Shown one piece after another: positions 1 to 51,574 of a stretch of 51,574 bases of DNA. Where the stretch lies: the IMG/VR virus record IMGVR_UViG_3300012682_000002, positions 1 to 51,574 of that record; one strand, written 5' to 3'. Positions within the stretch are counted from its first letter, which is position 1. Every line of letters starts with the position of its first letter. Origin of the DNA: a virus. The position numbers were made by a program, and so were the translations under genes. Below the pieces are notes generated by a model, which had not been told where the DNA came from, did not search any database, and saw only the letters and a program-made list of their open reading frames with translations.

Positions 1-123
1 CGGTGTGGCGTGGGGCGCAAGGGCGGTCTGGGACGACCTCCACGTCGGCGACGCCATCGAAGATACCGCCGAACGCATCCTCGGCTTCGCCGCCGAGTAG
101 CCGCTGAGGGGCAGCGCCAGCCC
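1..123. repeat. Terminal overlap, identical to 51452-51574 (circular or circularly permuted genome assembly)
   Basis: Bases 1-123 (cggtgtggcgtggggcgcaagg...ggcagcgccagccc) recur base for base at 51452-51574. Unique unit is 51451 bp. Confidence 0.9.
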
Positions 124-184
124 CGCGCACACAAGCAAAGCCCCGGTCCGGGTGCAACCGGCCGGGGCGAGCAGAGGAGACGAG

Positions 185-556
185 ATGAGCGTCACCACCG
201 CCGAGCGCAAGCATAGCCGACAGCCCGCCGCCCCGTACAGCCCGCGCGTGATTCGTGCCGGGTCCGCCTTCTGGGTACGTTCCGAGTCCAAGCCCAACCG
301 CTTCTACGCGGTGATGTTCGAGGGCGAACTGACCCGACCGTGCCGCTGCGGGTACAGCGGCCGCGGCATCGCCATCCCTCATTGTGAATGCGTCGATCAC
401 CTCGGTATTGACGAGGCCGGCGTCCGCTTCCGCGCCACGGTGAAGGTTTGCAAACACGGACGCCGGGCGATGCAGGAACGCGCCGCCCACCCGCCGCGCA
501 CGGTGGCCGAGATCGCGCCGCTCAGTGACCGCGACCTGTATGGCGATGCCGCGTAA
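185..556 (+). CDS. Hypothetical protein with SWIM-like zinc-finger pattern
   Basis: ORF 152-556. ATG 185 follows GAGGAG. Cys/His pattern CRC...HCEC..H...CKH. Convergent with the tail-fibre genes. Confidence 0.5.
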   Translation: MSVTTAERKHSRQPAAPYSPRVIRAGSAFWVRSESKPNRFYAVMFEGELTRPCRCGYSGRGIAIPHCECVDHLGIDEAGVRFRATVKVCKHGRRAMQERAAHPPRTVAEIAPLSDRDLYGDAA

Positions 557-567
557 GCGGCGCAGCA

Positions 568-594
568 GGGGCCGGGGGTGAGGCTCCCGGCCCC
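568..594. terminator. GC-rich hairpin between convergent genes (bidirectional terminator candidate)
   Basis: ggggccggg (568-576) pairs with cccggcccc (586-594): 9-bp perfect stem, 9-nt loop. No clear U tract. Confidence 0.4.
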
Positions 595-672
595 GGCTGG
601 GCGTGGCGGCGGCGTGGGCGCGGGAGCGCCGCTGGCCGTGGACGGATGAGAAGCCAGCAAGGGGCAGGGCAA

Positions 673-1461
673 TCAAATCACGAACGCGCCCACCGGCGGA
701 GCGATAGCGAGCGGTGGAGCGATGTACGGCCCTGGCAACCACAGCCGATGACCGACCATCTGGAATGGATTTGACGAGAGGTTGACGACCTCCCCCTCGC
801 CGAGCTGCCGATCCCAGATGAAGAAGCCGGCGACATCCGCGAGGTCGCCTCCCTGTCCGTGGTGATTGTTCAGGTACAGCACGTTCGTCGTAGAAGTACG
901 AGCACCAGTAAAGGTGCCGGTCCCTCTTCGAATGCCGTTTTGCCAAATCTCGCCGCCGCGTCGTCCGTGCGTAAACACCCAGACGTCATCGCCAAAGGTC
1001 AGGCCGCTCGCCGTTATCCTACCGCCGTTTGTGGCGGTCCCGCCGAAGTCCCAGTAGACAATGCCATCGGAGAACGGGATATGCGCGCCAAAGGCGTCTG
1101 TCCCAGTGGTCGAGACGTTGAAGCCAAAAGCCCCCGATACCCGATTGGTTGCATCCGTCTTCCGGTGGATGATCAGCACCGTGGTTGCAGCGAGTGGTAA
1201 CCATCCGTTACTTGCGCCGTAGCTAAGGTTAGCGGTTATCGCCGTAAAGCGGAGGGCTGACCCCGCGAACTTGCGGCCCGCGTTCCATGCGGTACTGCCG
1301 CCATACGTAGTGGTACGACCCCTTGCTAGATCGTGGGGCTGGCCGCTCCCGCCGGTAAACGGCGACGCCAGCACCAAGCCACGGGCGAGCGGATGATCCC
1401 GATGCAGCTGCGCGCCGAGCATCGGTTTGCGATACGTGAGCGGCAGTGGCGTATTGAGCAT
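673..1461 (-). CDS. Tail-fibre-cluster protein, LamG/concanavalin-A-like jelly-roll domain
   Basis: 262-aa ORF, last gene of the tail-fibre cluster. Segments such as DDVWVFTHGRRGGEIWQNG and FFIWDRQLGEGEV resemble LamG-type lectin folds. Confidence 0.55.
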   Translation of the reverse strand: MLNTPLPLTYRKPMLGAQLHRDHPLARGLVLASPFTGGSGQPHDLARGRTTTYGGSTAWNAGRKFAGSALRFTAITANLSYGASNGWLPLAATTVLIIHRKTDATNRVSGAFGFNVSTTGTDAFGAHIPFSDGIVYWDFGGTATNGGRITASGLTFGDDVWVFTHGRRGGEIWQNGIRRGTGTFTGARTSTTNVLYLNNHHGQGGDLADVAGFFIWDRQLGEGEVVNLSSNPFQMVGHRLWLPGPYIAPPLAIAPPVGAFVI

Positions 1462-1853
1462 CAGACGGTATCAAACGTCCCTTGGCGCGTCCTCACCGTC
1501 ACCGTGACGGATGCGCCGCTATTGTTCGTGACGTGGACCTTGAAGTTGTCCATCTCCCCCGCGCTCACCGCAAACACGCGACGGTAGGTTGCGCTCACCG
1601 CCCGCTCCATCTCAAAGCCCCACGGTTTATCCGCCACCGCCTCGTAGTTGGTGCCGTCCACATCCCGCAGGAGGTACACGATCAGCCCTGCCGTGGCGGT
1701 CGCACCATACACGACCGTTACGCTAATCTCAGTCGCGATCTTGCCATCGTTCGTGATCGCCGCGGTCGTTGCCACAGCCGCATTCGCGACGGCGGAGGCG
1801 TTGATGCTCGTCGCCGCATACGCGGCATCCCAGTTGATCGTGCTAACTGCCAT
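1461..1853 (-). CDS. Hypothetical virion/tail-fibre-associated protein
   Basis: ORF 1461-1898 trimmed to ATG 1853, which follows GGAGG. Stop overlaps the start of the next gene. Sits in the structural cluster. Confidence 0.55.
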   Translation of the reverse strand: MAVSTINWDAAYAATSINASAVANAAVATTAAITNDGKIATEISVTVVYGATATAGLIVYLLRDVDGTNYEAVADKPWGFEMERAVSATYRRVFAVSAGEMDNFKVHVTNNSGASVTVTVRTRQGTFDTV

Positions 1854-2259
1854 TGACGAGCCTCCGTGCCTCGGTGATGTCGCTACCGAAAACGTCACCG
1901 AGGCCCAGTTCCTCTGACCGGGACACTTGCGCCGCCTGCAGCGCTACCAGGCTTGCGCGTGTTGCGGACCCCGCGCCGAACATGTTGACGAGTGAACTCC
2001 GGATGTTCGCCCCCCGAACACTAACCTGGCCCGCGCTCACAATGGTCTGGTAGCGCTGCCGCTCCGCCGCGTTGAGTGCGAGCCAATCGGCAGGCGCTGT
2101 CGCCTCCAGGATCTCCCACGTAGCGATGATGTCGCGCGGACGAGAGCGCGTTTTAGCAGTCATCAAGTCCGCGATCTGTGCGTCCGTTTTACCGCTATAG
2201 CCCAAGCCAGCGGGATCAGTCATCACCTCTGTGTAGAGTGCGCGATAGTCGTCTACCAT
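1843..2259 (-). CDS. Hypothetical protein (tail-fibre cluster)
   Basis: 138-aa ORF, co-directional and tightly packed with the fibre genes. Confidence 0.55.
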   Translation of the reverse strand: MVDDYRALYTEVMTDPAGLGYSGKTDAQIADLMTAKTRSRPRDIIATWEILEATAPADWLALNAAERQRYQTIVSAGQVSVRGANIRSSLVNMFGAGSATRASLVALQAAQVSRSEELGLGDVFGSDITEARRLVNGS

Positions 2260-2269
2260 TTACCGTTCC

Positions 2270-2701
2270 TTATCTCATCTTCCCAACCACTTCGACCATC
2301 AGGTTTGTGCCCGATCCTCCGCCAACCGTAATTGAGAAGTTGAGCACATCCCCCTCACTCAGGGTCACGTCGACGGGATCCGCCGCGACGTACTTTTGGT
2401 TCGCCGCAATGCTCGCCTCGAACGTCGCCGACAGATCCGAGAACGTGACGAGTCCGGCCGACGGCACCCCCCTCCGGACCCTCACGGTGGTGAGCGCCGT
2501 CGGCGCCGTCTTGCTCACGAGCTTGAGCCGCATCGCCGTCATGTTGAACGGCACCACGACGTAGAAATCGGCGAGATCCGCCGCCGCGGCCGGGATCGTG
2601 CCCGCCACGCCCATCGTGAGCGCGGCCTGGTGCGCCACCGTCTGCTCCGACGCGTCGGGAAACCCCACCGGCGAGAGGTTGAGGATCGCGGTTGTCGCCA
2701 T
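2270..2701 (-). CDS. Hypothetical protein (tail-fibre cluster)
   Basis: 143-aa ORF immediately downstream of the tail-fibre gene. Stop/start are adjacent at 2701/2702. Confidence 0.55.
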   Translation of the reverse strand: MATTAILNLSPVGFPDASEQTVAHQAALTMGVAGTIPAAAADLADFYVVVPFNMTAMRLKLVSKTAPTALTTVRVRRGVPSAGLVTFSDLSATFEASIAANQKYVAADPVDVTLSEGDVLNFSITVGGGSGTNLMVEVVGKMR

Positions 2702-4099
2702 CTAGCTCACCACCGCCCGGTACTGTGCCGCCGTGGGCGCGGTGGCGAATCTAATTGTGCATGTGTTCGTGCTCGTGCGCTCGACGATGGCGTTGACCGT
2801 CTCCCGATCGCCAGAGTTGCGGAACACCTGGACGGTGACATCGTAGCTGCCGATATTGTGCGTCAGCACAAAGGCCGTCGCCGACGCATCGCCCATGTCA
2901 AAGCCTTGCGGCGCGGCGCGGACACCGAGACTGGTGCGCGCGGTCGCCGCTGTTGTACCGGCCGTGCCGCCGTTGGCGATCGGCAGGGAGCCAGTCACTT
3001 TGGTCGTCAGATCAATCGACCCGGCGAGCATGGCGTTAGTGACGCCGAGCGCCTTCACCCGGAGGGCGTCGGCGTTGATCTCCAGGCTGGCGTTATCGGC
3101 GGCCACGTCGAGCGTGTCACCCGTCTTGGTGAGCGCGGCGCCCGCCGTAATCTGACCCGCGCCGCTGTACTGCGTAAAGACGAGCGCGGTCGTGTTGAGT
3201 GTGATCGGGTCATCGGTGGTGAGCACCCAGGCCGTATTGCCCTGGGACGTACCCTCACTCGCAAACGTATAGAGGCCCGCCGACACCTCGGCGGTGACGT
3301 CCGCATCGGTGGTGCGCGTCAGCGTCCACGGGGCGGCGCCGCTGCCCACGGCCGACACGGAGTAGAGGCCGTTGTTGGCGCCGGTCGCCTCATCCTTGAC
3401 GAGCAGCCGATCGCCCACGATCAGAGTGGCGCCATCCTGTGCGGCGAGCGCGGCATTCGCCGATGCCGTGAGCACGTTGCCAGACCGGGTATTGGCCGGC
3501 AACGCCGCCGTCGTGGCGGCGCGGACGCTGCCCTTGACGTCCAGCCCCTCGCGCACGGCCTGATCGACGTAGCGTTTATTGGCGCCGTCCGTGTCGGCGG
3601 TCGGGTCGGCGAGCGTGGTTAGCCGCTGCGAGTTGAGCGACACCACCGCCGTAGGCGCGGCCATCTGGTCGAGGCGTGAGGTCCGCACCTGCGTATCAAA
3701 GTCCGAGACGGTCGCGGCGAGCTGCGTGCCGGTGTGATTGGCGCGGGCGAGCGGATCGACGGCGAGTTTGTTCAACGCGATCGCGGCCGATGCGGAGATG
3801 TGCGCATTGGTGATGCCGAGCAAGGCAATACCGACAGTCGGGTCGGCGGCGGTACCGGCGATCGTGATCGTCGTGTTGGTTGCCGTCACGGACTGGACGC
3901 CGCTCGCGCTGGCGGTAGTTGTAATGACGTACGTCACGCTGCCAGCCCGGAATTTATAAAGGTTTGTCGTGGTGTTGAGCCAGAACAAGCCATCGGCCGG
4001 CGTGGCGGGGTCGGAGGCCAGCATGTGCAGTCGCACATTCTGGATCTCCAGGCTATTCATATCGACCGGAGACAGGAACGGAATCACGCCGGTTGCCAT
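2702..4099 (-). CDS. Tail fibre protein
   Basis: 465 aa. The N-terminus (MATGVIPFLSPVDMNSLEIQNVRLH..DGLFWLNTTTNLYKF), NKRYVDQAV and LPIANGGTAGTTAATARTSLGV are classic phage tail-fibre motifs. Confidence 0.8.
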   Translation of the reverse strand: MATGVIPFLSPVDMNSLEIQNVRLHMLASDPATPADGLFWLNTTTNLYKFRAGSVTYVITTTASASGVQSVTATNTTITIAGTAADPTVGIALLGITNAHISASAAIALNKLAVDPLARANHTGTQLAATVSDFDTQVRTSRLDQMAAPTAVVSLNSQRLTTLADPTADTDGANKRYVDQAVREGLDVKGSVRAATTAALPANTRSGNVLTASANAALAAQDGATLIVGDRLLVKDEATGANNGLYSVSAVGSGAAPWTLTRTTDADVTAEVSAGLYTFASEGTSQGNTAWVLTTDDPITLNTTALVFTQYSGAGQITAGAALTKTGDTLDVAADNASLEINADALRVKALGVTNAMLAGSIDLTTKVTGSLPIANGGTAGTTAATARTSLGVRAAPQGFDMGDASATAFVLTHNIGSYDVTVQVFRNSGDRETVNAIVERTSTNTCTIRFATAPTAAQYRAVVS

Positions 4100-4108
4100 A
4101 GAAGCCTC

Positions 4109-4486
4109 CTAGATTGCGGTCGCTTTGCCTGAGAAAGCGCCGGCCGATCGCGAACGAGACGAGTTAATGGTGAGATGGTCGATCACGGTACCGACCACGC
4201 GGCCGGTCGAGTCGCGCACCTGGATGATCGGCTCATGGCCGAGATTGTGAACGATTGTCCACTCGTCCGCCGGCGTTGACTGGATGTGCTCATAGGGCGT
4301 GCCGCCAGTAGCGCCGGTCGGCCCTTGCGGCCCCGCGGGTCCGGCTGGCCCGGTCGCTCCCTGCGGGCCGCTGGGGCCCGCCTCGATCACTTCCGTCACC
4401 GTCTCCACGACAACGACGGCGCTCTCGGTCGTGACCTCGCTCGCCGTTAAGATCGCTTGGCTGATGACGAGGACGGCGTCGCTCAC
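4109..4486 (-). CDS. Collagen-like tail-fibre protein
   Basis: 125 aa with Gly-X-Y run GPSGPQGATGPAGPAGPQGPTGATGG. Adjacent to the tail fibre gene. Confidence 0.75.
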   Translation of the reverse strand: MSDAVLVISQAILTASEVTTESAVVVVETVTEVIEAGPSGPQGATGPAGPAGPQGPTGATGGTPYEHIQSTPADEWTIVHNLGHEPIIQVRDSTGRVVGTVIDHLTINSSRSRSAGAFSGKATAI

Positions 4487-5058
4487 CGCGCCACCCCCGA
4501 CCGCACGGCAATCGTGCCGGCCGCCACGGGCAGGACCGCGCCGCTCGCCGCGATCAGTTCCAGTTCGTAGACCGCGCGCCGCCAGGTGACGCTGAGCGGC
4601 GCCGTTGCGGACTTACTGAAGCGGATCACGATGCTGCCGTCCGCGCCGCCGAGCATCAGGCCGCCGTCTTCGCTCGTCAACGTGAGCAGTGTCGCCGCCG
4701 TGTCCGCCGCGTCGCGGACGTGGAGCCGGGCGGTATAACCCGTGGTGTCGATTGGCATACCGGCCCGCCCGCCGCCGGTGTAGACCCCCGGTGCAGGCAT
4801 CGTCAGCGTGAACGACCGCGCATCCGGCACGGCGAGCACGAGCCAGCCGCCGTTGACGCCTTCCGCGCCGGTCACGCCAGCGACGCGCACCCGCCCGGCG
4901 GCGGCGAGTCCGTGTGGCGTCGAGGTCGTGATCGTCGGATTGGTAGTATTCGTGACCGCCGTGATCCGCGCCGTGGCGGGGAGGTACCAAATCGTGTGGA
5001 CCTCGGTCTTGCCGTCCACAAGGGCACGCGGGCCAGTGAAGTCGTAACTAGCGACCAT
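4483..5058 (-). CDS. Tail/baseplate protein with small beta-barrel motif
   Basis: ORF 4483-5073 trimmed to ATG 5058, which follows GGGAGGGG. ITTSTPHGLAAAGRVRVAGVTGAEGVNGGWLV resembles a barrel module recurrent in phage fibre/baseplate proteins. Confidence 0.6.
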   Translation of the reverse strand: MVASYDFTGPRALVDGKTEVHTIWYLPATARITAVTNTTNPTITTSTPHGLAAAGRVRVAGVTGAEGVNGGWLVLAVPDARSFTLTMPAPGVYTGGGRAGMPIDTTGYTARLHVRDAADTAATLLTLTSEDGGLMLGGADGSIVIRFSKSATAPLSVTWRRAVYELELIAASGAVLPVAAGTIAVRSGVAR

Positions 5059-5130
5059 GCGCCCCTCCCTCAATCATGCCGCACGCTGGGCGTGTCTCAG
5101 AACGTCTCAAAAAGTCTCAGCGTCCGCGGG

Positions 5131-5706
5131 CTAGTACGCGCGAAACCGTCCCGCGCGCGCGCCCGTATCGCCGCCGCGCGCGGCGGCCGCCACCACCTCG
5201 CCCGCCGCGAACACCTTCGCCTCGGCGACGCGCGCCGTCCCCTCCGCCGCTTTGCGGTCCACGAGCGCCTGGCTAAGCACGTAAACGACCGTGCTCACCG
5301 TCGCAATCGCCCCCGCCCACTCCGCCGGCAGTACGTTGGTCAGCCCGGCGACCACCGCGCCCACCGTCGCCAGCACGGTGATCCAGAGCTTGCGGCTGTA
5401 AAGTTTGGCGAGGAATTGGCTCCCCGTGATCGGTCGCTCCTCGATGGCGACGATGCGGCGAACGTGATCGGCATCAACGGCGGCCTGGCGCATGTCCGTT
5501 TCGTGCAGGTCGGTGATGCGCTCGTTGGTCACGGCGATCTCGGCGCGCAGCGAATCGAGCATGCCGTCGCCCGGATCGCTCGGCGGCGCGGGGAAGGGCG
5601 GCGGCGGTGGGGGCGAGACGATGCGCGAGGGGCTGGGTGGCGTTTCGATCTGCGCCGTCGTCGCACCGCTCCGCGTGAACGTCGTGGGCATGAGGTTATC
5701 CATCAT
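5131..5706 (-). CDS. Putative holin-like membrane protein
   Basis: ORF 5131-6063 trimmed to ATG 5706, an ATGA overlap with the amidase stop. Two hydrophobic helices (LWITVLATVGAVVAGLTNVL, WAGAIATVSTVVYVLSQALV). Pro-rich N-terminus. Confidence 0.55.
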   Translation of the reverse strand: MMDNLMPTTFTRSGATTAQIETPPSPSRIVSPPPPPPFPAPPSDPGDGMLDSLRAEIAVTNERITDLHETDMRQAAVDADHVRRIVAIEERPITGSQFLAKLYSRKLWITVLATVGAVVAGLTNVLPAEWAGAIATVSTVVYVLSQALVDRKAAEGTARVAEAKVFAAGEVVAAAARGGDTGARAGRFRAY

Positions 5707-6452
5707 CAGCCTCCGATGATCGTCTTGATGTTGTCGCGTTGGATGGTGAGCGCATCGGCCACCGTGCCGGTGTAGGCGGCGAGATCGCGCACGTAGGTTG
5801 ACCACTGATCGAGCGCCGCCGCCTGCACCGTGAGCGCGTCCAGATACTCGCGCTCGCGGGTGGGTACGGGCGTCGGTTCCGGCTGCGGCTGCGCACCGGC
5901 GATGATCGCATTGATCCGCGCGATGTATGCCGCCATGCGCGCCTCGCCCCAGCCGTTGCAGCGCGGTCGGGAGAGGGGCGAGATGTCGGAGTGAGAGAGG
6001 ACGTGGGCGCGATCGACGGGGACCAGACTCCCCATCTCCGGCAGCACCACCGCACAGAGCCACGCGGAAAGCTGCGCGCTCGCCTCGAACTGCGCTGCCG
6101 TCGGCGGCGAGCCGTTGCCGAGATCATCGTGCTCGATCGAAACGGTAAGCCAGTTTGGGTTAGCGCCGGGATTCTGATCAATCAACGCCGCCGTGTACCC
6201 CGCCTCGATCACGCCGTTGGCAAAGGGCGCAGTAGCGACCGGGTGATACTGATGTATCTCACCAATGCGACCGACGCCGAAATGTGTCCCCGCTTTGCTC
6301 GCCGGGTTTGCAAACCAGGAGTCACACGCGGCTAGGGTGCCCGCCATAGTGTGCACGCAGACCGCTTCCGGTCGGTAGCCGTTGCGCGTGAGATAGCGGT
6401 TGTTCGGATGCCCCGGCACTTGGGTCATGGGTGGGCGGGTGAGCGGCATCAC
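5706..6452 (-). CDS. N-acetylmuramoyl-L-alanine amidase (Amidase_2/PGRP-type endolysin)
   Basis: 248 aa. AVCVHTMAG, WLTVSIEHDD and AHVLSHSDISP..C fit the zinc-amidase pattern of T7-lysozyme-like endolysins. Confidence 0.8.
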   Translation of the reverse strand: MMPLTRPPMTQVPGHPNNRYLTRNGYRPEAVCVHTMAGTLAACDSWFANPASKAGTHFGVGRIGEIHQYHPVATAPFANGVIEAGYTAALIDQNPGANPNWLTVSIEHDDLGNGSPPTAAQFEASAQLSAWLCAVVLPEMGSLVPVDRAHVLSHSDISPLSRPRCNGWGEARMAAYIARINAIIAGAQPQPEPTPVPTREREYLDALTVQAAALDQWSTYVRDLAAYTGTVADALTIQRDNIKTIIGG

Positions 6453-6817
6453 GCCATCTCCTTGAGCACGGTCGCAAGGTCGCGGCCATCGTCCAGCGTG
6501 ACGCGCGCAACATAGCGGGCGAAGCTGGTTCGACTCTTATCGCTGTGGAGCGTGATCAACGTCCCCGGCGGTATCAGCGCCAGCAGCCGCTCGCGCGCCG
6601 CCGCGCCCGCTTCGCGGTCATCGCCGCTGAATAGCTCCGGCGCGTTGTAATCCATCAGCCGGAAAGAGTGTGTCGTGGTGACGTAGAAACCAAGCGAAAC
6701 TTCAGCGATGAAGGTATCGCCGTCTACCACCCGCACCACCGTGGCACGGAAGCGCCAAGGGATGTACGGCGGCAGCGGAGGCGCTGGCGGCACATCGATC
6801 ACAACGTCGCCTCCCAC
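6449..6817 (-). CDS. Staphylococcal-nuclease (SNase/thermonuclease)-fold protein
   Basis: 122 aa. VVRVVDGDTF, RLMDYNAPE and FARYVARVTLDDGRDL follow the SNase pattern (VDGDT / RLxGIDAPE / YGRxLAxV). GTG start. Confidence 0.6.
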   Translation of the reverse strand: MGGDVVIDVPPAPPLPPYIPWRFRATVVRVVDGDTFIAEVSLGFYVTTTHSFRLMDYNAPELFSGDDREAGAAARERLLALIPPGTLITLHSDKSRTSFARYVARVTLDDGRDLATVLKEMA

Positions 6818-6960
6818 ACCCGAATCGCCGCGCGTATGTCGCCGTAGCGCAGGATCACGTCGCCATCAAGCCCGTCACGGTAGATCCAGATCTCACGGTC
6901 GCCGCGCGGATCAGCAGCGATGGTACGCAGGGCGAGCATGAGGACGGAGATTGGGTCCAT
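6799..6960 (-). CDS. Small hypothetical protein (53 aa, below the ORF-track cutoff)
   Basis: Hand translation: MDPISVLMLALRTIAADPRGDREIWIYRDGLDGDVILRYGDIRAAIRVWEATL*. Fills the gap between neighbouring genes with start/stop overlaps. Confidence 0.4.
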   Translation of the reverse strand: MDPISVLMLALRTIAADPRGDREIWIYRDGLDGDVILRYGDIRAAIRVWEATL

Positions 6961-7145
6961 TACCGCACCTCACGATGTATGTATTCGGGACGCTCATCCG
7001 TCAGGGGGTCCACGTACGTTGGCTTCATCATCGGTTCAGGGCTACCGCACTCTGGATGTGGCTTGATGGTGAGCGAACGCGGTCCGATGTACTGACACTG
7101 GTAGATAACTCGCCCGCAACTGCACTCGACTCGCTCATGCGCCAC
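6960..7145 (-). CDS. Small Cys-rich hypothetical protein
   Basis: 61-aa ORF (CSCGRVIYQCQ...HPEC), overlap-coupled to both neighbours. Confidence 0.45.
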   Translation of the reverse strand: MAHERVECSCGRVIYQCQYIGPRSLTIKPHPECGSPEPMMKPTYVDPLTDERPEYIHREVR

Positions 7146-8227
7146 TACGCGACCTCCTCACTGATCCGTCCCGCGATCCAGTTCGAGGCGACAACGCCGC
7201 ACTCGGCGTACCATCGCTCGATGTCCGTGGCGGCGCGCGCGTGAGCATTGCGGTAGGAGGCGACGCCGCTCAGCGCCACGGCGAGCGCCTGGTCTTTCTG
7301 GTTGAGTACGGGATCGGGTAGCGGTTCCGGCTGGGGGTCGGGTTGCGGGTCGGGTTGCGGGTCGGGCGGCGGCGTCGGGTCAGGCGCCGGTTCGGGCAGG
7401 AGCTCGCGCCGGGTCACGTTGACGCCGCCGATCACCCACGAGTCGGGGATATGGATGCCGCCCTGGTCGTATGGGATGGCATAGAACTCCTCGCCCAGCC
7501 ACGCGCGCCCGTCCATGCCAAAACCGCGCGTCCACCAGTTCTTGATCAGGAACTCGACGCGCCCGTCCGCCCGCCGTCGGTAGCCCTTGATCGTCATGGC
7601 GTGACCGCCCCACGGCCGTGCCGGGTTGGGCAGCGGGACGCGCCCCTCGCGGTCAGGCTGAAAGGTGCCGGTCAGGTTGATCACGAGGTTGACATCTTGA
7701 CCGCCCACGATCGCCTGCATCACCTGCTCGATGTTGGCGCAGACGCGGTGATCGGCAATGCGGATGCCGGCGGCGAGGGCGCGTTCGGCGTCGGTCCAGA
7801 CACGCGAGAGGCCGCCCTGTCGGTAGGGCCAGTCCCGCTCCAGGAGGTCGCCGACGCCGCGGCCGTGGTCAAAATACAAGCGCGGATAGGTGCCGGTGTT
7901 CTGGCCGAGTGCGCCCATCTCGGCAAGGACGGCGAGGTACGCCGCGCCTTCGGAGAGATCGGGGCGGATACCCATCGCCTTGAGGCGCCCCTTGAGAATG
8001 TTGGCGTAGGCCCAGGCAGCGCAGGAACCGATATCCTCCTGATTGTCATCGTTCTCGTCGGTGTCCCACGCGCTCGGCGTGTACGCCTCCGCTGGCAGGT
8101 CCGCCGCCGGCAGCGGCACGGCGGGTGCGAAGGCCCAGTCCTTGCCGTTTTGGGGCGAGGGCGTCACGCTGGGGCGGTAGTAGTCGAGGAGGTTGGTCCC
8201 CGGCGCAAGGGATGGATTCTTGGTCAT
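7145..8227 (-). CDS. Papain-like (C1-type) cysteine peptidase, probable second lytic enzyme
   Basis: 360 aa. DIGSCAAWAYA (Cys), WGGHAMTIKGY (His) and FLIKNWWTRGFGMDGRAWL (Asn-Trp) match the papain triad order. PDPQ-repeat linker precedes a C-terminal domain. Confidence 0.65.
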   Translation of the reverse strand: MTKNPSLAPGTNLLDYYRPSVTPSPQNGKDWAFAPAVPLPAADLPAEAYTPSAWDTDENDDNQEDIGSCAAWAYANILKGRLKAMGIRPDLSEGAAYLAVLAEMGALGQNTGTYPRLYFDHGRGVGDLLERDWPYRQGGLSRVWTDAERALAAGIRIADHRVCANIEQVMQAIVGGQDVNLVINLTGTFQPDREGRVPLPNPARPWGGHAMTIKGYRRRADGRVEFLIKNWWTRGFGMDGRAWLGEEFYAIPYDQGGIHIPDSWVIGGVNVTRRELLPEPAPDPTPPPDPQPDPQPDPQPEPLPDPVLNQKDQALAVALSGVASYRNAHARAATDIERWYAECGVVASNWIAGRISEEVA

Positions 8228-8388
8228 GACTCCTCCTCAAATGCCTGGCGCATGGCCGGCAGAACCCGCGCGCGGACGCGGCCGTTCGTGGCGTGGTAAC
8301 AGCCGATGCACACGTACCGATCCCGTCCGACGCGGGACCAGAGGTCGTCGAGCTCATGCTCGAAACGGCAGATGCAGCAGGTGAACAC
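8224..8388 (-). CDS. Small zinc-ribbon-like protein
   Basis: ORF 8224-8448. CCICRF...CIGC pairs. GTG 8388 avoids a 53-nt overlap with the upstream gene, so the start is uncertain. Confidence 0.4.
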   Translation of the reverse strand: MFTCCICRFEHELDDLWSRVGRDRYVCIGCYHATNGRVRARVLPAMRQAFEEES

Positions 8389-8395
8389 CGCTCCC

Positions 8396-8683
8396 CTACC
8401 GCGCCCGCGTGGCGAGGGAAGGTTTTGGCGTGACCGAGACGAGGACACCCCACAAGCGATAAACCGTGCGGCGCGAAACGCCGAGCATTACCGCCGCATC
8501 AGTCATCGTCATGCCGCTCTCGATCAGCGGCCCCAGTGCCGCCGCTTGGCCGAGCGCGCGCGCCCGCCCCGGCGGCATCTCGTAGCGGCAGACGGGGAGG
8601 CTACACGATAAGCACGAGGGCTCCAGGTCGCAGCCCTTATCGCGAAAGGTCGTGTTCTCCGGCAACCCTGGGCGCGTGCTCAT
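8396..8683 (-). CDS. Helix-turn-helix DNA-binding protein with N-terminal Cys cluster
   Basis: ORF 8396-8737 trimmed to ATG 8683 (ATGA overlap). CDLEPSCLSCSLPVC cluster, then HTH MTDAAVMLGVSRRTVYRLW. Confidence 0.6.
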   Translation of the reverse strand: MSTRPGLPENTTFRDKGCDLEPSCLSCSLPVCRYEMPPGRARALGQAAALGPLIESGMTMTDAAVMLGVSRRTVYRLWGVLVSVTPKPSLATRAR

Positions 8684-9144
8684 GGCGCCTTCACCACGAA
8701 CATTTCCGTGCGCCAAGGCACGAGATGGGTCTTCCACTTGGTCGGCACGCTCGCCACGCCCTTGATGTAGTATTCGCCCGGCTCCGTGTTCACCGGCACG
8801 GTATGGATGAGGCTGGTCACCGTGGCGCAGCCGCGATCGATGGTTGAACCACTCCCTTCGAGCGGGAAGATTGCGCCATCGCTGACGCGCACGAGGCTGC
8901 GCGTGAAGGTGTACGACACCGGCGACTCCGCGCGGTTGCAGCGGTTCACTTCGATCCGCAACTGCTCGCCGGCACGGACGGGGCTATTGAGCACGGGGAA
9001 AGGGATGTTCTGGTAGGAAAGCGGCGCAACGGAGCGGCGCGCTTGGCACGACGGATAGAGCGCAATACCGCCGGAGAGGAGCACGAGTACCATGCCGGCG
9101 AGAAGGATGATCGCCATGCGTCGCGTGATCATCTGGTTGCTCAT
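8680..9144 (-). CDS. Membrane-anchored hypothetical protein
   Basis: 154 aa. N-terminal signal-anchor MAIILLAGMVLVLLSGGIAL followed by a beta-rich domain. Confidence 0.55.
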   Translation of the reverse strand: MSNQMITRRMAIILLAGMVLVLLSGGIALYPSCQARRSVAPLSYQNIPFPVLNSPVRAGEQLRIEVNRCNRAESPVSYTFTRSLVRVSDGAIFPLEGSGSTIDRGCATVTSLIHTVPVNTEPGEYYIKGVASVPTKWKTHLVPWRTEMFVVKAP

Positions 9145-9356
9145 GCGTCCCCCTTGCCCGGCTGCCGCTTCGTGATTATGTAGCGATCCAGAATGTGGTA
9201 CACTCGCGTGATACCGCGTACCGACCAGGCCAATGCCTCTCGGTGACGATCGTCGTCTGCGTACTCCGGGAACTCCGCCACGAAACGCTCCATCGCTACC
9301 TTGACGACCTCGTTGATCTCGCTATAGCATCGCTGGCGGTCGGCGTCCGACATCAT
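9141..9356 (-). CDS. Hypothetical protein
   Basis: 71-aa ORF, overlap-coupled on both sides. Confidence 0.5.
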   Translation of the reverse strand: MMSDADRQRCYSEINEVVKVAMERFVAEFPEYADDDRHREALAWSVRGITRVYHILDRYIITKRQPGKGDA

Positions 9357-9907
9357 TGCGCCTCGTCCGCTGGCGGTATGACCACCTCCGCCATCTGCGT
9401 TACCTTCTGTTGCGTATCGATCACGCGCTCGTTCGTGTCGCTGGTCTTCTGGTCGATCACATCACGTAGGCTGTCCGTGCGGATCGCGTCGGCAACCGCC
9501 TTTCGGAGCATCGCGTCAAACTTATCGTTTGTCTGCGCGGTTGAGGTGGCGATCTTTTCGTTAACACGGTTGGCGACATCGTAGGCGGCTTTGGCGGCGG
9601 CTTTGACGGTACTTGCCTCCTCCTTGACGACCATCGCAAGATCAACTGCTGTCTCCAACGTGGTCTGCTTCACTTCGTCCGCTGTCTTCAACGTGGTCTG
9701 CCGCAACTCTTCCGCTTTGCGTCCGGTTTCGATGCGAAGTTCCTCTGCTTTCCTGACCACACTCGCGCTGAGGTCTTCGGCGATACGGCGCTGGTCCTCA
9801 ACCGCCCACTGTCGCTCGCGGCTCATCTTCCAGCCCATGAACACGAAGCCCGCTACGGTAGTGAGAAAGAGAAAGAGTTGCACCGCCAGCGATGCATCAC
9901 CCGTCAC
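9353..9907 (-). CDS. Membrane-anchored coiled-coil protein
   Basis: 184 aa. N-terminal TM (LAVQLFLFLTTVAGFVFMGW), then a charged helical region with internal repeats (KAEELRIETGRKAEELRQTTLKTADEVKQTTLETA). Confidence 0.55.
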   Translation of the reverse strand: MTGDASLAVQLFLFLTTVAGFVFMGWKMSRERQWAVEDQRRIAEDLSASVVRKAEELRIETGRKAEELRQTTLKTADEVKQTTLETAVDLAMVVKEEASTVKAAAKAAYDVANRVNEKIATSTAQTNDKFDAMLRKAVADAIRTDSLRDVIDQKTSDTNERVIDTQQKVTQMAEVVIPPADEAQ

Positions 9908-9934
9908 GATTGCCCCCTCATCCCTTCAGCGCCG

Positions 9935-10291
9935 TTACGCACAGCCGCGCGGCGTGCACGTCGGCGAGGGCGCAGGCGGATCGGGCGTCGGCGTGACGAC
10001 TGCACCGCCGCACCCGCGCGGCGTGCAGGTTGGAAAGGGCGCGGGTGGCGTCGGCTCGGATGCAGGCGGCGGCGGCGTGACGATCTCTCCGCCGCACCCA
10101 CGCGGCGTGCAGGTGGGGAAGGGGACGGGCGCAGGCGCCGGATCGGGCGCGGGCGGCTCCGGCGCGCAGCCACGCGGCGTACAGATCGTCGCGGCCGAGG
10201 CGCTCGGCGTGACGATCCCGTCTCCCCGTGTCACAACCGCCCCGATGAAAATGCCCGCCGCGACGAGCGACACAAGCATGAATTGACGCAT
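9935..10291 (-). CDS. Secreted Pro-rich protein with four CTPRGC repeats
   Basis: ORF 9935-10306 trimmed to ATG 10291, which follows GGGAGG. Signal-like MRQFMLVSLVAAGIFIGAVV. CTPRGC occurs four times, separated by Pro-rich spacers. Confidence 0.6.
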   Translation of the reverse strand: MRQFMLVSLVAAGIFIGAVVTRGDGIVTPSASAATICTPRGCAPEPPAPDPAPAPVPFPTCTPRGCGGEIVTPPPPASEPTPPAPFPTCTPRGCGGAVVTPTPDPPAPSPTCTPRGCA

Positions 10292-10309
10292 GACGAAACC
10301 TCCCATTAA

Positions 10310-11413
10310 CTAGGACCGCCCGGTGAGGACGGCGACGCGACTCTGAACGGCGGCGAGCGCGCCAATCACGCTCGCCTGTGTGGAAAGCGTCGGCGCGGGC
10401 GGCGCGGCGGACCGCGCCCCCGCCTGCCCGATCGCGGTAACGATGTCGAGGTCGGAAACCTCTTGCAGTTCAAGCGTGACGCTCTCGTCACGCTCGCTGT
10501 ACGTGCGGCCCAGCACGCGGCAGAGGGGCGCGCTACCGCCGATATCGAGGTAGGGCGCGACGATGCGTAGGAAGTCGCCCTCCCGGATCGTCGTCCACAG
10601 GCGCGGATCGAGTCGGCAACTGAGTCTGCCGGATGGCTGCCGCGCGACGAAGAGTCGCGCTTCGGCCGTACGCTGAAGCACATAAACGGAGCGGGTGGCG
10701 ACCGTGATCACCTCGCGCGTGCGCCAGAAGTTCGCGCCCGCGACCTCCCTGGCGCGAGCGACGTAGCGATCAGCGGCGTCCCCCACGGCGACCACCTCGG
10801 CCACCTGATCGGCGGCGCCACCGTCGCGGCGCACGTCCCAGACGCCGCCGCCGTCGACCACGGGCGCGTGGAACGTGCCCGTCACCGGCAACCAGGAAAC
10901 CTTGCCCGCGTCGATGCGCCACTCGCCGCCGCCCAGGCCGAGGAGGTCGTCGAGCACGGTGGCGAGCGACTTGCCCGCAAACGTGTAGGCGTCCACGATC
11001 GGCGCGCTCTCGGTGAACACGCCCGGTCGCAAGAGCGTGTCGGCGTCGCCGGCGATGGCGTCGTAGACCGCCATCCGCGCGAGCGTGCCGGCGGTAAGAC
11101 CGATATGCGTCGTCTGCAAGGAGACGCCCTGCCGCTCCGCCATCGCCGCCTCTTGAAGCGCGGTGAAGCTCGCCCCTTCCGCGTCCGGCTCGAATGATTG
11201 GCCGATCCCGGTCCACGTGCCGAGCGAGCCGCCGAGGATCTCGACCAGGAAGCCGCCGCGCGGATTGAGTGCCACGGCGCTGAAGGCGGGGTCATCGCGC
11301 CGCACCACGAGCGACGCCTCGCCCGTCTGGCGCGCGGCGGGCAGCCGCCAGGTCACGCTCGCCACCTCCGTTTCGGCGACGAGATCCCCGGTATGGCGGA
11401 AGCGCACCAGCAT
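10310..11413 (-). CDS. Tail tip/baseplate-hub-like protein
   Basis: 367-aa ORF, second gene downstream of the tape measure. Called from position and size. Confidence 0.5.
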   Translation of the reverse strand: MLVRFRHTGDLVAETEVASVTWRLPAARQTGEASLVVRRDDPAFSAVALNPRGGFLVEILGGSLGTWTGIGQSFEPDAEGASFTALQEAAMAERQGVSLQTTHIGLTAGTLARMAVYDAIAGDADTLLRPGVFTESAPIVDAYTFAGKSLATVLDDLLGLGGGEWRIDAGKVSWLPVTGTFHAPVVDGGGVWDVRRDGGAADQVAEVVAVGDAADRYVARAREVAGANFWRTREVITVATRSVYVLQRTAEARLFVARQPSGRLSCRLDPRLWTTIREGDFLRIVAPYLDIGGSAPLCRVLGRTYSERDESVTLELQEVSDLDIVTAIGQAGARSAAPPAPTLSTQASVIGALAAVQSRVAVLTGRS

Positions 11414-11422
11414 CGCTACCCC

Positions 11423-13060
11423 CTACGCCGCGTAGCGATTGCGGAACGAAAAAGAGGTCGCGCCGCCGGTCATCTCGGTCCAGGCGTTGCTCCCGTAGTT
11501 GAGCGGGAAGAGGCTATCCGGGTCGGAAAATGACGGCATCCCGTAAAGCGGCGTGCCGTCGCTCGTGCGGATCGGCTCGGCGGTGACGGGGAGCGTCGTG
11601 TCGATCGTGAGCGTCGCGGTCGCGTCGAGGTAGGTAGGCGGGAAAGTGATCGTCGCGCCCGTGGTCGTATTCGTGAGGGAGCCGCTCAGCTTCCGCGCCG
11701 CCACGGCCGCAGCCATGCTCACGGTGGGGCCGCCGACCATCGTCAGGCGCGCGGGCGTCGTCGCCGCCTGGGTACTGACGCGCATCGACCCCATCGCGTC
11801 AGCGCCAAACGGCTCCAGGACCAGCGCCAGGGCGATCGCGCCGGGGATGCTCGACGGCATGGTCAGCACCGAGCTGGTGGTGTTCACCGATTGATGCAAA
11901 ATCCAGGTCGGACTCGATCGTGTGCGGTAGTAGAGACAGACGCGTGAGTTGATCTGTGTCCCCATACCACCGCCGAGCGGCTGGGCGGTGGAGATCATCA
12001 CGTCGATGCCGGTGAGCGCATTGGTCGTGGCCGCCTCGGCGGGTAGCACGAGGATGAGCGCATCGGCATCCTCGCGCAGCGTGCGGTCGGCGCGCACCTC
12101 GAATACGATCAGCGTCGAACTCCACTCTTTGATTCCAAACGACACGCCGTTGTACTGCGGGCCGAGCACGCCCAACCGCCAGACGCCGGTGGCGTCCGCG
12201 AACGTCGGCGCGGCCCAGGAGTCCCACACGAGGACGGTGTTGGAAAAGGTCGCGTGGGTAACGGCGATGCCGCCCAGCTCAAGCAGTTGGACGAAGGGGT
12301 TGACATCCACCCCGGCCCCGAACCAGATATCGACGGCGGCCGAGCCGAATCCGGTCGCGGGCACGTTGAGGCGCACATCGATCGTCGTCGCCGCGCCATT
12401 GACGTTCCGGGCGTAGTAGGGGACACTCCGCCCGTTCACGACCACCAAGAAGCGATTGGTGTCGGTAGAGATGAGACCGACCCCCGTGCTGTCGAAAGTC
12501 AGTCTAACGATCGTGTCCGCGAAGCCGTAGGCGAGGGTGTCGCTCACGGTGGCGCGGATGCGTTTTACATTGGTCGATGCCGCCGGCGTGATCGTGAGCG
12601 TCGGTTGCGCCGTGACGCCGGGCGTACCGGCCACGCTGAGCGGCGAGACGCTATCGACGGTCGCGGACTGCGCCTCCCAGTAGGTGTCGTGGAGGAGGAA
12701 AGACCCCTCGAAAGCGTGCCCACCGGAGACCAGTTCGAGCGTGATCACGTCGGCGGCGATCTGGATGGCGGTGCTGCCGTCATCGTGCACCGCCTGGAGC
12801 GTGCGCTTCCCTGCCAGCGGACGAAAGTGCTGGTTGACCGTAGGCACGAACGTCGTCAGCGCCGTCCCGGAAACCGGCTCGATGCGGAACGGGATGATCC
12901 GCACCGTCGGGGCGCGGCGAGTGACAACGGGAGCGGCGCGGCGACGGGGGCGAGTCTCGTAGTCGAGCGAGATCGCCCCGGCGGAGGCGTCGCCGTCCTG
13001 GTAGCAAAAATAGACGGAGGTGCCGCCGATGGCGTTGCCGTCAAACGTAGTGAAGCGCAT
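11423..13060 (-). CDS. Distal-tail-protein-position structural protein
   Basis: 545-aa ORF. Its start is adjacent to the tape-measure stop (13060/13061). Confidence 0.5.
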   Translation of the reverse strand: MRFTTFDGNAIGGTSVYFCYQDGDASAGAISLDYETRPRRRAAPVVTRRAPTVRIIPFRIEPVSGTALTTFVPTVNQHFRPLAGKRTLQAVHDDGSTAIQIAADVITLELVSGGHAFEGSFLLHDTYWEAQSATVDSVSPLSVAGTPGVTAQPTLTITPAASTNVKRIRATVSDTLAYGFADTIVRLTFDSTGVGLISTDTNRFLVVVNGRSVPYYARNVNGAATTIDVRLNVPATGFGSAAVDIWFGAGVDVNPFVQLLELGGIAVTHATFSNTVLVWDSWAAPTFADATGVWRLGVLGPQYNGVSFGIKEWSSTLIVFEVRADRTLREDADALILVLPAEAATTNALTGIDVMISTAQPLGGGMGTQINSRVCLYYRTRSSPTWILHQSVNTTSSVLTMPSSIPGAIALALVLEPFGADAMGSMRVSTQAATTPARLTMVGGPTVSMAAAVAARKLSGSLTNTTTGATITFPPTYLDATATLTIDTTLPVTAEPIRTSDGTPLYGMPSFSDPDSLFPLNYGSNAWTEMTGGATSFSFRNRYAA

Positions 13061-16000
13061 CTACGAGCCTCCCCCGCGCATGACCTGCAACTTGCCGTCA
13101 AGGAACTGGATGATCACCTCGCCGATCTTCTGCTTGTCGATCTCCAGGATGATCGGCTGAGCGTAGACGCGGGCATCGGTCTCGAGGCCCGCGCTGCTAG
13201 AGCCGTTCGTCTGCAATCCGAGGCGACGCTGCTTCGCGTTGCGCGCCGTTTCGTCGTCTTTCGCCTTCTGCTTAGCCTCGCGCTCCGCATCCTCGGCGGC
13301 ACGGCGTGCGTCCTCCTCCCGTCGGCGATTAGCCTCGCGCAGGTCGTCCTCGGCGCGGCGTTGCTCTTCCTCGCGTACAAACTGCAACCGATCGTTGTTC
13401 TGCTTCTGATCAAGGGCGTCGCGCCACAGCTCGGCCATGACCTGCCCTTGCTCTCGTGCCTCTTTCATCGCCTCGCCATTGACCCTAGCAAGTTCGCGAT
13501 AATTGACCATGAACTGATCCATCACCGCATCGGTACGCCGACTGAACTCAGCGGCGTCGATCGTTTCCCCGCTGCGCGTTTGGATTTGGTTGCTCGTCGC
13601 ATTGCCGGAGCGGTCGTAGAACTGCGAATGGCCGGTCACATAACCGGCGGCATTGTTGCGCAGCACGCCGCCTTGGATCGCGGCGTCGTAGGCACGCTGA
13701 GCGGCGAGTGTTTGCGCGGCAGCGACATTTGTCTCCAGGTAGAGATCGGCAAGCTCGCCCGCCTTGTCCGCGACGTAGTTGTACTGCGCTACCTCGCGCT
13801 CCTGCGCTTTGGTTCGGAAGCTGTTTTCATACGCTTCGATGCGTTCGCGGCGTTGGGCCGTCTTCGCCTGCTGCGCCTTGCCGCCATCGCCGACTGATGC
13901 TAATCCCGCCGCCGCTGCCCCCGCCGCCGCCGCCACGCTGCCGAGCGCCCCCGCCGCCTGCCCGCTTCCTGTCGACAGCGCGCGCGCGTTCACCTCGGCC
14001 TGCGTGAGGGCCGTGTTCGCGGCGGCGGTGGATGAGTCGAGTACGCTGGTAACATTTGCCAAACCAATCTGGACGCTAGTCAGACCACCGACGCTATCTC
14101 GCAGGTCGTAAGCACTGTTGGTCAATTGATCTAGCGCGGCGGCGGCGCCTCTGATCTGCCCACCAACGGACGCTGCCGCCTGAGTACCAGCCCCCTTGCC
14201 TGTGCTGACTGTATCAAGGGCGCTTACAGTCCCACCGGCGTAGGCAGTCAGCCCTTCAAGCTGTTTGATCCACTGCGCGGAAAGGGCGTGCGAAAAAACT
14301 TCCGTACCACGCGGTAGCTTGACGATCTCTGGGCCAAGCTCGCCAACGAGAGAAAGCCCGCCTTTTGTGACACCGCCTCGCGCGAAGGGTACTGGCGCAT
14401 CGGTATCCATCCTGTTCTGGATCCGGAAAACGGCGCGCATTCGTTCGAGATAAGCAGGATCACCCTCGTTGGGACCGCGATCGGCGTTCGCACCCGCCGC
14501 CTCAACCTGCATCCGGGCCGCTTCGATCTGGCTCTGCGACGCGGTCTCCTGGGTGTTCGAGGCGACGGTCTGCTGACCGGCGCTCTCCGCGATGGCGGCA
14601 GCGTTGTTGGCAAGCGCGGCGCTGGCTTCTTCGAAGATGCCGACCGATCCGCCGAAGTCCTGGGTGGCGAGGTCGAGCGCTGCCGTTTGCACGGCGAAGT
14701 CGCTGGCGGCCGTATCGAAGATCAGGCCGGCGGCGATCTGTTGCGTAGCCGCTTCCCCCTCCTGCACGGCGACGCTCTCCAAGACGGCAGCGGCGCGCGA
14801 GTTCACCGTAGCCGTGTCGCCTTCCTGTGCCGCCACACTCCCCAGAGTGGCGGCAGCAAGGGCGTTGACCGTGGCCGCGTCCCCTTCCTGAAGAGCAACG
14901 CTCCCCAGGGCAGCCGCAGCCAGGGCGTTGACCATGGCCGTATCACCCTCTTGTATCGCCACACTCCCCAGGGCGGTAGCGGCGAGTGCATTCGCTGCGG
15001 CCGTGCCGCTTTCCTGCATGGCGACATTTTCCAGAGCAGCGGCGGCGAGCGAGTTTACTGTAGCCGCCCCCCCTTCCTGTATCGCCACATTCGAAAGTTG
15101 GGTGGCAGCAAGGGCGTTGACCGTGGCTGTGTCGTTACTCTGGACGGCAACGCCCCCCAGGGTAGTAGCGGCGACCCCAATCGCCGCGCCGCCCGCCGCA
15201 ATCTGCTCCGGGCCGCGCCCTAAGCCCTTATCAAACCCCGTTGAGCCGTAGAGGCTAGAGTCGGTGGCGATCGTGGTGCGGCGACCGGGGTCGAGCCGGT
15301 TGGCATCACTGAGTATCGCCAGCAGCTCATCGGCGCGTGCGCCAGAGTTGGCGATGTGGATATTCGCCGCGTCCATGCTCCTGATGTTGCGTATGAGATA
15401 ATCAGCCTGGTCGGGATCAAGTCGCGCGATCACGTCGCGGGCTTGCACGGCGGAGCGTTGGTTGGTGAGCGTCCCGATCATTTGCTCGGTGTCGTTGAGA
15501 GACTGAAGGCTTTCCTTACTCAAATTTTCGAAGAGTTCGCCAATCTGCGCCGGCGAGCGGTTATTGGCACCCATGTTCGCCATCATCCAGGAGGGACCGC
15601 CGTAGAAAGGGCCGATCTGACCGTGCTCGTCGTCCTGAAGCATGGACCTGGTCAGTCCGGTGACGCCGCGCGTGTTGTACTCGGTGGTCGCCACCGTCTT
15701 GACGTCCCTATCGCCCGGTCCCTTGCGCGTCTCCGTCCGCGCGAGCGTCCACGGCTTCGCTGAGGAAAGTCCGGTGACCGCGCCGCTGCCGGCGTTAAGG
15801 ATGCCGATCGCACCCCCGGCGAGCTGGCCAGCGGCACTGTTGACCGCGCCGCTCATGCTGCCGATGCCCGCGGCGAAGCCGGTACCGTAGTCCTTGCCGG
15901 AGGCGATGGTGTCAGGCCACGGCGACCGACCGAACGTCTTGATCTTGTCGACCGCGGCTTGGGCGAGTTCACCCGCTTTGCTGATCACGTCACCGAGCTT

Positions 16001-17854
16001 GCCGCTCATGCCGTTGATGAAGCCTTGGATGAGGTCGCGACCCAGATCAACAAGTGCAGTCTTCGCCCACGGGATCGCCGTGCCGGTGAGCCACCGTTCG
16101 ATGCTGTCTTGGATACCTCGAAGCGCCCCCGGTAGCTTTGGCACTACCTCTTTCCCCACCCATTCCACGAATGCCAAACCCCATTCGGCGAGCTTGGCAA
16201 CGATCATGGGCAACGCCTCCGTGAGCATCCACTGGCCCATCGAGGACATAAGTGCGTTTAGCGCGGCGATGATCGTCGGGGTGCGCGGCTCAATCCATTC
16301 GATCAACGCCACGCCCCACTCGGCAAGCTGGGCCGTAATCGCTGGGAGTGCCGTATTCAGCATGTAACCAAGCATCTCGCTTTGGAGCGCGCGCAGATTT
16401 TCCAGCAGGCCCGGCACTTGCGGCAGAATCCAGTCGACCAGCGCACCTTCCCACGTCGCCAGTGTTTCAATGATCGCGGGCAGCGCCGTCCCGACCGCCC
16501 ATTCCGTGAAGGCGCCGAGAAACGCAATCGCCTTCTCGGTCATCGGACCGATGCGCGGCTCGATCCAATCGACCAGCGCCGCGCCCCACTCTTCTACCTT
16601 TGTCATGATGGTGCCGCCGAATTCCTCGATCTTGTCGAGGAAGGGCTGAAAGTCACCGCTTGCGAGCGCGGTCCCAAGCGCGTCAGAGAAGCCAGATATT
16701 CCCGCGATCAGATCGGGGCCGAAGGCATTGAGAAGATCAGTCGCGCCCGTGACAAGATCGGCGAGCACGGGCAGAAACACCGTACCGACGCCGATAGCAA
16801 CCGTCTCAAGAGAGCCTTTCAGCTGCTCCATTGCACCGTTCAGCCCGTCCATTCTTCGGGAACTTTGCTCAGCTGCGTCGGGCACAGCCTCCATCGCTGA
16901 TGTATATTGTTCCCACCCGTTTTTACCGTCAGCAGTGACGGTATTCTGCGCCGAAAGAAGGGCATTGAAGGCGCGCACACCATCGCTACCGAACAGCGTT
17001 TCGGCGGCATTTGCCCGCTGCTCTTCGGTCAATCCCGCGAATCCTTGCTGGAGGCTGGCAAGTATCTCCGGGAAAGAGCGGAAGTTTCCTTGCGCGTCAA
17101 ACACCTGGATGCCGAGTTCGCGCATCGTGGCCGTGGCTTCTTTGCTCGTCGGGGTAAGGCCGGCGATCATCGCTTTGAAAGACGTTCCGGCATCCGACGA
17201 CTTGAGACCCTGGTTGCCCATGATGCCAATCGCGGTAGCGAACTCATTAATATCCAGGCCCGCCGACTGCGCCACCAGCCCGCCGGCACTCATGCTCATC
17301 GCGAGGTCTTCGACACTGATGGAAGATGCGCCGGCGGCGCGAACAAGCGTATCGGCAACCGCCGTGGCATCACTCGCGCCGAGCTTGAAGACGTTGAGCG
17401 AATCGGAGAGCAGGGTCGCCATCGAGCCAACGCTGGTTCCGGTCGCCTCGGCAAGCTGTACCGTCGTGCGGCCGACGCCGCCGACAATGTCCGTTACTGA
17501 CACACCAGCGCGCGCCAAATCTCCGAAAGCTGAAACCGCCTCCGACGCTGACTTACTGGTGTCGCGTCCGACTGCTAGCGCCTCAGTACGAAGCAGTACC
17601 ATGTCCTGCGTCGTTGCGCCGGTCGCTGCTGATACGGCTCCAAGTGCACCCTCGAAGTCGGCGGCAACTTTGATGCTTGCGCCAAGCCCGCCCGCCAATG
17701 CCAAGCCGCCCGTAGCGGCCCCCGCCGCGGCAAGCACGCCAAACTTAGACGCAGCGCCGCTGATCTTGCCTGACAGATCATCAAGTTCCCGTGATGTATC
17801 CTTTGCGCCCTTCGCCTCGACCAACACCTGAAGGTGAGCAGCAGTGATCGCCAT
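13061..17854 (-). CDS. Tail tape measure protein
   Basis: 1597 aa, Ala/Gly-rich helical. N-terminal region has TP901-type TMP character. Contains W-x-x-ALVDWI ~45-aa repeats and 20-aa tandem repeats. Follows the G/T chaperone pair. Confidence 0.9.
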   Translation of the reverse strand: MAITAAHLQVLVEAKGAKDTSRELDDLSGKISGAASKFGVLAAAGAATGGLALAGGLGASIKVAADFEGALGAVSAATGATTQDMVLLRTEALAVGRDTSKSASEAVSAFGDLARAGVSVTDIVGGVGRTTVQLAEATGTSVGSMATLLSDSLNVFKLGASDATAVADTLVRAAGASSISVEDLAMSMSAGGLVAQSAGLDINEFATAIGIMGNQGLKSSDAGTSFKAMIAGLTPTSKEATATMRELGIQVFDAQGNFRSFPEILASLQQGFAGLTEEQRANAAETLFGSDGVRAFNALLSAQNTVTADGKNGWEQYTSAMEAVPDAAEQSSRRMDGLNGAMEQLKGSLETVAIGVGTVFLPVLADLVTGATDLLNAFGPDLIAGISGFSDALGTALASGDFQPFLDKIEEFGGTIMTKVEEWGAALVDWIEPRIGPMTEKAIAFLGAFTEWAVGTALPAIIETLATWEGALVDWILPQVPGLLENLRALQSEMLGYMLNTALPAITAQLAEWGVALIEWIEPRTPTIIAALNALMSSMGQWMLTEALPMIVAKLAEWGLAFVEWVGKEVVPKLPGALRGIQDSIERWLTGTAIPWAKTALVDLGRDLIQGFINGMSGKLGDVISKAGELAQAAVDKIKTFGRSPWPDTIASGKDYGTGFAAGIGSMSGAVNSAAGQLAGGAIGILNAGSGAVTGLSSAKPWTLARTETRKGPGDRDVKTVATTEYNTRGVTGLTRSMLQDDEHGQIGPFYGGPSWMMANMGANNRSPAQIGELFENLSKESLQSLNDTEQMIGTLTNQRSAVQARDVIARLDPDQADYLIRNIRSMDAANIHIANSGARADELLAILSDANRLDPGRRTTIATDSSLYGSTGFDKGLGRGPEQIAAGGAAIGVAATTLGGVAVQSNDTATVNALAATQLSNVAIQEGGAATVNSLAAAALENVAMQESGTAAANALAATALGSVAIQEGDTAMVNALAAAALGSVALQEGDAATVNALAAATLGSVAAQEGDTATVNSRAAAVLESVAVQEGEAATQQIAAGLIFDTAASDFAVQTAALDLATQDFGGSVGIFEEASAALANNAAAIAESAGQQTVASNTQETASQSQIEAARMQVEAAGANADRGPNEGDPAYLERMRAVFRIQNRMDTDAPVPFARGGVTKGGLSLVGELGPEIVKLPRGTEVFSHALSAQWIKQLEGLTAYAGGTVSALDTVSTGKGAGTQAAASVGGQIRGAAAALDQLTNSAYDLRDSVGGLTSVQIGLANVTSVLDSSTAAANTALTQAEVNARALSTGSGQAAGALGSVAAAAGAAAAGLASVGDGGKAQQAKTAQRRERIEAYENSFRTKAQEREVAQYNYVADKAGELADLYLETNVAAAQTLAAQRAYDAAIQGGVLRNNAAGYVTGHSQFYDRSGNATSNQIQTRSGETIDAAEFSRRTDAVMDQFMVNYRELARVNGEAMKEAREQGQVMAELWRDALDQKQNNDRLQFVREEEQRRAEDDLREANRRREEDARRAAEDAEREAKQKAKDDETARNAKQRRLGLQTNGSSSAGLETDARVYAQPIILEIDKQKIGEVIIQFLDGKLQVMRGGGS
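14750..15170 (-). repeat. In-frame tandem repeats (about 7 x 60 nt) inside the tape measure gene
   Basis: Encodes TATVNALAA(A/T)xLxSVAxQEGD-type 20-aa units, repeated about seven times. Confidence 0.8.
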
Positions 17855-17886
17855 AGCTACTGCTCTCCTTTCCAGGCATAGGAAAG

Positions 17887-17909
17887 GGCCGGTCCATTAC
17901 GGACCGGCC
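17887..17909 (-). terminator. Hairpin terminator candidate after the zinc-ribbon moron
   Basis: ggccggtcc (17887-17895) pairs with ggaccggcc (17901-17909), 5-nt loop. On the minus strand it is followed by CTTTCCT. Confidence 0.45.
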
Positions 17910-17937
17910 TTACTCGCTGGCATATTGATGGGTCTGG

Positions 17938-18300
17938 CTACTTCTGTTCGTGTACTTGGCCGCGTTCATCGACGCGAAGATACATTTGCGTGTCCCGCTT
18001 CACACCGAAGTGGTAGACGAGATACAACACGCCGGGAAGGACGGCAAGGAGGAGCCAGAGTAGGAACCACATGATCGAAAACCGCTTCGGCTTGATCAGT
18101 TGGGCCGTATCATCCGTCTCTGAGACGACCCGCCAACCCTTGCCCGTATAGCGATTGATCGCCCCCTGAAGCGCCGCGCGCCGGTTCACGACCGGCGCCG
18201 GAGGCGAGGTGCCGTGTTCATGCCCACATGCAGAACAGAACGGCACGCCCGCCATCTGAGGAACCCCACACGCCGTACAGAATGGCGTCGCTGCCGTCAT
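17938..18300 (-). CDS. Double zinc-ribbon membrane protein (moron between chaperone and tape measure)
   Basis: ORF 17938-18423 trimmed to ATG 18300, which follows AAGGGGG. CTACG..CSACG ribbons. C-terminal TM IMWFLLWLLLAVLPGVLYLVY. Confidence 0.6.
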   Translation of the reverse strand: MTAATPFCTACGVPQMAGVPFCSACGHEHGTSPPAPVVNRRAALQGAINRYTGKGWRVVSETDDTAQLIKPKRFSIMWFLLWLLLAVLPGVLYLVYHFGVKRDTQMYLRVDERGQVHEQK

Positions 18301-18326
18301 GACTGACCCCCTTCGCGTAGTGAGGG

Positions 18327-18695
18327 CTAGTCTACCGCCTTCTCCGCGTTGCCGCGCGGAGGGGCAGAAACGTCCGCATCGACCACCCCCGGCGCCGCCT
18401 TGCGCGCGTCGTACTCCGCCCACCTTCCCGCCATCTTCGCCGCTTTGCGCTCCTTCGCCGCTTGCTTCTCAAGCTGCGCCCGAATGATCGGCTCGGCCTC
18501 GGCTTCCTCATTGATCGCCACGACCATGCGGTCAATCCAGTAGGACGGCCCGTCGTCAACGACCCAGGGCAGCGCGTGGAAGCGTTCCGCTAGTTGGAGA
18601 ATGAAGTACCAGTCGGGAGGGCTTGCGGCTTGGCCGCCGTCGCGGACCCCTCGATCACGTTGTAGCCACGCGCGGAGGTCGGCGACTTCTTGGGG
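18327..18695 (-). CDS. -1 frameshift extension of the tail assembly chaperone (gpT-like part of the G-T fusion)
   Basis: ORF 18327-18818 lies in the -1 frame relative to 18590-19072 (offset 254 nt, which is 2 mod 3). Candidate slip site CCCCAAG at 18689-18695. Confidence 0.55.
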   Translation of the reverse strand, partial: PQEVADLRAWLQRDRGVRDGGQAASPPDWYFILQLAERFHALPWVVDDGPSYWIDRMVVAINEEAEAEPIIRAQLEKQAAKERKAAKMAGRWAEYDARKAAPGVVDADVSAPPRGNAEKAVD

Positions 18696-19072
18696 TCCAC
18701 CTGGAGGGTACTCAGCACCTCTTCGGCGATCCGGTTGAGGATGCGGATGCCCAGCCCTTCCAGCGTTTCGACGGTGACGGGGAGCGTATTCTGCACATCG
18801 CCTTCGTAGAGGTCCCAATGCTCGATCAAGCGTATCAGGAGCTGGTATGTCGACATCATGTTGATGTCGACATCGTCGTCCGTCTCTTCGCCGGCCTCGG
18901 CCGCCACCGCCTGGGCCTTCTTCATGTCGCGAGTAGCGCGGCGCAACTCCCGCTGCACCTTCGGCGTCAACTCCTCCGGGCGCACCCAGATCACCAAGTT
19001 TTCATCGGTGCCGTCGAACCCCAGCACGATGCGGGTCGTGAGGCTGCGAATCCTAGTCGGACTAATCGGCAT
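18590..19072 (-). CDS. Tail assembly chaperone (gpG-like)
   Basis: 160-aa acidic ORF between the major tail protein and the tape measure. Overlapped by a -1 frame ORF. Confidence 0.7.
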   Translation of the reverse strand: MPISPTRIRSLTTRIVLGFDGTDENLVIWVRPEELTPKVQRELRRATRDMKKAQAVAAEAGEETDDDVDINMMSTYQLLIRLIEHWDLYEGDVQNTLPVTVETLEGLGIRILNRIAEEVLSTLQVDPKKSPTSARGYNVIEGSATAAKPQALPTGTSFSN

Positions 19073-19119
19073 CGGTGGCCCCCTCCTTCGGGGCGCGCGA
19101 TCCTTGTGCGCTCACTCGG

Positions 19120-20109
19120 TTAGAGCGCGATCGTGGAGTTGGTGATCACGGCGTTGATCGCATAGCCGCCCGTGGCATCGTGAACGATGTCGGCCGGCCA
19201 TTCCCACGTCCGCACGCCGTTGCGATCGCCGCGCGTGGGCGGGCCGCTCACCTTGACGGCCAATTTGAACAGTGCGTCGTACGTGATCGCCCCTTCGATG
19301 AGGCCGCCGACGATGCTGATCTGGACGAACTTGGTCGAGCCGGCACGCATTTGCGTAAGCAGACCGGCGCCGGCCGCGTCGTACTCCTGGACGATGGTGA
19401 CACTGCCCGAAGGCTCCGACTGCGCCAGCGCCACGAAGGACGGCTGCGCCGCGTCCAGCACCCAGACCGGCGACACCATGTTGCCGATCTCGAACCCGGC
19501 AGCGAAGAGGCGCGTCGCCTTCGTCGTACCCAGCCCCGCCCAGGTGTCGTCGAGGTAGACGCTCGTCTGCGTGGCGAGCATCGGGATCAGGGGGAGGAGC
19601 GTCGGCGTGGCGGTGAGCGTGATTCCGTCGATGATCGCACGGGCGATGATGCTCCCGCCGACCGTGACCCCGCCCTCCTTATCGACGTTGAGGGAGAAAC
19701 CGGTGAACTGTGCGCCCGTCGATTTGAAGGCGCGGGTGGCCGCGTCGCCGATCTCGATTGTGTAGCTCTTGACGGCATTGACCGACGTAGAGGACGGCGT
19801 GAACGTGTGCCGGCGCGCCGCGGTGGCGCCGGTCGGCGTCGTGATCACGCCGACCGAGAGGATCGAGTTGAGCGGATAGATGATCTCGTCAAAGACGCCG
19901 GTACCGTCAACGCTGCCCTCAGACCACTCCCGCATGGGCGGGTAGAGCGTCGGCCAGATGTAGCCTTGCGGCCGGATGCGTTGGCCCTCCCACATGGGGC
20001 CGATGTCGATGCTCATGGACTGAAGCTTCTTGTTAGCCGCGACCGACGTTCCATACGTCGTTTCAACGCCGAGCTGAATCCCCTCGGTGATGATTGTACT
20101 TTCCGGCAT
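19120..20109 (-). CDS. Major tail (tube) protein
   Basis: ORF 19120-20175 trimmed to ATG 20109, which follows GGAGG. 329 aa. Positioned just upstream of the chaperone pair. Confidence 0.65.
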   Translation of the reverse strand: MPESTIITEGIQLGVETTYGTSVAANKKLQSMSIDIGPMWEGQRIRPQGYIWPTLYPPMREWSEGSVDGTGVFDEIIYPLNSILSVGVITTPTGATAARRHTFTPSSTSVNAVKSYTIEIGDAATRAFKSTGAQFTGFSLNVDKEGGVTVGGSIIARAIIDGITLTATPTLLPLIPMLATQTSVYLDDTWAGLGTTKATRLFAAGFEIGNMVSPVWVLDAAQPSFVALAQSEPSGSVTIVQEYDAAGAGLLTQMRAGSTKFVQISIVGGLIEGAITYDALFKLAVKVSGPPTRGDRNGVRTWEWPADIVHDATGGYAINAVITNSTIAL

Positions 20110-20208
20110 GACAACCTCCGCGACATGCGAAAGCCCCGGCTCATCACCGGGGCGTCTGCATGGCGCGTTCCCCACGCGGGGGAAGTGGCCGTCAAATGTG
20201 GGACACTC

Positions 20209-20415
20209 CTACCGCTCGCGCGGCAGGAAACTCGGCTCCTTCGGCTCGTGCCTGCCGATCTGCAACTGCTGCTCGATGACGCCGTTCACCGCAAGTAATT
20301 CCCGCCGCAACGACAGCCAGAAGGCGCGGTCATCCGTGGTGCGTGTGGTGGCGCGAATCAGCGAGAGGATGGCACGGCGCACGGCGATCCAGAGGAGGCG
20401 GTTACTGGGGGTCAT
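20209..20415 (-). CDS. Hypothetical protein
   Basis: 68-aa ORF overlap-coupled (ATGA) to the upstream gene. Confidence 0.45.
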   Translation of the reverse strand: MTPSNRLLWIAVRRAILSLIRATTRTTDDRAFWLSLRRELLAVNGVIEQQLQIGRHEPKEPSFLPRER

Positions 20416-20843
20416 GCCGTCTCTCTCAGGACCAAATCGTACTCAACATCCACGCGATCCCAGCCCAACGCCCGATCGTCGTCACTGACCGGCACAGGCA
20501 GAATCTGCGCCCGTGTGACCGCATCGATAGTCGCGCCGGTGGTTGTGCCGGTAGCGCTATGGAGGCGGGCATGGATACGATCCATCACCGCACCAAGTGT
20601 GAACGGCGATAGCTTGCGACCCCACACCGATATCTGAACCGTGACATCGACGTAGATGATCACCTGGCCGAGCGGGCTATGGTCCTCCGCCGTCACTTCC
20701 TGAATGACGACGTAGAGCGATGGGTCGCCGGCGACATGCCCCATCCGGTAGATGTTGCCGCCGGTGAGCGTCGAGACGCCGCCCGCGCCAGTATCCTGGG
20801 TGAGACGTTCGTAGACCCATTGCCGGGCGCGGATCGTTTCCAC
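20412..20843 (-). CDS. Tail completion/terminator-like protein
   Basis: 143 aa. Called from its position between the gp10-like and major tail genes and from typical size. Confidence 0.5.
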   Translation of the reverse strand: METIRARQWVYERLTQDTGAGGVSTLTGGNIYRMGHVAGDPSLYVVIQEVTAEDHSPLGQVIIYVDVTVQISVWGRKLSPFTLGAVMDRIHARLHSATGTTTGATIDAVTRAQILPVPVSDDDRALGWDRVDVEYDLVLRETA

Positions 20844-21173
20844 CTAACCCCCCGCGATCCCCTGCATCTCGTCGAGGTAAGCGGCCTTGTTCGCTTCCGC
20901 CGCCCGTCGTGCCGCCGGATTCGCAGCGGCACGGCGGGTGCCTAGCTCGTGGTAGGCGGCATAGTCCAGGCCAGAGAAGACGCCCGTCGTATCAGCGCCA
21001 TCCTCGCCGACCTGAATCGAGTTGCGGAGCGCGCCGGTGCGGACATGAACGCCCGCCGCCCAATCGCGCTTGACGTTCTCCGCGTACCGCTTGCGGGCGG
21101 CGCGGGCGCGCGGCGCGATGCCGGCGGCAATGCGGCCGAGGTCGTTTTTCTTGACGACGACCGCAAAGCTCAT
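20844..21173 (-). CDS. HK97 gp10-like head-tail joining protein
   Basis: 109 aa. RTGALRNSI...YAAYHELGT matches the gp10-family pattern. Confidence 0.6.
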   Translation of the reverse strand: MSFAVVVKKNDLGRIAAGIAPRARAARKRYAENVKRDWAAGVHVRTGALRNSIQVGEDGADTTGVFSGLDYAAYHELGTRRAAANPAARRAAEANKAAYLDEMQGIAGG

Positions 21174-21389
21174 CTACTCCACCTTCCGTACGCCGCGCTT
21201 CGGCTCGTCGGCGTCCGCCTCGGCGCGGTGCGCGGGCGGCTCCGACTCGATCGGCTCGAACTCCGCGCCGGCGGCCTCGTAGCCGAGAATCTTTCCCTTG
21301 GGATAGAGTTTCTCCGCCTCCGCGCGCGACCCGACGACGACGGTCCCCGTCACGCCTTTCTCGATCTGAACCACCACTGCCTTTGCCAT
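21174..21389 (-). CDS. Hypothetical protein
   Basis: ORF 21174-21473 trimmed to ATG 21389, which follows GGGAGG. 71 aa. Confidence 0.5.
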   Translation of the reverse strand: MAKAVVVQIEKGVTGTVVVGSRAEAEKLYPKGKILGYEAAGAEFEPIESEPPAHRAEADADEPKRGVRKVE

Positions 21390-21399
21390 CTCATCCTCC

Positions 21400-21555
21400 C
21401 TATTGCTTCCGCGCCCGCTTGGGCAGTTTGCCAACCTTGACGCCGCGCAGTGCGTTCTTGGCCGTGGCGTCACTCAACCCTTTCGGATTCTTCGCCTTGC
21501 CACCGATCATCGCGCCCAGGTAGCGTGCTTGCTTCTGTGAGTGGACTTTCACCAC
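21400..21555 (-). CDS. Small Lys-rich hypothetical protein (51 aa, below the ORF-track cutoff)
   Basis: Hand translation from GTG 21555: VVKVHSQKQARYLGAMIGGKAKNPKGLSDATAKNALRGVKVGKLPKRARKQ*. GAGG lies upstream. Fills an otherwise empty gap. Confidence 0.4.
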   Translation of the reverse strand: MVKVHSQKQARYLGAMIGGKAKNPKGLSDATAKNALRGVKVGKLPKRARKQ

Positions 21556-21556
21556 G

Positions 21557-21928
21557 TCACCTCGTTTCGTTCGCACTCACCAGGAGCACGACCGCCCCCG
21601 TGCCGCCCGACTCCGGGTCGCCGGTGACGGTGAACTTTCGCGCCGACCACAGCACGCGGTCCCCCGCCTTTACTTCCGTTACCAGCGGCAGCCGGAAGAG
21701 CCACGCACCCACACTCGCCAACCGCGCCGCGACTGTGCCGTCACGCGCCGTCGCCGTCAGCGTCGCCATGCACGGCACGTCGCTGGCGACGGCCTGCTCG
21801 CCGCCTTGATAGCGGCTGCCATCGGCTTCGATAACCATCACGTCACGCATGATCGTGCAGGTGTCCGTGAGCATCAGTGCGCCGGCGGCCTGCATCTGGG
21901 TGCGCTGAATCGATGTCGGCAGACTCAT
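21557..21928 (-). CDS. Head-tail adaptor/head closure protein
   Basis: ORF 21557-22156 trimmed to ATG 21928 (ATGA overlap). 123 aa. Called from position in the connector module. Confidence 0.5.
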   Translation of the reverse strand: MSLPTSIQRTQMQAAGALMLTDTCTIMRDVMVIEADGSRYQGGEQAVASDVPCMATLTATARDGTVAARLASVGAWLFRLPLVTEVKAGDRVLWSARKFTVTGDPESGGTGAVVLLVSANETR

Positions 21929-22257
21929 GCGTATTCGCCCTCTGCGACCGCAAAGCGATCGCACGTCAACGTGCCACTCGTCGCCGATGCCCGCCAGCGC
22001 AGCCGGTCGGCACGCTCCTGGTACTGCTTCTGCATCCCGGTCATATCGATCGACTGCCCATCGGCGGACCAACGAAAGGCCGCCGCGCCACGCGAGGCCA
22101 GCTGCTCGCAGCAGAGGGCGGCGGCGAGCAGGAGGGAACCACCTGCCGCCGCCCACTGATAAGCGATGTCCTCGTCATCGAGTGTGCCGTCGTCGGTCGC
22201 CGTGCCTAGCGCCTCACGGCGCACGGCGACGATCTCGGTGGCCGTGGGGTTCGCCAT
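21925..22257 (-). CDS. Head-tail connector protein
   Basis: 110-aa ORF downstream of the capsid genes. Positional call. Confidence 0.5.
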   Translation of the reverse strand: MANPTATEIVAVRREALGTATDDGTLDDEDIAYQWAAAGGSLLLAAALCCEQLASRGAAAFRWSADGQSIDMTGMQKQYQERADRLRWRASATSGTLTCDRFAVAEGEYA

Positions 22258-22267
22258 TGCCTACCCC

Positions 22268-22480
22268 CTAGCCGTTGAGCGGCTCGCCTTCGGCGTTCAC
22301 GAACGTCTTGCCGTCCGTGGCGAGGTACTTGCCGCCCGGTTCGGTCTCGTCCAGTTGCTTGCGTTCCGCTTCCTCGCGGGCTTCGGCCGTGGCCCGTTGC
22401 GCCTCGACGCTGCGCGGGTCGGCCATCTGGGGGCGCTGTTGCTCTGCCATCTGGGGGCGCTGCTGCTGTTGCTCTGCCAT
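22268..22480 (-). CDS. Hypothetical small protein
   Basis: ORF 22268-22534 trimmed to ATG 22480, which follows GGAGG. MAEQQ(QQ)RPQMA is duplicated at the N-terminus. Confidence 0.5.
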   Translation of the reverse strand: MAEQQQQRPQMAEQQRPQMADPRSVEAQRATAEAREEAERKQLDETEPGGKYLATDGKTFVNAEGEPLNG

Positions 22481-22537
22481 CGTTCGAGCCTCCTCTGACA
22501 AGAGCGGCGGGGCAGTGCTGCCCCGCCGCATCACTGG

Positions 22538-23587
22538 TTAGACAATCGTGGGCGAGACATAGGCCGCACCCGAAACGTAAAGGACCGCTCCATTAACGCG
22601 GTTGTAGACCCCTACCCCCATCTCCCGCTCGAACGACCGCGCCCGGAGCGGATGCGTCTCGTTCTCGTAGATCAGGGAGAGGTCGCCGCCGCCAGGGTTG
22701 CGCGTGCGGAAGGCGAGCGGCTTGGGCGCGCCGTTCACGAAGGCGAAAATGTAGCCACTGACCGGCCACGGCTTCACCCACACCTCGGCGCCGTTGTAGA
22801 TGCCGATGGCGCGGTTGTTGAAGTTGATCAGGTCGAGCGCGCCACCCGCGCTGGCCCCGGTTGTCGCCGGCGTGATGCGCTGGTCGAGGTAGGCGACGAA
22901 GCCGGTAAAGGCCCGCACCGCCCCCTCCTGAGCGCGATTGATGAACACCTGCGCATCACCCGCGCCCTGATGCTCGACCACCGTCTCGATCAACGCCGTC
23001 AGGTCGGCGGCCACGAACGCCGCCGTAGCCAAGTAGTGCGTGTGGGTGGCCGCGTTGAACGGCTCGCCGTTCGGCCCCAGCGGGATCGCCGCCGAGTCCG
23101 CGTTGACGAACGCCTTCACCGGGAGCGACACGTTAGCGACGAGCCGGTCGAGGAAGGTAGCGTTCGTCGCCTTGAAGATGGCCCGCTTCAGCTCGCGCTG
23201 GATCGCCTTGGCATCAGCGGTGATCGCCGCATCGACGGCGGCCGCCATCTCCTGGCCCGTCATCACCTGAAAGGCGGTGCGGGTCCACTGAAGGGCGAGG
23301 CCGTACTTGCGGAGCGGGAAGCCGACGTTCGACCCGGCCGCGATCTTCTGCGGGTTCGGGTCGCCGTACTCGTCGAGTTCCTGCATGGACATCTCGTCCG
23401 AGCCGCCATACCGACGGAGGTTATCCGTGGTCGGCTCGGCGAACATGGTGAGCAGCTCGCGCATGATCGCGTTGTGGGCGTCAAGCGCCGCGTCGATTGC
23501 CTGGAATGCATTGTCCTCGCCGAACTGCGCGACCGTCTGCTGAGAGGCGGCGAGCGTGTCGAGGACGCTGAACGTTCCGAAAGCCAT
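22538..23587 (-). CDS. Major capsid protein
   Basis: 349 aa. Follows the scaffold and decoration-like genes. Size and position are typical of HK97-fold capsid proteins. Confidence 0.75.
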   Translation of the reverse strand: MAFGTFSVLDTLAASQQTVAQFGEDNAFQAIDAALDAHNAIMRELLTMFAEPTTDNLRRYGGSDEMSMQELDEYGDPNPQKIAAGSNVGFPLRKYGLALQWTRTAFQVMTGQEMAAAVDAAITADAKAIQRELKRAIFKATNATFLDRLVANVSLPVKAFVNADSAAIPLGPNGEPFNAATHTHYLATAAFVAADLTALIETVVEHQGAGDAQVFINRAQEGAVRAFTGFVAYLDQRITPATTGASAGGALDLINFNNRAIGIYNGAEVWVKPWPVSGYIFAFVNGAPKPLAFRTRNPGGGDLSLIYENETHPLRARSFEREMGVGVYNRVNGAVLYVSGAAYVSPTIV

Positions 23588-23604
23588 AGCTCAATCCCCC
23601 TCTC

Positions 23605-24000
23605 TTAGTAGGTGCTCAGGAGCACACGGATTACCGTGGCGCTCTCGACGAAGCCAACGGCCGCGGTGCCGCCCACACTGGTGGCGTCCGCCAGTCCGCC
23701 GGGGACCGTGCCACTGACGAACAGGTTGGCGCCCGGCGTTAGGCCGGCGCCGTAGCGGATAGCGATATCGTGGTAGAGGCTGACGGCCTCACCGCTGGCG
23801 GCGGCCGTGAGCGCAAAGCCGCGCACCTTAGCGGCAGCGTTAGCGGCGGCTCCGGTCGAAAGTAGTGCCGTGCCGTCCGTGTGGATGTAGCAGGCGTCGC
23901 CGGCGGCGATAGCCACACCCGCGAGTACGTTGATCACCGCGGTCTGGGCCGGCGTGCGAGAGGCGAGCGACGGGACGCCGCTCTTGACCAACTCGGCCAT
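23605..24000 (-). CDS. Head decoration-like protein (DUF2190-like)
   Basis: 131 aa, Ala/Gly-rich, between the scaffold and capsid genes. Confidence 0.5.
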   Translation of the reverse strand: MAELVKSGVPSLASRTPAQTAVINVLAGVAIAAGDACYIHTDGTALLSTGAAANAAAKVRGFALTAAASGEAVSLYHDIAIRYGAGLTPGANLFVSGTVPGGLADATSVGGTAAVGFVESATVIRVLLSTY

Positions 24001-24039
24001 GTCTGAGTTCCTTTCCTATGCACGCCGCCACGATCGGGA

Positions 24040-24666
24040 CTAGAGCAGCCCGCGATACCGGCCGGATGCGTTCGCATCCCGGCGCGCTTGTTCTGCGACT
24101 TGCTGTTTGGTGGCGACGGCCGTCGTGCCGCCGCCGTTGATGTCCGGTACCCCGGATTTGGTGGCCGTCAGATAGGGCCGGTCCTTGAGCACGGCATCGA
24201 GCGCCACGCCGACTGCCTTGCCATCCGGCGTGCCATCCTCGGTGAACGGCACCGACGAAAGGTCCGCCAACGCGAGCGCATCGGTGAGCGGCTGGCCGCT
24301 CAGTCCTTTGCCGGCAGCGGCGTTCGAGAACGCCATATGCAGGCGCGCGGTGCGGAGCGAAGTGACGGCCGCGTCGCGTTCGGCTTCGGCTTTGGCGGCG
24401 CGGTCGGTGAGCTTATCGAGGTCCGACTTGCTCGACTCCTCGATCTCGGCGAGCCGCTTGGCGGCAGCGCGCAGTTGCTTGATCTCATCCGACTCGCGTA
24501 CTTGCTTCTCAGTGGCGCGGCGAATGTCCGCGTCCCGTCGATCGGATTCCTCGCGCGTCATCTGGATGACTGCGCCCTGATTCCCGCTCGTGCCGGCGGG
24601 CTGGCTCGTCTGCGTCTCTTGCGTCAGGGTGGTTGTCTCCGCAACAGTCGCCGTCTCGTCTGCCAT
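24040..24666 (-). CDS. Scaffolding protein
   Basis: ORF 24040-24681 trimmed to ATG 24666, which follows GAAGGA. Charged coiled-coil (EIKQLRAAAKRLAEIEESSKSDLDKL). Lies upstream of the capsid gene. Confidence 0.65.
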   Translation of the reverse strand: MADETATVAETTTLTQETQTSQPAGTSGNQGAVIQMTREESDRRDADIRRATEKQVRESDEIKQLRAAAKRLAEIEESSKSDLDKLTDRAAKAEAERDAAVTSLRTARLHMAFSNAAAGKGLSGQPLTDALALADLSSVPFTEDGTPDGKAVGVALDAVLKDRPYLTATKSGVPDINGGGTTAVATKQQVAEQARRDANASGRYRGLL

Positions 24667-24706
24667 CGTTTGATCCTTCACCCGGCGTTGCGGCCGGTAC
24701 GCCTAC

Positions 24707-24736
24707 GCAAAAAGGCCGCCCCCGGAAGGGCGGCCG
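24707..24736 (-). terminator. Rho-independent terminator
   Basis: ggccgccc (24714-24721) pairs with gggcggcc (24728-24735), 6-nt loop. On the minus strand it is followed by TTTTTG. Confidence 0.65.
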
Positions 24737-24767
24737 TACGACAGGATGATCGGTGGATATGGTGAGG

Positions 24768-25121
24768 TCAGCGCGTCTGGGCCATCGTGATACCGCCCCG
24801 CTGGGCGATCCACTCCACGTCGGGGTGGGCGTGCAGCACCGCCACGCCGTCATAGCGGAACCGCTCCCGAAACTCGTGCTCCAAGTAGCTCAAGCACGCC
24901 TTGAACGCCATGCGGATCACGTCGTTCGCCGAGTGCTGCCACTCGACTAAGACCAAGTTCCCGTCCATCTTCAGCACTTCGTTGCCCGTGTCGTTGTTCG
25001 GGGCCATCTGCCAAACACGGAGGAACATGAGATCGTTGATGTCTATGACTTCGACGCTCAGGTCGGGGACAGTGATCCGCCCGACAATCGCTTCGACTTC
25101 GGCGCGCGTCAAGGGCGTCAT
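24768..25121 (-). CDS. Hypothetical protein
   Basis: ORF 24768-25154 trimmed to ATG 25121 (TGATG overlap). 117 aa. Confidence 0.5.
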   Translation of the reverse strand: MTPLTRAEVEAIVGRITVPDLSVEVIDINDLMFLRVWQMAPNNDTGNEVLKMDGNLVLVEWQHSANDVIRMAFKACLSYLEHEFRERFRYDGVAVLHAHPDVEWIAQRGGITMAQTR

Positions 25122-25375
25122 CAGCCCGCCCCGCAGCCGTGGCCCTCCGGCCACAGGCAGCGCGCGAGTATCGCCCCGGCGTACTCGGTTGCCATCCGGC
25201 CGGCGGCTCGCTCCGGCACGCCGCCGACGCGCAGCCCCTGGTAGTAACTCGCCACCTGCTGACCAAAGCGCGCCGCGCCGAGCAGCGCCTCGCTTTGCGT
25301 GAGCTGAGCACTGGCGGCGTCAGCGACGCGGTTGACCGATTCGGCCAACTCGTCAGAATTGGTATCCGGCATCAT
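25121..25375 (-). CDS. Hypothetical protein
   Basis: 84-aa ORF in the head-morphogenesis operon. Confidence 0.5.
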   Translation of the reverse strand: MMPDTNSDELAESVNRVADAASAQLTQSEALLGAARFGQQVASYYQGLRVGGVPERAAGRMATEYAGAILARCLWPEGHGCGAG

Positions 25376-25381
25376 CGCACC

Positions 25382-25669
25382 TCATTTCCCGCGATACTCG
25401 GCGAGTGCATCAATCACGGCCCGCTCACCGCTATCCTGAGAGTCCCACCATTCAACGGCGTGCCAAACAGGAGAGAGGCGATCATGGCGCGTCTTCAAGC
25501 GGATACGAGCTTGCCGCAGCAACAGCAACAGCTCATGCGTCTCACGAGCGGCATCTTCGGCATATCCCAACCCAGCAAGGCGATCAGCCATGTGCTCGAT
25601 CATCCGTTCATGATCGAATAGGTCATCGGGGTCTTTGTAAGCGATGTAGTCGTAACTGCCGCCACTCAC
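25382..25669 (-). CDS. Hypothetical protein
   Basis: 95-aa ORF adjacent to the head morphogenesis gene. Confidence 0.5.
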   Translation of the reverse strand: MSGGSYDYIAYKDPDDLFDHERMIEHMADRLAGLGYAEDAARETHELLLLLRQARIRLKTRHDRLSPVWHAVEWWDSQDSGERAVIDALAEYRGK

Positions 25670-26614
25670 TTACCGCACCTCACTGAGCCGCCGCCGCGTT
25701 ACGACCGGCCCCCACTTCGTCTCTTCGATCTTCATGAACGCGGCAAGCGGCGCTCCGTCGCGGTACTTCGCCAGCGCCCCCGGCCCCAACACCGCCCGCT
25801 GGATGTTCTCCGGCTGCTCGCTGAACCACGCTTCGCCGTCTACACCTGCCGCGAGCAACTGAGGCGTCGCTACACATCGGCACCGAGGATGCGACGCCAT
25901 CACCGCATCCGAATCCTGCGCCTTGCCGTCGAGCGACACGCAGAGAATGCAGACTCGTCCGTCCCGCCGCGACCGCCGCACGAAGCGCGGCACGGCATCC
26001 CGGTTGGCCGCGTACGCCGCCGTCATCGCCGTCCGCCCGGCGCGCATCGTCTCCGTCGCCGCAATCGTTTCCAAGCGCGTCGCCGCCTGCTCGCTCGCTG
26101 TCTCCAAGACGCGCGCCGCGCTCAGTGCCGGCTGATCGCTCCGCAACGCCGCCGCTAGCGCCGTGCGCGTCCGCGTCACCGTGTCCCGCACCAGCGCACG
26201 CACCAGCGCCGGCAACGTCTTGCCCTGCACCGCCGCCAGTTGCGCGCGTACGTCCGCTACCGCCACCGGCTGCCAGGCAACACCGAGCGGCGCGGCCAAC
26301 ATGACGAGCCGGTGCGCCGCATCCAGCCCCGCGCCCACGGCCGCGCCCTGCGCCTGCATCAAGAGTGGCAGCACCATCGCCGCCGCATTGCCAACCACGC
26401 CGCCGAACGCTGCCGCCAGTACCCGACTCTCACGCGCCACGAACGCCGCCAACGCGCCGGGAGCAAGGGCGGCGAGCCGCATGGCGGCCGCACTTGCGTC
26501 AGCGGCTAAGCTCGGCAGCGCACGGGCGAGGTCGCCGAGCACAACGCGCATGATCGGGTCGGTGAGCGCATCAATCGCCAGGAGGAAGGCGCGCGTTTCG
26601 TCCGCGACGCTCAT
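25670..26614 (-). CDS. Head morphogenesis protein (SPP1 gp7 / Mu F-like)
   Basis: 314 aa. C-terminal DGRVCILCVSLDGK...HPRCRC is the signature of this family. Directly follows the portal gene. Confidence 0.8.
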   Translation of the reverse strand: MSVADETRAFLLAIDALTDPIMRVVLGDLARALPSLAADASAAAMRLAALAPGALAAFVARESRVLAAAFGGVVGNAAAMVLPLLMQAQGAAVGAGLDAAHRLVMLAAPLGVAWQPVAVADVRAQLAAVQGKTLPALVRALVRDTVTRTRTALAAALRSDQPALSAARVLETASEQAATRLETIAATETMRAGRTAMTAAYAANRDAVPRFVRRSRRDGRVCILCVSLDGKAQDSDAVMASHPRCRCVATPQLLAAGVDGEAWFSEQPENIQRAVLGPGALAKYRDGAPLAAFMKIEETKWGPVVTRRRLSEVR

Positions 26615-28143
26615 CCGCTTTGGTTCCCCGGCAAGAGCGCCGCCAGCCCGCGCAGCCGTCCGCCTTCCGCGTCGACCGCGCCGAGCGCCGCGTCACCAGG
26701 CGCCGCCGTGCCGTCCGCTTCCAGTTCCTCGCGCATCGCCGTGATCTGATCGGCCGTGAAGCCGCGCCGCCGCATCCGCTCCGGCCACGAAAGATCGTCC
26801 GCAGAAAGCGCCAGCTCTTGCTCCGTGGTCAGCGCCGAGCGGGTCTCGAACGGATGCCAGCGCGTCTCAATCGCCGCCGCCTTGTCGTACTGCGCGCCCG
26901 TGCCGAAGCGATTGCTCAGCCGGATCGCCAGCCGGCAGACATCCTCCCAGGCGTTCCCGAAAGTGACGGCGCGGTCGTCGACCTTCGCCACCAACCCCGA
27001 CTCGGCCGTCTTGAGCGCCTCGCCACTGGGCAAGCCGCCCTCCGGCCAGATCAGATGCAGCGGCACGCGCATCACGGCGGCAATCGTCTTCAGCTCGCGG
27101 TCGGCCGCGTCCTGGCAAGCGAGCACGTTGCCCGCCGTCAGTTGCCCGACGACGACGGGATTGGTCGGTATCATCGCCTTAAGCTGCCAGACGGCGCCCG
27201 GCGAGACGATCAACGCCTTCGGCTGGCGCGTCACCGGGTCTAGCGGCGTCTCGACATTGCTCACGTAGACCTGGCCCGCGCCCTGATAACTCATCGTCTC
27301 GGACGTGTACCAGATCCGCCGCGCATACTCGTCCTGGAGGGGGATCAAGTCGGAAAGTTCGCTATGCCCAAAGTCCGCGCCGCGCGGCCGGTTGCGGAAA
27401 GGCACGATCGGAATACCGAGCGGGCGGCCGTCCTCCGTGCGCCAGTCAATGACGCCACCATCGGGGTTGCCGTTGCTGTCGCGGTCATCGGTCCAGAGCT
27501 TCCACGCCGTCTCGTCCGGCTCTTGCGCGAACTTCTCGATCAACGCCGGCGTAAACTTGGTCAGCCGCCGTCGGTAGCGCACGATGCCACTGGAGTCGAT
27601 CTGCGGCTCCGCCCACGTCTTGTACGCCGCTGTCATCTGGTGGTAGCCGTCGTAAACGGGCATCATGGTGAGCGCATCGTGATAGGTGTACATGGGCAGG
27701 TTCGCGGCGGCATCGAAGCCGACGAGAACGTAGCTATCGCCCTTGACGAACGCCTGGCCGTGGACCGTGTTCTGGTGCTCATCCATGCGGCTATGCGCCC
27801 ACGCTTGGGCGAGCATCGTGTCGATGGCGGTATTCCCCGTCGCAAAGCCCGCCACGGCCATCCGCTCAATCAGCACGTCGATGCAAAGCGCACAGACGTT
27901 GTGCGTCGCGCCAAAGATGCGTTCGGCCCGCGTGCTCGCCTTGCGGTCGCCGAAGGTGATCAGGCGCGGATCGTCTTGGCGGCCGAGATAGTAATCCTCG
28001 TACAACTCGTAGGCCGCGTCGCGGTCATTGGCGATCCGTTCGGTGCGCGAGGCGTAGGCGATATCCACCGGACTGAGGCGCGCCGTATCCGAGCGTCCTA
28101 CCAGGCCGACGATGGCCGAACCAATCGTGTCGAGGAGGGTCAC
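26611..28143 (-). CDS. Portal protein
   Basis: 510 aa. Lies between TerL and the gp7-like gene, with ATGA-type overlaps. Confidence 0.8.
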   Translation of the reverse strand: MTLLDTIGSAIVGLVGRSDTARLSPVDIAYASRTERIANDRDAAYELYEDYYLGRQDDPRLITFGDRKASTRAERIFGATHNVCALCIDVLIERMAVAGFATGNTAIDTMLAQAWAHSRMDEHQNTVHGQAFVKGDSYVLVGFDAAANLPMYTYHDALTMMPVYDGYHQMTAAYKTWAEPQIDSSGIVRYRRRLTKFTPALIEKFAQEPDETAWKLWTDDRDSNGNPDGGVIDWRTEDGRPLGIPIVPFRNRPRGADFGHSELSDLIPLQDEYARRIWYTSETMSYQGAGQVYVSNVETPLDPVTRQPKALIVSPGAVWQLKAMIPTNPVVVGQLTAGNVLACQDAADRELKTIAAVMRVPLHLIWPEGGLPSGEALKTAESGLVAKVDDRAVTFGNAWEDVCRLAIRLSNRFGTGAQYDKAAAIETRWHPFETRSALTTEQELALSADDLSWPERMRRRGFTADQITAMREELEADGTAAPGDAALGAVDAEGGRLRGLAALLPGNQSG

Positions 28144-29366
28144 AGTTCACGCCCCCATCGATCAAACTGAAGGGAGGGGCCGCCGCCACTTGCCGCCGTG
28201 TCTGCCAGCGCCGCCGCGATCACGCAGTCGTCATGCATCCCCGGCGGCGCCCCATAGCGGACAAGGCCACTCGGCAGACGATCCATCTCGAACGCCTGCA
28301 ACTCAGCGATCAGATCGGTCCAGGTCGCAGGAAAGGTAGTTCGCCCGGTTTCGATGTTGAGCGCCAGCGTCTCGATCGCCGTCCCCTTCGTTGCGTTCGA
28401 GGTGGTGAAGCCATAGACCGGCACCCCCTCACGCTGCAACTCCTCGATGTTGGGGTCGCCGATGCTATTGCGCTCGGCGACGACCGTGGTGATCCCCCAC
28501 TTGGCAACCATCGCCTTAACCCGATCGCGCTGAATTTTCCAATCGATCTGGTTGAAGCGGTCCATATCGACGTACGCGCCGCTCACCACGTCCTTGACCA
28601 CCATAACGGTAAAGTCGTAACTCTTGCCCCAATCCAGACCGGCGACGTAGGTGCGCGGCAGCTTCGGCGGGTTCGGATCGGCCGTCGCCGCCGCCATCAC
28701 CCGGCGGAAGACGCCATTGCCGTCCTCCAGAAACTGCGCCATCACCTCTTGGGTGAAGGTCCGTTCGGGCATCTCCCGCCGCATCGCGTCGATCTCATCC
28801 ACGGCAATGAAGGGGTTCGCGTACGTCGGCATCTGCCATGACGCCCAATCGGGTTGCGCTTCATCCTGACCGCGCTGATAGAGATGCCAGAAGTAGTTAC
28901 GCCCCTTCGGCGTGCTCAAGAACCAGGCATCGCCGCGGTAATCCGCGAGCGTCGGTCGGATCACCGCCTGCCACGCTTCCTCAAGCTGACGAACCATCGC
29001 CGCCTCGTCAATGACCACCCGCGCGTACTTGCGGCCGCGCGGCGCATTCACCGAATCAAGCGACCACATATCGACGACGCCCCCCGTCACCAGTTCCACG
29101 CGGTGCTGCTGAGTATCGACGCGCGCCGTCACCGGCAAGAGGATAGCGCGGAGATCGCGCCATACTTCCGTCAGCATCGGATAGGAAGGGCTGAACCACG
29201 CGACCGGCTTACCAGCAAGCGCGGGGTGCACAATGCGTTCGATACCGAGCAAGGTTTTGCCGAACCGCCGGCCACAGCAGACGACGTTATAGCGTGCCGC
29301 TTCTCGGATCACTCGCGTCTGGGACTCGTGAGGCTGAAGCAAACGGATTGATAACGTCGTTGTCAT
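28140..29366 (-). CDS. terL: Terminase large subunit
   Basis: 408 aa. Walker A CCGRRFGKT and Walker B VVIDEAA, with a C-terminal nuclease-like half. Lies upstream of the portal gene. Confidence 0.85.
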   Translation of the reverse strand: MTTTLSIRLLQPHESQTRVIREAARYNVVCCGRRFGKTLLGIERIVHPALAGKPVAWFSPSYPMLTEVWRDLRAILLPVTARVDTQQHRVELVTGGVVDMWSLDSVNAPRGRKYARVVIDEAAMVRQLEEAWQAVIRPTLADYRGDAWFLSTPKGRNYFWHLYQRGQDEAQPDWASWQMPTYANPFIAVDEIDAMRREMPERTFTQEVMAQFLEDGNGVFRRVMAAATADPNPPKLPRTYVAGLDWGKSYDFTVMVVKDVVSGAYVDMDRFNQIDWKIQRDRVKAMVAKWGITTVVAERNSIGDPNIEELQREGVPVYGFTTSNATKGTAIETLALNIETGRTTFPATWTDLIAELQAFEMDRLPSGLVRYGAPPGMHDDCVIAAALADTAASGGGPSLQFDRWGREL

Positions 29367-29709
29367 AGATCACGCGGACGGTGATATCACCGCCGTCCTT
29401 GCCGAGCATTTCCGTTACACGCTTTCCGTACTCATGCGGGTAGCGCCGTTCGAGTTTCCAGGCCGCCGCGGTCCATTCGCCATTAGTAGCGGCCTGCTCA
29501 ATCTTGGCGAGCCAGCCGATCGCGGCGCGGCCCTCGGCTTCTTTTATGGCGTCCGCGAAATCCGTGTCCGCTTTCATCCAGACGGCGAAAGCGTCCTCAC
29601 TCAAACCGCCGTACAGACACGCGAGACGGCGCGTCGAGCCGAGCGCCAGCGCCTGTACAAGCTTCGCGCGCTTCTCAGGCGTGCGAACAGTTGGCCGACC
29701 TGCCATCAT
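29287..29709 (-). CDS. terS: Terminase small subunit
   Basis: 140 aa. N-terminal HTH-like GRPTVRTPEKRAKLVQALALGSTRRLACLYGGLSEDAF and WKLERRYPHEYG. Overlaps terL by 80 nt. Confidence 0.7.
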   Translation of the reverse strand: MMAGRPTVRTPEKRAKLVQALALGSTRRLACLYGGLSEDAFAVWMKADTDFADAIKEAEGRAAIGWLAKIEQAATNGEWTAAAWKLERRYPHEYGKRVTEMLGKDGGDITVRVIYDNDVINPFASASRVPDASDPRSGTL

Positions 29710-29719
29710 TCACCGCCGT

Positions 29720-30028
29720 TCATCGCGCGGCACCCACGTGCCTTAACGTCATACCGTACTCATCCGCGCCGGGCGAGATCGCAAGACCGGCACGTCTCCG
29801 CAGCATGTTCTTGCGGAAACGGCGATAATCGACATGATGATGCCAGCGGCCGAACCTCCAGACGAGGCGCGAAACATCGGGGTGCAACGCCACCTGCATC
29901 TGTGACTTCGCTAGCGTGCCCTCATGAGTGTAAAAGGCGTCGGTGTTGCCGCCACGGAACGCTTGCGTCGTCGTCTTGTCTTGAAGGAACGCGTTGAACT
30001 CAATCGTGCACCAACCGGCCTTGAGCAT
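29720..30028 (-). CDS. GT-A glycosyltransferase-like protein, C-terminal fragment (frame continues upstream to the G8 tract)
   Basis: This frame is open from 30187 and reads ...RGRYNEDTDLSLRMLKAGWCTIEF..., an ED-x-DL-x-LR motif typical of GT-A enzymes. Confidence 0.5.
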   Translation of the reverse strand: MLKAGWCTIEFNAFLQDKTTTQAFRGGNTDAFYTHEGTLAKSQMQVALHPDVSRLVWRFGRWHHHVDYRRFRKNMLRRRAGLAISPGADEYGMTLRHVGAAR

Positions 30029-30167
30029 CCGTAGGGAAAGATCGGTGTCCTCGTTGTACCGGCCGCGCCAGCGGAACGGAACGTCGTTGCGAATCAGGTT
30101 ACAGGAGTAGATTCGAGTGTTGAGGGTGAAGGGCGCGGGATCGGCACGGTGAATGGGGGCGAAGCGT

Positions 30168-30632
30168 TCATAGCACGGCCCCCCCCATCGTCACATTCTC
30201 ATAGCGGGCGCAGAAATCCTCCATACACCGGAACCCGGCGCCATCAAGGATTTGTACCTTTGCGTTACGGTGCCAACGGTAGAATCGCCGAATATTGTCA
30301 TCCATCACCCAATGCCAGGTAGCCCCGGCGGCGACGGCGTGATCCCAAACGAAGTTCCGCGCCGGCCCTGGCCCCATGCTCTTGCGGTCGCCGTGGTCAT
30401 CGCACGGATCGTATGTGCGTTGATAGGCCGGATCAAGGATGAGGATCTTTGTCGGCGCGATCACGGCGGCGTAGGCGTCATACTCTGCCGCCTCGATCAC
30501 AATTCGGTATTCGACACCCATCCGTTCGAGCGCCTTGCTCGTGAGGCGCGTATCGGCGCGACCTTTCGAGACGATGTAGATCGGGTGCTCAGGATGCACT
30601 ATAGGCCAACTCGGTATGTGCTCCCCGGTCAC
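30168..30632 (-). CDS. GT-A glycosyltransferase-like protein, N-terminal fragment ending just after a G8 tract
   Basis: ORF 30168-30716. IYIVSKGR and HWVMDDN (DxD-like). Start is uncertain (GTG 30632 or 30599; ATG 30716 would overlap the ParB-like gene by 128 nt). Stop lies 9 nt past C8 at 30179-30186. Confidence 0.5.
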   Translation of the reverse strand: MTGEHIPSWPIVHPEHPIYIVSKGRADTRLTSKALERMGVEYRIVIEAAEYDAYAAVIAPTKILILDPAYQRTYDPCDDHGDRKSMGPGPARNFVWDHAVAAGATWHWVMDDNIRRFYRWHRNAKVQILDGAGFRCMEDFCARYENVTMGGAVL

Positions 30633-31224
30633 GCGGCGGAAACCAGAGGCTTTTGGTTTCCGCCGTGATCTGTTGCCCAATGCACGCGGAAAAGGCATCC
30701 ACCGCCGCCGCGTCAAGGAATGAGATGGTAATCTGCCGCGCCGCGAGTTGAGGATTTACAAACTCCGGCATCCCGGCCCACTCCAATGCGAGATCCGAGC
30801 CATTCGCAGCCGGCGGAACAACCCCGGAACGCTCAGCCACGTCGACGAGTAAAGCCTGTAGCGCCTCACTCCCCGGATCGACATCACGCAGGAGCGCATC
30901 AAGGTCCGCCGCGTTCGCCGTCGCCATCGCCCCAATCGGATCGTAGGTCGCAAGAATCAAGTCAGCCTCACGCTCGTCTACATCAAGGATCAGGACCGGC
31001 ACCTCTTGATCCGACGTCAACTCGGCGCGCAAATGCCCGTCGATCAACATCAATCCAGCATCGGTCTGCCGCGCGAGGAGCGCACCGGCATAGCCGATCT
31101 CGGCGAGGAGGCCGCGCATCGCATCGCGTTGAGGCTTCGGATGCTTGCGCCAGTTCTTCGGCGACGGCGCGAGATCGCGGGCAGAAACACGGCGAAGCTC
31201 AACGATCCGATCACGCACATTCAT
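30589..31224 (-). CDS. ParB/Srx N-terminal-domain protein
   Basis: ORF 30589-31662 trimmed to ATG 31224, which follows GGAGG. LAPSPKNWRKHP and LMLIDGHLRAEL. The tail ...TKSLWFPP resembles the linker of ParB-methylase fusions. Confidence 0.7.
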   Translation of the reverse strand: MNVRDRIVELRRVSARDLAPSPKNWRKHPKPQRDAMRGLLAEIGYAGALLARQTDAGLMLIDGHLRAELTSDQEVPVLILDVDEREADLILATYDPIGAMATANAADLDALLRDVDPGSEALQALLVDVAERSGVVPPAANGSDLALEWAGMPEFVNPQLAARQITISFLDAAAVDAFSACIGQQITAETKSLWFPPRDRGAHTELAYSAS

Positions 31225-31394
31225 GGATCGGCCTCCGCCAGCATCACCCGCACCAGCTTGAGGTTCGCCGCAACCCCCGGCGCGTAGACCGCCGGCGACG
31301 CCGACGGCAGCGCCTTCAGGATGCCGGCGTAGGCTTCGGCGAGCATCTGGCAGGCGGTTGGCGGAGCAGAGGGCGCAGGGGCGTGCTGTTCCAC
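31221..31394 (-). CDS. Small hypothetical protein (57 aa)
   Basis: Hand translation from GTG 31394, which follows GGAGG: VEQHAPAPSAPPTACQMLAEAYAGILKAL... Its stop overlaps the ParB-like ATG (ATGA). Confidence 0.4.
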   Translation of the reverse strand: MEQHAPAPSAPPTACQMLAEAYAGILKALPSASPAVYAPGVAANLKLVRVMLAEADP

Positions 31395-31422
31395 GGGCGA
31401 GCCTCCTGGACGGTGGGGGACG

Positions 31423-31449
31423 CAAAGAAGCCGCCCACGGGAGGGCGGC
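31423..31449 (-). terminator. Terminator-like hairpin
   Basis: gccgccc (31430-31436) pairs with gggcggc (31443-31449). On the minus strand it is followed by TTCTTTG. Confidence 0.45.
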
Positions 31450-31517
31450 GAGAGGACGGAGTGACACTATGCAGATGCTAATCCAAAGTAGGCGGAAACC
31501 GGCCCCTCTGTCAAGGG

Positions 31518-32048
31518 CTAGATCGCCATCCGTGCTTTGCGGTTGCGGTAGTAGGCCGGGTAGAGGTGGGCGGCAATGCGCGCCACGCCCCATCGCTTCC
31601 AGGCGGCGACGGACCCCTCGTGCGCGGTGCAGTACGTCCGGCCACTCATATCCGTGCGCCATTCACAACTGAGCGCGGGGCAGATACGCATCCGCGCCGC
31701 AATCTCGGCGTTGTTGTAGCCACCGTAATAATGCAGCGCCACGGCGATGCGCTCGTTCCGTGGCAGTCGCGCCGCCTGCCACCAGATGTCCATTTGCCAG
31801 CAGGTGCGGTCGGGGATGCCGAGCCAGGAGCGTCCCTTACCGCGTGGTCTGCTCGACAGCTTCACCTGTGAGAGCGAGCGCCGCGACTTCAGACCCGCTT
31901 TGATCGCGTCCTCCGGTGTGCCGATACGCGGCGCAGGATAGGGATCGTGGTAGTAGAACGGGACATGATCGCGGACCGAATCAACAGACACGGTTGACCT
32001 CCTCACCACATACAGGCACACGCGCCGCGCCGGGTCGGGCGTGGTCAT
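31518..32048 (-). CDS. Sigma-70 region-4-like / LuxR-type HTH DNA-binding protein
   Basis: 176 aa. LPRNERIAVALHYYGGYNNAEIAARM resembles sigma region 4. Confidence 0.5.
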   Translation of the reverse strand: MTTPDPARRVCLYVVRRSTVSVDSVRDHVPFYYHDPYPAPRIGTPEDAIKAGLKSRRSLSQVKLSSRPRGKGRSWLGIPDRTCWQMDIWWQAARLPRNERIAVALHYYGGYNNAEIAARMRICPALSCEWRTDMSGRTYCTAHEGSVAAWKRWGVARIAAHLYPAYYRNRKARMAI

Positions 32049-32446
32049 GGCTGGCTCCTCTCGCCGCTAATCTCCGCCCGCCCCGCCAGCAGCGCGCGGG
32101 CATCGTTGCGAAACCCCATAAAGTCCTCATAGGCGTACCGCTCGGCGATTACCATGCTGCTATCATCCCGGAACGCCGCCAGCCGCTTCACCAGCGCGAG
32201 CAGTGCGTCGCCGCCGACCGCGACGCCCCCCACGTGACGATCAGCTTCTTCCGACGACGCATTCATCCACTGCCCGGTTTCGAGTACATAGCGCTGCCAC
32301 GCGTCCTCGCCGCACACGACACACTCCCGGATAAAAAGGACTCCGTGGACAAGACCGATACCCTCGCTTTTCGCCCAGCTCGTCCTGACGGCAAGGCCCT
32401 CAGCAGCGAAGCGGCACACATGAGGCGCGGGGTTTGGGGTGATCAT
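32045..32446 (-). CDS. Hypothetical protein (paralogue of 32443-32898)
   Basis: 133 aa. Shares DALLALVKRLAA and a C-terminal ...ERSQP, plus about 20 nt of identical DNA at its 3' end, with its neighbour. Confidence 0.55.
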   Translation of the reverse strand: MITPNPAPHVCRFAAEGLAVRTSWAKSEGIGLVHGVLFIRECVVCGEDAWQRYVLETGQWMNASSEEADRHVGGVAVGGDALLALVKRLAAFRDDSSMVIAERYAYEDFMGFRNDARALLAGRAEISGERSQP

Positions 32447-32898
32447 GGCTGGCTCCTCTCGCTATCGATCCCTTTTCGCTCCGCCAGCAGCGCGTGGGCG
32501 TCAACCCAAAGGCAGTGCTTGTCGTGATCGAATGATCGCTCGTGATAGGCGCTGTACGCGCCGCACGAGTCGCACCAGACGCGCCCCTCCCGAATAGCGG
32601 TCGATTCCACTGCCGCCAGCCGACGTACCAGCGCGAGCAGGGCGTCGCGGTCCTCCTGCAGCGCCGCGAGCTCGGCCTGCTGGCGGTCGATGATGGCGAG
32701 CAGCGCGTCGGTATCCTCGACGATATTGCCGACCACCTCCGTACGCCCTTCATGGCCGAAGCACTGGATCGCAATGCGCCCAAGTTGGTCCCGCACCGTC
32801 GCGTCGTTGTTGCCGCGACCGACCGGCACGAGGTCGCGCATATGGCCCAGCCGCTCCCGAATCGCCGCCACCTGCTGCCGCTCGTCGTCAGTCATCAC
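32443..32898 (-). CDS. Hypothetical protein (paralogue of 32045-32446), Cys/His cluster
   Basis: 151 aa. DALLALVRRLAA, WCDSCGAYSAYHERSFDHDKHC and C-terminal ERSQP. Confidence 0.55.
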   Translation of the reverse strand: MMTDDERQQVAAIRERLGHMRDLVPVGRGNNDATVRDQLGRIAIQCFGHEGRTEVVGNIVEDTDALLAIIDRQQAELAALQEDRDALLALVRRLAAVESTAIREGRVWCDSCGAYSAYHERSFDHDKHCLWVDAHALLAERKGIDSERSQP

Positions 32899-32958
32899 GC
32901 CCCCTCCCTTGATCGCCCATCCGCTGTAAATCGCGCGTGCCGGTGGGGCGTAAATGGG

Positions 32959-34971
32959 TCACAGCGCCATCACCTGCTGGCTCAACCTGCCCTCGGCCAG
33001 CCGGCAATACTCTTCCTCTTGTTCGATGCCAATCGAACGGAAGCCGAGCGCGCGGGCAGCGATCAGCGTCGTGCCGCTGCCGGCGAAGGGGTCGATCACC
33101 GTGCCGCCCGGTTGGGTGATCATGGTGATCAAATAACGAAGTAGCTCCTGTGGCTTGACGGTTGGGTGATGGTTGCGTGCGCCACCCGTCCGCCCGGAGC
33201 CAGCGCGCGGCGAGTTGAGGCCGGCGCTGCCGTCCGTGCGGTCGGTCGCCTCGCCGCCGCTCTTGGCGGGGAGGGCGTCGAGGCCGTAGTCGCGTTCGGC
33301 GCGCGACGGCTTGGCGATGAAGAAAAATCTAGATGCAGTACCAGTGTCGCCATACGAGGGTAGTGTGCCTTGTGCGCCTAGTGGCCTGTATCGTCCATTA
33401 CGGCCACCCGCGCCCCGCCCCACTGTTTGCGGAGTCGTGCTCACCCCCGACTGCCGATCCAACTCTCCCGTTGGACATCCCTCCGCGTGGGGTTCGTCGC
33501 CGCAACAGGTAAAGACGGTGTTGGCGGGCCAGCGGCCAAGCTCGGTAACGCCAATCGCGCGTCTGCCTCCTGATCCCGATCCGTAAATCGCGCCCGTTTT
33601 CCCTGTGCCTTCTTGCAACTGGCGTAGTCCTTTCACCTCAATCCGACATTTATCAATATTGATCCCCCCCGTCCCCCACTTGGCGACGTTCGCGGCGATG
33701 GTGCCGTCGAGGGGCGCGCGGGCTAAAATGATTGGCTCCCAGTTAGATCGTTGATCGTGCGTGTTCTGTCCGGTAGTCGGCGTAGCATCGGCGAGAGCAG
33801 AAGATGCCCCCGCCGGGGCGCCGAAACACTCCGCCACAATGTTTGCAAGTACCGACGCCACCACGCGCGCGATGGGTCCGATAGCATCGTCGAGAACAGA
33901 ATGCCTCAGGGTGCCTAGCCAGTTCACCCACTCGCCGCTCGAACTGTTCTCCGCACTCCGAACATGGGACGCTTTGCCAGCGTGAAGGCACCTGTACACG
34001 GGCATGGTGTTGGGCGATATGAGCGGCGCGAGTAGTGAGTTCAAGGTTCTCAAGCCGGTTGTCATGTTTGACGCCGTTGATGTGGTGGACATTATCGTCG
34101 AATCCGAGAGGCCGTCCAAGATGTTGCTCCATGATGAAGCGATGCTCAAGGACGTTAAGACCACCTCCGGTAAGCTGGACGTATCCGTCTCTCCGTACTT
34201 TTCGCGTAATGCATTCATCGCGGCAGCGGCGAGAACAGAACCGCACGTAGCCTCGTTTCGCTCGGCTAGGCTTAACGGTAAACTCCACGGTGCAGGCAGA
34301 GCAGACGAAGCGAACCGCCATAGCAGCCCCCCCAAAGCATGATGAAGATACCGGACAAGCACACCATCAAATGGTACCACATTCAAAGGTTTCTGAGCCC
34401 ATAGGACTGGCTCCCAGCTGGGTTTTAACGCAGTCCCCCAGCCTTCCCATTGGCGGGCGAGGTCGGTGACTGGGGCGGTTACTTCACACTCGCGTTCTCC
34501 GTCGCCGTTGCCACCAATACCATCGCCATATAACCCGCCCTTGCCCATCGTCAAGCTATAGCCGGGTTGTCCCGCCTTACTGCCCACGATAGGCCGCTCT
34601 GCCCCCGCCGCCTGATCGATCGCCTTACTCACATCTAACGATTTCGGAAAACCTTGCGCGTGCATCCACGCCGCGATGCTATCTCGAATTTCGAAGCCCG
34701 CGTCCTCAATCGCCACGGCCATCCGGTGATACGTGCGTGCGCCACCAAAGGCGAGTAGATGCGCCCCCGGCTTGAGCACGCGTAGCACCTCGCGCCAGAA
34801 CGACGGATCGAAGGCGATGCCGGTGCCGTCCCACTTTTTTGACATGAATGAAAGCTCGTACGGCGGATCAGTAACACACGCATCCACCGACGCCGCCTCC
34901 ATGCCGGCCAACACGGCGCGGCTATCGCCGCAGAACAGCGTCACGCCCCCGCGCTCGAAATACGGTGTCAT
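32959..34971 (-). CDS. Beta-class DNA amino-methyltransferase (N6-adenine or N4-cytosine), interrupted by an HNH-ORF insertion
   Basis: ORF 32959-35034 with a likely ATG at 34971 after GGGGGAG. DPPY near the N-terminus. [16 protein letters not shown] and FAGSGTT near the C-terminus. The middle 675 nt is foreign. Confidence 0.8.
33743..34321 (-). CDS. HNH homing endonuclease
   Basis: 192 aa. [37 protein letters not shown] plus flanking CxxC pairs. Lower GC than its surroundings. Lies in a different frame from the host methyltransferase. Confidence 0.85.
33743..34417 (-). mobile_element. HNH-endonuclease insertion element inside the methyltransferase gene
   Basis: Bounded by the 10-nt direct repeat CTGGGAGCCA (34408-34417 and 33733-33742). 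Carries a diverged second copy of the WEPxxxAxxPL coding segment. Confidence 0.65.
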
Positions 34972-34994
34972 CGCTCCCCCTTCAGCCAGCTCTA

Positions 34995-35690
34995 TCACCC
35001 CGTCACCTCCACTGGTGGCGGGATCGCATGCCAATCAAGCGACGGCCACCGACAAAGCCGCGCGAGATCGCGCCGCTGACGGCGATCTCCAGTCACCGTC
35101 CAATACTTCACCTTTGGCGCACGTCGAACACGCCGGACATACTGCGCCGCGCCCCCTCGGAACGCCTCGCGAGTATGTTTACCAGGCACGATGTAGTCAT
35201 ACCGCGGCGTCTTCCGTTCCATGTCCGTCCATCCGGCATAGTGAAAGTTCGCCGCTCGGTAGACGTAGCCAACGTGTCCTCGCAAGGTGTCCGCGTAACT
35301 CACAATAATGCGCGGCGGGACGCGCCGGAGCGCGTGAGCAATAAACCACGTTTCACTATTGCGAGGCATCGAATCATGCACCCAAAGCCGATTAAGCTCG
35401 ATCACGATGTCCGGATTCGTCGGACACATACCGATCTGCAAATGGCGGCTAGCAGGGATTCCGAGCGTCAAGACGCCGACCACGCCCTCGGCACCAACAA
35501 GACCGAACGCATACTGCATGGGTGGTCTGCGGTGAAGGTAGTGGTAAGTAACGACGAGCGATGCCGCCTGCCGGTGATCGAGCGGTACCACCACCAAATC
35601 TGGTAGGCCCACCATTGCGTCCATGATGTCCCTCGAAAGCCAGTCTTCAAGCCGAATCTGTACCGCTTGCTTCTCGATCATAGCGATCAT
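34995..35690 (-). CDS. Mom-like GNAT-fold DNA-modification acyltransferase
   Basis: ORF 34995-35747 with a likely ATG at 35690. TYHYLHRRPP, IELNRLWV and IVSYADTLRGHVGYVYRAANFHYAG parallel phage Mu Mom (WHYS.., LELKRL, SFSDPEHGHNGGIYKAANF), recalled from memory. Confidence 0.6.
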   Translation of the reverse strand: MIAMIEKQAVQIRLEDWLSRDIMDAMVGLPDLVVVPLDHRQAASLVVTYHYLHRRPPMQYAFGLVGAEGVVGVLTLGIPASRHLQIGMCPTNPDIVIELNRLWVHDSMPRNSETWFIAHALRRVPPRIIVSYADTLRGHVGYVYRAANFHYAGWTDMERKTPRYDYIVPGKHTREAFRGGAAQYVRRVRRAPKVKYWTVTGDRRQRRDLARLCRWPSLDWHAIPPPVEVTG

Positions 35691-35762
35691 GTCTCTACCC
35701 CCTCTGCCTGCTGCCCGCATCCATCCCCGCCAGCACGTCGAGCACATGGCCGACCTTGATCG

Positions 35763-36071
35763 TCATCGCCGCTCCCCCTTCAGCGCCGCCTCAATCGCGT
35801 CCCAATCGCCCGGCCGCCGCACCGCCGCATCGATCCCCGGCACCGCGCCAAGCGCATCCAGCCAGGCGCGCTGGTCGGGCCGCAGCCGGCCGCGCATCGT
35901 CTTCAGCTCCCAGGCCAGGGCGCGGCCGTCGCGCACGGCGAAAATATCGGGGAAGCCAGCCGCCGTCGCGCGCCGTGAATCGGGGATGGAATAAACCAAC
36001 CACGAGTGAAGACGAGCGAACTCAATCACCGCCACCTGGAACGCTCGCTCGCTCAGCGCGCAATCGAGCAC
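35763..36071 (-). CDS. VRR-NUC domain nuclease
   Basis: ERAFQVAVIEFARLHSWLVYSIPDSR...GFPDIFAVRDGRALAWELK fits the PD-(D/E)xK VRR-NUC pattern. Start uncertain (GTG 36071; ORF-track ATG at 36215). Confidence 0.7.
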   Translation of the reverse strand: MLDCALSERAFQVAVIEFARLHSWLVYSIPDSRRATAAGFPDIFAVRDGRALAWELKTMRGRLRPDQRAWLDALGAVPGIDAAVRRPGDWDAIEAALKGERR

Positions 36072-36618
36072 GCTCCTCGCGTCGACAGGGCCGACAGTAG
36101 ACGACCCTGTTTGTCCCCTTTCGCCTGTAGGCGTTCTCTGCTGTCGCTGGGTGGCCACGTTTGCACACTCCTCTGCGCGCAAGCAGCACCATCGGCGCCA
36201 CGCCACGCCACACATTCACTCGATGGGGCACAGGTTCGAGATGATCCGGGTTGCAACACATCCGATTTCGGCAGAGATGGTCGAGTTCCATGCCTTCGGG
36301 GATTGGTCCGCGCAAGAGGGTCCACGCAAACCGATGAGCCGTCGTAGAACCAACTCCCGCCCCCGCGTAAAACCCGCCGTAGCCGGTCCCGTACTTGCCG
36401 CCGGACCACTCCCAACAAGACTCAGTTATCCGCACCTTCGGCCAGAAGCGATCGCTTGGCGGGATCGGCGTGATGACAGGATGTGTGCCACGTCCATTGT
36501 GGCCGTGGATGAATCGAGGCTGCCGCCGAGCACGGATCGGCACGCGACCACCGCACCCGCAGGCACACAACGAGATGTCTTCGGGCATGGGAAAGCCGCC
36601 TCCGCAGATCGCACTCAT
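36022..36618 (-). CDS. HNH endonuclease
   Basis: ORF 36022-36717 trimmed to ATG 36618 (ATGA overlap). CWEWSG..GYGGF..AHRFAW..LDHLCRNRMCCNPDHLEPV. Confidence 0.85.
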   Translation of the reverse strand: MSAICGGGFPMPEDISLCACGCGGRVPIRARRQPRFIHGHNGRGTHPVITPIPPSDRFWPKVRITESCWEWSGGKYGTGYGGFYAGAGVGSTTAHRFAWTLLRGPIPEGMELDHLCRNRMCCNPDHLEPVPHRVNVWRGVAPMVLLARRGVCKRGHPATAENAYRRKGTNRVVYCRPCRREERARLRAERASVPGGGD

Positions 36619-36806
36619 CCCCTCCCCCTCCCCCACGCCTGTCGCGCCGCGGCCTCGCTGGCGTAGAACGTGACGCCCGCCATCGATTCCCAGATCGCGT
36701 ACGGCTGAGCCACGCAAACGGCGCAGCGGGTGAGCGTGCGGTCGCCGATCGGACGGGCGCCGGGGCGGGTCGCCAGCACGGTGCGGGGGTGGGTGGCGGC
36801 GGTCAT
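36615..36806 (-). CDS. Hypothetical protein
   Basis: ORF 36615-36881 trimmed to ATG 36806 (ATGA overlap). 63 aa. Confidence 0.45.
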   Translation of the reverse strand: MTAATHPRTVLATRPGARPIGDRTLTRCAVCVAQPYAIWESMAGVTFYASEAAARQAWGRGRG

Positions 36807-37450
36807 TGCTTCACCCCCTGCCGCTTCCACATATCGACGTGGCGGCGTTGCCACTTGTACAAAGCCAGCGCCGCGCGCCACGCCCGCTGGTCGCCGGCGT
36901 CGTCATCGAACTCGGTGACATAAAGTTCACCCGGCCGACGGCTCGGCATCTGCACGATCAGCCGCACGTCACAGCCGATGGCGTGCGCCTCCAGCGCGGC
37001 GAGTTGATAGGCGGCGGTTTGGAGCCGATACGATTCGCCCACGCTGTTGCTCGTCTTGAGGTCCACCAACGCCCGCCGGCCGTCTTTGAGGTCGGCGATT
37101 AAGTCGAGCGTACCGGCGTAACCGTGCTTGACCGACCAGACGAACTGCTCGACGGCGACGACCTCGGCGACGTTCTTCTCGAACCAAGCGCTGTAGGCGT
37201 GAATGAATGGCGCGATATCGAGGGCAACGGGGCCGCCGGCCGCGTCCCGGTTGATCTCCTCGCACACCCCATGCACCCGTGTACCTAAGCCGGTCGCTTC
37301 CCGGCCGATGCGCCGCGATTCCTCCAGGCCAACCTTGTGCCGCCATGCCTCCAGGCCAGGGGCGGCGATGACGTTGAGGATGGTGCTGACGCGCGGGTAG
37401 ACGATCCCGTCTACCTCATAGCCGCGCGGGGTGAGTTTTACGTTGCTCAT
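36803..37450 (-). CDS. PD-(D/E)xK exonuclease (Cas4/RecB-like)
   Basis: 215 aa. GTRVHG..., YAGTLDLIADLKDGRRALVDLKTS and QTAAYQLA fit the D...D/ExK...QxxxY nuclease motifs. Confidence 0.65.
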   Translation of the reverse strand: MSNVKLTPRGYEVDGIVYPRVSTILNVIAAPGLEAWRHKVGLEESRRIGREATGLGTRVHGVCEEINRDAAGGPVALDIAPFIHAYSAWFEKNVAEVVAVEQFVWSVKHGYAGTLDLIADLKDGRRALVDLKTSNSVGESYRLQTAAYQLAALEAHAIGCDVRLIVQMPSRRPGELYVTEFDDDAGDQRAWRAALALYKWQRRHVDMWKRQGVKQ

Positions 37451-37881
37451 GCTTCATCCTCAGCGACCCAGCACGGCCTGTTCATGTCGTTGTCGAACTC
37501 GACCATCAAATCGGCAACGCGGACGGCGATCATCGGCTCGCGATGATCCGTGCATGACCAGACGGGGCGATCAAGCGTCAGCAGGTCCGGCGTCCATCCC
37601 TCATCGCCCCAAGTACAGGTCGGACAGAGGGCGTCGGCTGGCCGCTCGGAGAGGTAGCCGTACTGTTCGGCGCGGAGGTGCCAGCGTTCGACGGCACGAC
37701 GCAACTTGGCTGTGTCGCCGGCGGCTTCCGCTTCGCGGCCGATCGCCTCGGCTTTGTCGATGCGCTCGGCGAGATCGGCGAGCGCGACGGCGCGTTCCTT
37801 GGCCCCTGTTGGCGGAATGATGCCGCTGACGAGGTAGTCACCGGCGCCACGGGTGGGGCGGGTGGAGGTGTAGGTGGTCAT
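37447..37881 (-). CDS. Hypothetical protein
   Basis: ORF 37447-37980 trimmed to ATG 37881 (TGATG overlap). 144 aa. Confidence 0.5.
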   Translation of the reverse strand: MTTYTSTRPTRGAGDYLVSGIIPPTGAKERAVALADLAERIDKAEAIGREAEAAGDTAKLRRAVERWHLRAEQYGYLSERPADALCPTCTWGDEGWTPDLLTLDRPVWSCTDHREPMIAVRVADLMVEFDNDMNRPCWVAEDEA

Positions 37882-38393
37882 CACGAAAGCTTTCCCTGAT
37901 CGACGGCATCGCGGATGGTGCTTTCGGACGGCATGGTTCGAAACGCGGACTTCACCGGCCGGCGGAACCCGTCCGACCACTCCTGATACCGGCGCTGGGA
38001 CTTGAAGAGGTTTTGCTTTCGCACCTCATCCATCATGTCGAGCCGAGGATCGTCAACCTGGCCCACGCTCGAAACCATCCCCTCGCCGATCGGCACAACG
38101 GCGTCGAGGATGCCCAACTCTTCGAACGCCGCTTGCCCGCTGGCAAGCTTCTCCATCTGGCGCTTGCCATCCGCAACTACGCGCGCATGGGCATGCCGCA
38201 TCGCCGTCTCTGCCGCCGCTTCTTCGAGCGTCGTTTGTGCGTATGTCGACGCGCGTATCTCCTTCATCACCGCGTCGCGCGCGGCTCGCATCGCCGACGC
38301 TTCATCGGCAACGTTGCCGGCCGCCTCTAAGCGGGCGATCTCCGCGCGATACGCCGTTTCCGCGGTGCTATTCCACTCGTTCATCGGGTCCAC
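37881..38393 (-). CDS. Hypothetical protein
   Basis: 170-aa helical ORF. Confidence 0.5.
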   Translation of the reverse strand: MDPMNEWNSTAETAYRAEIARLEAAGNVADEASAMRAARDAVMKEIRASTYAQTTLEEAAAETAMRHAHARVVADGKRQMEKLASGQAAFEELGILDAVVPIGEGMVSSVGQVDDPRLDMMDEVRKQNLFKSQRRYQEWSDGFRRPVKSAFRTMPSESTIRDAVDQGKLS

Positions 38394-39187
38394 TCCTTCG
38401 CGAGACTACCCAGGTTCTCCGCCGCTTCGTTCAACAACGCTGCCGTGAGCGGCTCATCCAGGAAACTACGGTCATCCGAGAACAGGGCGATCGCCCGCTC
38501 CCGTCGCGGCGCATCGGCGAGCAGATCGAGCGCCACCTTCACCGAGCGACTAAGCCGATCGCTGATGATGGTGATGTCTTCGTTCCGCCTGCGCGTCCGT
38601 TCGCCGAGTTCGGCCAACGCACCGACAAGCGTCAGTCGCTCCTCGACCACTTGATCGGCGAGGTCGGGCGCCTCGGCGCGAAGGCGCGCCATCCGCGCGT
38701 CGGTTGACTCGGCGGCGATCTTGCGGGTGCGGGCTTCGGCGTAGGCGTCGCTGAGCGGCAGACTGCCGGCCATCACTGCATCGGTGAGGTCAGGGGCATA
38801 GGTGAGGACGGTGGATGCATGAACCACACGGGAGCGATTCATACCCGCTGTCTTCGCGGCTTCTGCCTGAGAGGTGTTATTTTTTAACACCACCTGCGCC
38901 ACCACCATCGCCAGTTGCCCCTTGCTCATGTGCCGCCGGTTGACGTTGGACGAGAGGATGTAGGCGACCGGATCGTGATCGCCCAACTGCTCGAACGCCG
39001 GCTCGACGCCGGCCAGTTCGCAGGCACGGAGACGGTTGCGCCCGTCGATCAACTGGCCGTCCGTGTCGATCACGATTGGGTGGATCAAGCCGTTCGCCTT
39101 GATGTCGTCCGCCAGGTCGTGCAGCTCTTCGTCAGGCACCATCGGAAACAATGCCGCCATTGGATGTACGCGATACTCGCTTGTCAT
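38381..39187 (-). CDS. ParB N-terminal-domain DNA-binding protein
   Basis: 268 aa. HPMAALFPMVPDEELHDLADDIKANGLIHPIVI..LIDGRNRLRAC, then an HTH-like segment. RBS AGGAAAGGGGAG. Confidence 0.75.
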   Translation of the reverse strand: MTSEYRVHPMAALFPMVPDEELHDLADDIKANGLIHPIVIDTDGQLIDGRNRLRACELAGVEPAFEQLGDHDPVAYILSSNVNRRHMSKGQLAMVVAQVVLKNNTSQAEAAKTAGMNRSRVVHASTVLTYAPDLTDAVMAGSLPLSDAYAEARTRKIAAESTDARMARLRAEAPDLADQVVEERLTLVGALAELGERTRRRNEDITIISDRLSRSVKVALDLLADAPRRERAIALFSDDRSFLDEPLTAALLNEAAENLGSLAKEWTR

Positions 39188-39212
39188 ACACTCCCCTTTC
39201 CTATGCGCTTAT

Positions 39213-39284
39213 CGAAGTTCGCTCGCGCCTCGCCCCCGCGCCCCGTAAGGGGCGCAGGGGGGCGTGGGCGCGTGCGAACTGAAG
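39213..39284. repeat. Large GC-rich imperfect palindrome
   Basis: The arms pair as gttcgc/gcgaac, cgcgcc/ggcgcg, cgccccc/gggggcg and gcgcccc/ggggcgc around the loop gtaa (39245-39248). Confidence 0.7.
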
Positions 39285-39306
39285 CATTGCCGCTAGGTTG
39301 GTGGTT

Positions 39307-39466
39307 GAAGTACGTCGTGAGGTGGGTCGTCGCGGCGATTCGTCCGCCGCAACGTACTTCACGTACTTCACAAGCTTGTAAGTGAAGTACGTTATTTGAG
39401 GTCGATGGTTGGACTATTGCGTAACACATATTCTTGAAGTACGTGCTTGAAGTACGTGAAGTACGT
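39307..39466. promoter_or_regulatory. Iteron array: 7 copies of GAAGTACGT (candidate origin or parS-like site)
   Basis: Forward copies at 39307-15, 39384-92, 39436-44, 39449-57 and 39458-66. Reverse copies at 39352-60 and 39361-69. The region is AT-richer than the genome. Confidence 0.7.
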
Positions 39467-41367
39467 CAGGCATCATCCATCTCCCCTAGCCGTAGAAATG
39501 TGTACTTTCCGTCCTTCCGATCGACCTTGATCGCGCCGCTCTTCCGACCGGCGGTGATGCCGCGCTCGGCCGTTGTGCGCGGCAGTTGGTACTCCGCCAT
39601 CACCGCGTCCCGCAACTCCCCGTAGGTCATCACGCCGCGCTCGTCGAGCAGTTCGCAGGCGTGCATTAACGCTGCTGTCTCCGCTCCATAGGCTGCCGCT
39701 GTTGAGCCGATCACCGTCATCACCACCGGCTCGCCTTTGTTCGCATCTCCCTCCAACTTGTAGATTACATCGGGTGCCCTCATGCCGCCGCGTATCTTCT
39801 CGACATGGACACGCACGAGCGGATCGGTGCTGTTGCCTATCAGTTGCACATGGTTGTCGGCATTCGCCTTGAACTCGCCGCTGCCGCGCAAACGATTGCC
39901 CGGCGTTACCGTCCCTTCGCGTGGTGCTTTGTTGAGATGCTGGAGCATAATCCAGGTGACGCCCGTCTTAAGACGGATCGTACGTAGCATCTTGTGGAAG
40001 GCGGCAACGTCCCGCGAACTGTTCTCATCGCCGTCAAAGAAGCGGATCAGGCTGTCGGTGACGATCAGGTTGATGCCCCGCTCTTCGATCACGCGCGTTA
40101 GCCAGGCGGCATCCTGTGGCCGCGCGAGCCGTATCTCCGCGTCGATTACGAAGTCGACCGGGATGTCTTCATCGGCATCGATGCCCATGCCCTCGCAGAG
40201 CGCCCGTAGCCGCCGCTGCGCCTCTTGGATGCCGTTCTCCTCGTCGATGTAGAGGGCGCGGATAGGCGCCGTCTCACGGCCAAGGAACGGCATCCCACGG
40301 GCGGCATGGAGCACCAGCGCTAGCACCCACCAGGACTTGCCGAGGCCAGATTCTCCCGACAGGACGACGTAGCGGCCGCGCGGGATCGTGTCTGCTAGCA
40401 CCCATTCGATCGGCGGCAGGTCGAGGGCGCGCAGCTCGCGCGCCGTCCAGATCGTTCGGGCAGCGGTCGGCTCCGCCGCCGGCGCATCGTCGTCTTCGAG
40501 GAACGCTGTCGCTTCCCGTGTTGGTGCATACCGCCGATAGGCGCTGTTCAGGGCGGCGACGGCTTCCGATTCATCGAGCGGCGGCTTCGCGTTCGCTGCC
40601 GCCTCCCGGATCAGTCGCGCCGCCATCTCATAGGGCACGTCCGCGCCGCGCAGTTTGGCGGCGAGCCGGAAGACCTGATCGTTGCGCTGGCCCTCCGGCA
40701 CGCCGTCGAGGATGGCGCCGGTGTCGAGCCGCGAGAACGGTAATGGCTCTTTGGCTCCGTCCGTGCGCGGCAGCCAGGTGGGTACGTCCGCCAGCTCGCA
40801 CTCGTCCGGGCCATATCCGATCTCCCATGCGTAGCGCCGCCCCGAATGATGGCGCGAGGGCGGCGCGACGGCGTAGCCGCCCTCGCCGCGTACGTCCACG
40901 CCCGGCGCAATCTTGCCGGCGCTGTTGCCGATATAACCGCCGGGGTGACGGAGATAGGCATGCCAGCCGCCACCGCCGGTGAGGACGCGCCACGTCTCGG
41001 CGAGCGCGCCGTGCTCCGCCTCGAGGCGGTGGATCGACTCCTCGCCACCCTTGTCCGGGTCCACGTCGATCAGGGCCAGGCCGGAGACCGAGCCGGTGCG
41101 GATGCCGATATTCGCGCCCGGATAGGCGGACCACCACCGGCGGATCGTGGCCGTGTCCGCCGTGGCGTCGAGCACGCCGCGTGGCACGAGCGAGCCGACC
41201 GGATGCTTGGCGATCTGGGTGCAGGCGCCGTCGCCGCACTCGCATTCGCCGTCCGCGTTCGGCGCCCACACCGGGAAGACGCGTAGACCGAGCGCCGCAT
41301 AGCGCAGCGCCGCACTCCCCGTTTCGGATGGCTGGGTATCGTTCATAGGTCGGCTTGCCACAGACAC
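39466..41367 (-). CDS. Bifunctional primase-polymerase (PrimPol) fused to a RepA/DnaB-like P-loop helicase
   Basis: 633 aa. LRVFPVW..., IDVDPDKGG, GGGWHAYL and VDVRGEGGYAVAPPS form the PrimPol domain. GESGLGKSW is Walker A and LYIDEE is Walker B. Confidence 0.85.
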   Translation of the reverse strand: MSVASRPMNDTQPSETGSAALRYAALGLRVFPVWAPNADGECECGDGACTQIAKHPVGSLVPRGVLDATADTATIRRWWSAYPGANIGIRTGSVSGLALIDVDPDKGGEESIHRLEAEHGALAETWRVLTGGGGWHAYLRHPGGYIGNSAGKIAPGVDVRGEGGYAVAPPSRHHSGRRYAWEIGYGPDECELADVPTWLPRTDGAKEPLPFSRLDTGAILDGVPEGQRNDQVFRLAAKLRGADVPYEMAARLIREAAANAKPPLDESEAVAALNSAYRRYAPTREATAFLEDDDAPAAEPTAARTIWTARELRALDLPPIEWVLADTIPRGRYVVLSGESGLGKSWWVLALVLHAARGMPFLGRETAPIRALYIDEENGIQEAQRRLRALCEGMGIDADEDIPVDFVIDAEIRLARPQDAAWLTRVIEERGINLIVTDSLIRFFDGDENSSRDVAAFHKMLRTIRLKTGVTWIMLQHLNKAPREGTVTPGNRLRGSGEFKANADNHVQLIGNSTDPLVRVHVEKIRGGMRAPDVIYKLEGDANKGEPVVMTVIGSTAAAYGAETAALMHACELLDERGVMTYGELRDAVMAEYQLPRTTAERGITAGRKSGAIKVDRKDGKYTFLRLGEMDDA

Positions 41368-41430
41368 GCTCGCTCAGCGGCCATCGCGGGCGGGGGAGGA
41401 CACCCGCAACGGCCCTATTCATTCCTTCGC

Positions 41431-41895
41431 TCAGGCGGACCCGAATTCGTCGTCGTCGTCCTCATCCGCCACCGCCGCTACCGGCGCGGCCTTCTTGCGG
41501 CGCGCGCCCAGCACCTTCGTCACGTTCGAGAAGGTCTGCCCCGATTGATTCGTTTTGTCCTCGACGAGAATCCGGCAGGGTTTGCTCATCAGGCCGGCGC
41601 GGATGCCATGCGTGCCGCCCGTGGGCAGCGAGCCGTTGATGGCGAGCCACCACTCGCCCAGCACCGCCTTCGGGTGGAGTGAGGGGGTCAGGAAGCGGCG
41701 CGTGATCTTCTTGCCGGTGTACTCTCCGGGCTGGGTGATCTCGAACGTCACCTGCACCGCCGGCTTCGGTTCGCCGGTGTCGAAGTCCTTCTTTTCGTCG
41801 GCGGCGATCGCCACGATCATGGCGTCGTACGTGTCGGGGTCGATCGCCTCGTATGCGTCGCTGCTGATCAAGATATCGTCGCTGTAGGTCTGCAC
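41431..41895 (-). CDS. Putative ssDNA-binding protein (DUF669-like) with acidic C-terminal tail
   Basis: 154 aa. Ends ...ADEDDDDEFGSA. Sits immediately upstream of the primase-helicase, as in DUF669/primase modules. Confidence 0.5.
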   Translation of the reverse strand: MQTYSDDILISSDAYEAIDPDTYDAMIVAIAADEKKDFDTGEPKPAVQVTFEITQPGEYTGKKITRRFLTPSLHPKAVLGEWWLAINGSLPTGGTHGIRAGLMSKPCRILVEDKTNQSGQTFSNVTKVLGARRKKAAPVAAVADEDDDDEFGSA

Positions 41896-41954
41896 GATGG
41901 TTCATCCTTTCGATCGCTCATGCGTGATGGTCGATATGCCGCGAGTGCGGCGGT

Positions 41955-42164
41955 TTATAGACTCTTCCAGACCTCCTTTCTCGACCGGCCCCACCGTCCG
42001 ACGACGCTCCCCAATCCCAGTCGCTCAACGGTGCGGCGATGGATGCCGCACACCGTCATCCGGGTGCCATCCGGGCGTTCGACATCGAACACGCCCTCCA
42101 CTTGACAGCACCGCGCACCGTCTGCCGCCTCAATCACCCAATGACAGAGACGGCGTGACCGCAT
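41955..42164 (-). CDS. Small Cys-rich hypothetical protein
   Basis: ORF 41955-42311 trimmed to ATG 42164, which follows AGGAG. 69 aa. Confidence 0.45.
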   Translation of the reverse strand: MRSRRLCHWVIEAADGARCCQVEGVFDVERPDGTRMTVCGIHRRTVERLGLGSVVGRWGRSRKEVWKSL

Positions 42165-42338
42165 CGGCGCTCCTGTATTTGTCTCCCCACCCCGCCCGCC
42201 CGCGCTCCCTGGGACGGGGAAGGTGGGGAGACGAGCGGCCGGGATGGGGGAAAGGCGGCACCCCTCCGCCGGACAGACGATCAAGACGAGGGGAGAGCAA
42301 CTTCGGCTCACCTTGATCGCCCGTCCAGGGGTGGGTAC

Positions 42339-43625
42339 CTACGTCACTCCGTCTCCCTCCAATCGCCGCCAGAGCTCGCGGAAGGCGGTTGCTGCTTGGA
42401 GGGGAACGACGGCGTTGCCGAGGGCGCGGAGGCGGTCGGTACGGTGGCGCATGGCAAGGTCCAGTTCTGCGGAAAACCTTGGAGCCACTCCACGAAGCGG
42501 GGCGATAAGCGCGGGCGCGAAGTCGGGCCGTTCGGCGAGGATGGCGGCCCAGGCGTCGCGGTCGGCGGGGCCGGGTGGGAAGGGCACCGATCCCAGTTGT
42601 TTGCCTGAGGGCCGAGTTTCATACCGGCGCTGTTCAGGGATGTGCGACCCGACGCGGCGTCGTTCGCTATCGGCGTCGCCCACATCGTCCGCGTCTGCTG
42701 ATCCAGCCCCATCTCGTCCACTCGGTCCCCGCCCCGGCTGCGGAAGCTGTCGGTTGCCGGGGTCTGCCAGAGCATCGCGCTGTCCGAGAGATTCAGTTGC
42801 CGGTGATGCTTGCCCACCTGCTCGCCCCGACGCAGCGCATCCAGCTCCGCTTCCGAGCGACTCCTCGGCCCGTCGCCGCTCAGGGCGTCCGGCGTCGGCC
42901 ACATCGCCGTTACTGCGGTCAGCGTGTCCGCCACGCCCCTCGTCCGACGCGCTCCGCTGCTCTCCGCGTCCTCCGCACGCGCCGTCGGCCACCGCTGCGC
43001 TACCTGTCCCAGCAGTGGTTTCCGTTCCCCATCCGTTCCCGTCGTCGATCCCCACTGGCCTGCGTCCGGGGTCGGCCAGGTCGAGTCCGGACCGTCGCGC
43101 AAGGCAGAACCATCGCTCGCGCTGATGGGAGGCACCCACGTCCGACGCACGAAGACTGAACCATTCCGCATCCCACCCGCTTTCGGCCAATGCTCCGAGA
43201 ACAACGTCAAGGTTCGGTCGAACATAGATACCTGCAACGTTTTCCAAGAAGAGGTAGCGCGCTCCCACGTCGTTAGCAATGCGGAGGATGTCAAAGAAGA
43301 GGGCGGATCGGTTGGCGTGGATGCCGCCGCGCTTACCGGCGGTACTGAGGTCCTGGCAGGGGAAGCCTCCGGCCACGAGGTCAACCGGCCCGCCTCGATC
43401 AACGACAGCGCGGAGCACATCGCCTCGGAAGGTGGCGATGTCAGACCAGATAGGGCATGGAGATAAGGAGCCGTCCGCCATGCGCGCGACCAGGACCGCG
43501 ACGCTATAGGCTTCCCTCTCAATGAGAGCGATAGGCCGGCTGCCGGGAGCGGCGTGTTCGACGGCCAGTTCGAGACCGCCGATGCCGCTAAAGCAGCCGA
43601 GGTAACGGAGGGGACGGATATCCAC
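42339..43625 (-). CDS. DNA (cytosine-5)-methyltransferase (frame A; the middle motifs lie in a second frame)
   Basis: ORF 42339-43700 with a likely GTG at 43625 after GGAG. FSGIGG (motif I), GFPCQDLS (IV), FLENV (VI), SHQRERWF (VIII) and RLRALGNAVVP (X). Confidence 0.8.
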   Translation of the reverse strand: MDIRPLRYLGCFSGIGGLELAVEHAAPGSRPIALIEREAYSVAVLVARMADGSLSPCPIWSDIATFRGDVLRAVVDRGGPVDLVAGGFPCQDLSTAGKRGGIHANRSALFFDILRIANDVGARYLFLENVAGIYVRPNLDVVLGALAESGWDAEWFSLRASDVGASHQRERWFCLARRSGLDLADPGRRPVGIDDGNGWGTETTAGTGSAAVADGACGGRGEQRSASDEGRGGHADRSNGDVADAGRPERRRAEESLGSGAGCAASGRAGGQASPATESLGQRDALADPGNRQLPQPGRGPSGRDGAGSADADDVGDADSERRRVGSHIPEQRRYETRPSGKQLGSVPFPPGPADRDAWAAILAERPDFAPALIAPLRGVAPRFSAELDLAMRHRTDRLRALGNAVVPLQAATAFRELWRRLEGDGVT

Positions 43626-43706
43626 ATGTATCACTCCAAGAGAGAGGTGACGGGGCGAGGCTGACGGAGCCGGGGTAGTAGCCCCAGCCAGCCTCGCCAC
43701 CGCCGG

Positions 43707-43907
43707 CTACGCGATCACCCGCATCACCAGCCGCACCGCGATGACGATCACGAGCCACGCAATCGCGCCGAGGATCGGCACGGTGACCAGCATCTCCATG
43801 CCGCGAAAGCGGTCGGCGTTGATACCGGTGTGTCGGGAGTGGGTCCAGTCTTCTCCTTCGTTTACTTCGTAGTCGGTTAGCGTCTTATCCCATTCCCACA
43901 TCAGCAT
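43707..43907 (-). CDS. Small membrane protein
   Basis: 66 aa. C-terminal TM LVTVPILGAIAWLVIVIAVRLV. Confidence 0.5.
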   Translation of the reverse strand: MLMWEWDKTLTDYEVNEGEDWTHSRHTGINADRFRGMEMLVTVPILGAIAWLVIVIAVRLVMRVIA

Positions 43908-44143
43908 TGGTCGGCCCCTCCCTGGTGCGCGCGGGCGGTGTCGGCGGCAGACTCGACGTCGTTGCGCCTCAGCGCCGCCGCCAGCCGCCGCCCCATCGGA
44001 CTGGTCGCCGGGAACGTCGGGATGGCCTGGACCACCGCCGAACGGAGCGCCGCGTTCTCGCTCAACAACGCGTTATGCGCGTAGGCGCTGTACGCGGCGG
44101 CGATGTGCGTGGGGCAGGTGAGAACGCAATCGCAGGTGGTCAT
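43901..44143 (-). CDS. Hypothetical protein
   Basis: 80-aa ORF, overlap-coupled. Confidence 0.45.
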   Translation of the reverse strand: MTTCDCVLTCPTHIAAAYSAYAHNALLSENAALRSAVVQAIPTFPATSPMGRRLAAALRRNDVESAADTARAHQGGADQC

Positions 44144-44439
44144 GCCATCACCTCCTCATAGAGATCGGCGGTACTGAGCGCCGGCGTGGCCGTGCAGCTG
44201 CAGCCGTCGGCGTGCCACGCCTCTAGCTCCCGCACATCGGCGGCGCGCTCGGTCTCCGCTGCCTGGACATTGATCCAGTGCCGCTGGCGAGGCGAGAGTC
44301 GCATCGCCTCGGCACGCCGCAACGTCGCGTAGGCGAGCAGGGCGGCGCGGCGCTGGTCGATGGCGACAGATGCGGTGGGGGCGAGTTCGCGGGCGGTTTC
44401 GCCGCGGGGGTCGGTAACGGTGAAGCAGTGGAGGATCAT
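44140..44439 (-). CDS. Hypothetical protein
   Basis: ORF 44140-44778 trimmed to ATG 44439 (ATGA overlap with the upstream stop). 99 aa. Confidence 0.5.
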   Translation of the reverse strand: MILHCFTVTDPRGETARELAPTASVAIDQRRAALLAYATLRRAEAMRLSPRQRHWINVQAAETERAADVRELEAWHADGCSCTATPALSTADLYEEVMA

Positions 44440-51551: not shown

Positions 51552-51574
51552 CCGCTGAGGGGCAGCGCCAGCCC
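51452..51574. repeat. Terminal overlap, identical to 1-123
   Basis: Second copy of the 123-bp overlap. Confidence 0.9.

Follow-up and report, generated by a model that had tools for sequence, protein, structure and literature searches.

Gene content of the locus

The DNA analyzed (the window) is the whole of IMG/VR virus record IMGVR_UViG_3300012682_000002, 51,574 nucleotides in length. It has an exact 123-bp terminal repeat, and the corresponding ENA contig is differently permuted; the record is therefore a complete circular temperate-phage genome of approximately 51.45 kb, and the phage looks viable. The locus of interest encodes a 211-aa ParB-like protein (30589..31224, minus strand), followed on the same strand by a gene read in two frames. 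The 5' part of this second gene (30168..30599) most likely starts at GTG 30599 and overlaps the stop of the ParB-like gene by 11 nt, and the 3' part (29720..30178) lies in the +1 frame. Cassettes in relatives also have a stop/start overlap, and the two genes are a translationally coupled two-gene cassette. A terminase small subunit gene (29287..29709, minus strand, PHROG 4102) starts 10 nt past the stop of the second gene, and the large terminase (28140-29366) and portal (26611-28143) genes follow it; the cassette heads the packaging operon. The order of ParB-like gene, second gene, and terminase is kept in unrelated phages whose terminases belong to different families. The large terminase is 408 aa in our reading, and public gene calls probably use a 390-aa start.

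In the ParB-like protein, an N-domain with the ParB-CTPase/Srx fold (aa ~1-135; NWRxHP and DGHLR motifs) is followed by a small C-terminal domain. The original prediction of a ParB/Srx-like neighbor was confirmed by matches to PHROG 498/620 (aa 9-126), by the AF2 model (pLDDT 89), and by Foldseek, which placed ParB-CDP (6sdk, E=1.5e-7), Noc, KorB, and sulfiredoxin among its top matches and also returned 7bnk. Residues D62-G63-H64-x-R66 are invariant in 30 homologues, giving the protein a nucleotide-binding (GxxR-type) motif in addition to the ParB-CTPase fold. The protein itself scores below the Pfam ParB_N threshold, but its orthologues match that family, and phmmer found 7204 relatives.

The two open reading frames after the ParB-like gene are halves of one TET-associated (TAGT) GT-A glycosyltransferase. 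Removal of one G joins them into a single protein, as had been proposed, although its length is 292 aa and not the 300-330 aa estimated. This repaired translation matched Pfam TAGT (PF20691) with E=4.5e-40 and 138.2 bits (cut-off 27.5). The match is one stretch (aa 6-213, profile positions 2-202 of 205) that runs across the break and needs one G removed. PHROG 842 similarly matches aa 2-254, and intact homologues of ~290 aa (24 phage records and more than 8000 proteins) align over the full length with up to 74% identity. AF2 models the repaired protein as a single compact GT-A domain (pLDDT 91.8, pTM 0.91). Its structure matches in PDB are GT-A enzymes throughout, and those in BFVD are TAGT-domain proteins, with TM values reaching 0.85-0.87. 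These single-stretch matches, intact full-length homologues, and one compact domain establish a single gene. The fragments do not fall into unrelated families; public gene calls assign each of them separately to PF20691. The predicted GT-A motifs are also intact, with R14 and the DxD-like D100-D101 in the 5' part and E183-D184 in the 3' part, all invariant in the family.

The G8 tract and the frame break

The frame change falls exactly at a run of eight G on the coding minus strand (C8 on the plus strand, 30179..30186), as originally described. In this 880-nt gene, homology to intact relatives switches frame within the 8 nt of the tract. After 140 native codons the 5' reading frame adds AVL and ends (...YENVTMGGAVL*, stop 30168-30170, 9 nt past the tract). 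The +1 frame has no stop between the tract and 29720-29722; it reads GGPCYERF...HVGAAR and covers P141 to R292 with 40 family-invariant residues intact. Either G7 or G10 restores the frame. As it stands, the G8 allele encodes no intact TAGT but a 143-aa product lacking the ED half, and gene callers in ENA, Logan, and JGI make the identical call, labeled PF20691.

The G8 tract is the sole homopolymer of at least 8 nt in the window, and three further runs are 7-mers. Dinucleotide shuffles give 2.7 such runs by composition (one observed), so the tract is unremarkable alone. Its coincidence with the frame break, however, exceeds chance. Only this one of the 14 homopolymers of at least 6 nt coincides with a break, while the other three 7-mers and ten 6-mers are all read through in frame, with the G7 runs undamaged. 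Two G7 runs lie in an N6/N4 methylase gene; the idea that they flank a compensating double frameshift in error-prone sequence was rejected, as codon-position GC showed no frame switch.

Homopolymers are the commonest sites of indel errors, and the original prediction included a sequencing error among its explanations. If base calling were at fault, the true genome would have G7 and an intact TAGT, and the otherwise flawless gene agrees with this. However, three assemblies (JGI, ENA MEGAHIT 'k141', and Logan SRR6263248) have G8, and the ENA and Logan contigs are 100% identical to the record. This agreement rules out an assembler artefact. A single read set probably lies behind all three assemblies, which leaves room for a systematic base-calling error at the tract. 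Consensus errors in 8-mers are rare in short-read data, presumably the data type here judging from contig naming, and the thirteen other runs of 6-7 nt are without frame damage. We therefore regard a sequencing error as unlikely.

Comparison with related genomes shows that the tract is lineage-specific. At this site 92 relatives read ATG GCx GGx CCx (M-A-G-P), their longest G run is 4, and the tract is present in none; homologues are uninterrupted single ORFs with no slippery run. The G8 derives from ATG GCG GGG CCG through Ala139Gly and one extra G. The repaired protein retains 68 of 68 invariant columns of the family alignment. It deviates at two of the 127 columns conserved at 90% or more (L69H and A139G; intact homologues average 2.5), with no deviation and no decay downstream of the break. 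Retention of all invariant columns and the lack of deviations past the break point to a recent event, and the tract's absence from 92 relatives means that it is neither a conserved phase-variation tract nor a conserved recoding site; phase variation and translational slippage had both been put forward.

Recoding would yield full-length TAGT directly from G8, either through +1 ribosomal slippage of tRNA-Gly at GGG GGG G or through transcriptional slippage along the G/C run. A +1 slip anywhere in the tract produces exactly the conserved ...MGGPCYERF... sequence, and the frame past the break is intact. Perfect downstream conservation fits a gene still expressed through low-level slippage equally well. 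On the other hand, the site is conserved in no homologue, all other family members are plain ORFs, and a stimulatory element is not apparent: in frame 0 the tract is followed by GCC, which is common, then by GUG and CUA, and the stop comes 9 nt on. Recoding is thus the most improbable of the readings considered.

Poly-G contingency loci are classically built in this way, with a G8 run within the coding sequence of a DNA-modification gene. If the tract is such a locus, it would have evolved to switch DNA glycosylation ON (G7/G10) and OFF (G8/G9), and the phage population would hedge between escaping restriction and escaping defences against glycosyl-DNA. Glucosylated DNA is indeed a target of Type IV and glycosylase defences (PMC13216743), and the downstream frame is perfectly kept. 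Three of the four runs of at least 7 nt are in DNA-modification genes (TAGT and the two in the N6/N4 methylase), but this enrichment is a post hoc argument. Runs this long are expected from composition, the substitution that gave rise to the tract hit an Ala conserved at 90%, and a single length occurs in the three assemblies. Length variation was sought in near-identical genomes, but contig searches found no such genome: an exact pattern with a variable G run had no match in viral, genome, or metagenome contigs, and TerL searches found no close relative in genome contigs and a best match of 42% in viral contigs. An evolved switch is accordingly doubtful.

The G8 frameshift is most likely a +1 slippage mutation, very recent and reversible, by which TAGT is switched off. 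The Ala139 codon may have changed from GCG to GGG, creating G7 (ATG GGG GGG), and slipped-strand mispairing would then have added one G to this run. The sample's dominant genotype would produce a presumably inactive stub of 143 aa, in which the nucleotide-sugar half and its DD motif are present and the ED-motif/acceptor half is missing. A slip from G8 to G7 could restore the enzyme, and the mutation would be incidental and not an evolved switch. A G7 minority in the population could preserve the gene's function, blurring the distinction between mutation and switch. It is somewhat unexpected that a complete, apparently replicating phage has one dead gene and no other damage. Overall, we consider it probable that the locus is one TAGT gene in a conserved ParB-like cassette, left OFF by recent, incidental G slippage.

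The partner domain and its proposed role

The C-terminal domain of the ParB-like protein (aa ~145-200, 30625..30792, minus strand) has the pattern EW.GMPEF...I.F.....F....IGQ.IT..TKS.WFP. The original prediction took its ITISF...TKSLWFPP segment for a linker typical of ParB-methylase fusions. This was not supported, as the domain is absent from all long ParB-N6_N4-methylase representatives. It is instead a separate domain of ~70 aa that travels with TAGT: in 91 of 95 loci it immediately precedes TAGT or forms a fusion with it, and three of the other four loci are cut by a contig end. In Aeromonas phage Aeh1 and Vibrio phage 1.076.O the domain is fused to the TAGT N-terminus, which links the ParB-like protein to TAGT, and in other loci it stands alone (~80 aa). 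This distribution is based on a local HMM and exhaustive phmmer; a word-indexed search with the 74-aa C-terminal domain had no matches, and Pfam and PHROGs contain no matching family. The 'DNA methylase' of Stenotrophomonas phage Suso, examined as a possible carrier, shares the ParB N-domain only. The partner domain is a constant companion of this TAGT clade.

The suggestion of a swapped effector on one ParB module agrees well with these results. Identity between the ParB N-domain here (aa 1-140) and that of ParB-N6_N4-methylase fusions is 58-64%, which supports the same ParB module with a different effector. By analogy with ParB-dependent phage thymine dioxygenases, the ParB-like protein may load or activate TAGT on DNA through the adaptor (partner) domain, and the TAGT substrate is presumably DNA.

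Base glycosylation remains plausible, as was suggested, but the genome has no visible acceptor pathway. Pfam, PHROG, and NCBIfam searches of the non-structural ORFs and a sample of structural ORFs gave no match to TET/JBP, hydroxymethylase, alpha-GT, or beta-GT, although very divergent enzymes could escape such searches. The phage also has a Mom protein. No hidden TET/JBP was matched among the unannotated ORFs, none of which reaches 180 aa, and no TET/JBP gene occurs within 10 kb on either side of TAGT in seven distinct contexts from relatives. Thus, neither the scanned ORFs nor the relatives' flanks associate TAGT with a hydroxymethyl-pyrimidine source, whether TET/JBP or a dCMP/dUMP hydroxymethylase with alpha/beta-GT. 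One joint reading is that the cassette is a self-contained DNA-glycosylation module acting without TET/JBP or hydroxymethylase. A ParB-type NTP-gated clamp would load TAGT through the ~70-aa adaptor onto phage DNA at packaging, a substrate distinct from the known hydroxymethyl-pyrimidines would serve as acceptor (e.g., a canonical or methylated base or a packaging-machinery protein), and the G tract would be a reversible ON/OFF switch. Taken as a whole, this combination is quite unlikely.

The frameshift itself is ordinary, a one-base slippage in a non-essential phage gene, and adds little. Of more interest is the ParB-adaptor-TAGT cassette, a lead of modest novelty. The broken gene drew attention to a very large clade of 'solitary' TAGTs (more than 8000 matches) that nearly always occur with a domain new to Pfam and PHROGs. 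In unrelated phages this domain is found where the packaging operon begins, either by itself or joined to TAGT or to a ParB-CTPase domain. About 65% of phage GT contigs were left out of published surveys because they showed no base-modifying neighbor. ParB-like activators have been demonstrated only recently, for phage thymine dioxygenases. The ParB-adaptor-TAGT pair is a small, directly testable system for the targets of solitary TAGTs and for the generality of ParB-type loaders of DNA-modifying enzymes.

Comparison with known systems

Poly-G/C contingency loci occur in phase-variable modification genes of Haemophilus, Neisseria, and Campylobacter. The present gene resembles them in having G8 within the ORF of a DNA-modification gene, where a one-base change toggles the frame. 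It differs in that its tract is conserved in no relative and has one length in three assemblies, and it looks incidental.

The T2/T6 beta-glucosyl-HMC-alpha-glucosyltransferase is the founding member of PF20691 and shares family, GT-A fold, and phage origin with the TAGT described here. In T-even phages, a dCMP-hydroxymethylase/alpha-GT pathway makes glucosyl-hmC, to which this founding enzyme attaches a second glucose (PMC13216743). The T-even-type enzyme of Klebsiella phage PKO111 aligns structurally with our protein (TM ~0.6, E=8e-10), but identity to the T-even enzyme is only ~16%, and tblastn gave no match even at E<=1. Unlike the T-even phages, this genome has no hydroxymethylase, alpha-GT, or beta-GT in the scanned ORFs (a 'solitary TAGT'), and its gene is frameshifted and has a ParB/adaptor partner.

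GT-A glycosyltransferases associated with phage 5mYOX (TET) enzymes have R...DD...ED motifs and ParB-like and terminase neighbors (Burke 2021, PMC8256090; Pyle et al., bioRxiv 10.1101/2023.12.21.572611). The present TAGT has the same fold, motif residues, and neighbors, and the genome encodes a C5-methylase. In contrast, no TET/JBP gene accompanies it here or in the relatives' flanks, and C5-methylase is linked to TAGT in only one of 96 loci.

ParB-N6_N4 DNA methyltransferase fusions (Kaljevic et al. 2025, PMC12704722) have in common with this locus the N-terminal ParB domain and a typical site near terminase genes. Their effector is part of the fusion, whereas TAGT is a separate gene linked through an adaptor domain that the fusions lack.

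Activation by ParB-like proteins has been described for phage 5mYOX enzymes acting on double-stranded DNA (PMC13229309), and a phage thymine dioxygenase needs an adjoining ParB-CTPase-fold protein without an obvious DNA-binding domain for activity on such DNA (O'Toole et al. 2026, PMC13229309). The present cassette likewise has a ParB-CTPase-fold gene beside a predicted DNA-modifying enzyme, in a setting near terminase and GT genes. Here the partner is a glycosyltransferase, and the system is known from sequence and models. The ParB protein of the thymine dioxygenase has a C-terminal dimerisation domain, while the C-terminal module here is a TAGT-specific domain that also occurs alone or fused to TAGT.

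One TAGT gene interrupted by a G8 tract

The TAGT glycosyltransferase gene (29720-30599, minus strand) changes frame at a G8 homopolymer (30186-30179, minus strand), where the coding strand reads ...GAG AAT GTG ACG ATG GGG GGG GCC GTG CTA TGA. The most likely start of the upstream frame, GTG 30599, overlaps the preceding gene's stop by 11 nt; this frame encodes 143 aa and terminates at TGA 30170-30168. The +1 frame has no stop between the tract and TGA 29722-29720, and removing one G in silico yields a 292-aa protein. The tract therefore lies at the exact frame change with the +1 frame open beyond it, as the original prediction held. It is the only homopolymer of at least 8 nt in the 51,574-nt window; the next longest are three 7-mers and ten 6-mers. 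A G8 run by itself is unsurprising at 65% GC (one observed, 2.7 expected from dinucleotide shuffles). What is noteworthy is the coincidence of tract and frame break rather than run length, and this coincidence occurs in one of the 14 runs of at least 6 nt.

The two ORFs are confirmed as one gene of the TAGT family. The G-deleted protein matches Pfam PF20691 (TET-Associated Glycosyltransferase) with E=4.5e-40 in one stretch (aa 6-213; positions 2-202 of the 205 in the profile) that crosses the break at aa 139-140, and the PHROG 842 match spans aa 2-254. By tblastn, 24 phage records, including Aeromonas T4-like, Vibrio, and Tenacibaculum phages, each have a single full-length segment with approximately 50% identity. 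A large protein collection contains more than 8000 relatives (the best 74% identical), and those among the 120 matches listed are 287-340 aa long. AlphaFold2 (50-sequence alignment) predicted a single compact domain (pLDDT 91.8, pTM 0.91). Its top PDB matches are all GT-A enzymes (including LARGE1, ColGalT1, GnT-I, and ppGalNAc-T; TM 0.4-0.5), and the best matches in a viral structure library are TAGT-domain proteins (TM up to 0.87). R...DD...ED motifs have been described for phage GT-A DNA glycosyltransferases (bioRxiv 10.1101/2023.12.21.572611), and the repaired protein has them at R14, D100-D101, and E183-D184. The GT-A identity first proposed is thus narrowed to TAGT.

Reality and origin of the frameshift

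An exact-sequence cluster look-up identified the window as a JGI/IMG contig in its entirety. The same phage was independently assembled in ENA assembly ERZ27252406 (contig k141_704950, 51,456 bp) and in Logan contigs of run SRR6263248. Both carry G8 and are 100% identical to the window across 6.4 kb (ENA) and 3.9 kb (Logan), which excludes an assembler artefact, and gene calls of all three assemblies give 143-aa and 102-aa TAGT fragments. Probably a single read set underlies all three, so a systematic base-calling error at G8 could recur in each. Such an error is nevertheless unlikely: G8 is repeated in the ENA and Logan assemblies, and the reading frame continues unbroken across each of the 13 other runs in the window (three G7 runs, ten 6-mers). 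The "k141" contig name presumably indicates MEGAHIT and short reads, in which 8-mer consensus errors are generally uncommon. At the level of the assemblies the frameshift is real; it is also specific to this lineage, recent, and ordinary in mechanism.

The homologous 30 nt were taken from 92 related loci. Most have M-A-G-P (ATG GCx GGx CCx) at the equivalent site, the longest G run is 4, and a G tract at this site was found in none of the 92. Compared with ATG GCG GGG CCG in loci L005 and L089, the window has GG in place of C; the change amounts to an Ala139Gly substitution making G7, plus one further G. A conserved phase-variation tract or conserved recoding site, both raised originally, is therefore unsupported. 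An evolved ON/OFF switch is accordingly doubtful, its tract being without counterpart in the relatives, and recoding of the G8 allele into full-length TAGT is very improbable, as no relative has a slippery tract there.

The gene has not decayed. All 68 invariant TAGT alignment columns are kept, 40 of them 3' of the break. Among 127 columns at least 90% conserved across 49 intact homologues, the window departs at two (L69H and A139G), none after the break, and the intact homologues depart at 2.5 +/- 2.2. The frameshift is thus very recent, reversible and heterogeneous in the population, bypassed in expression, or unreal. We favor a genuine, recent +1 slippage as the probable explanation.

The ParB-like neighbor and the TAGT-partner domain

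The 211-aa protein encoded directly upstream of TAGT (31224-30589, minus strand) has no Pfam match itself, and its N-domain is ParB-like. PHROG ParB and ParB-methylase families match aa 9-126, the AF2 model (pLDDT 89) matches ParB-CDP, Noc, KorB, and sulfiredoxin structures, and NWRxHP and DGHxR are invariant across 30 homologues. Exhaustive phmmer search found 7204 relatives in two classes: proteins of approximately 210 aa matching over their full length, and proteins in which the match is confined to aa 1-140 (58-64% identity). Five of ten long matches scanned (431-497 aa) are ParB-N6_N4-methylase fusions, so the original idea of the same ParB module with another effector is right. Runs of G8 and G9 occur outside TAGT in two related loci (L028, 3083-3090; L022, 2062-2070), the former within an intact ParB-like gene.

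The C-terminal region, originally taken for a ParB-methylase linker, is instead a TAGT-partner domain of approximately 70 aa, and the linker reading, though mistaken in detail, led to its recognition. An HMM detected it in 91 of 95 loci, a partly circular count because the seeds were ORFs picked by position upstream of TAGT. Of the four loci missed, three are TAGT loci ending at a contig edge; the other (L095) is the ParB-only locus of Suso, a control that has no TAGT. The HMM found the domain in none of the ParB-N6_N4-methylase representatives. It occurs at the C-terminus of ParB_N proteins (approximately 200-240 aa), as a stand-alone protein of approximately 80 aa, and fused to the TAGT N-terminus in Aeromonas phage Aeh1 (Aeh1p093) and Vibrio phage 1.076.O, whose sequences lay outside the seed. 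E-values of 1e-20 to 1e-35, together with these independent fusions, support true homology. A 453-aa representative protein (P0270) joins a ParB N-domain, the partner domain, and an FkbM-type methyltransferase, so the domain can accompany another transferase too. No family in Pfam-A or PHROGs matches it, and it is apparently a conserved, undescribed domain.

The stop and start codons of the two cassette genes overlap. The cassette is directly upstream of terS/terL in phages with differing terminase and portal families. A C5-methylase is linked to it in only one of 96 loci, and TET/JBP in none of seven contexts with Pfam annotation. In Vibrio phage 1.076.O, the fusion gene (L094, 4674-5843) is between portal and head-morphogenesis genes, inside the head-assembly module. 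A related phage contig (L089, 14264-16723) encodes an 819-aa head-region protein with an odd combination of matches: to LigT/2'-5' RNA ligase-like proteins, to uracil-DNA glycosylase (PF03167), and to prohead protease (Peptidase_S78_2).

Genome context and comparison with known systems

The two ends of the window (1-123 and 51452-51574) form an exact 123-bp direct repeat, and the ENA contig is another circular permutation of it, indicating a complete, circularly assembling genome of approximately 51.45 kb and not a decaying prophage within host DNA. The phage looks temperate, with an integrase (48219-49223, plus strand) alongside HTH regulators. Minus-strand genes encode a primase-helicase (39466-41367), a PD-(D/E)XK nuclease, a VRR-NUC protein, an HNH endonuclease (36022-36717), TerS, TerL, portal, and the tail and lysis region. 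A second ParB-like gene (38381-39187, minus strand; TIGR00180/Noc-like, PHROG 21315), unrelated to the TAGT neighbor, is in the replication/recombination region.

The genome is rich in DNA-modification genes, all on the minus strand. The C5-cytosine DNA methylase (42339-43700; PF00145) has a profile match limited to its N-terminal half (aa 36-207); the C-terminal 240 aa or so are Gly/Ala/Arg/Asp-rich without profile match. A Mom-family protein (34995-35747; PF25680, E=7e-31), from the same family as the adenine-modification enzyme of phage Mu, adjoins a 691-aa N6_N4 DNA methylase (32959-35034) with a Ser/Thr/Leu-rich insert of approximately 300-350 aa between its DPPY half and C-terminal motif-I half. 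The methylase gene is lower in GC than the remaining genome and contains two G7 runs (33664-33670 and 34327-34333), both in frame, with no sign of a frame error. Two adjacent ORFs (32045-32446 and 32443-32898, minus strand; 133 and 151 aa) resemble tandem paralogues, sharing ...ALLALV(K/R)RLAA... and a C-terminal ...SERSQP, and have no family match. A 442-aa ORF (44436-45764, minus strand) matches PHROG transposase families in its C-terminal part and has N-terminal proline-rich repeats of approximately 40 aa (...SPPxEPGA...LP.G..P.LGHTQTAAT...). A scan of ORFs across the non-structural region and part of the structural region turned up no TET/JBP, thymidylate-synthase-like hydroxymethylase, alpha-GT, or beta-GT; the non-structural ORFs that remain unannotated are all <180 aa.

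The characterized T2/T6 enzyme extends glucosyl-hmC (PMC13216743). A T-even-type beta-glucosyl-HMC-alpha-glucosyltransferase matches the TAGT model in the viral structure library (TM ~0.6, 16% identity). The T2/T6 enzyme is a remote relative with no tblastn match at E<=1, and the scanned ORFs provide no path leading to hmC or hmU. A "solitary" TAGT is a common finding, with 288 of 753 phages having one (PMC13216743). Activity of phage thymine dioxygenases on double-stranded DNA depends on a ParB-like protein that has no DNA-binding domain (PMC13229309), and fusions of the ParB fold to DNA methylases are frequent in phages (PMC12704722). By analogy, the ParB-like protein may recruit TAGT to DNA or keep it there by way of the partner domain, and TAGT would then move a sugar from an NDP-sugar to the acceptor; the enzyme made from the G8 allele, ending after the nucleotide-sugar half, should be inactive.

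Follow-up and report, generated by a model that had tools for sequence, protein, structure and literature searches.

Homing endonucleases are, to our knowledge, thought to survive within genes only by residing in self-splicing introns, by residing in inteins or by splitting the host gene. Free-standing homing endonucleases take the last of these routes and leave their hosts as 'genes in pieces', as does mobE in nrdA of the Aeromonas phage Aeh1. A further arrangement is already known from publications of 2023 and 2025 under the name 'ShiLan domain', a hidden, out-of-frame HNH gene within the methylase genes of mycobacteriophages (Gosselin et al. 2023, PMC9957025; Arsenault, Gosselin and Gogarten 2025, PMC11855218). 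The later of these reports (PMC11855218) describes approximately ten mycobacteriophage cases, proposes that the HNH gene starts at a GTG codon 18 nt into the insert, notes that the insert often ends in Asn and likens an 11-residue duplication to the exon and guide-sequence similarity of introns; it also finds that the ShiLan HNH matches I-HmuI by Foldseek and that mycobacteriophages can do without the methylase. Non-canonical homing endonucleases, out of frame or antisense, have also been described within inteins (bioRxiv 10.1101/2025.01.02.630785).

We report the analysis of a hidden HNH gene in a stretch of viral DNA of 51,574 nucleotides (IMG/VR record IMGVR_UViG_3300012682_000002, positions 1 to 51,574), which we refer to as the window. 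The contig is phage-like and, unlike those of the ShiLan cases, is not a known mycobacteriophage. The features of the locus are listed below, where P0030 is an uninterrupted methyltransferase homologue of 435 aa.

32959..34971, minus strand: complete DNA methyltransferase ORF including the insertion, 670 aa from ATG 34971
34417..34971, minus strand: N-terminal methyltransferase part, DPPY onward, 61% identical to residues 5-176 of P0030; pLDDT mostly 85-98
34408..34417, minus strand: CTGGGAGCCA, the upstream one of two 10-nt direct repeats, explained by the W-E-P codons of the duplicated peptide
33742..34416, minus strand: ShiLan-type insertion of 675 nt (225 codons), which begins with strand copy 1 and ends in TAAC
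34384..34416, minus strand: strand copy 1, the first 11 codons of the insertion, modelled by AlphaFold as coil (pLDDT ~45-62)
34322..34383, minus strand: 62-nt linker before the HNH start; a run of seven G (34327-34333), which resembles a Shine-Dalgarno site, lies 5 nt upstream of the ATG
33743..34321, minus strand: gene for a 192-aa HNH endonuclease, closed by TAA, in the +2 frame relative to the methylase
33733..33742, minus strand: CTGGGAGCCA again, the downstream one of the two repeats, immediately following the stop codon of the HNH
33709..33741, minus strand: strand copy 2, the copy of the host gene, contiguous with the downstream methylase and modelled by AlphaFold as a beta-strand (414-418, pLDDT 88-96), a preference that may be biased, as uninterrupted homologues lie on this copy in the alignment
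32959..33708, minus strand: C-terminal methyltransferase part with the target-recognition region, the SAM-binding motif FAGSGTT and the stop codon, 47% identical to residues 165-424 of P0030

An initial annotation of this DNA had placed the methyltransferase at 32959-35034. That open frame is real, and it is the maximal ORF on the minus strand (691 aa from the most upstream TTG, 35034), but the true start is probably ATG 34971, which has GGGGGAG upstream of it and gives a protein of 670 aa that is 100% identical to an independently called protein, P0001. The ORF matches the Pfam family N6_N4_Mtase (E 1.3e-31), the matching stretch in its C-terminal part being 616-681. DPPY lies near the N-terminus, at residues 35-38, in columns that are invariant in the homologue alignment, and FAGSGTT lies near the C-terminus, at approximately residue 629 of the 670-aa form. 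This order of motifs, IV (DPPY), target recognition domain (TRD) and I (FxGxG), in combination with a fold like that of CcrM and M.RsrI, identifies the protein as a beta-class amino-methyltransferase. Its AlphaFold model resembles the beta-class enzymes CcrM, TTHA0409, M.BceJIV, M1.HpyAVI and M.RsrI, which, with CcrM as entry 6pbd and together with M.MboIIA, are also its best Foldseek matches. The methylase shows 70-74% identity to mycobacteriophage methylases by blastn and 43-50% amino-acid identity to 30 long-form, insert-bearing homologues. P0030 aligns with residues 15-197 and 408-664 of the 670-aa protein, skipping the insert, and its one KPGWEPIVLARK segment (165-179) matches both strand copies and both junctions, so that clean excision in silico, which the initial annotation had put forward as a check, does restore a contiguous enzyme; the insertion-free junction of this empty allele reads ...AAACCCAGC|TGGGAGCCAATCATT....

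The nuclease ORF matches the Pfam family HNH_3 (PF13392) with an E-value of 1.2e-9 and 38.0 bits, against a gathering cut-off of 24.8, and it retains all eight residues that are invariant in the HNH alignment (H79, H80, N82, D87, N88, N92, H101 and H105). Furthermore, it carries three zinc-finger-like CxxC...CxxxC motifs. The catalytic core is common to the I-HmuI type of HNH_3 enzyme; I-HmuI, however, is encoded by a group I intron, whereas the HNH of the window carries the three repeats and has no close solved relative by sequence, a search of PDB sequences having returned nothing meaningful. By tblastn, it is 44% identical to ORFs lying within the ShiLan and Bipolar methylases (E ~4e-29 to 5e-29). 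Identity to methylase-hidden HNH ORFs as a whole, namely those of Bipolar, ShiLan, Cr-LKS3 and 50 viral contigs, is 44-53%, and it is 44-50% to the HNHs within the long methylase coding sequences of ShiLan, Bipolar, OwlsT2W, Filuzino, Pollywog and MISSy, as well as those of Murica, Mantra, Starcevich, Totinger and the cyanophage Cr-LKS3. The +2 offset of the HNH is identical in the window and in two of its relatives (L001 and L002). For comparison we chose 54 related loci by HNH similarity alone (at least 41% identical).

The borders of the insertion are well defined. The HNH stop codon TAA (33743-33745) adjoins the downstream repeat as TAAC|TGGGAGCC, and the end of the insertion reads ...ATC TAA C|TGGGAGCCA (33742-33745). 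Strand copies 1 and 2 are diverged, 11-residue duplicates of the WEPxxxAxxPL strand, and the two copies of the 10-nt repeat are spaced by 675 nt, that is, by 225 codons. The alignment of the flanks from the 54 loci and the window reveals a conserved site of insertion in the strand ALKPx|xEPxxxARKP, and the window has the ShiLan-type site, ...GWGTALKPx | xEPxxxARKPLxGTVA. The GC content of the insert is 0.53-0.58, against 0.60-0.70 in the flanks (150-nt windows). Across the relatives both strand copies are conserved and co-vary at the level of the protein but not of the DNA: they share codons at a rate of 34%, as compared with 34% for unrelated copies. A simple 'tolerated loop' model does not demand such conservation of both copies. 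The 10-nt repeat was considered as a signal for recombination, target duplication or bypass and was rejected in each of these roles, as it is a by-product of the shared W-E-P codons.

All that the initial annotation said of the sequence itself is borne out, beginning with its main claim, the invasion of a methylase by an out-of-frame HNH gene, with which the ORF positions, the Pfam matches to N6_N4_Mtase and HNH_3 and the +2 offset agree. It was also right that the HNH stop abuts the downstream repeat, that a diverged WEPxxxAxxPL segment is present twice (34384-34416 and 33709-33741) and that the insert is the AT-richer part. The direct repeat that it described at the borders does occur at both positions, but, given the background rate of codon sharing, is of no significance in itself.

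Judged by its sequence features, all of those that define the type being present, the element of the window is a divergent ShiLan-type member. It shares with the element in ShiLan gp65 and Bipolar gp76 the methylase family, the insertion site, an HNH in the third frame and a methylase frame that is free of stops, as well as the TAAC end, the 11-residue duplication, the lack of an intron or intein signature and a homologous HNH (44%). It differs in belonging to a distant lineage, with an HNH identity to ShiLan of approximately 44% and a methylase identity to insert-bearing methylases of 43-50%, and in the length of its insert, which is 225 codons rather than 202 because of a third zinc-finger repeat. 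The HNH start also differs, being an ATG behind a G-rich Shine-Dalgarno site in the window as opposed to the GTG proposed for ShiLan. Inteins with out-of-frame nucleases are likewise in-frame insertions in phage genes, with a homing nuclease nested out of frame and an open host frame, but in these a Hint splicing domain removes the junk peptide, whereas the insert of the window is without a splicing domain. Genes in pieces resemble the window in placing a free-standing HNH or GIY-YIG gene within a conserved enzyme gene, with neither intron nor intein; there, however, the host consists of two separately translated ORFs, each with its own stop or start, whereas in the window no start codon follows the HNH stop and the methylase frame runs through the nuclease gene as one uninterrupted ORF.

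None of the 225 codons of the insert is a stop in the methylase frame of the window, and the same is true across the HNH of all 54 related loci, low-GC relatives (0.32-0.45) included. The remaining, third frame of the same loci contains 2-25 stops; in distant relatives of the HNH that are free-standing, the corresponding frame contains 2-18. We back-translated each HNH protein using the codon preferences of its methylase flanks and counted stops in the methylase frame. For the window such recodings held a mean of 5.9 stops and none of 2000 was open, so the initial annotation's remark that the frame has no stop across the insert describes something far beyond chance; over all loci 2.3-15.5 stops were expected in each, with a probability of zero stops of at most 0.09 everywhere. 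These expectations, set against 54 open frames in 54 loci, show that the openness has been selected. In one clade, 25 mutations that are synonymous in the HNH would make a stop in the methylase frame and not one of these is seen. The variable columns of the same clade fall 49/21/73 at HNH codon positions 1/2/3; the substitutions thus track the codon phase of the HNH, which marks it as the primary constrained frame, and the methylase-frame reading of the insert evolves almost freely except for the avoidance of stops. In the window, Leu and Val codons that precede codons starting with A are CTT, CTC and GTT, and not CTG or GTG. The insertion is therefore most likely translated.

Signals for the separate expression of the HNH are also present. 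Of 51 loci, 40 have a Shine-Dalgarno-like site 3-11 nt upstream of the HNH start. Among 43 unique upstream regions, 20 contain a sigma-70-like pair, as compared with 1.8 among shuffled sequences, and in 17 of the 20 the distance from the end of the -10 box to the ATG is exactly 33 nt. At the position of the linker the arrangement in relatives is TTGACA-N17-TATAAT-N26-GGAGG-N7-ATG, such that the promoter and Shine-Dalgarno signals of the HNH are written within the methylase frame. A promoter scan found no canonical sigma-70 pair upstream of the HNH of the window. An apparent 'conserved amphipathic helix', (E)RDIILSNLIRLEARLW, in the methylase-frame insert was rejected, as these residues are what the -10 box, Shine-Dalgarno site and ATG of the HNH encode in that frame.

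We consider it likely that the locus holds a divergent, ShiLan-type hidden HNH gene in a beta-class methylase gene that is translated through, with the nuclease made separately and serving in homing. A homing-type HNH gene would have settled, in the +2 frame, at the ALKPx|xEPxxxARKP strand of a phage methylase. Rather than removing the element, ribosomes would read through it to give a 670-aa, presumably active enzyme with a 225-residue 'wrong-frame' insert, which would loop out of the fold at a point flanked by the beta6 region and the beta7 strand, stop codons being purged from the methylase frame by selection. The nuclease itself would be made from ATG 34321, behind its G-rich Shine-Dalgarno site, and in many relatives also from its own sigma-70 promoter inside the methylase frame. 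Presumably it cuts insertion-free methylase alleles at the strand-coding site, upon which repair would copy the element in. The element would bring along its own spare of the strand that it interrupts (copy 1); in the model, the fold contains the host's copy 2. The initial annotation saw a captured homing endonuclease here, which is apt as regards an out-of-frame HNH within a methylase, though this is no one-off but a conserved, widespread and published element. Among the three outcomes that it offered, a tolerated insertion of ~225 residues is favoured, given 54 open frames out of 54 and the intact methylase motifs, over a dead gene or a gene in pieces; the gene is not split. It had also held that homologues with an insert of the same size, at the same site and in the same frame would speak against its reading. 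Such homologues were in fact found, but the hidden HNH is present in them too, at an unchanged frame offset, and for that reason they do not overturn it.

Several other explanations of the insert have to be weighed against this one. An unrecognised self-splicing or otherwise processed RNA element, with an open frame that is incidental, is highly improbable, even though HNH genes are common passengers of introns and the 11-codon duplication, which opens the insert at its 5' end and recurs past its 3' end, recalls exon and guide similarity (PMC11855218). Rfam searches found nothing relevant, either in the whole window at the gathering threshold or in 33500-34650 at E<=10, and the 675-nt insert folds no better than its shuffles (z-score -0.84). 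The HNH ORF leaves only 62 nt of the insert free, and RNAalifold detected no conserved pairs in the linker from copy 1 to the ATG across 25 loci, in agreement with the initial annotation, which saw no room here for a group I core. Nor was an exon U with an intron G found, since the insert ends in ...TAAC and borders within a perfect repeat cannot yield both a 5' exon U and an intron-final G. The synonymous codons of the two copies agree only at chance, which leaves no nucleotide-level pairing constraint, and an intron needs no stop-free host frame, whereas 54 of 54 frames are open where 2-15 stops are expected. Removal at the level of the protein, by a non-canonical intein-like or proteolytic step after translation, would account for the selected open frame and for an insert that lies between conserved residues and is often Asn-terminal (PMC11855218), but we hold it to be quite unlikely. 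A Pfam search of the 225-aa methylase-frame insert at E<=10 gave no match and no Hint domain, as befits the initial annotation's statement that this is not an intein, and AlphaFold models the insert as low-confidence helices, not as a Hint fold. The first residue of the insert and the +1 residue are both Trp and not Cys, Ser or Thr, and the terminal residue is set by the overlapping HNH stop, with TAA-C giving AAC (Asn), TGA-C giving GAC (Asp) and TAG-C giving AGC (Ser). A methylase-frame sequence almost free to evolve, apart from its avoidance of stops, speaks against this reading too.

It is very unlikely, moreover, that the methyltransferase is dead or dispensable, with only the HNH of consequence and the open frame of the window the luck of a GC-rich genome. 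Long alternative-frame ORFs are common in GC-rich DNA, and the window has a GC content of 58-65%. The methylase is dispensable in mycobacteriophages (PMC11855218), and two of the relatives are damaged, L013 by a methylase-frame stop shortly before the HNH and L030 by a frameshift in the N-terminal part of the methylase, so an intact methylase is not always maintained. Luck, however, is at odds with the lack of a single open recoding of the window, with its choice of Leu and Val codons before A and with the open frames of low-GC relatives, while the methylase motifs are all intact and well modelled. Ribosome hopping from copy 1 to copy 2, skipping the nuclease gene by a translational bypass of the T4 gene 60 type, is barely conceivable. 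The codons TGG GAG CCA are identical at both borders in the window, and the bypass cassette of T4 gene 60 is itself linked to a mobile homing-endonuclease element, but the gap would be 675 nt instead of the 50 nt known from T4, the supposed take-off site is not followed by a stop, the codon identity of the copies is at background across relatives, and bypassing needs no open frame over the gap.

Readthrough of a ShiLan-type element would mean that the insert is left in, that the host frame is kept open through the nuclease gene and that a junk peptide is looped out. The window extends the published description by a divergent, three-zinc-finger lineage, and the present analysis adds selection on the openness of the host frame, the occurrence of the arrangement far outside the mycobacteriophages, an internal ribosome-binding site in most members with an internal promoter in approximately half of the unique upstream regions, and protein-level constraint on both copies of the duplicated strand; these additions make the mechanism directly testable. 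More tentatively, the element may be an engineered 'splice-free' cassette, in which a spare beta-strand might serve as a folding placeholder or alternative strand and the nuclease signals are placed in the host frame. If this doubtful idea were true, homing endonucleases would have, in addition to introns and inteins, a third general way of residing in an essential fold without destroying it, one that is apparently widespread in phages of many hosts. The elements also provide a clean natural system of long dual-coding sequence (~500-580 nt). In practice, genes of this type are annotated as a single long 'DNA methylase', which overlooks the nuclease.

As gauged by HNH similarity, the hidden-HNH element is widespread and common far beyond the mycobacteriophages. 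The 54 loci span HNH GC contents of 0.32-0.67 and include a cyanophage and a betaproteobacterial MAG, and a scan of genome contigs gave only 4 loci. In another clade of the family, HNHs that are 91-99% identical lie in methylases whose flanks are only 30-70% identical, a disparity that shows the element to be mobile among relatives, in agreement with PMC9957025. The window's own lineage has no close relative that would show recent movement, the nearest HNH being approximately 51-53% identical. The only exact match to the locus is a 5.7-kb Logan contig (SRR6263248). One further locus, L063, is a case related to the inteins with out-of-frame homing endonucleases.

The initial annotation, which described a methylase gene invaded by an out-of-frame HNH ORF, was real and correctly read, and the ORF listing, the Pfam matches and a reading of the sequence bear it out:

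32959-35034 (-), long methylase ORF, 691 aa (ORF listing; Pfam N6_N4_Mtase, 1.3e-31)
33743-34321 (-), nested HNH ORF in a frame other than the methylase's, 192 aa (ORF listing; Pfam HNH_3, 1.2e-9)
34408-34417 and 33733-33742 (-), direct repeat CTGGGAGCCA, spacing 675 nt (sequence reading)

The sequence also confirms the proposed borders, in that both carry the repeat and the TAA stop of the HNH immediately precedes the downstream copy (TAAC, then TGGGAGCC). The WEPxxxAxxPL segment is duplicated as described, in two diverged 11-residue versions, of which copy 1 opens the insert and copy 2 follows it; exactly 62 nt separate copy 1 from the HNH ATG, where about 62 had been estimated, and the insert has a higher AT content than its flanks, again as noted. 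Translation of the methylase likely starts at ATG 34971, with GGGGGAG upstream, giving a 670-aa form with 100% identity to a metagenomic protein from an independent gene call. Joining the two halves had been proposed as a check, and both of them align to P0030, an uninterrupted homologue of 435 aa whose one KPGWEPIVLARK segment corresponds to copy 1 and copy 2 alike, so that in-silico excision restores a normal, contiguous enzyme.

The element belongs to a recently described class and is therefore not new in kind. The best HNH relatives in tblastn searches (42–50% identity) lie inside long annotated 'DNA methylase' CDSs, namely those of the mycobacteriophages Bipolar, ShiLan, OwlsT2W, Filuzino, Pollywog, MISSy, Murica, Mantra, Starcevich and Totinger, and of Cylindrospermopsis phage Cr-LKS3; two of these phages, Bipolar and Cr-LKS3, match the window in the +2 offset of the HNH and have an unbroken methylase CDS. 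Gosselin et al. 2023 (PMC9957025) described the 'ShiLan domain', which Arsenault, Gosselin and Gogarten 2025 (PMC11855218) re-interpreted as an HNH hidden out of frame; both studies are purely computational and cover about ten mycobacteriophages. All of its published defining features are found in the window: the methylase family and insertion site are the same, and in both cases the host frame is stop-free, the third frame encodes the HNH, TAAC closes the insertion, the first 11 insert residues recur after the insert and there is no intron or intein signature. The window is a divergent new member of this class, with three zinc fingers and 225 codons, and lies on a phage-like contig. The third zinc-finger-like repeat, CxxC...FCSRRC (33746-33850, minus strand, residues about 158-192), is absent from the Bipolar and Cr-LKS3 HNHs, is shared with the low-GC relative L006 and accounts for the greater length of the window insert (225 against about 192-202 codons).

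With the entire ORF as query, a protein search recovered about 30 methylases from metagenomes, 590-700 aa long and with both motif copies (93-97% query coverage), together with many uninterrupted methylases of 420-470 aa. So that the methylase ORF played no part in the selection, loci were also retrieved from viral contigs and genomes through HNH similarity alone, and almost all of the 54 loci with ≥41% HNH identity to the window (about 43 non-identical; HNH GC 0.32-0.67) are flanked by both methylase halves. One, L070:1593-3794, lies on a 43-kb groundwater contig of a Betaproteobacteria MAG (JACQGO010000135.1) and has a 733-codon open frame with HEIIIKARKPL as copy 1 and LEYIAVARKPL as copy 2; the element is thus not confined to actinobacteriophages or cyanophages. 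Further insertions besides the hidden HNH occur in the methylases P0073 (942 aa; a LAGLIDADG_3 domain, PF14528) and P0079 (1148 aa) and at loci L021 (1110-codon ORF), L036, L044 and L053, which recalls reports of multiple insertion sites in the mycobacteriophage methylase family.

The methylase frame across the HNH is stop-free in 54/54 loci, whereas the third frame holds 2-25 stops and distant free-standing HNH relatives hold 2-18 in the frame corresponding to the methylase's. Recoding each HNH, its protein sequence unchanged, with codon usage taken from the adjoining methylase segments led to an expected 2.3-15.5 stops per locus and to P(no stop) ≤0.09 throughout; the window, where the frame across the insert had been correctly noted as unbroken, had a mean of 5.9 stops and 0/2000 open recodings, so this openness is beyond chance. 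Shuffling synonymous codons within each HNH created on average about 0.2-4.6 stops per locus, and the share of the 2000 shuffles left without a stop ran from zero to 81%, exceeding half in only a few loci. Among nine aligned members of one clade, variable columns (49/21/73) track the HNH codon phase, the commonest substitutions are silent in the HNH and change the methylase frame, and 0 of the 25 possible HNH-silent mutations that create a methylase-frame stop were observed. This pattern indicates that constraint acts primarily on the HNH frame and that the methylase frame is selected chiefly for staying open, for which the simplest reason would be ribosomes translating through the insert.

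Excision of the insert from RNA or protein was rejected. For an intron, Rfam gave no matches, the RNA stability of the insert is unremarkable (z = -0.84) and no conserved base pairs were found in the linker upstream of the HNH. For an intein, no Pfam or Hint domain was found in the 225-aa methylase-frame insert, and its final residue (Asn in the window, Asp or Ser elsewhere) is explained by the methylase frame reading the overlapping HNH stop (TAA-C, TGA-C, TAG-C); the earlier exclusion of a group I core and of an intein thus holds. Translational bypass was rejected because the strand copies share codons only at background frequency (52/152 within loci against 34% between loci), which leaves no constraint from nucleotide-level pairing, conversion or a landing site. 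At the protein level, by contrast, the copies co-vary within loci, with 3.26 against 2.20 identities over 7 variable positions (27 fully distinct pairs; exceeded in 0/10000 shuffles), and synonymous sites are saturated. Both copies look constrained as protein, which is beyond what a simple loop-out model requires; one possibility is that copy 1 serves as a placeholder or alternative strand.

We consider it probable that the methylase is translated unspliced straight across the nuclease gene and that the HNH would be made separately through internal initiation. In 40/51 loci the HNH start is preceded, at 3-11 nt, by a Shine-Dalgarno-like site (mostly TGGAGG), and a sigma-70-type pair occurs in 20/43 unique upstream regions against 1.8 in shuffles, several being perfect consensus (TTGACA-N16/17-TATAAT); in 17 of these 20 the distance from the end of the -10 box to the ATG is exactly 33 nt. 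What appeared to be a conserved helix of the insert was rejected as such, since these signals encode its residues and it is a translated HNH expression cassette.

HNH expression signals as read in the methylase frame
-35 box: KP-L-T/D (CCG TTG ACa)
-10 box: D-I-I (GAT ATA ATx)
Shine-Dalgarno site: L-E-A (cTG GAG Gcc)
ATG start: L-W (tTA TGG)

In Bipolar, a GTG at the conserved HNH N-terminus has GGAGG 4 nt upstream, which speaks against the published suggestion of 'no RBS, leaderless'; these signals add to the published descriptions of ShiLan-type elements. In the window a G7 run lies 5 nt upstream of the HNH ATG, and scanning detected no canonical sigma-70 promoter for this ORF.

HNH proteins sharing 91-99% identity are found in methylases with flank identities of just 30-70%, a pattern consistent with homing, as inferred earlier in PMC9957025. 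In this clade copy 1 (LETVTFASKP) moves unchanged with the element, and copy 2 differs from one host gene to another.

An AlphaFold2 model of the window methylase (105 sequences; mean pLDDT 70, pTM 0.64) has a confident core, which Foldseek groups with the beta-class enzymes CcrM, TTHA0409, M.BceJIV, M1.HpyAVI, M.MboIIA and M.RsrI, and an insert of six helices (pLDDT 42-78). Copy 2 forms strand 414-418 (pLDDT 88-96) and copy 1 a low-confidence coil, a choice that may be biased since the alignment placed uninterrupted homologues onto copy 2.

Several loci depart from the common arrangement. A single stop (ERDIIL*NLIRLEARLW) interrupts the methylase frame of L013 (~2460-2475) shortly before the HNH signals, the N-terminal part of the methylase is frameshifted in L030 (1700-2560, GC 0.32), and L006 (2477-2926) has a stop inside the HNH with the methylase frame open, and looks like a decaying nuclease. 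At L008:1817-3541 (IMGVR_UViG_3300045996_001800) an out-of-frame HNH, 44% identical to the window's, occupies another site in a related N6_N4 methylase, following GQGFPKGLN and replacing the variable stretch between the GFPKSL and ALKP motifs of other members; there is no duplicated strand motif, and here too the host frame stays open. L063:903-3191 (IMGVR_UViG_3300045988_149849) is a terminase large-subunit ORF (Terminase_6N, 8e-25) with an intein-like insertion that starts CFTGDTLV and ends VYCLTVPSCGFFRLANGMLVSNC (Intein_splicing 3.7e-6, under the Pfam cut-off); a strong HNH_3 ORF (2435-3052, 1.5e-17) lies out of frame within it, and the intein frame is open across the HNH. L066 and L072 (Desulfovibrio MAG QKDT01000307.1) have a similar terminase arrangement.

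Other genes lie near the window methylase:

30589-31662 (-), 357-aa ORF about 1.3 kb downstream, weak match to phage DNA methyltransferase family phrog_498 (5e-7)
34995-35747 (-), Mom-like DNA modification protein directly upstream (phrog_1384, 3.3e-38; PF25680 Mom from the Logan gene call)
35763-36215 (-), VRR-NUC-like endonuclease or resolvase
36803-37450 (-), exonuclease
38381-39187 (-), ParB-like protein
39466-41367 (-), primase/polymerase-helicase

The Mom-like gene places two different DNA-modification functions side by side in this phage, and the 357-aa ORF may be a second methylase. The upstream replication and recombination module (35763-41367, minus strand) fits the early region of a phage or prophage.

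Follow-up and report, generated by a model that had tools for sequence, protein, structure and literature searches.

A phage Mu Mom-like gene beside an amino-methyltransferase with a nested HNH frame in a high-GC, actinophage-like viral genome

Mom enzymes are a newly defined class that hypermodifies DNA with the use of charged tRNA. In the prototype, Mom of phage Mu, glycine is transferred from Gly-tRNAGly to the N6 atom of adenine in double-stranded DNA, and a rearrangement then yields N6-carbamoylmethyl-dA (6-NcmdA), a modification made by a single viral enzyme that needs no partner (PMC13219725) and that shields the viral DNA from restriction by the host. The reported mass of the modified nucleoside is 308 u, the target motif of Mu is S-A-S, and the reaction was reconstituted in a defined translation system. 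Mu Mom is the only member of the family characterised in detail, and the authors of the Mu study state that neither co-substrate nor substrate is predictable from structure alone (PMC13219725). The same study mentions active homologues mined from metagenome databases, and two randomly chosen metagenomic homologues were taken into its in vivo activity screen (PMC13219725). A second described system that bears on the locus analysed here is the ShiLan domain, a hidden, out-of-frame HNH homing endonuclease carried by DNA methylases of phages (Arsenault, Gosselin and Gogarten 2025, PMC11855218).

Here we analysed a 51,574-nucleotide stretch of viral DNA (IMG/VR record IMGVR_UViG_3300012682_000002, positions 1 to 51,574), referred to below as the window. 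It carries a Mom-like gene at the end of a replication/recombination block, a short way ahead of the packaging genes; this gene and its surroundings are arranged as follows:

35763..36215, minus strand: VRR-NUC (PD-(D/E)XK) nuclease of 150 aa, the upstream neighbour (PF08774, E=6.8e-5; PHROG 93 and 5702)
35698..35704, minus strand: Shine-Dalgarno-like GAGGGGG, 7 nt 5' of ATG 35690 (read from the sequence)
34995..35690, minus strand: Mom-like gene, 231 aa from ATG 35690, GNAT-fold Mom family (ORF list, Pfam, PHROG, PDB and AlphaFold)
34972..34994, minus strand: spacer of 23 nt from the Mom stop to the methyltransferase ATG (sequence)
32959..34971, minus strand: beta-class N6/N4 amino-methyltransferase of 670 aa (PF01555, E=1.3e-31; PHROG 67 and 6025)

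A sequence-only reading of this DNA had proposed a Mom-like acyltransferase at 34995-35690 on the strength of ordered motifs, leaving the strand unstated; the frame is present in the ORF list, which places it on the minus strand. All of the motifs are there, namely HYLH (residues 50-53), IELNRL (97-102) and SYAD...GHVGYVYRAANF (131-149), and the database matches show that they are not a product of chance. The Pfam search that had been suggested for the 231-aa product returned the Mom family PF25680 at 107.8 bits (E=7.3e-31, profile positions 2-165 of 202), well above the gathering cut-off of 27.1 bits, and PHROG 1384, 'Mom-like DNA modification protein', matched with E=3.3e-38. Mu Mom itself (PDB 8BV8) was recovered by phmmer (E=1.5e-12) and by BLASTP (34% identity over 136 residues, E=1e-16), with an overall identity of ~29-34%. 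The NCBIfam family XF1762 was discarded, as its 27 bits fall below the cut-off of 50. More than 1,300 homologues are found in the databases; the best 120 share 55-69% identity with the window's protein, and metagenomic relatives reach 60-69%. Profile, sequence and fold evidence agree, and the protein is a true relative of phage Mu Mom and an ordinary member of a widespread phage family. The choice of start codon is uncertain, with alternatives at 35747, 35681 and 35624: the first gives the longest form (250 aa), while ATG 35624 gives a product of 209 aa, nearer in length to most homologues (198-209 aa).

The AlphaFold model of the protein (pLDDT 85.4, pTM 0.78) has chains B and A of 8BV8 as its top Foldseek matches (E=5.4e-11 and 7.9e-10, TM 0.60/0.68), the alignment spanning the whole 202-residue chain including a basic insertion, and generic GNAT proteins rank after them (E>=2e-5, TM ~0.4). 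In Mu Mom, using the 241-aa numbering, H58, Y59, R111, S124, D149 and Y159 are required for activity. Five of these six mutationally defined residues are identical in the alignment, where H58/Y59 correspond to H50/Y51, R111 to R101, D149 to D134 and Y159 to Y144, and all five are invariant in 40 members of the clade. The sixth, S124, is replaced by threonine (T114); the clade has serine or threonine at this position, so that the hydroxyl is retained.

Two other residues that matter in Mu have no aligned counterpart. R151, which is essential in Mu, aligns with L136; an arginine, R137, stands one position further on in the alignment, but this position is variable in the clade. In Mom of Proteus phage PM87 an arginine lies one position before the Mu R151 site, and the loop may have shifted by one residue here. 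W48, a dimer-interface residue needed for dimerisation and activity in Mu, corresponds to R40, the tryptophan being absent; we regard W48 as a functional residue specific to Mu, not one that defines the family. Between the last GNAT strands the window's protein carries an Arg/Lys-rich segment of ~33 residues (~157-189; alignment A2), at the same site as the essential, HTH-like insertion of Mu Mom (residues ~175-209). Its predicted shape, a pair of short strands with a short helix, is not obviously helix-turn-helix. The clade also has invariant residues of its own; R54, H139 and R145 are among them, as are numerous basic residues at 159-193.

We propose, with a probability of about 65%, that this gene encodes a stand-alone, GNAT-fold Mom enzyme that works by the Mu-type mechanism, as its homology suggests, and independently of the adjoining methyltransferase. 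After replication, the enzyme would bind double-stranded phage DNA and flip an adenine out of the duplex. The host's Gly-tRNAGly would then donate a glycyl group to the adenine N6, and the adduct would rearrange on the base to N6-carbamoylmethyl-deoxyadenosine, a bulky group expected to block host restriction enzymes. ARAGORN found no tRNA genes in the window, and the phage therefore does not encode a tRNAGly itself. In this scheme Gly-tRNAGly as donor, the nature of the product, the motif targeted and the timing would all follow Mu by analogy. The sequence-only reading had spoken of an acyltransferase writing 'N6-methylcarbamoyl-adenine', a description now superseded by tRNA-dependent glycyl transfer followed by rearrangement.

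Because R151 and W48 have no aligned counterpart, the identity to Mu is only ~29-34% and the insertion may be differently shaped, this protein could depart from Mu in its donor amino acid, in the base context that it targets and in its product. The actinophage clade might then belong to the same family and yet attach a different aminoacyl or acyl group, or act in another sequence or base context, giving a hypermodified base other than N6-carbamoylmethyl-dA. We consider this unlikely. It would fit the apparent lack of the Mu-essential R151 and of W48, the clade-specific invariant residues (R54, H139, R145 and the basic 159-193 stretch), the identity of ~30% and the inability of the Mu authors to predict substrates from structure alone; against it, the protein keeps the catalytic core (H-Y, R, S/T, D and Y), metagenomic homologues were screened in vivo in the Mu study, which mentions active ones, and no donor other than glycine has been shown for the family. 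The more specific version, in which the soil and actinophage clade would load another tRNA-borne amino acid onto adenine, or use another sequence context, appears to us quite improbable. Were it true, high-GC phages would contain an undescribed N6-aminoacyl-derived DNA base, which in this phage would coexist with m6A or m4C, with m5C and possibly with glycosylated cytosine.

It is very unlikely, in our judgement, that the protein does not modify DNA at all and is instead a generic GNAT acetyltransferase or a toxin of the TacT type, which acetylates aminoacyl-tRNA. Many homologues in PhagesDB, among them those of phages MKC-IRE-02, Ohno789 and Jerm2, are annotated 'acetyltransferase', the MKC-IRE-02 gene adjoins integrase and repressor genes, and the fold is that of GNAT proteins, with generic GNATs and TmcA among the structural matches. 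Yet the Mom profile scores 80 bits over its cut-off, Mu Mom leads the structural matches with an E-value lower by 5-6 orders of magnitude, the invariant arginine equivalent to Mu R111 is specific to Mom and not a general GNAT residue, and the basic insertion specific to Mom is present.

The sequence-only reading had further described the gene as one half of a candidate adenine hypermodification pair, its 3' end overlapping the probable methyltransferase start by ~25 nt. That overlap arose from a misreading of the strand. Read on the minus strand, Mom ends with TGA 34997-34995 and the methyltransferase begins at ATG 34971-34969, leaving a 23-nt spacer that carries a Shine-Dalgarno site, GAAGGGGGAG, at 34974-34983; homologous methylases begin at the same MTPYY in the alignment, and the public gene call likewise gives a 670-aa methyltransferase from ATG 34971. 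Even the alternative start, GTG 34998, would give merely a 4-nt GTGA overlap. No promoter or terminator signals rose above shuffle expectation in 32700-36400. The spacing of the two genes on one strand suggests that they are probably co-transcribed.

The gene neighbourhoods of relatives bear directly on the proposed pair. Across ~45 homologous loci there is no conserved Mom neighbour, and a methylase of this type occurs within a few kb of Mom in ~4 other lineages, never directly adjacent. Neighbouring genes are highly variable in 40 IMG/VR Mom loci, and one Mom homologue adjoins an IS1595 transposase, in differing contexts. Within 4 kb of Mom, no methylase annotation was found in 3 mycobacteriophage loci and no methylase Pfam match in 5 further metagenomic contexts. 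From these contexts the Mom-like gene appears to act without a dedicated partner, in agreement with the 'single viral enzyme' of Mu.

An obligate, translationally coupled pair building a compound adenine modification is therefore weakened by the comparative data, and we regard it as highly improbable. The two genes do adjoin on the same strand, with the 23-nt spacer or with the GTGA overlap if GTG 34998 is used, and one related contig (L033) has both genes, 1.9 kb apart. However, Mu Mom works alone, the two enzymes would be rivals for one N6 atom, the claimed 25-nt overlap is absent, and among the ~45 loci direct adjacency is seen only in this window. In L035, a related phage, Mom is retained together with the shared downstream genes, but there is no methylase; conversely, the loci with a long-form methylase (L049-L051) lack Mom, with no Pfam Mom match within 5 kb (tblastn in these loci covered the methylase genes only). 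We suggest instead that the Mom-like gene and the methyltransferase would be independent anti-restriction functions, separately gained and not parts of one pathway.

A modification/restriction pair, in which Mom would protect the DNA and the upstream VRR-NUC protein would attack unmodified DNA, can be set aside as having next to no likelihood: the nuclease gene lies directly upstream, a VRR-NUC-like gene directly follows Mom in loci L006-L008 and jumbo phages are reported to carry Mom-REase fusions, but the adjacency occurs in only two independent lineages, VRR-NUC proteins are common as recombination or resolvase genes of phage replication modules, and the PF08774 score is borderline, falling just below the gathering cut-off.

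The methyltransferase itself is interrupted. It has its DPPY motif at 34858-34869 and FAGSGTT at 33067-33087, and its alignment with interrupted and uninterrupted relatives (alignment A3) reveals an insertion after GWGTALKPS that is flanked by two copies of motif VIII:

34384..34416, minus strand: motif VIII copy 1, at the 5' edge of the insertion (same duplication in ShiLan gp65)
33743..34321, minus strand: hidden HNH ORF of 192 aa, out of frame in the methyltransferase (PF13392 HNH_3, E=1.2e-9; PHROG 14913, E=9e-21)
33709..33741, minus strand: motif VIII copy 2, native-like, starting just after the HNH stop (alignment)

The HNH ORF occupies the third frame, ends in TAA followed by C (TAAC) 1-2 nt before the second motif VIII copy, and shares 44% identity with the sequence that lies under ShiLan gp65 (E=5e-29) and its relatives. 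Across the insertion the methylase frame has 0 stops in 661 nt (resampling P(0)=0.02-0.04), and it is stop-free in 27 of 27 related loci (per-locus P 0.006-0.16) whose GC content ranges from 33 to 71%. These loci came from an alignment-based metagenome scan; a scan of IMG/VR with the single HNH protein gave three distant loci only. Because the methylase frame stays open, the methyltransferase probably continues to be produced as a single polypeptide. A group I intron, an intein and a split gene were each rejected. The Rfam search of the whole window was empty at the gathering threshold, and within 33600-34550 even a limit of E<=10 brought up no intron; the residues at the junctions do not resemble those of an intein, and no locus shows a break in the frame. 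Nor is a nested, frame-preserving HNH a novel element, as it has been published as the ShiLan domain (PMC11855218). A word search of that paper for 'duplicat' and 'repeat' gave no mention of a flanking motif duplication (PMC11855218).

The wider surroundings bear out the earlier description of a dense modification island, since a C5-methylase, a glycosyltransferase and two ParB-like genes are recovered by Pfam or PHROG:

42339..43700, minus strand: C5-cytosine methyltransferase with a disrupted frame (PF00145, E=7.8e-28, N-terminal half)
38381..39187, minus strand: protein with a ParB-like N-terminal domain (PF02195, E=1e-4, below cut-off; several ParB-like PHROGs)
~30589..31224, minus strand: second ParB-like ORF, 211 aa from ATG 31224 (N-terminal part of PHROG 498, E=5e-7)
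29720..30716, minus strand: TET-associated glycosyltransferase, TAGT (PF20691, E=4.8e-19 for 30168-30716; PHROG 842 for both pieces)

PHROG 498 is a methyltransferase family, and the N-terminal part that the second ParB-like ORF matches is presumably a ParB-type domain. The C5-methylase motifs are split over two frames by a double frame shift, with switches at ~43124-43078 and ~42496-42419, and the frame-B segment of this gene, which resembles a target-recognition region, had no tblastn match among phages; in TAGT a single frameshift, at a G8 run (~30178-30185), separates the two pieces. The frame changes in these two genes may be real or may be errors of assembly. All three disruptions noted in the sequence-only reading are present; that of the amino-methylase is the nested HNH, which leaves the frame open. 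The C5-methylase, TAGT and ParB-like genes are the context of the island, and the C5-methylase is not part of Mom function.

These findings leave current understanding unchanged. The gene described here stands for a large clade of high-GC soil phages and is a reasonable candidate for asking whether donor and target specificity hold across the family. In one 51.6-kb genome, the window combines a Mom-like gene with an amino-methylase, a C5-methylase and TAGT, and it illustrates the build-up of anti-restriction functions module by module, each independent of the others. Its methylase adds a further case of a hidden homing endonuclease of the ShiLan type, and the survey of related loci extends the open-frame rule to 27 loci.

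In comparison with ShiLan, the window's methylase shares the host gene family, the insertion site at motif VIII, the third-frame HNH and its TAAC end, as well as the lack of an in-frame stop and of any intron or intein signature. It differs in that its HNH starts with ATG, whereas that of ShiLan starts with GTG, and in that the intein and LAGLIDADG insertions present in ShiLan gp65 are absent from it.

Megablast of 32900-36300 against deposited phages gave no match, and the window therefore has no close relative among the isolated phages. The closest homologues in isolated phages are those of Mycobacterium phages, with 58-59% identity over residues 40-227; they fall in the same clade and have the same invariant residues. 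These phages belong to Cheoctovirus/cluster F (for example DillTech15 gp95 and MKC-IRE-02) and Fromanvirus/cluster A (for example Ohno789 gp40). Unlike in the window, their Mom genes sit beside integrase and repressor genes or in the small-gene region of the right arm, and none adjoins a methylase, as the window's gene does.

With Mu Mom, the window's protein has in common the GNAT fold, the catalytic equivalents, the basic insertion between the last strands and a length of ~230 aa, and in both phages Mom is a single gene with no conserved partner. At ~30% identity it differs in the residues that align with R151 and W48. In the Mu mom operon a small zinc-finger ORF, Com, overlaps the start of mom, whereas the window has no Com-like translational activator and 72 nt separate the VRR-NUC stop (35763) from ATG 35690. 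The genomes also contrast, as the window is high-GC and actinophage-like with its Mom-like gene inside the replication module, while Mu is a transposable enterobacterial phage that carries mom at the genome end.

The minus-strand ORF in which a sequence-only reading had recognised motifs of phage Mu Mom is present, as the ORF listing confirms, in a window (51.6 kb, 65% GC) whose genes lie nearly all on that strand. An equally long JGI metagenome contig (P0001) is identical to the window. All three motifs are found in it: HYLH, IELNRL and SYAD...GHVGYVYRAANF. The gene and the signals read around it are as follows.

34997-34995, minus strand: stop codon TGA of the Mom-like gene, with candidate starts at 35747, 35690, 35681 and 35624
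7 nt 5' of ATG 35690, minus strand: Shine-Dalgarno site GAGGGGG, read from the sequence
34994-34972, minus strand: 23-nt spacer between the Mom stop and the ATG of the downstream methyltransferase, read from the sequence

The start at 35747 yields a product of 250 aa, the previously favoured start at 35690 one of 231 aa, and 35681 is used in the public gene call. The 209-aa product from ATG 35624 matches the usual size of homologues (198-209 aa), and in an AlphaFold model of the 231-aa form residues 1-15 have pLDDT below 50 and residues 16-30 only 50-62.

The Mom-like assignment is correct and well supported. The Pfam profile Mom (PF25680) matches the protein at 107.8 bits, far over the cut-off of 27.1 (E=7.3e-31), and PHROG 1384, 'Mom-like DNA modification protein', matches the ORF with E=3.3e-38. 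The sole PDB sequence match is 8BV8, 'Methylcarbamoylase mom' (E=1.5e-12), and by BLASTP Mu Mom shares 34% identity with the window protein over 136 residues (E=1e-16). For the AlphaFold model (pLDDT 85.4, pTM 0.78), which was built from an alignment of 40 homologues, the top structural matches are both chains of 8BV8 (E=5e-11, TM 0.60/0.68), with the alignment spanning the complete 202-residue chain, while ordinary GNATs rank after it (E>=2e-5, TM ~0.4).

The description of the enzyme as an acyltransferase writing N6-methylcarbamoyl-adenine is outdated, since the mechanism of Mu Mom has been solved as glycyl transfer followed by rearrangement (Silva et al. 2026, PMC13219725). Acting alone, Mu Mom moves glycine from Gly-tRNAGly to adenine N6 in double-stranded DNA, in S-A-S context, and the adduct goes on to become N6-carbamoylmethyl-dA by rearranging on the base. 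Of its residues (241-aa numbering), R111, S124, D149 and R151 are essential, H58, Y59, W48, Y159 and W181 are important, and an HTH-like insertion (~175-209) is indispensable (PMC13219725); an earlier study, using 231-aa numbering, reported that activity needs H48, Y49, R101, S114, D139 and Y149 (Karambelkar et al. 2020, PMC7261163).

These positions were compared in alignments of Mu Mom, the Mom-like protein of Proteus phage PM87, two mycobacteriophage homologues and metagenomic relatives. H58/Y59, R111, D149 and Y159 of Mu Mom correspond to H50/Y51, R101, D134 and Y144 of the window protein, all of which are invariant across its clade (40 members aligned). S124 corresponds to T114; clade members have S or T at this site, which preserves the hydroxyl. 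Where Mu has its insertion, the window protein has a basic segment of comparable length. In contrast, R151 falls opposite L136 in these alignments, the adjacent R137, which a one-residue loop shift might bring into its place, varying within the clade, and W48 aligns with R40 and is not conserved. Because the core set is kept, while W48 and, as aligned, R151 are not, we regard membership in the Mom family as established, whereas the same donor and product as in Mu are only likely.

Within a large, abundant and already known family, the gene is a new but ordinary member. At E<=1e-5 a protein search recovered 1,316 homologues; among the 120 best, identity is 55-69% and most are ~200 aa in size. 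By tblastn, 243 deposited phages match, led by Mycobacterium phages of the genera Cheoctovirus and Fromanvirus (58-59% identity); the mycobacteriophage homologues are labelled 'acetyltransferase', 'hypothetical protein' or 'Mom-like DNA modification protein'. The Mu Mom study (PMC13219725) counts over 8,000 homologues in metaviromes.

It had been proposed that the Mom-like gene overlaps the downstream amino-methyltransferase by about 25 nt and forms with it a candidate adenine hypermodification pair. The overlap does not exist: the minus-strand junction reads ...GTG GAG GTG ACG GGG TGA TAGAGCTGGCTGAAGGGGGAGCG ATG ACA CCG..., and the 23-nt spacer had been misread. The ATG at 34971 is preceded by GAAGGGGGAG, is equivalent in alignment to the MTPYY start of all related methylases, and begins the public 670-aa gene call (P0121). 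An in-frame GTG at 34998 may serve as start instead, which would create a 4-nt GTGA overlap with Mom, though homologue support for it is nil. Co-transcription of the two genes is plausible, since they share a strand and a scan around them found no promoter or terminator signals over shuffle expectation.

That the two proteins act as a pair is not supported. We searched 40 IMG/VR loci carrying a Mom homologue (flanks <=6 kb) for both methylase halves and clustered all flanking ORFs. The most frequent flanking family occurs in at most 6 of the 40 loci, and the recurrent ones are replication-module genes (VRR-NUC, SNF2 helicase, VapE-type primase and ribonucleotide reductase). No locus has a methylase directly adjacent to Mom, and only L024/L025, L029/L030, L031 and L033 carry a window-type methylase within a few kb; L035 has three downstream genes in common with L033, yet is without the methylase. 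In three mycobacteriophage loci no methylase is annotated within 4 kb of the Mom-like gene, which adjoins the integrase and repressor genes, belongs to the right arm or follows DNA polymerase; precomputed Pfam annotation likewise places none within 4 kb of Mom in five more contexts. In turn, no gene within 5 kb of the methylase in three long-form methylase loci (L049-L051) has a Pfam Mom hit. As the neighbours are variable and each gene is found without the other, we conclude that Mom and the methylase are independent modules. Moreover, Mu Mom needs no partner, and the two enzymes would compete in aiming at the same nitrogen atom. The third-position GC of both genes (0.65-0.71, against mostly 0.72-0.90 for window genes) is consistent with their acquisition as accessory genes.

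GC dips to 57-60%, against 65% for the window, over the Mom-like gene and an HNH insertion in the methylase (33800-35600); third-position GC is 0.58 in the HNH gene and 0.65 in Mom, other window genes having mostly 0.72-0.90, and the dip is consistent with recent acquisition of these accessory genes. Elsewhere, one and the same Mom homologue (P0034) stands directly 3' of an IS1595-family transposase in three contigs with otherwise different flanks (L134, L135 and L136), and an insertion sequence may carry the gene as cargo or move together with it. A VRR-NUC gene of restriction-endonuclease fold (35763-36215) adjoins the Mom-like gene, as also in one other lineage (L006-L008, ~2268-2579), which recalls the Mom-REase fusions of jumbo phages (PMC7824862); the adjacency in these two independent cases may simply reflect location in the replication module.

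The 670-aa methyltransferase ORF contains both halves of a beta-class N6/N4 methylase, with DPPY in the N-terminal half, motif X and FAGSGTT in the C-terminal half, and ~225 codons between. It also contains the following features.

34384-34416, minus strand: first motif VIII copy of the methylase, bordering the HNH insertion on its 5' side
34321-33743, minus strand: nested endonuclease ORF matching HNH_3, in a different frame
33709-33741, minus strand: second, native-like copy of motif VIII, right after the HNH stop

The HNH ORF stops with TAA followed by C, 1 nt ahead of the second motif VIII copy, and uninterrupted relatives have a 20-residue stretch at the insertion site. Across the HNH gene the methylase frame has no stops (P=0.02-0.04 by synonymous resampling). 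Further loci were sampled through the HNH protein, which gives no bias toward an open methylase frame. In 27 of 27 loci (the window, L033, L049-L056 and L058-L074; GC 33-71%, HNH identity 35-72%) the HNH lies at the identical frame offset inside a methylase frame free of stops, the per-locus chance probability being 0.006-0.16. The disruption ascribed to the amino-methylase is this nested HNH gene, which leaves the methylase frame open.

This arrangement has been published as the 'ShiLan domain': an HNH lying out of frame within a phage methylase and terminating in TAAC, with neither in-frame stops nor intron/intein features (Arsenault, Gosselin and Gogarten 2025, PMC11855218). The window HNH has 44% identity to the DNA under ShiLan gp65 and its relatives, and gp65 (L140) has the same insertion site and motif VIII duplication, with copies at residues ~560 and 777. 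Because HNH, site, duplication and open frame agree with ShiLan, the disruption is an already described ShiLan-type hidden homing endonuclease, and the methyltransferase is probably still functional. Such hidden HNH genes now extend to many more metagenomic lineages.

The 5' motif VIII copy reads xEPVV[C/W]A[R/Q]KP[F/L] and the 3' copy xEP[V/I]VVARKPL; the first copies are alike between genomes, as if carried with the element, and searching the text of PMC11855218 by word turned up no reference to the flanking duplication. In L050 (5663-5986) and L070 the nested HNH is prematurely stopped and the surrounding methylase frame is open; evidently, this frame can be maintained even as the endonuclease decays.

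Further genes bear on DNA modification or lie near those that do.

42339-43700, minus strand: C5-cytosine methylase, split over two frames
29720-30716, minus strand: TET-associated glycosyltransferase (PF20691), two ORFs separated by one frameshift
44436-45764, minus strand: 442-aa ORF, C-terminal half transposase-like (PHROG 4285, E=3e-17)

The reported disruption of the C5-methylase is borne out: one frame carries motifs I, IV, VI and VIII (43592-43124) and X (42419), the other a WPTP-repeat region resembling a target-recognition domain and RLSPRFVEWLQGFP (43078-42496). The two frames run open over more than 420 codons each and match different methyltransferase PHROGs; a pair of frameshifts that compensate each other, or some other use of two frames, could explain the layout. 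The gene described as GT-A-like is the glycosyltransferase, whose single frameshift lies at a run of eight G (~30178-30185). The split could stem from misassembly, mark a pseudogene or reflect a tract prone to slippage. The two ParB-like ORFs are also present, and no TET/JBP dioxygenase was found among the ORFs covered by a non-exhaustive scan. The N-terminal half of the 442-aa ORF comprises about three tandem Pro-rich units of ~45 residues each (...SPP.EPGA...LP.G..P.LGHTQTAAT...).

Among known cluster F mycobacteriophages, stacks of modification genes resembling that of the window are found in DillTech15, with a Mom-like gene, a glycosyltransferase and, 5.5 kb upstream, a match to the window methylase type, and in Totinger, with a Mom-like gene and a ShiLan-type methylase.

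What the first reader, a model, noticed from the sequence alone, without database searches (positions are those of the whole stretch)
39307..39466. Seven copies of the iteron (T/G)TGAAGTACGT between the primase-helicase and ParB-like genes
GAAGTACGT occurs five times forward and twice reversed within 160 bp. This includes a head-to-tail triplet (39436-39466) and a reversed doublet (39352-39369). The stretch is much AT-richer than the genome. The last copy overlaps the primase-helicase stop codon.

The array lies directly downstream of the replication gene and upstream of a ParB-domain gene. It could therefore be a replication origin, a centromere-like parS array for plasmid-prophage partition, or an operator set. 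The integrase elsewhere in the genome makes a ParB/parS function particularly intriguing.
Basis: seen in the sequence. Interest (0 to 1): 0.62.

Follow-up and report, generated by a model that had tools for sequence, protein, structure and literature searches.

The report
Phage replication origin with iterons
The seven repeats are real and are most likely the replication start site of this temperate phage, read by a DNA-binding tail on the neighbouring primase-helicase; this is a familiar design, not a ParB partition site.

Summary
Observation confirmed. TGAAGTACGT occurs seven times exactly (5 forward, 2 reverse) at 39306-39466 and nowhere else in this complete 51.6-kb phage genome (0.14 expected). 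The array holds the lowest-GC 60-160-bp stretch of the genome.

The array goes with the PrimPol-helicase gene, not with the ParB-like gene. Eight relatives (39-61% identical primase-helicases) each carry their own 9-10-bp iteron in the same layout, starting 2-28 nt after the stop codon. A 25-30-bp GC-rich palindrome follows in each. None of their called downstream genes carries a ParB-family hit. Four more distant helicase-only relatives show the same arrangement.

The last 70 residues of the helicase model confidently as a winged helix. Iteron divergence tracks this domain (Mantel r=0.40, p=0.018, n=9) and not the primase or helicase domains.

The genome has a repressor and an integrase but no ParA, so a ParABS system is not present.

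Best reading (about 0.78): an iteron origin bound by a self-loading initiator-helicase, as in SaPI Rep/PriRep and P4 alpha. The motor differs, being RSF1010 RepA-type. Binding and origin activity are untested.

This scan has already reported the same kind of element at least 35 times on other DNA. New member of a known kind; modest interest.

The parts
39466..41367 (-). Gene for a 633-aa PrimPol / PriCT_1 / RepA-type (AAA_25) helicase / C-terminal winged-helix protein. It is the proposed initiator that reads the iterons.
   Evidence: Pfam Prim-Pol 1.6e-41, AAA_25 5.5e-35, PriCT_1 8e-08. PHROG DNA polymerase/primase families. The only PDB sequence match of the helicase part is RSF1010 RepA 1g8y.
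39469..39678 (-). Last 70 codons: the winged-helix (H1-H2-H3-beta hairpin) domain, the proposed iteron reader.
   Evidence: AlphaFold2 model of the last 110 aa gives pLDDT 91-95 over the domain, with H33-54, H59-70, H74-87, E90-96 and E99-104. All top Foldseek PDB hits are winged-helix DNA binders: HlyU/ArsR, Zalpha, SarX, Fur, TubR, probability about 1.0. Iteron distance correlates with this domain only.
39435..39466 (+). Three iterons TGAAGTACGT (39435-44, 39448-57, 39457-66). On the gene strand they read ACGTACTTCA and start at +2 from the stop codon.
   Evidence: The same triplet, with spacings of 9 then 12-13 nt, sits at +2 to +8 (+28 in L016) in all eight relatives.
39393..39434 (.). 42-bp AT-rich spacer (38% GC by direct count), the candidate unwinding element.
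   Evidence: Sequence. The lowest-GC windows of the genome fall here.
39383..39392 (+). Fourth co-oriented iteron. It faces the inverted pair across a 12-bp centre, caagcttgtaag (39371-39382).
   Evidence: (I2, I9).
39352..39370 (-). Two inverted iterons, head to tail, sharing one base.
   Evidence: I1: 19-nt perfect inverted repeat with 39448-39466. Inverted iterons sit at the equivalent offset (+98 to +123) in the relatives.
39306..39315 (+). Seventh iteron, distal and co-oriented with the first four.
   Evidence: An equivalent copy lies at +142 to +170 in the relatives.
39216..39280 (.). GC-rich imperfect palindrome of about 27 bp per arm with a TTAC/GTAA loop and no U/T tract. It is a conserved last element of the module; its role is unresolved (ssi-like priming hairpin, cruciform or terminator).
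   Evidence: RNA fold -63.5 kcal/mol, z -7.1. Equivalent palindromes occur in all eight relatives, -48 to -68 kcal/mol. In the alignment, 21 of 24 pairs are kept through double changes. No Rfam family matches. No terminator-like T tract.
38381..39187 (-). ParB-like gene (268 aa; N-terminal ParB domain plus HTH). It is the variable downstream neighbour and is probably not part of the origin.
   Evidence: Pfam ParB_N 22.6 bits, below the 26.3 cut-off. It aligns to Spo0J 1vz0 residues 43-178, E 1.3e-09. None of the eight relatives has a called gene with a ParB-family hit at this position.
41431..41895 (-). 154-aa gene directly upstream of the primase-helicase, conserved in position in all relatives and ending in an acidic tail (DEDDDDEFGSA). 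It is probably an SSB-like replication partner.
   Evidence: Alignment of the nine upstream proteins. No Pfam or PHROG hit. Weak NCBIfam hit to the NGO0469 replication-initiation family, 22 bits against a cut-off of 75.

Best explanation
The array is the phage's origin of replication, laid out as an iteron origin directly 3' of the gene for its initiator. The inferred mechanism has four steps. First, the PrimPol-helicase binds the ACGTACTTCA iterons through its C-terminal winged helix. Second, it assembles as hexamer(s) on the converging sets of iterons. Third, it melts the 42-bp AT-rich spacer or the short dyad centre and loads itself. Fourth, its own PrimPol domain lays the first primers, helped by the SSB-like protein encoded just upstream. 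The GC-rich palindrome that closes the module may act as a single-strand priming hairpin, like ssiA/ssiB of RSF1010, or as a transcription stop. Shown here: the repeats, their uniqueness and low GC; the conserved architecture in relatives; the linkage to the helicase gene; and a confident fold model giving a winged helix. Inferred only: binding, melting, self-loading and priming.
For: (1) There are seven exact copies confined to 160 bp, with none elsewhere in the complete genome. (2) The array contains the lowest-GC 60-160-bp stretch of the genome. (3) All eight relatives of the primase-helicase (39-61% identity) carry their own 9-10-bp iteron: ACGTCCGCCA, ACGTCCGCA, ATATCCGCCA, CCTWTCCGCA, CTATCTGCCA, ACGTCCTTCA, TATAGGCCAC. 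Each has the same order: three direct copies from the stop codon, one or two more direct, a short AT-rich or palindromic centre, inverted copies, distal direct copies, then a GC-rich palindrome. In each locus the array is the strongest repeat cluster. (4) The downstream gene differs between relatives (HNH, PDDEXK nuclease, deoxyribosyltransferase-like, no-hit hypotheticals), so the constant partner is the helicase gene. (5) The last 70 aa model as a winged helix with high confidence and match only wHTH DNA binders. (6) Iteron distance correlates with divergence of that domain (Mantel r=0.40, p=0.018) but not with the PrimPol (r=0.02) or helicase (r=-0.10) domains. L010 and L017 share one iteron although their PrimPol domains are only 27% identical, and their winged helix is their most similar domain at 60%. 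The Arg before 'TAE' in helix 3 is replaced by Thr or Ser only in the two phages whose iterons end in TTCA rather than (G/C)CCA or CGCA. (7) More distant helicase-only relatives whose C-terminal sequences look winged-helix-like also carry dyad iterons at their stop codon. (8) There is experimental precedent. SaPI Rep/PriRep winged-helix domains bind 6-12 iterons immediately downstream of rep, around an AT-rich centre, with iterons pointing in opposite directions (PMC9371898; bioRxiv 10.64898/2026.10.17.759575). The pRN1 origin lies 3' of orf904 (PMC4234260).
Against: There is no experiment: binding, melting and origin activity are all inferred. The covariation rests on nine sequences and on hand-aligned iteron consensuses, one of which (L016) I re-aligned after a first pass that gave only r=-0.29, p=0.09 on identities. 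The Arg-to-Thr/Ser change may be a single evolutionary event. The helicase is RepA/SF4-type. I know of no self-loading precedent for that class; in RSF1010 a separate protein, RepC, opens the origin. The ParB-like protein keeps an HTH, so binding by it is not excluded. Cumulative GC skew follows gene orientation, with its minimum at 43-45 kb, and gives no independent origin signal. The host is unknown, so promoters in the gap cannot be ruled out by the sigma-70 scan.
Confidence: 0.78

Rival explanations
1. The repeats are a centromere-like parS array loaded by the adjacent ParB-like protein, for plasmid-prophage partition or for ParB-mediated DNA bridging or silencing.
For: The ParB-like gene starts 119 bp from the array. 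It aligns with Spo0J/Noc over both the N-terminal domain and the HTH (NCBIfam parB_part 6.9e-09). The iteron junction TTCACGT resembles the core of chromosomal parS (TTTCACGTGAAA, from memory).
Against: None of the called genes downstream of the array in the eight relatives carries a ParB-family Pfam hit; several have no hit at all and were not compared directly with the window's ParB-like protein. No ParA/CbiA-type ATPase exists in the complete genome. The phage has a repressor and a tyrosine integrase, which implies an integrated prophage. Box II reads GRNRLRA rather than GERRxRA. The Pfam and NCBIfam scores are far below the family cut-offs. Homologues of this ParB-like protein sit in the early regions of other integrase-bearing or temperate-type phages.
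Confidence: 0.07
2. The repeats are operators for a transcription factor, possibly the helicase's own winged helix. They would control read-through or a promoter for the downstream DNA-modification genes, with the palindrome acting as a terminator or attenuator.
For: The array lies between two co-directional genes and is followed by a very stable hairpin 28 nt before the next start codon. Winged-helix proteins are commonly repressors.
Against: No sigma-70-like promoter and no T-tract terminator were found. Operators are normally 5' of the regulated gene. The downstream genes differ between relatives while the array stays tied to the helicase stop codon. An AT-rich core flanked by convergent iterons is an origin layout rather than an operator layout.
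Confidence: 0.1
3. The repeats are a packaging (pac/cos) recognition array or a chance or slippage repeat without function.
For: Terminase small subunits can recognise short repeated motifs.
Against: The terminase and portal genes lie 10 kb away at 26.6-29.4 kb. Chance is excluded by the shuffles and by conservation of the architecture across nine phages with different repeat sequences.
Confidence: 0.02

Closest known systems
SaPI / PICI pri-rep-ori replicons (Rep1, PriRep5 of Staphylococcus aureus pathogenicity islands)
   Same: The iterons lie immediately downstream of the initiator-helicase ORF. An AT-rich stretch sits inside the array, with iterons pointing in opposite directions on either side. 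A C-terminal winged helix in the helicase reads them. In PriRep5 the primase is fused to the helicase (PMC9371898; bioRxiv 10.64898/2026.10.17.759575).
   Different: The motor here is RSF1010 RepA-like (AAA_25, RecA fold), not SF3 or MCM-like. The iterons are 9-10 bp rather than 5-7 bp. A long GC-rich palindrome closes the module. The element is a complete temperate phage, not a satellite. There is no sequence similarity beyond the generic folds.
Satellite phage P4 alpha protein with ori and crr
   Same: A single polypeptide combines a primase, a helicase and a C-terminal winged-helix DNA-binding domain that reads short iterons (from memory; also named as closest known in earlier notes of this scan).
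   Different: P4 alpha has a different primase domain and an SF3 helicase. P4 needs two iteron sites (ori and crr) several kb apart, whereas here there is one array and no second copy in the genome.
RSF1010 / IncQ oriV with RepA, RepB' and RepC
   Same: The helicase family is the same (RepA). RepB' primes on the hairpin-forming inverted repeats ssiA and ssiB within oriV (PMC8567376). From memory, RepB' is an AEP-family primase, and oriV also holds iterons and an AT-rich segment.
   Different: In RSF1010 the three activities are separate proteins and the iterons are 20 bp. Here they appear fused in one chain, with a winged helix in the place of RepC. Whether the palindrome acts as an ssi site is untested.
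pRN1 ORF904 and its origin
   Same: A PrimPol-helicase-winged-helix replication protein whose cis-acting origin lies directly 3' of its own gene and includes a conserved stem-loop (PMC4234260).
   Different: It is an archaeal plasmid with an SF3 helicase. Its origin is a 100-nt stem-loop with no reported iterons.

Membership tests
Iteron origin of a self-loading initiator-helicase (SaPI/PICI, P4 type) | A cluster of short repeats immediately 3' of the initiator-helicase gene | tested here: met
   Seven copies start at +2 from the stop codon. The same holds in eight relatives and in four distant ones.
Iteron origin of a self-loading initiator-helicase (SaPI/PICI, P4 type) | An AT-rich segment within the array, with iterons in opposite orientations on either side | tested here: met
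   A 42-bp spacer at 38% GC and a 12-bp dyad centre lie between converging iterons. This is the lowest-GC stretch of the genome.
Iteron origin of a self-loading initiator-helicase (SaPI/PICI, P4 type) | [quoted passage not shown] | tested here: met
   AF2 model with pLDDT above 90 over the domain. Foldseek hits are all wHTH, but with E 3e-3 at best and none at or below 1e-3.
Iteron origin of a self-loading initiator-helicase (SaPI/PICI, P4 type) | Iteron sequence and DNA-binding domain change together across relatives | tested here: inconclusive
   Mantel r=0.40, p=0.018 for the winged helix against about 0 for the other domains. There is an Arg to Thr/Ser change in the two phages with TTCA iterons. 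The sample is n=9 and the iterons were hand-aligned.
Iteron origin of a self-loading initiator-helicase (SaPI/PICI, P4 type) | Specific binding, ATP-independent melting and origin activity | not testable with these tools
   Needs EMSA or footprinting and replication assays.
Iteron origin of a self-loading initiator-helicase (SaPI/PICI, P4 type) | SF3 or MCM-like (AAA+) helicase motor | tested here: not met
   The helicase is AAA_25 and RSF1010 RepA-like. The motor class already varies among SaPI Reps (SF3 and SF6; bioRxiv 10.64898/2026.10.17.759575), so I treat it as a difference and not as disqualifying for the kind of origin.
ParABS partition system | A ParA (Walker-type) ATPase partner | tested here: not met
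   PF13614 and PF01656 give no match in the complete genome, while the controls are positive.
ParABS partition system | A ParB with CTPase N-domain motifs and an HTH, scoring as a family member | tested here: inconclusive
   It aligns to Spo0J residues 43-178 including the HTH. It scores below the Pfam cut-off (22.6 against 26.3) and far below the NCBIfam cut-offs. Box II is altered.
ParABS partition system | parS sites that travel with the parB gene | tested here: not met
   The repeats travel with the helicase gene. No called downstream gene in the eight relatives carries a ParB-family hit.

The most novel reading that the evidence does not exclude
One polypeptide unites the three RSF1010 replication functions: an AEP primase, a RepA-type SF4 helicase and an iteron-binding initiator. 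It would load itself at an origin made of iterons, an AT-rich core and an ssi-like palindrome. That would be a self-loading RecA-fold (SF4) replicative helicase, a class otherwise thought to need a separate initiator or loader. The conserved palindrome would be its priming hairpin.
Probability: 0.3. Interest if true: 0.55.

Novelty: new member of a known kind. Interest (0 to 1): 0.3.

Why it matters
It pins down the likely origin and initiator of an uncultivated, actinophage-like temperate phage lineage. Its portal relatives are Streptomyces, Mycobacterium and Arthrobacter phages at 26-28% identity. It corrects a tempting misreading, ParB/parS, and shows that gene callers place spurious 83-92-aa ORFs over such arrays in relatives. 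It also provides a set of nine natural iteron/winged-helix pairs that could be used to study how origin specificity shifts. PrimPol plus RepA-type helicase fusions are very common in phages: 1379 phage records match, 540 of them Mycobacterium phages. A tested origin rule for them would therefore help annotation and vector building. The design itself is classical, so the conceptual gain is modest.

Tried and rejected
- **DNA search of isolated phages:** searching 38300-41500 found nothing. The closest cultured homologues are at or below 42% identity and partial.
- **Profile scans of other collections:** scans of viral, genome and metagenome contigs gave mostly distant helicase-only proteins without arrays, plus one truncated close relative. 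Only four distant loci were informative.
- **Upstream 154-aa protein as iteron binder:** it has a weak NGO0469 'replication initiation' hit. I rejected it because it looks like an OB/SSB-type protein with a conserved acidic tail. That call rests on inference only.
- **GC skew:** it is uninformative. It follows the nearly uniform leftward transcription, with its minimum at 43-45 kb.
- **Rfam on the gap:** only sub-threshold miRNA-like hairpin hits.
- **Promoter and terminator scan:** nothing found.
- **PDB profile search with the C-terminal domain:** only non-significant hits (S25, MCM WH).
- **Coding potential of the gap:** the ORFs overlapping it (for example 39184-39429 on the - strand, 81 aa) did not pass the GC3-minus-GC2 filter, and the ORF that starts at the ATGA overlap is only about 20 codons (read). 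I therefore treat the gap as non-coding.
- **First covariation pass:** with a gapped L016 iteron it was only a trend. The reported value uses a 3'-anchored re-alignment and should be read with that in mind.

Full report
**What is there**

The window is a complete 51,574-bp virus record with terminal repeats. Nearly all its genes run leftward, on the - strand. It is a temperate tailed phage:
- a CI-like repressor at 47444-47938 (+);
- a tyrosine integrase at 48219-49223 (+);
- a large terminase at 28140-29366 and a portal at 26611-28143.

Its portal resembles those of Streptomyces, Mycobacterium and Arthrobacter phages only at 26-28% identity. No isolated phage matches at the DNA level. The host is therefore probably an actinobacterium but is not known.

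**The observation**

TGAAGTACGT occurs seven times exactly between 39306 and 39466, five times forward and two reversed. It occurs nowhere else in the genome. Shuffles give 0.14 copies on average.

The array sits in the 278-bp gap between two leftward genes:
- a 633-aa PrimPol / PriCT_1 / AAA_25 protein at 39466-41367;
- a 268-aa ParB-like protein at 38381-39187.

The lowest-GC 60-, 100- and 160-bp windows of the whole genome all fall at 39350-39440, at 37-43% against 65.3%.

**Anatomy, read on the gene strand**

The iteron reads ACGTACTTCA on the gene strand. Counting from the first base of the TGA stop, the order is:
- three direct copies at +2, +11 and +24;
- a 42-bp spacer of 38% GC;
- a fourth direct copy at +76;
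- a 12-bp centre (CTTACAAGCTTG);
- two inverted copies at +98 and +107;
- a small GC hairpin;
- a seventh, direct copy at +153;
- a 65-nt GC-rich imperfect palindrome at 39216-39280 (-63.5 kcal/mol, z = -7.1, no T tract);
- a strong ribosome-binding site and the ParB-like ATG.

**Which gene does the array belong to?**

I fetched the contigs of the eight closest homologues of the primase-helicase (39-61% identity).

Every one has its own repeat directly after the stop codon: ACGTCCGCCA (twice), ACGTCCGCA, ATATCCGCCA, CCTWTCCGCA, CTATCTGCCA, ACGTCCTTCA and TATAGGCCAC.

The order is almost superimposable on the window's:
- three direct copies at +2 to +8 (+28 in one locus), with spacing 9 then 12-13;
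- usually one inverted copy near +42;
- two direct copies near +55 to +92;
- a short TATA-containing or palindromic centre;
- inverted copies near +100 to +123;
- distal direct copies.

In each locus this is the strongest 8-mer repeat cluster: 4-10 copies against 2-3 elsewhere.

Each array is followed by a 25-30-bp GC-rich palindrome (-48 to -68 kcal/mol). Its pairing is kept through double changes at 21 of 24 aligned pairs.

The next gene is different in each case: an HNH nuclease, a PDDEXK nuclease, a deoxyribosyltransferase-like protein, or proteins with no family hit. None of the called downstream genes carries a ParB-family Pfam hit. I did not compare the no-hit ORFs directly with the window's ParB-like protein.

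The constant partner of the array is therefore the primase-helicase gene. A conserved 150-211-aa gene lies just upstream of it, and its product ends in an acidic tail, which makes it look SSB-like.

Four much more distant, helicase-only relatives have C-terminal sequences that look winged-helix-like (not modelled). They also carry dyad iterons at their stop codons. In two of them a DnaG-type zinc-finger primase gene follows.

**Who reads the repeats?**

The last 70 residues of the protein model with pLDDT above 90 as helix, helix, helix, beta-hairpin. All leading structural matches are winged-helix DNA binders: HlyU/ArsR, Z-alpha, SarX, Fur and TubR. The Foldseek E-values are only 3e-3 and above.

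Across the nine phages, iteron distance correlates with divergence of this domain (Mantel r = 0.40, p = 0.018). It does not correlate with the PrimPol domain (r = 0.02) or the helicase domain (r = -0.10).

Two specific cases point the same way:
- The two phages that share ACGTCCGCCA have PrimPol domains only 27% identical, but winged helices 60% identical with the same wing, VVDRKEGKFT.
- The arginine preceding 'TAE' in helix 3 is Thr or Ser only in the two phages whose iterons end in TTCA rather than (G/C)CCA or CGCA.

This is suggestive, not proof. The sample is nine sequences. The iteron consensuses were aligned by hand. One of them was re-aligned after a first pass that showed only a trend.

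**The ParB reading**

The ParB-like protein is a real, if divergent, ParB relative. It aligns with Spo0J over the N-domain and the HTH (E 1.3e-09). It scores below all curated cut-offs.

The complete genome has no ParA-type ATPase. The phage integrates. Homologues of this protein sit in the early regions of other temperate phages that carry an integrase or an Xre-type regulator.

Together with the comparative result, this makes a parS function unlikely. Binding by this protein has not been excluded.

**Comparison with known systems**

The layout is that of the SaPI/PICI replicons. There, the Rep or fused PriRep helicase uses a C-terminal winged helix to bind 6-12 iterons placed immediately downstream of its own ORF. 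The iterons surround an AT-rich centre and point in opposite directions, and the helicase loads itself (PMC9371898; bioRxiv 10.64898/2026.10.17.759575).

pRN1 likewise keeps its origin, a stem-loop, directly 3' of the PrimPol-helicase-WH gene orf904 (PMC4234260).

The difference here is the motor. The helicase domain's only PDB sequence match is RSF1010 RepA, a RecA-fold hexameric helicase rather than an SF3 or MCM enzyme.

RSF1010 offers a possible role for the palindrome. Its primase RepB' starts synthesis on the hairpin-forming repeats ssiA and ssiB inside oriV (PMC8567376, abstract).

The window's palindrome does not contain the window's own iteron. It resembles the ACGCCCGC-type repeats of relatives. 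That argues the palindrome is not a winged-helix site in this phage.

**Verdict**

This is very probably the phage's replication origin, of the classical type in which iterons sit beside their initiator-helicase. It is not a partition site. The scan has already reported this kind of element at least 35 times in other genomes, and I reached the same reading independently from the data above. The element is a new member of a known kind. The one unusual feature worth testing is the RepA-type motor.

Noticed in passing
window 44436-45764 (-): The 442-aa early protein hits NCBIfam NF052498 'TIGR-Tas system RNA-guided endonuclease' at 98.1 bits (cut-off 100). It also hits IS110 RNA-guided transposase weakly and PHROG 'transposase'. 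An earlier follow-up of this scan already reads it as a TIGR-TasA system.
   Followed up: no
window 41431-41895 (-) and the equivalent genes in L010-L017: A conserved 150-211-aa gene lies directly upstream of the primase-helicase and ends in an acidic tail (for example DEDDDDEFGSA, DDEDDDLADA). It looks like an SSB-type replication partner but has no Pfam or PHROG family.
   Followed up: partly
A1 alignment, proteins P0001-P0009: The primase-helicases are domain mosaics. The PrimPol parts fall into separate types (L014, L016 and L017 are 59-69% identical to each other but 25-30% to the rest). The helicase cores stay 41-72% identical throughout. This suggests recombination at domain boundaries.
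   Followed up: partly
L010 2583-2834, L013 5856-6125, L017 2906-3184: Gene callers placed 83-92-aa ORFs across the iteron arrays of three relatives. Their 'proteins' would be low-complexity translations of the repeats and are probably spurious.
   Followed up: partly
window 39216-39280: The GC-rich palindrome carries ACGCGCCCACGCCCCC, which resembles the ACGCCCGC-type iterons of relatives L011 and L017 rather than the window's own ACGTACTTCA. It may be a fossil of an earlier iteron specificity, or a separate element with its own constraint.
   Followed up: partly
window 47320-47440 and 48043-48147: These are the next-lowest GC stretches of the genome. The first lies between the leftward early operon and the repressor gene and is probably the divergent promoter/operator region. 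The second lies between the repressor and the integrase and is possibly attP. A single 9/10 iteron match (TGAAGTACGC, 47328-47337, - strand) lies in the first, at chance level.
   Followed up: no
L021 and L056 (distant relatives): Here the order is helicase, then iterons, then a gene with a CxxC...zinc-finger motif typical of DnaG-type primases. The origin therefore sits between the helicase and a separate primase, rather than after a fusion protein.
   Followed up: no

Follow-up and report, generated by a model that had tools for sequence, protein, structure and literature searches.

M.EcoHK31I and M.AquI are the C5-cytosine DNA methyltransferases described so far whose organisation most closely approaches that of the locus considered here. 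M.AquI is a naturally split enzyme made of two polypeptides, and in M.EcoHK31I a β chain containing motif IX is encoded wholly within another frame of the gene for the α chain, which contains motifs I–VIII, the recognition domain (TRD) and motif X; activity of M.EcoHK31I requires both chains (PMC2836561, PMC3404938). Overprinted, dual-coding genes of viruses are represented by those of phiX174 and by the p69/replicase pair of the tymoviruses (PMC8227390). In our literature search, no account of a two-frame methyltransferase architecture of the kind described below was found for phages.

The window analysed here, a 51,574-nucleotide stretch of viral DNA (positions 1 to 51,574 of the IMG/VR record IMGVR_UViG_3300012682_000002), contains on its minus strand a gene with two same-strand frames, A and B, both of which are free of stop codons to the end of the gene, frame B lying at +1 relative to frame A. 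A sequence-only reading had proposed that these two frames share out between them the motifs of a single C5-methyltransferase. The ORF list bears out both ORFs and their offset, and every motif quoted from either frame was found again in a three-frame layout of the gene. The surroundings of the gene are those of an early or replication-type part of a phage genome, and no nuclease was seen there, whereas M.EcoHK31I is part of a restriction-modification system. The features of the locus, all on the minus strand, are as follows.

42339..43700, minus strand: frame A ORF (proposed α), 453 aa, or 42339..43625, 428 aa from GTG 43625 (ORF list, gene call P0121)
42344..43627, minus strand: frame B ORF (proposed β), 427 aa from ATG 43627, nested inside A (ORF list)
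43623..43637, minus strand: shared initiation region, GGAG-TGATAC-ATGTG (sequence layout)
43634-43637, minus strand: Shine-Dalgarno sequence GGAG, inside the shared initiation region
43631-43633, minus strand: frame B stop codon TGA, inside the shared initiation region and before the ATG of B
43625-43627, minus strand: frame B start codon ATG, behind GGAG
43623-43625, minus strand: frame A start codon GTG, 2 nt after the ATG of B and behind GGAG
43092..43625, minus strand: frame A motifs I (FSGIGG), IV (GFPCQDLS), VI (FLENV) and VIII (SHQRERWF), Rossmann-type catalytic large domain (PF00145, M.HhaI alignment, AF2)
42585..43091, minus strand: frame A low-complexity filler rich in G/R/A/D/E, about 160-169 aa (AF2, alignments, substitution counts)
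42510..42584, minus strand: frame A segment PFPPGPADRDAWAAILAERPDFAPA, conserved across relatives and overlapping a P/S/T-rich linker of frame B
42402..42434, minus strand: frame A motif X, RLRALGNAVVP, running into C-terminal helices (Vash gp33 alignment, AF2)
42509..43099, minus strand: frame B variable region with five W-x-T-P-x-A-x-D repeats (conservation, GC3, substitution counts)
42458..42508, minus strand: frame B motif IX region LSPRFVEWLQGFPQNWT, preceding motif X (Vash gp33 and L032 alignments, AF2)

In frame A, the catalytic domain is thus joined to the motif X helices by a filler that is predicted to be disordered. Motifs I, IV, VI and VIII are present in order in a single chain, and in its catalytic motifs, its large-domain fold and the order of the motifs along the DNA the locus is like M.HhaI and M.HaeIII (PF00145). 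Unlike these enzymes, each of which is encoded in one frame and made as one chain, frame A covers only the first half of PF00145 (residues 36-207, profile positions 6-166 of 324, E 7.8e-28). The alignment with M.HhaI ends at M.HhaI residue 177 (E 9e-13), and the canonical profile phrog_116 matches frame A alone over residues 29-217 only (E 8.4e-43). An end-to-end alignment of frame A by itself with C5-methyltransferases, which the sequence-only reading had named as evidence against a split, does occur with phrog_363 (residues 7-442), but trivially, as this profile is built from annotated proteins that have the same two-frame architecture as the window; the Pfam and M.HhaI alignments both stop at motif VIII. 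In the AF2 model, residues 1-180 have a pLDDT of 90-97, and the model is matched to M.HhaI by Foldseek (1fjx, E 8.8e-14). Residues 188-346 are predicted to be disordered (pLDDT below 50) and align with relatives only through low complexity; the variable region and motif IX are absent from the frame A chain between motifs VIII and X. This filler, in which the stretch GIDDGNGWGTETTAGTGSAAVADGACGGR is found, appears to have been kept merely free of stop codons. Farther downstream, the FPPGP...APA segment PFPPGPADRDAWAAILAERPDFAPA, which had looked familiar in the sequence-only reading, proves to be conserved in frame A of phi1026b, Yong-M2-251, L003 and L005, with the consensus 'PPGPxDxxxWxxxLxxxPxLxPA' in 57 sequences, and a helix is modelled at residues 356-365 (pLDDT ~72). 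The frame A reading of the next stretch, APLRGVAPRFSAELDL at 42458..42508, where frame B reads LSPRFVEWLQGFPQNWT, falls below pLDDT 50 again. Motif X aligns with 'KLERIGNGVVP' of Streptomyces phage Vash gp33, and the C-terminal helices reach pLDDT 84-96.

Exactly the parts that frame A lacks are located in frame B. Its variable region contains the repeat units TWPTPDAG, RWPTARAED, MWPTPDALS, LWQTPATD and MWATPIAND, together with a near-invariant unit, LWQTPATDSFRSRGGDRVDEMGLDQQ; at least 20 positions of the repeat region are at least 90% conserved, and the region is presumed to be the target-recognition region. The C5-methyltransferases of Bacillus phages of the SPR and phi3T type are multispecific, and their variable region consists of several recognition modules in tandem. 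Units of the W-x-T-P type in the window family, which number from one (L034) to five (the window) or more, are comparable to these modules in layout. The B-type region is matched by 2289 representative clusters at E <= 1e-3, and frame B has 251 homologues among called proteins (best E 6.5e-71) and matches phrog_1008, 'DNA methyltransferase' (E 4.7e-30). PF00145 gave no match to frame B, and among 51 long B-type proteins scanned with Pfam a single one had a PF00145 match, and a weak one, which indicates that these long proteins are not canonical fusions. A profile of 50 B-type proteins matched no PDB sequence even at E 10. When frame B is modelled alone, its mean pLDDT is 52.8 and the confident parts are limited to one hairpin and the motif IX helix, LSPRFVEWLQGFPQNWT having a pLDDT of 89-94; a fold search of this model was ruled out by its low confidence. 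For most of residues 1-137 the pLDDT stays under 50, and over the bases of the catalytic domain (43092..43625) frame B reads as a filler rich in S/T/P/A, including the stretch MWISVPSVTSAALAASAVSNWPSNTPLPAAGLSLSLR.

The order of the parts, A (motifs I-VIII), B (variable region and the LSPRFVEWLQGFP motif) and A (motif X), is collinear with single-frame enzymes, as the sequence-only reading had required for a coherent enzyme. The sequence LSPRFVEWLQGFPQNWT is located directly ahead of motif X in single-frame relatives, aligning with Vash gp33 and with '...LTEIECELLQGFPQNWT...RYKQCGNAV' of L032. The two parts occur in one frame in Vash gp33, whose alignment with the window has a joint E of 8e-8 and runs over ...LSPRFVEWLQGFPQNW for frame B and over DRLRALGNAVVPLQAATAFRELW for frame A. 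With an A-B-A chimera of the window, the phrog_116 match extends to residues 3-425 (E 2.3e-56). In a search with the chimera for a single-frame homologue, the match with 100% coverage, P0121, was rejected as the frame A protein of the window itself; other high-coverage matches were A-type proteins aligned via low complexity, or hybrids. The pair gp32 and gp33 of Vash, annotated as two methylase genes, constitutes a one-shift intermediate of the M.AquI type (I-VIII; IX-X), in which β is in the +1 frame and motifs IX and X occur together in gp33. The ORFs of M.AquI overlap at their ends and are not known to be nested. In the window, unlike in M.AquI, motif X returns to the frame that encodes the N-terminal half; α therefore spans the whole gene, and motifs IX and X are in different chains.

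The reading of this layout as an artefact or as decay, that is, as assembly indels or as a pseudogene that has recently acquired two frameshift mutations, draws on the window considered by itself, where two open frames together are no more than moderately unlikely: frame A would lack a stop codon over the B-coded middle with a probability of ~0.03, and frame B over the N-terminal part of A with one of 0.1-0.3. However, this reading is effectively refuted already. The Logan assembly of run SRR6263248 is identical to the window across 4440 nt (100%), the same frame A sequence was independently called in a second assembly as P0121 (428 aa, MDIRPLRY...), and the catalytic motifs are all intact. 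Furthermore, the layout persists at 30-50% amino-acid identity across dozens of loci, including isolate phage genomes, and the freedom of both frames from stop codons in the family is far beyond chance. Assembly indels, which the sequence-only reading had listed among its explanations, are therefore excluded. Compensating frameshifts, which it had also listed, are probably the evolutionary origin of the architecture, ancient and fixed, and are not mutations of this genome.

The layout f / f+1 / f (N-terminal part in A, middle in B, C-terminal part in A) was observed in 24 of the 31 related loci examined first, corresponding to 19 distinct sequences, and the isolates that share it include phi1026b, Yong-M2-251 and Acinetobacter phage ABMM1. 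A DNA-level search for close phage relatives of the window gave just short matches (70-79%), and a scan of genome contigs gave six MAG loci only, by which no host could be assigned to the window. Across the B-coded middle, frame A contains no stop codon in 17 of the 19 distinct loci, where three to six would be expected in most, with a per-locus chance mostly of 0.001-0.06; stop codons in this part of frame A are found in a related subgroup (L031 and its relatives). Frame B is open over 227-343 codons in genes of 45-55% GC, against 6.6-12.6 expected stops, and none of 1000 resamplings was stop-free, although the loci, which are related, were treated as independent in these statistics; in ABMM1 (42% GC), 298 codons are open. 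Stop codons have thus been selected against in both frames.

Amino-acid selection on each frame, on the other hand, is confined to the segments that the frame itself encodes. Third-position GC across 43025-42576 is 0.78-0.88 for B vs. 0.54-0.68 for A, and in the two stretches that had been counted by hand in favour of B the recomputed values are 0.90 vs. 0.70 and 0.76 vs. 0.50. Among close relatives, substitutions by codon position of A in its N-terminal part number 548/367/990, and those by codon position of B in its middle 185/196/326. In close pairs, synonymous changes in frame A across the middle were no better than in a control frame. A resampling test for extra off-frame conservation placed control frame C above the null as well, with unsaturated synonymous sites and related loci, and this test was replaced by the tests of ORF openness and by counts of substitutions within close pairs.

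These results also bear on whether frame A alone matters as the enzyme, with frame B being an overprinted protein of another function or an untranslated by-product. In the annotation, short relatives (240-275 aa) count as complete methyltransferases, frame B by itself is predicted to be mostly disordered, and in the short family L034-L036 no constraint on the amino acids of the N-terminal part of B is seen, synonymous and non-synonymous changes numbering 11/80 as compared with 12/82 in the control frame. Nevertheless, frame A is devoid of the recognition region and of motif IX, the missing parts that frame B supplies include a motif aligning to canonical enzymes, and B is the frame under purifying selection in the middle and has its 2289 related clusters. 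Even in the relatives of 240 aa, frame B is fully open and reads WPTPTARDWK...LSPNFCEWLMGFPIEWT. An enzyme composed of frame A only is, for these reasons, quite unlikely.

Frame B has its own ATG in every case. In 14 loci this ATG is located 2-4 nt from the start of A, behind a single Shine-Dalgarno sequence (ATGTGG or RTGAATG). In the subgroup comprising L003, L005, L007, L010 and L011, it is internal, about 45 codons in, preceded by an in-frame stop codon and by a GGAG resembling a Shine-Dalgarno sequence (in L010, GGA). In the window, frame A had been listed as extending to 43700, and it is indeed open upstream of GTG 43625 as far as GTG 43700; however, GTG 43625 is more likely to be the start codon, since it lies 2 nt past the ATG of B (43627), has GGAG (43634-43637) upstream and is the start used by P0121.

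A conserved ATG with its Shine-Dalgarno sequence for frame B would not be needed if the gene were translated by double programmed recoding, in which ribosomes in frame A would shift by +1 after motif VIII (~43075-43100) and by -1 after ...NWT (~42455) to produce one A-B-A methyltransferase of ~430 aa. The collinearity of the chimera with single-frame enzymes, its stronger match to phrog_116 (2.3e-56 vs. 8.4e-43 for A alone) and the alignment to Vash gp33 are in accord with such a product, and in many relatives frame B ends directly after ...GWTEL, the point at which a return to A would be needed. On the contrary, an X_XXY_YYZ heptamer is absent from frame B throughout the gene, neither junction coincides with a slippery heptamer, a stop codon or a homopolymer, the +1 junction has no hungry-codon context, and the zero frame stays open to the gene end. 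The inefficiencies of two successive shifts would be multiplied, and the conserved FPPGP segment of frame A, which the path A-B-A in its simplest form omits, would be skipped. Moreover, recoding predicts no selection for the openness of A in the middle or of B over the catalytic domain, both of which are seen. Programmed recoding, one of the possibilities raised by the sequence-only reading, is thus disfavoured and we regard it as unlikely.

Another conceivable explanation is that indels of ±1 or slippage re-join the segments of A and B, and that both frames are kept open for the sake of this flexibility. In a related poly-G subgroup, two to five tracts of G7-G11 occur, every one within the B region; homologous tracts in loci sharing 95-98% identity differ in length, and it is at the tracts that the B-type reading shifts frame. 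Natural hybrid ORFs are also present in the databases, namely P0122, in which the N-terminus of A is fused to B, P0158, P0080 and L042, and these could mean that fused forms are functional as well. However, G tracts are lacking in most of the A/B/A loci, including the window, whose gene has no homopolymer above 4 and is identical in the second assembly, and the differences in tract length could be sequencing errors. Frame-switching by indels is therefore improbable as an account of the layout.

The explanation favoured by the off-frame openness, the start of frame B and the segment-wise selection, and one that the sequence-only reading had included as two overlapping products, is that the locus is a fully overlapping same-strand gene pair encoding a two-polypeptide C5-cytosine DNA methyltransferase; we consider this reading probable, with room left for the others. 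Ribosomes would load at one Shine-Dalgarno sequence (GGAG) and begin at either GTG 43625 or ATG 43627. The α chain (frame A) would consist of the catalytic large domain with motifs I-VIII, a disordered filler of ~160 residues in the place where the recognition domain normally sits, the FPPGP helix and motif X. The β chain (frame B) would consist of ~170 residues of largely unstructured filler, this being the +1 reading of the catalytic domain, followed by the W-x-T-P repeats and the motif IX-type LSPRFVEWLQGFPQNWT. Both chains would be made and would bind each other, β providing the small domain for DNA recognition to the active site of α, and the complex would methylate DNA; we infer this association from natural and artificial split C5-methyltransferases, which behave in this way. 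The AF2 models fit two chains, α being predicted as a confident Rossmann domain joined to C-terminal helices via a disordered linker. In addition, the conserved FPPGP...APA of frame A lies upstream of LSPRF...NWT of frame B, so that over ~45 codons of shared sequence both frames appear to be read. On the other hand, β retains 110-170 residues of N-terminal filler and does not start just ahead of the repeats, the AF2 model of frame B is poor, the B profile matched no solved structure, fused hybrid ORFs occur in the databases and frame A of the L031 subgroup has stop codons in its middle, all of which we count against the two-chain reading. The architecture may have originated when the frame of a single-frame enzyme changed twice, long ago and in a compensating manner; stop codons would afterwards have been kept out of the off-frame stretches by selection. 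The interpretation first drawn from the sequence is thus supported in part, and the observation on which it was based is confirmed.

A two-chain enzyme of this kind would be like M.EcoHK31I in its described organisation, in that the α ORF carries motifs I-VIII as well as X, and the β ORF, inside the α gene but in the other frame, has its own start and a motif IX-type sequence. Unlike M.EcoHK31I, in which the predicted recognition domain is in α and β is small, the window has the variable region in β and a disordered filler in α; the overlap extends from one end of the gene to the other (427 of 428 codons), and one ribosome-binding site serves both starts. As in phiX174 and in the tymovirus p69/replicase pair, two same-strand proteins would be read in different frames over a long stretch, with one ancestral and one derived frame per segment. 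By contrast, the overprinting in the window would be reciprocal, and its products would be pieces of one ancestral protein, not proteins of unrelated functions. There is about an even chance that the window represents a large, unrecognised class of reciprocally overprinted cytosine methyltransferase genes of phages, in which two full-length proteins are encoded in frames 0 and +1 of the same 0.7-1.4 kb, each being half ancestral enzyme and half stop-free filler, and are reassembled to form one enzyme, whose recognition subunit is modular and built of W-x-T-P units, hypervariable poly-G tracts in a subgroup switching segments from one frame to the other.

Should both frames be translated, dual coding on one strand would extend over the entire gene, and such regions would be among the longest known in phages. 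The layout, which appears to be shared by thousands of genes in phages, is conserved in proteobacterial, cyanobacterial, acidobacterial and actinobacterial phage contexts and in genes whose GC content ranges from 42% to 70%, and the design of M.EcoHK31I would then be common and no longer a single curiosity. Gene callers report one frame only, or both as unrelated genes, the other frame being labelled 'hypothetical' or 'chromosome partitioning protein', and catalogues of methyltransferases derived from frame A alone would contain enzymes in which the recognition domain and motif IX seem to be missing. Specificity may be set or switched by how many W-x-T-P units a gene has and, in one subgroup, by the variable poly-G tracts. 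These genes would provide a natural model of a protein that has been split by frame changes and yet remains functional, its off-frame sequence having been tamed into harmless filler.

The same 1.3 kb of the window is covered by two minus-strand ORFs, between which the motifs of a C5-methyltransferase are divided:

42339-43700, minus strand: frame A ORF, 453 aa
42344-43627, minus strand: frame B ORF, 427 aa, +1 relative to frame A

All of the motifs quoted in the sequence-only reading, which had described this division, are present in a three-frame printout. Frame A carries motifs I (FSGIGG), IV (GFPCQDLS), VI (FLENV), and VIII (SHQRERWF), followed by ~170 residues rich in G/R/A/D/E, then PFPPGPADRDAWAAILAERPDFAPA, and then motif X (RLRALGNAVVP), while frame B carries five W-x-T-P units and LSPRFVEWLQGFPQNWT. 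PF00145 matches frame A only over residues 36-207, through profile positions 6-166 of 324, which make up its first half (E 7.8e-28), the alignment of M.HhaI to frame A ends at M.HhaI residue 177, and a Pfam scan gave no match for frame B. In the stretch between motifs VIII and X (the middle), third-position GC (GC3) had been held to favor frame B, and it does so (0.78-0.88 versus 0.54-0.68 for frame A; ordinary window genes, ~0.77-0.88). Over the catalytic domain (43092-43625, minus strand), the GC3 of frame A is only 0.56-0.78, below that of ordinary window genes, and frame B has about the same value there, which fits a codon choice limited by the second frame.

Window 42186-46625 (4440 nt) recurs with 100% identity in a Logan assembly of run SRR6263248, where frame A is likewise called as a gene from GTG 43625 (P0121). 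This identity, together with the same layout in distant relatives, rules out a single-assembly artefact. A gene caller applied to another assembly took just the C-terminal 196 residues of frame B as a gene (P0241; window 42344-42934, minus strand), so the same DNA is annotated in at least three ways in public data. Upstream lies a 442-aa ORF (44436-45764, minus strand) that matches transposase families (phrog_4285, E 2.9e-17) and whose N-terminal half holds an internal repeat (45435-45743) that has diverged to 77% identity over ~195 nt.

Single-frame relatives are collinear with the two window frames. The methyltransferase of the low-GC locus L032 contains ...RRLTEIECELLQGFPQNWT...RYKQCGNAV in one chain, and Streptomyces phage Vash gp33 reads ...KLSPEFAEWMMGLEPGWVT...KLERIGNGVVP in one frame, its first part aligning to window frame B and its second to frame A (joint E 8e-8). 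When A, B, and A were joined by hand, the resulting chimera matched phrog_116, a canonical profile, over residues 3-425 (E 2.3e-56), compared with only residues 29-217 for unjoined frame A (E 8.4e-43). The earlier homology argument, that one enzyme is split over A, B, and A, was thus right. Ancestrally, motifs I-VIII are read in A, the variable region together with the motif IX region in B, and motif X in A again. The hallmark of the frame A family, RVA(D/H)G(I/L)PxRVDR(L/I), is the -1 reading of EWLMGFPxGWTEL, as is directly visible in the related locus L034.

Three fragments of the window's proteins were used to search 31 related loci from IMG/VR, metagenome contigs, and isolates; in 24 loci (19 distinct sequences), the A N-terminal, B middle, and A C-terminal fragments lay in frames f, f+1, and f. 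The annotated methyltransferase gp67 of the Burkholderia phage phi1026b has the same low-complexity middle, and its +1 frame has an ATG 4 nt after the gp67 start and is open across the gene:

phi1026b (locus L001) 1445-3565: +1 ORF, 706 aa, running into the ParB-like gene

In three other Burkholderia phage records, the whole +1 ORF is labelled "chromosome partitioning protein," not methyltransferase. Natural hybrid ORFs also occur: P0122 joins the A N-terminus to B at motif VIII; P0158 has the A N-terminus and filler and, following GGG, the B C-terminus; P0080 combines motif I, the body of B, and motif X in a single frame; and in L042 (1472-2242), B passes into motif X inside EWLMG. Real variation, indel errors, or decay of the copies could each account for them. 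The frame A match of L044 (826-1002, 1501-2142) is broken by ~500 nt between methyltransferase residues 60 and 68, which may be an insertion or intron, and L041 has one in-frame stop in frame A (1732-1734), with frame B open for 298 codons.

Openness was evaluated by resampling synonymous codons of each segment's conserved frame and counting stops in the other frame. Frame A is stop-free over the B-coded middle in 17 of the 19 distinct loci, most of which would be expected to contain ~3-6 stops there, and the probability of this at a single locus is mostly 0.001-0.06 (0.03 for the window), the loci being related to each other and not independent; frame B is stop-free over the N-terminal part of A in 12 of the 19. 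The lower-GC genes are decisive here. In a short subfamily (L034, L036, L038, L039, L040, and L043; 240-330 aa, 45-55% GC), an ATG right at the gene start opens frame B, which then runs without a stop for 227-343 codons, against 6.6-12.6 stops expected and with 0/1000 resamplings stop-free. The isolate Acinetobacter phage vB_AbaM_ABMM1 (42% GC) has an unannotated 298-codon +1 ORF over its annotated methyltransferase (1047-1961 of locus L050); this ORF begins 4 nt after the methyltransferase start and contains ...LWATPLARDFRSG...FPTPKASDG...LPTPTASMSKG...KLNPNWVEWLMGWPIGWTDL... Selection thus holds both frames open and, since an unread ORF has no reason to stay open, we infer that ribosomes cross both frames end to end.

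The exceptions are a subgroup with stops in the middle of frame A and a B reading that is broken at poly-G tracts. Such tracts (G7-G11) number two to five per locus in a related subgroup of 54-59% GC (L012, L014, L015, L016, L017, L026, L028, and L031), with one in L008:

L031 3013-3020, 3348-3356, and 3546-3554: poly-G tracts

Every tract falls within the methyltransferase gene, in its B-type region, with none elsewhere in the ~6-kb loci; the B-type reading switches frame at them, and homologous tracts vary (G7/G8/G9) among loci 95-98% identical. The tracts represent phase-variable switching or else homopolymer errors in sequencing.

Frame B possesses a start codon of its own. In 14 loci, its ATG lies 2-4 nt from the A start codon, with one Shine-Dalgarno sequence for both, either as ATGTGG (the ATG of B, then the GTG of A; GGAG-TGATAC-ATGTGG in the window) or as RTGAATG (the A start, a TGA ending the upstream gene in B's frame, then the ATG of B). 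In L003, L005, L007, L010, and L011, frame B is shut at the gene start and opens ~45 codons in, at an ATG preceded by a Shine-Dalgarno-like GGAG (GGA in L010) and an in-frame stop, e.g., GGAGTGAAGCGTTATG. Double recoding, from A to B and back to A in one chain, would give the neatest protein product; however, no slippery heptamer, stop codon, or homopolymer >4 occurs at either junction in the window, and such a path would proceed without recoding signals, leave out the conserved FPPGP segment (frame A, 42510-42584), and leave selection on the unread stretches unexplained. We consider it improbable.

Substitutions were counted in locus pairs roughly 64-98% identical. In the N-terminal segment of A, the third codon position of A has the most (548/367/990), and in the middle the third position of B does (185/196/326). 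The middle of frame A is probably filler, because synonymous changes there are no commoner than in the control frame. In the short family, amino-acid constraint is not seen in the N-terminal part of B (L034-L036, synonymous/non-synonymous 11/80; control frame, 12/82). Synonymous changes are in excess there in the window's nearest subgroup (L014-L015, 11/15 versus 1/25, Fisher p 0.002; L016-L026, 21/67 versus 6/79, p 0.003), which is only a hint because the pairs have branches in common. AlphaFold2 models agree with these counts on the functional parts. For frame A (57 homologues), the catalytic domain (residues 1-180) is confident (pLDDT 90-97), as are the motif X helices (84-96), whereas residues 188-346 are predicted to be disordered and the FPPGP...W..IL segment is modelled as a helix (~72); the closest structures are M.HhaI and M.HaeIII over ~190 columns. 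The frame B model (50 homologues) is mostly of low confidence (mean pLDDT 52.8), except for the LSPRFVEWLQGFP helix (89-94) and one hairpin. The W-x-T-P repeats are presumed, from position and conservation, to be the recognition domain.

The best-supported model, which we regard as probable, is that two overlapping genes yield two chains that associate into one methyltransferase. The alpha chain (frame A) would supply the large catalytic domain, including motifs I-VIII as well as X, with the disordered filler as a bridge, and the beta chain (frame B) would consist of filler, then the W-x-T-P repeat region, and then motif IX. From the reading of both ORFs, we infer chains that bind and methylate. 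M.EcoHK31I, by analogy with which the window locus would work, has a beta chain (motif IX) encoded wholly inside another frame of the alpha gene, its alpha chain carries I-VIII, the TRD, and X, and activity requires both; M.AquI is split as I-VIII/IX-X, and several monomeric C5-methyltransferases work after artificial splitting (PMC2836561, PMC3404938). Vash gp32/gp33 looks like a one-shift, M.AquI-like relative of the two-shift form in the window. Unlike M.EcoHK31I, the window overlap takes in the whole gene, the conserved variable region would be in beta rather than alpha, and each product would mix ancestral and overprinted sequence. No description of this architecture was found in the literature searched, which has incomplete coverage; similar cases may well be familiar to the curators of REBASE.

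Among called proteins, 251 are homologous to frame B (best E 6.5e-71), and its repeat region matched 2289 representative clusters (E <= 1e-3). The "AADSPAKTS" type motif that recurs in these homologues is the +1 reading of GGFPCQD(L/F)S, so all such proteins overlap a frame A methyltransferase gene. The window gene is a member of a large and apparently undescribed family.
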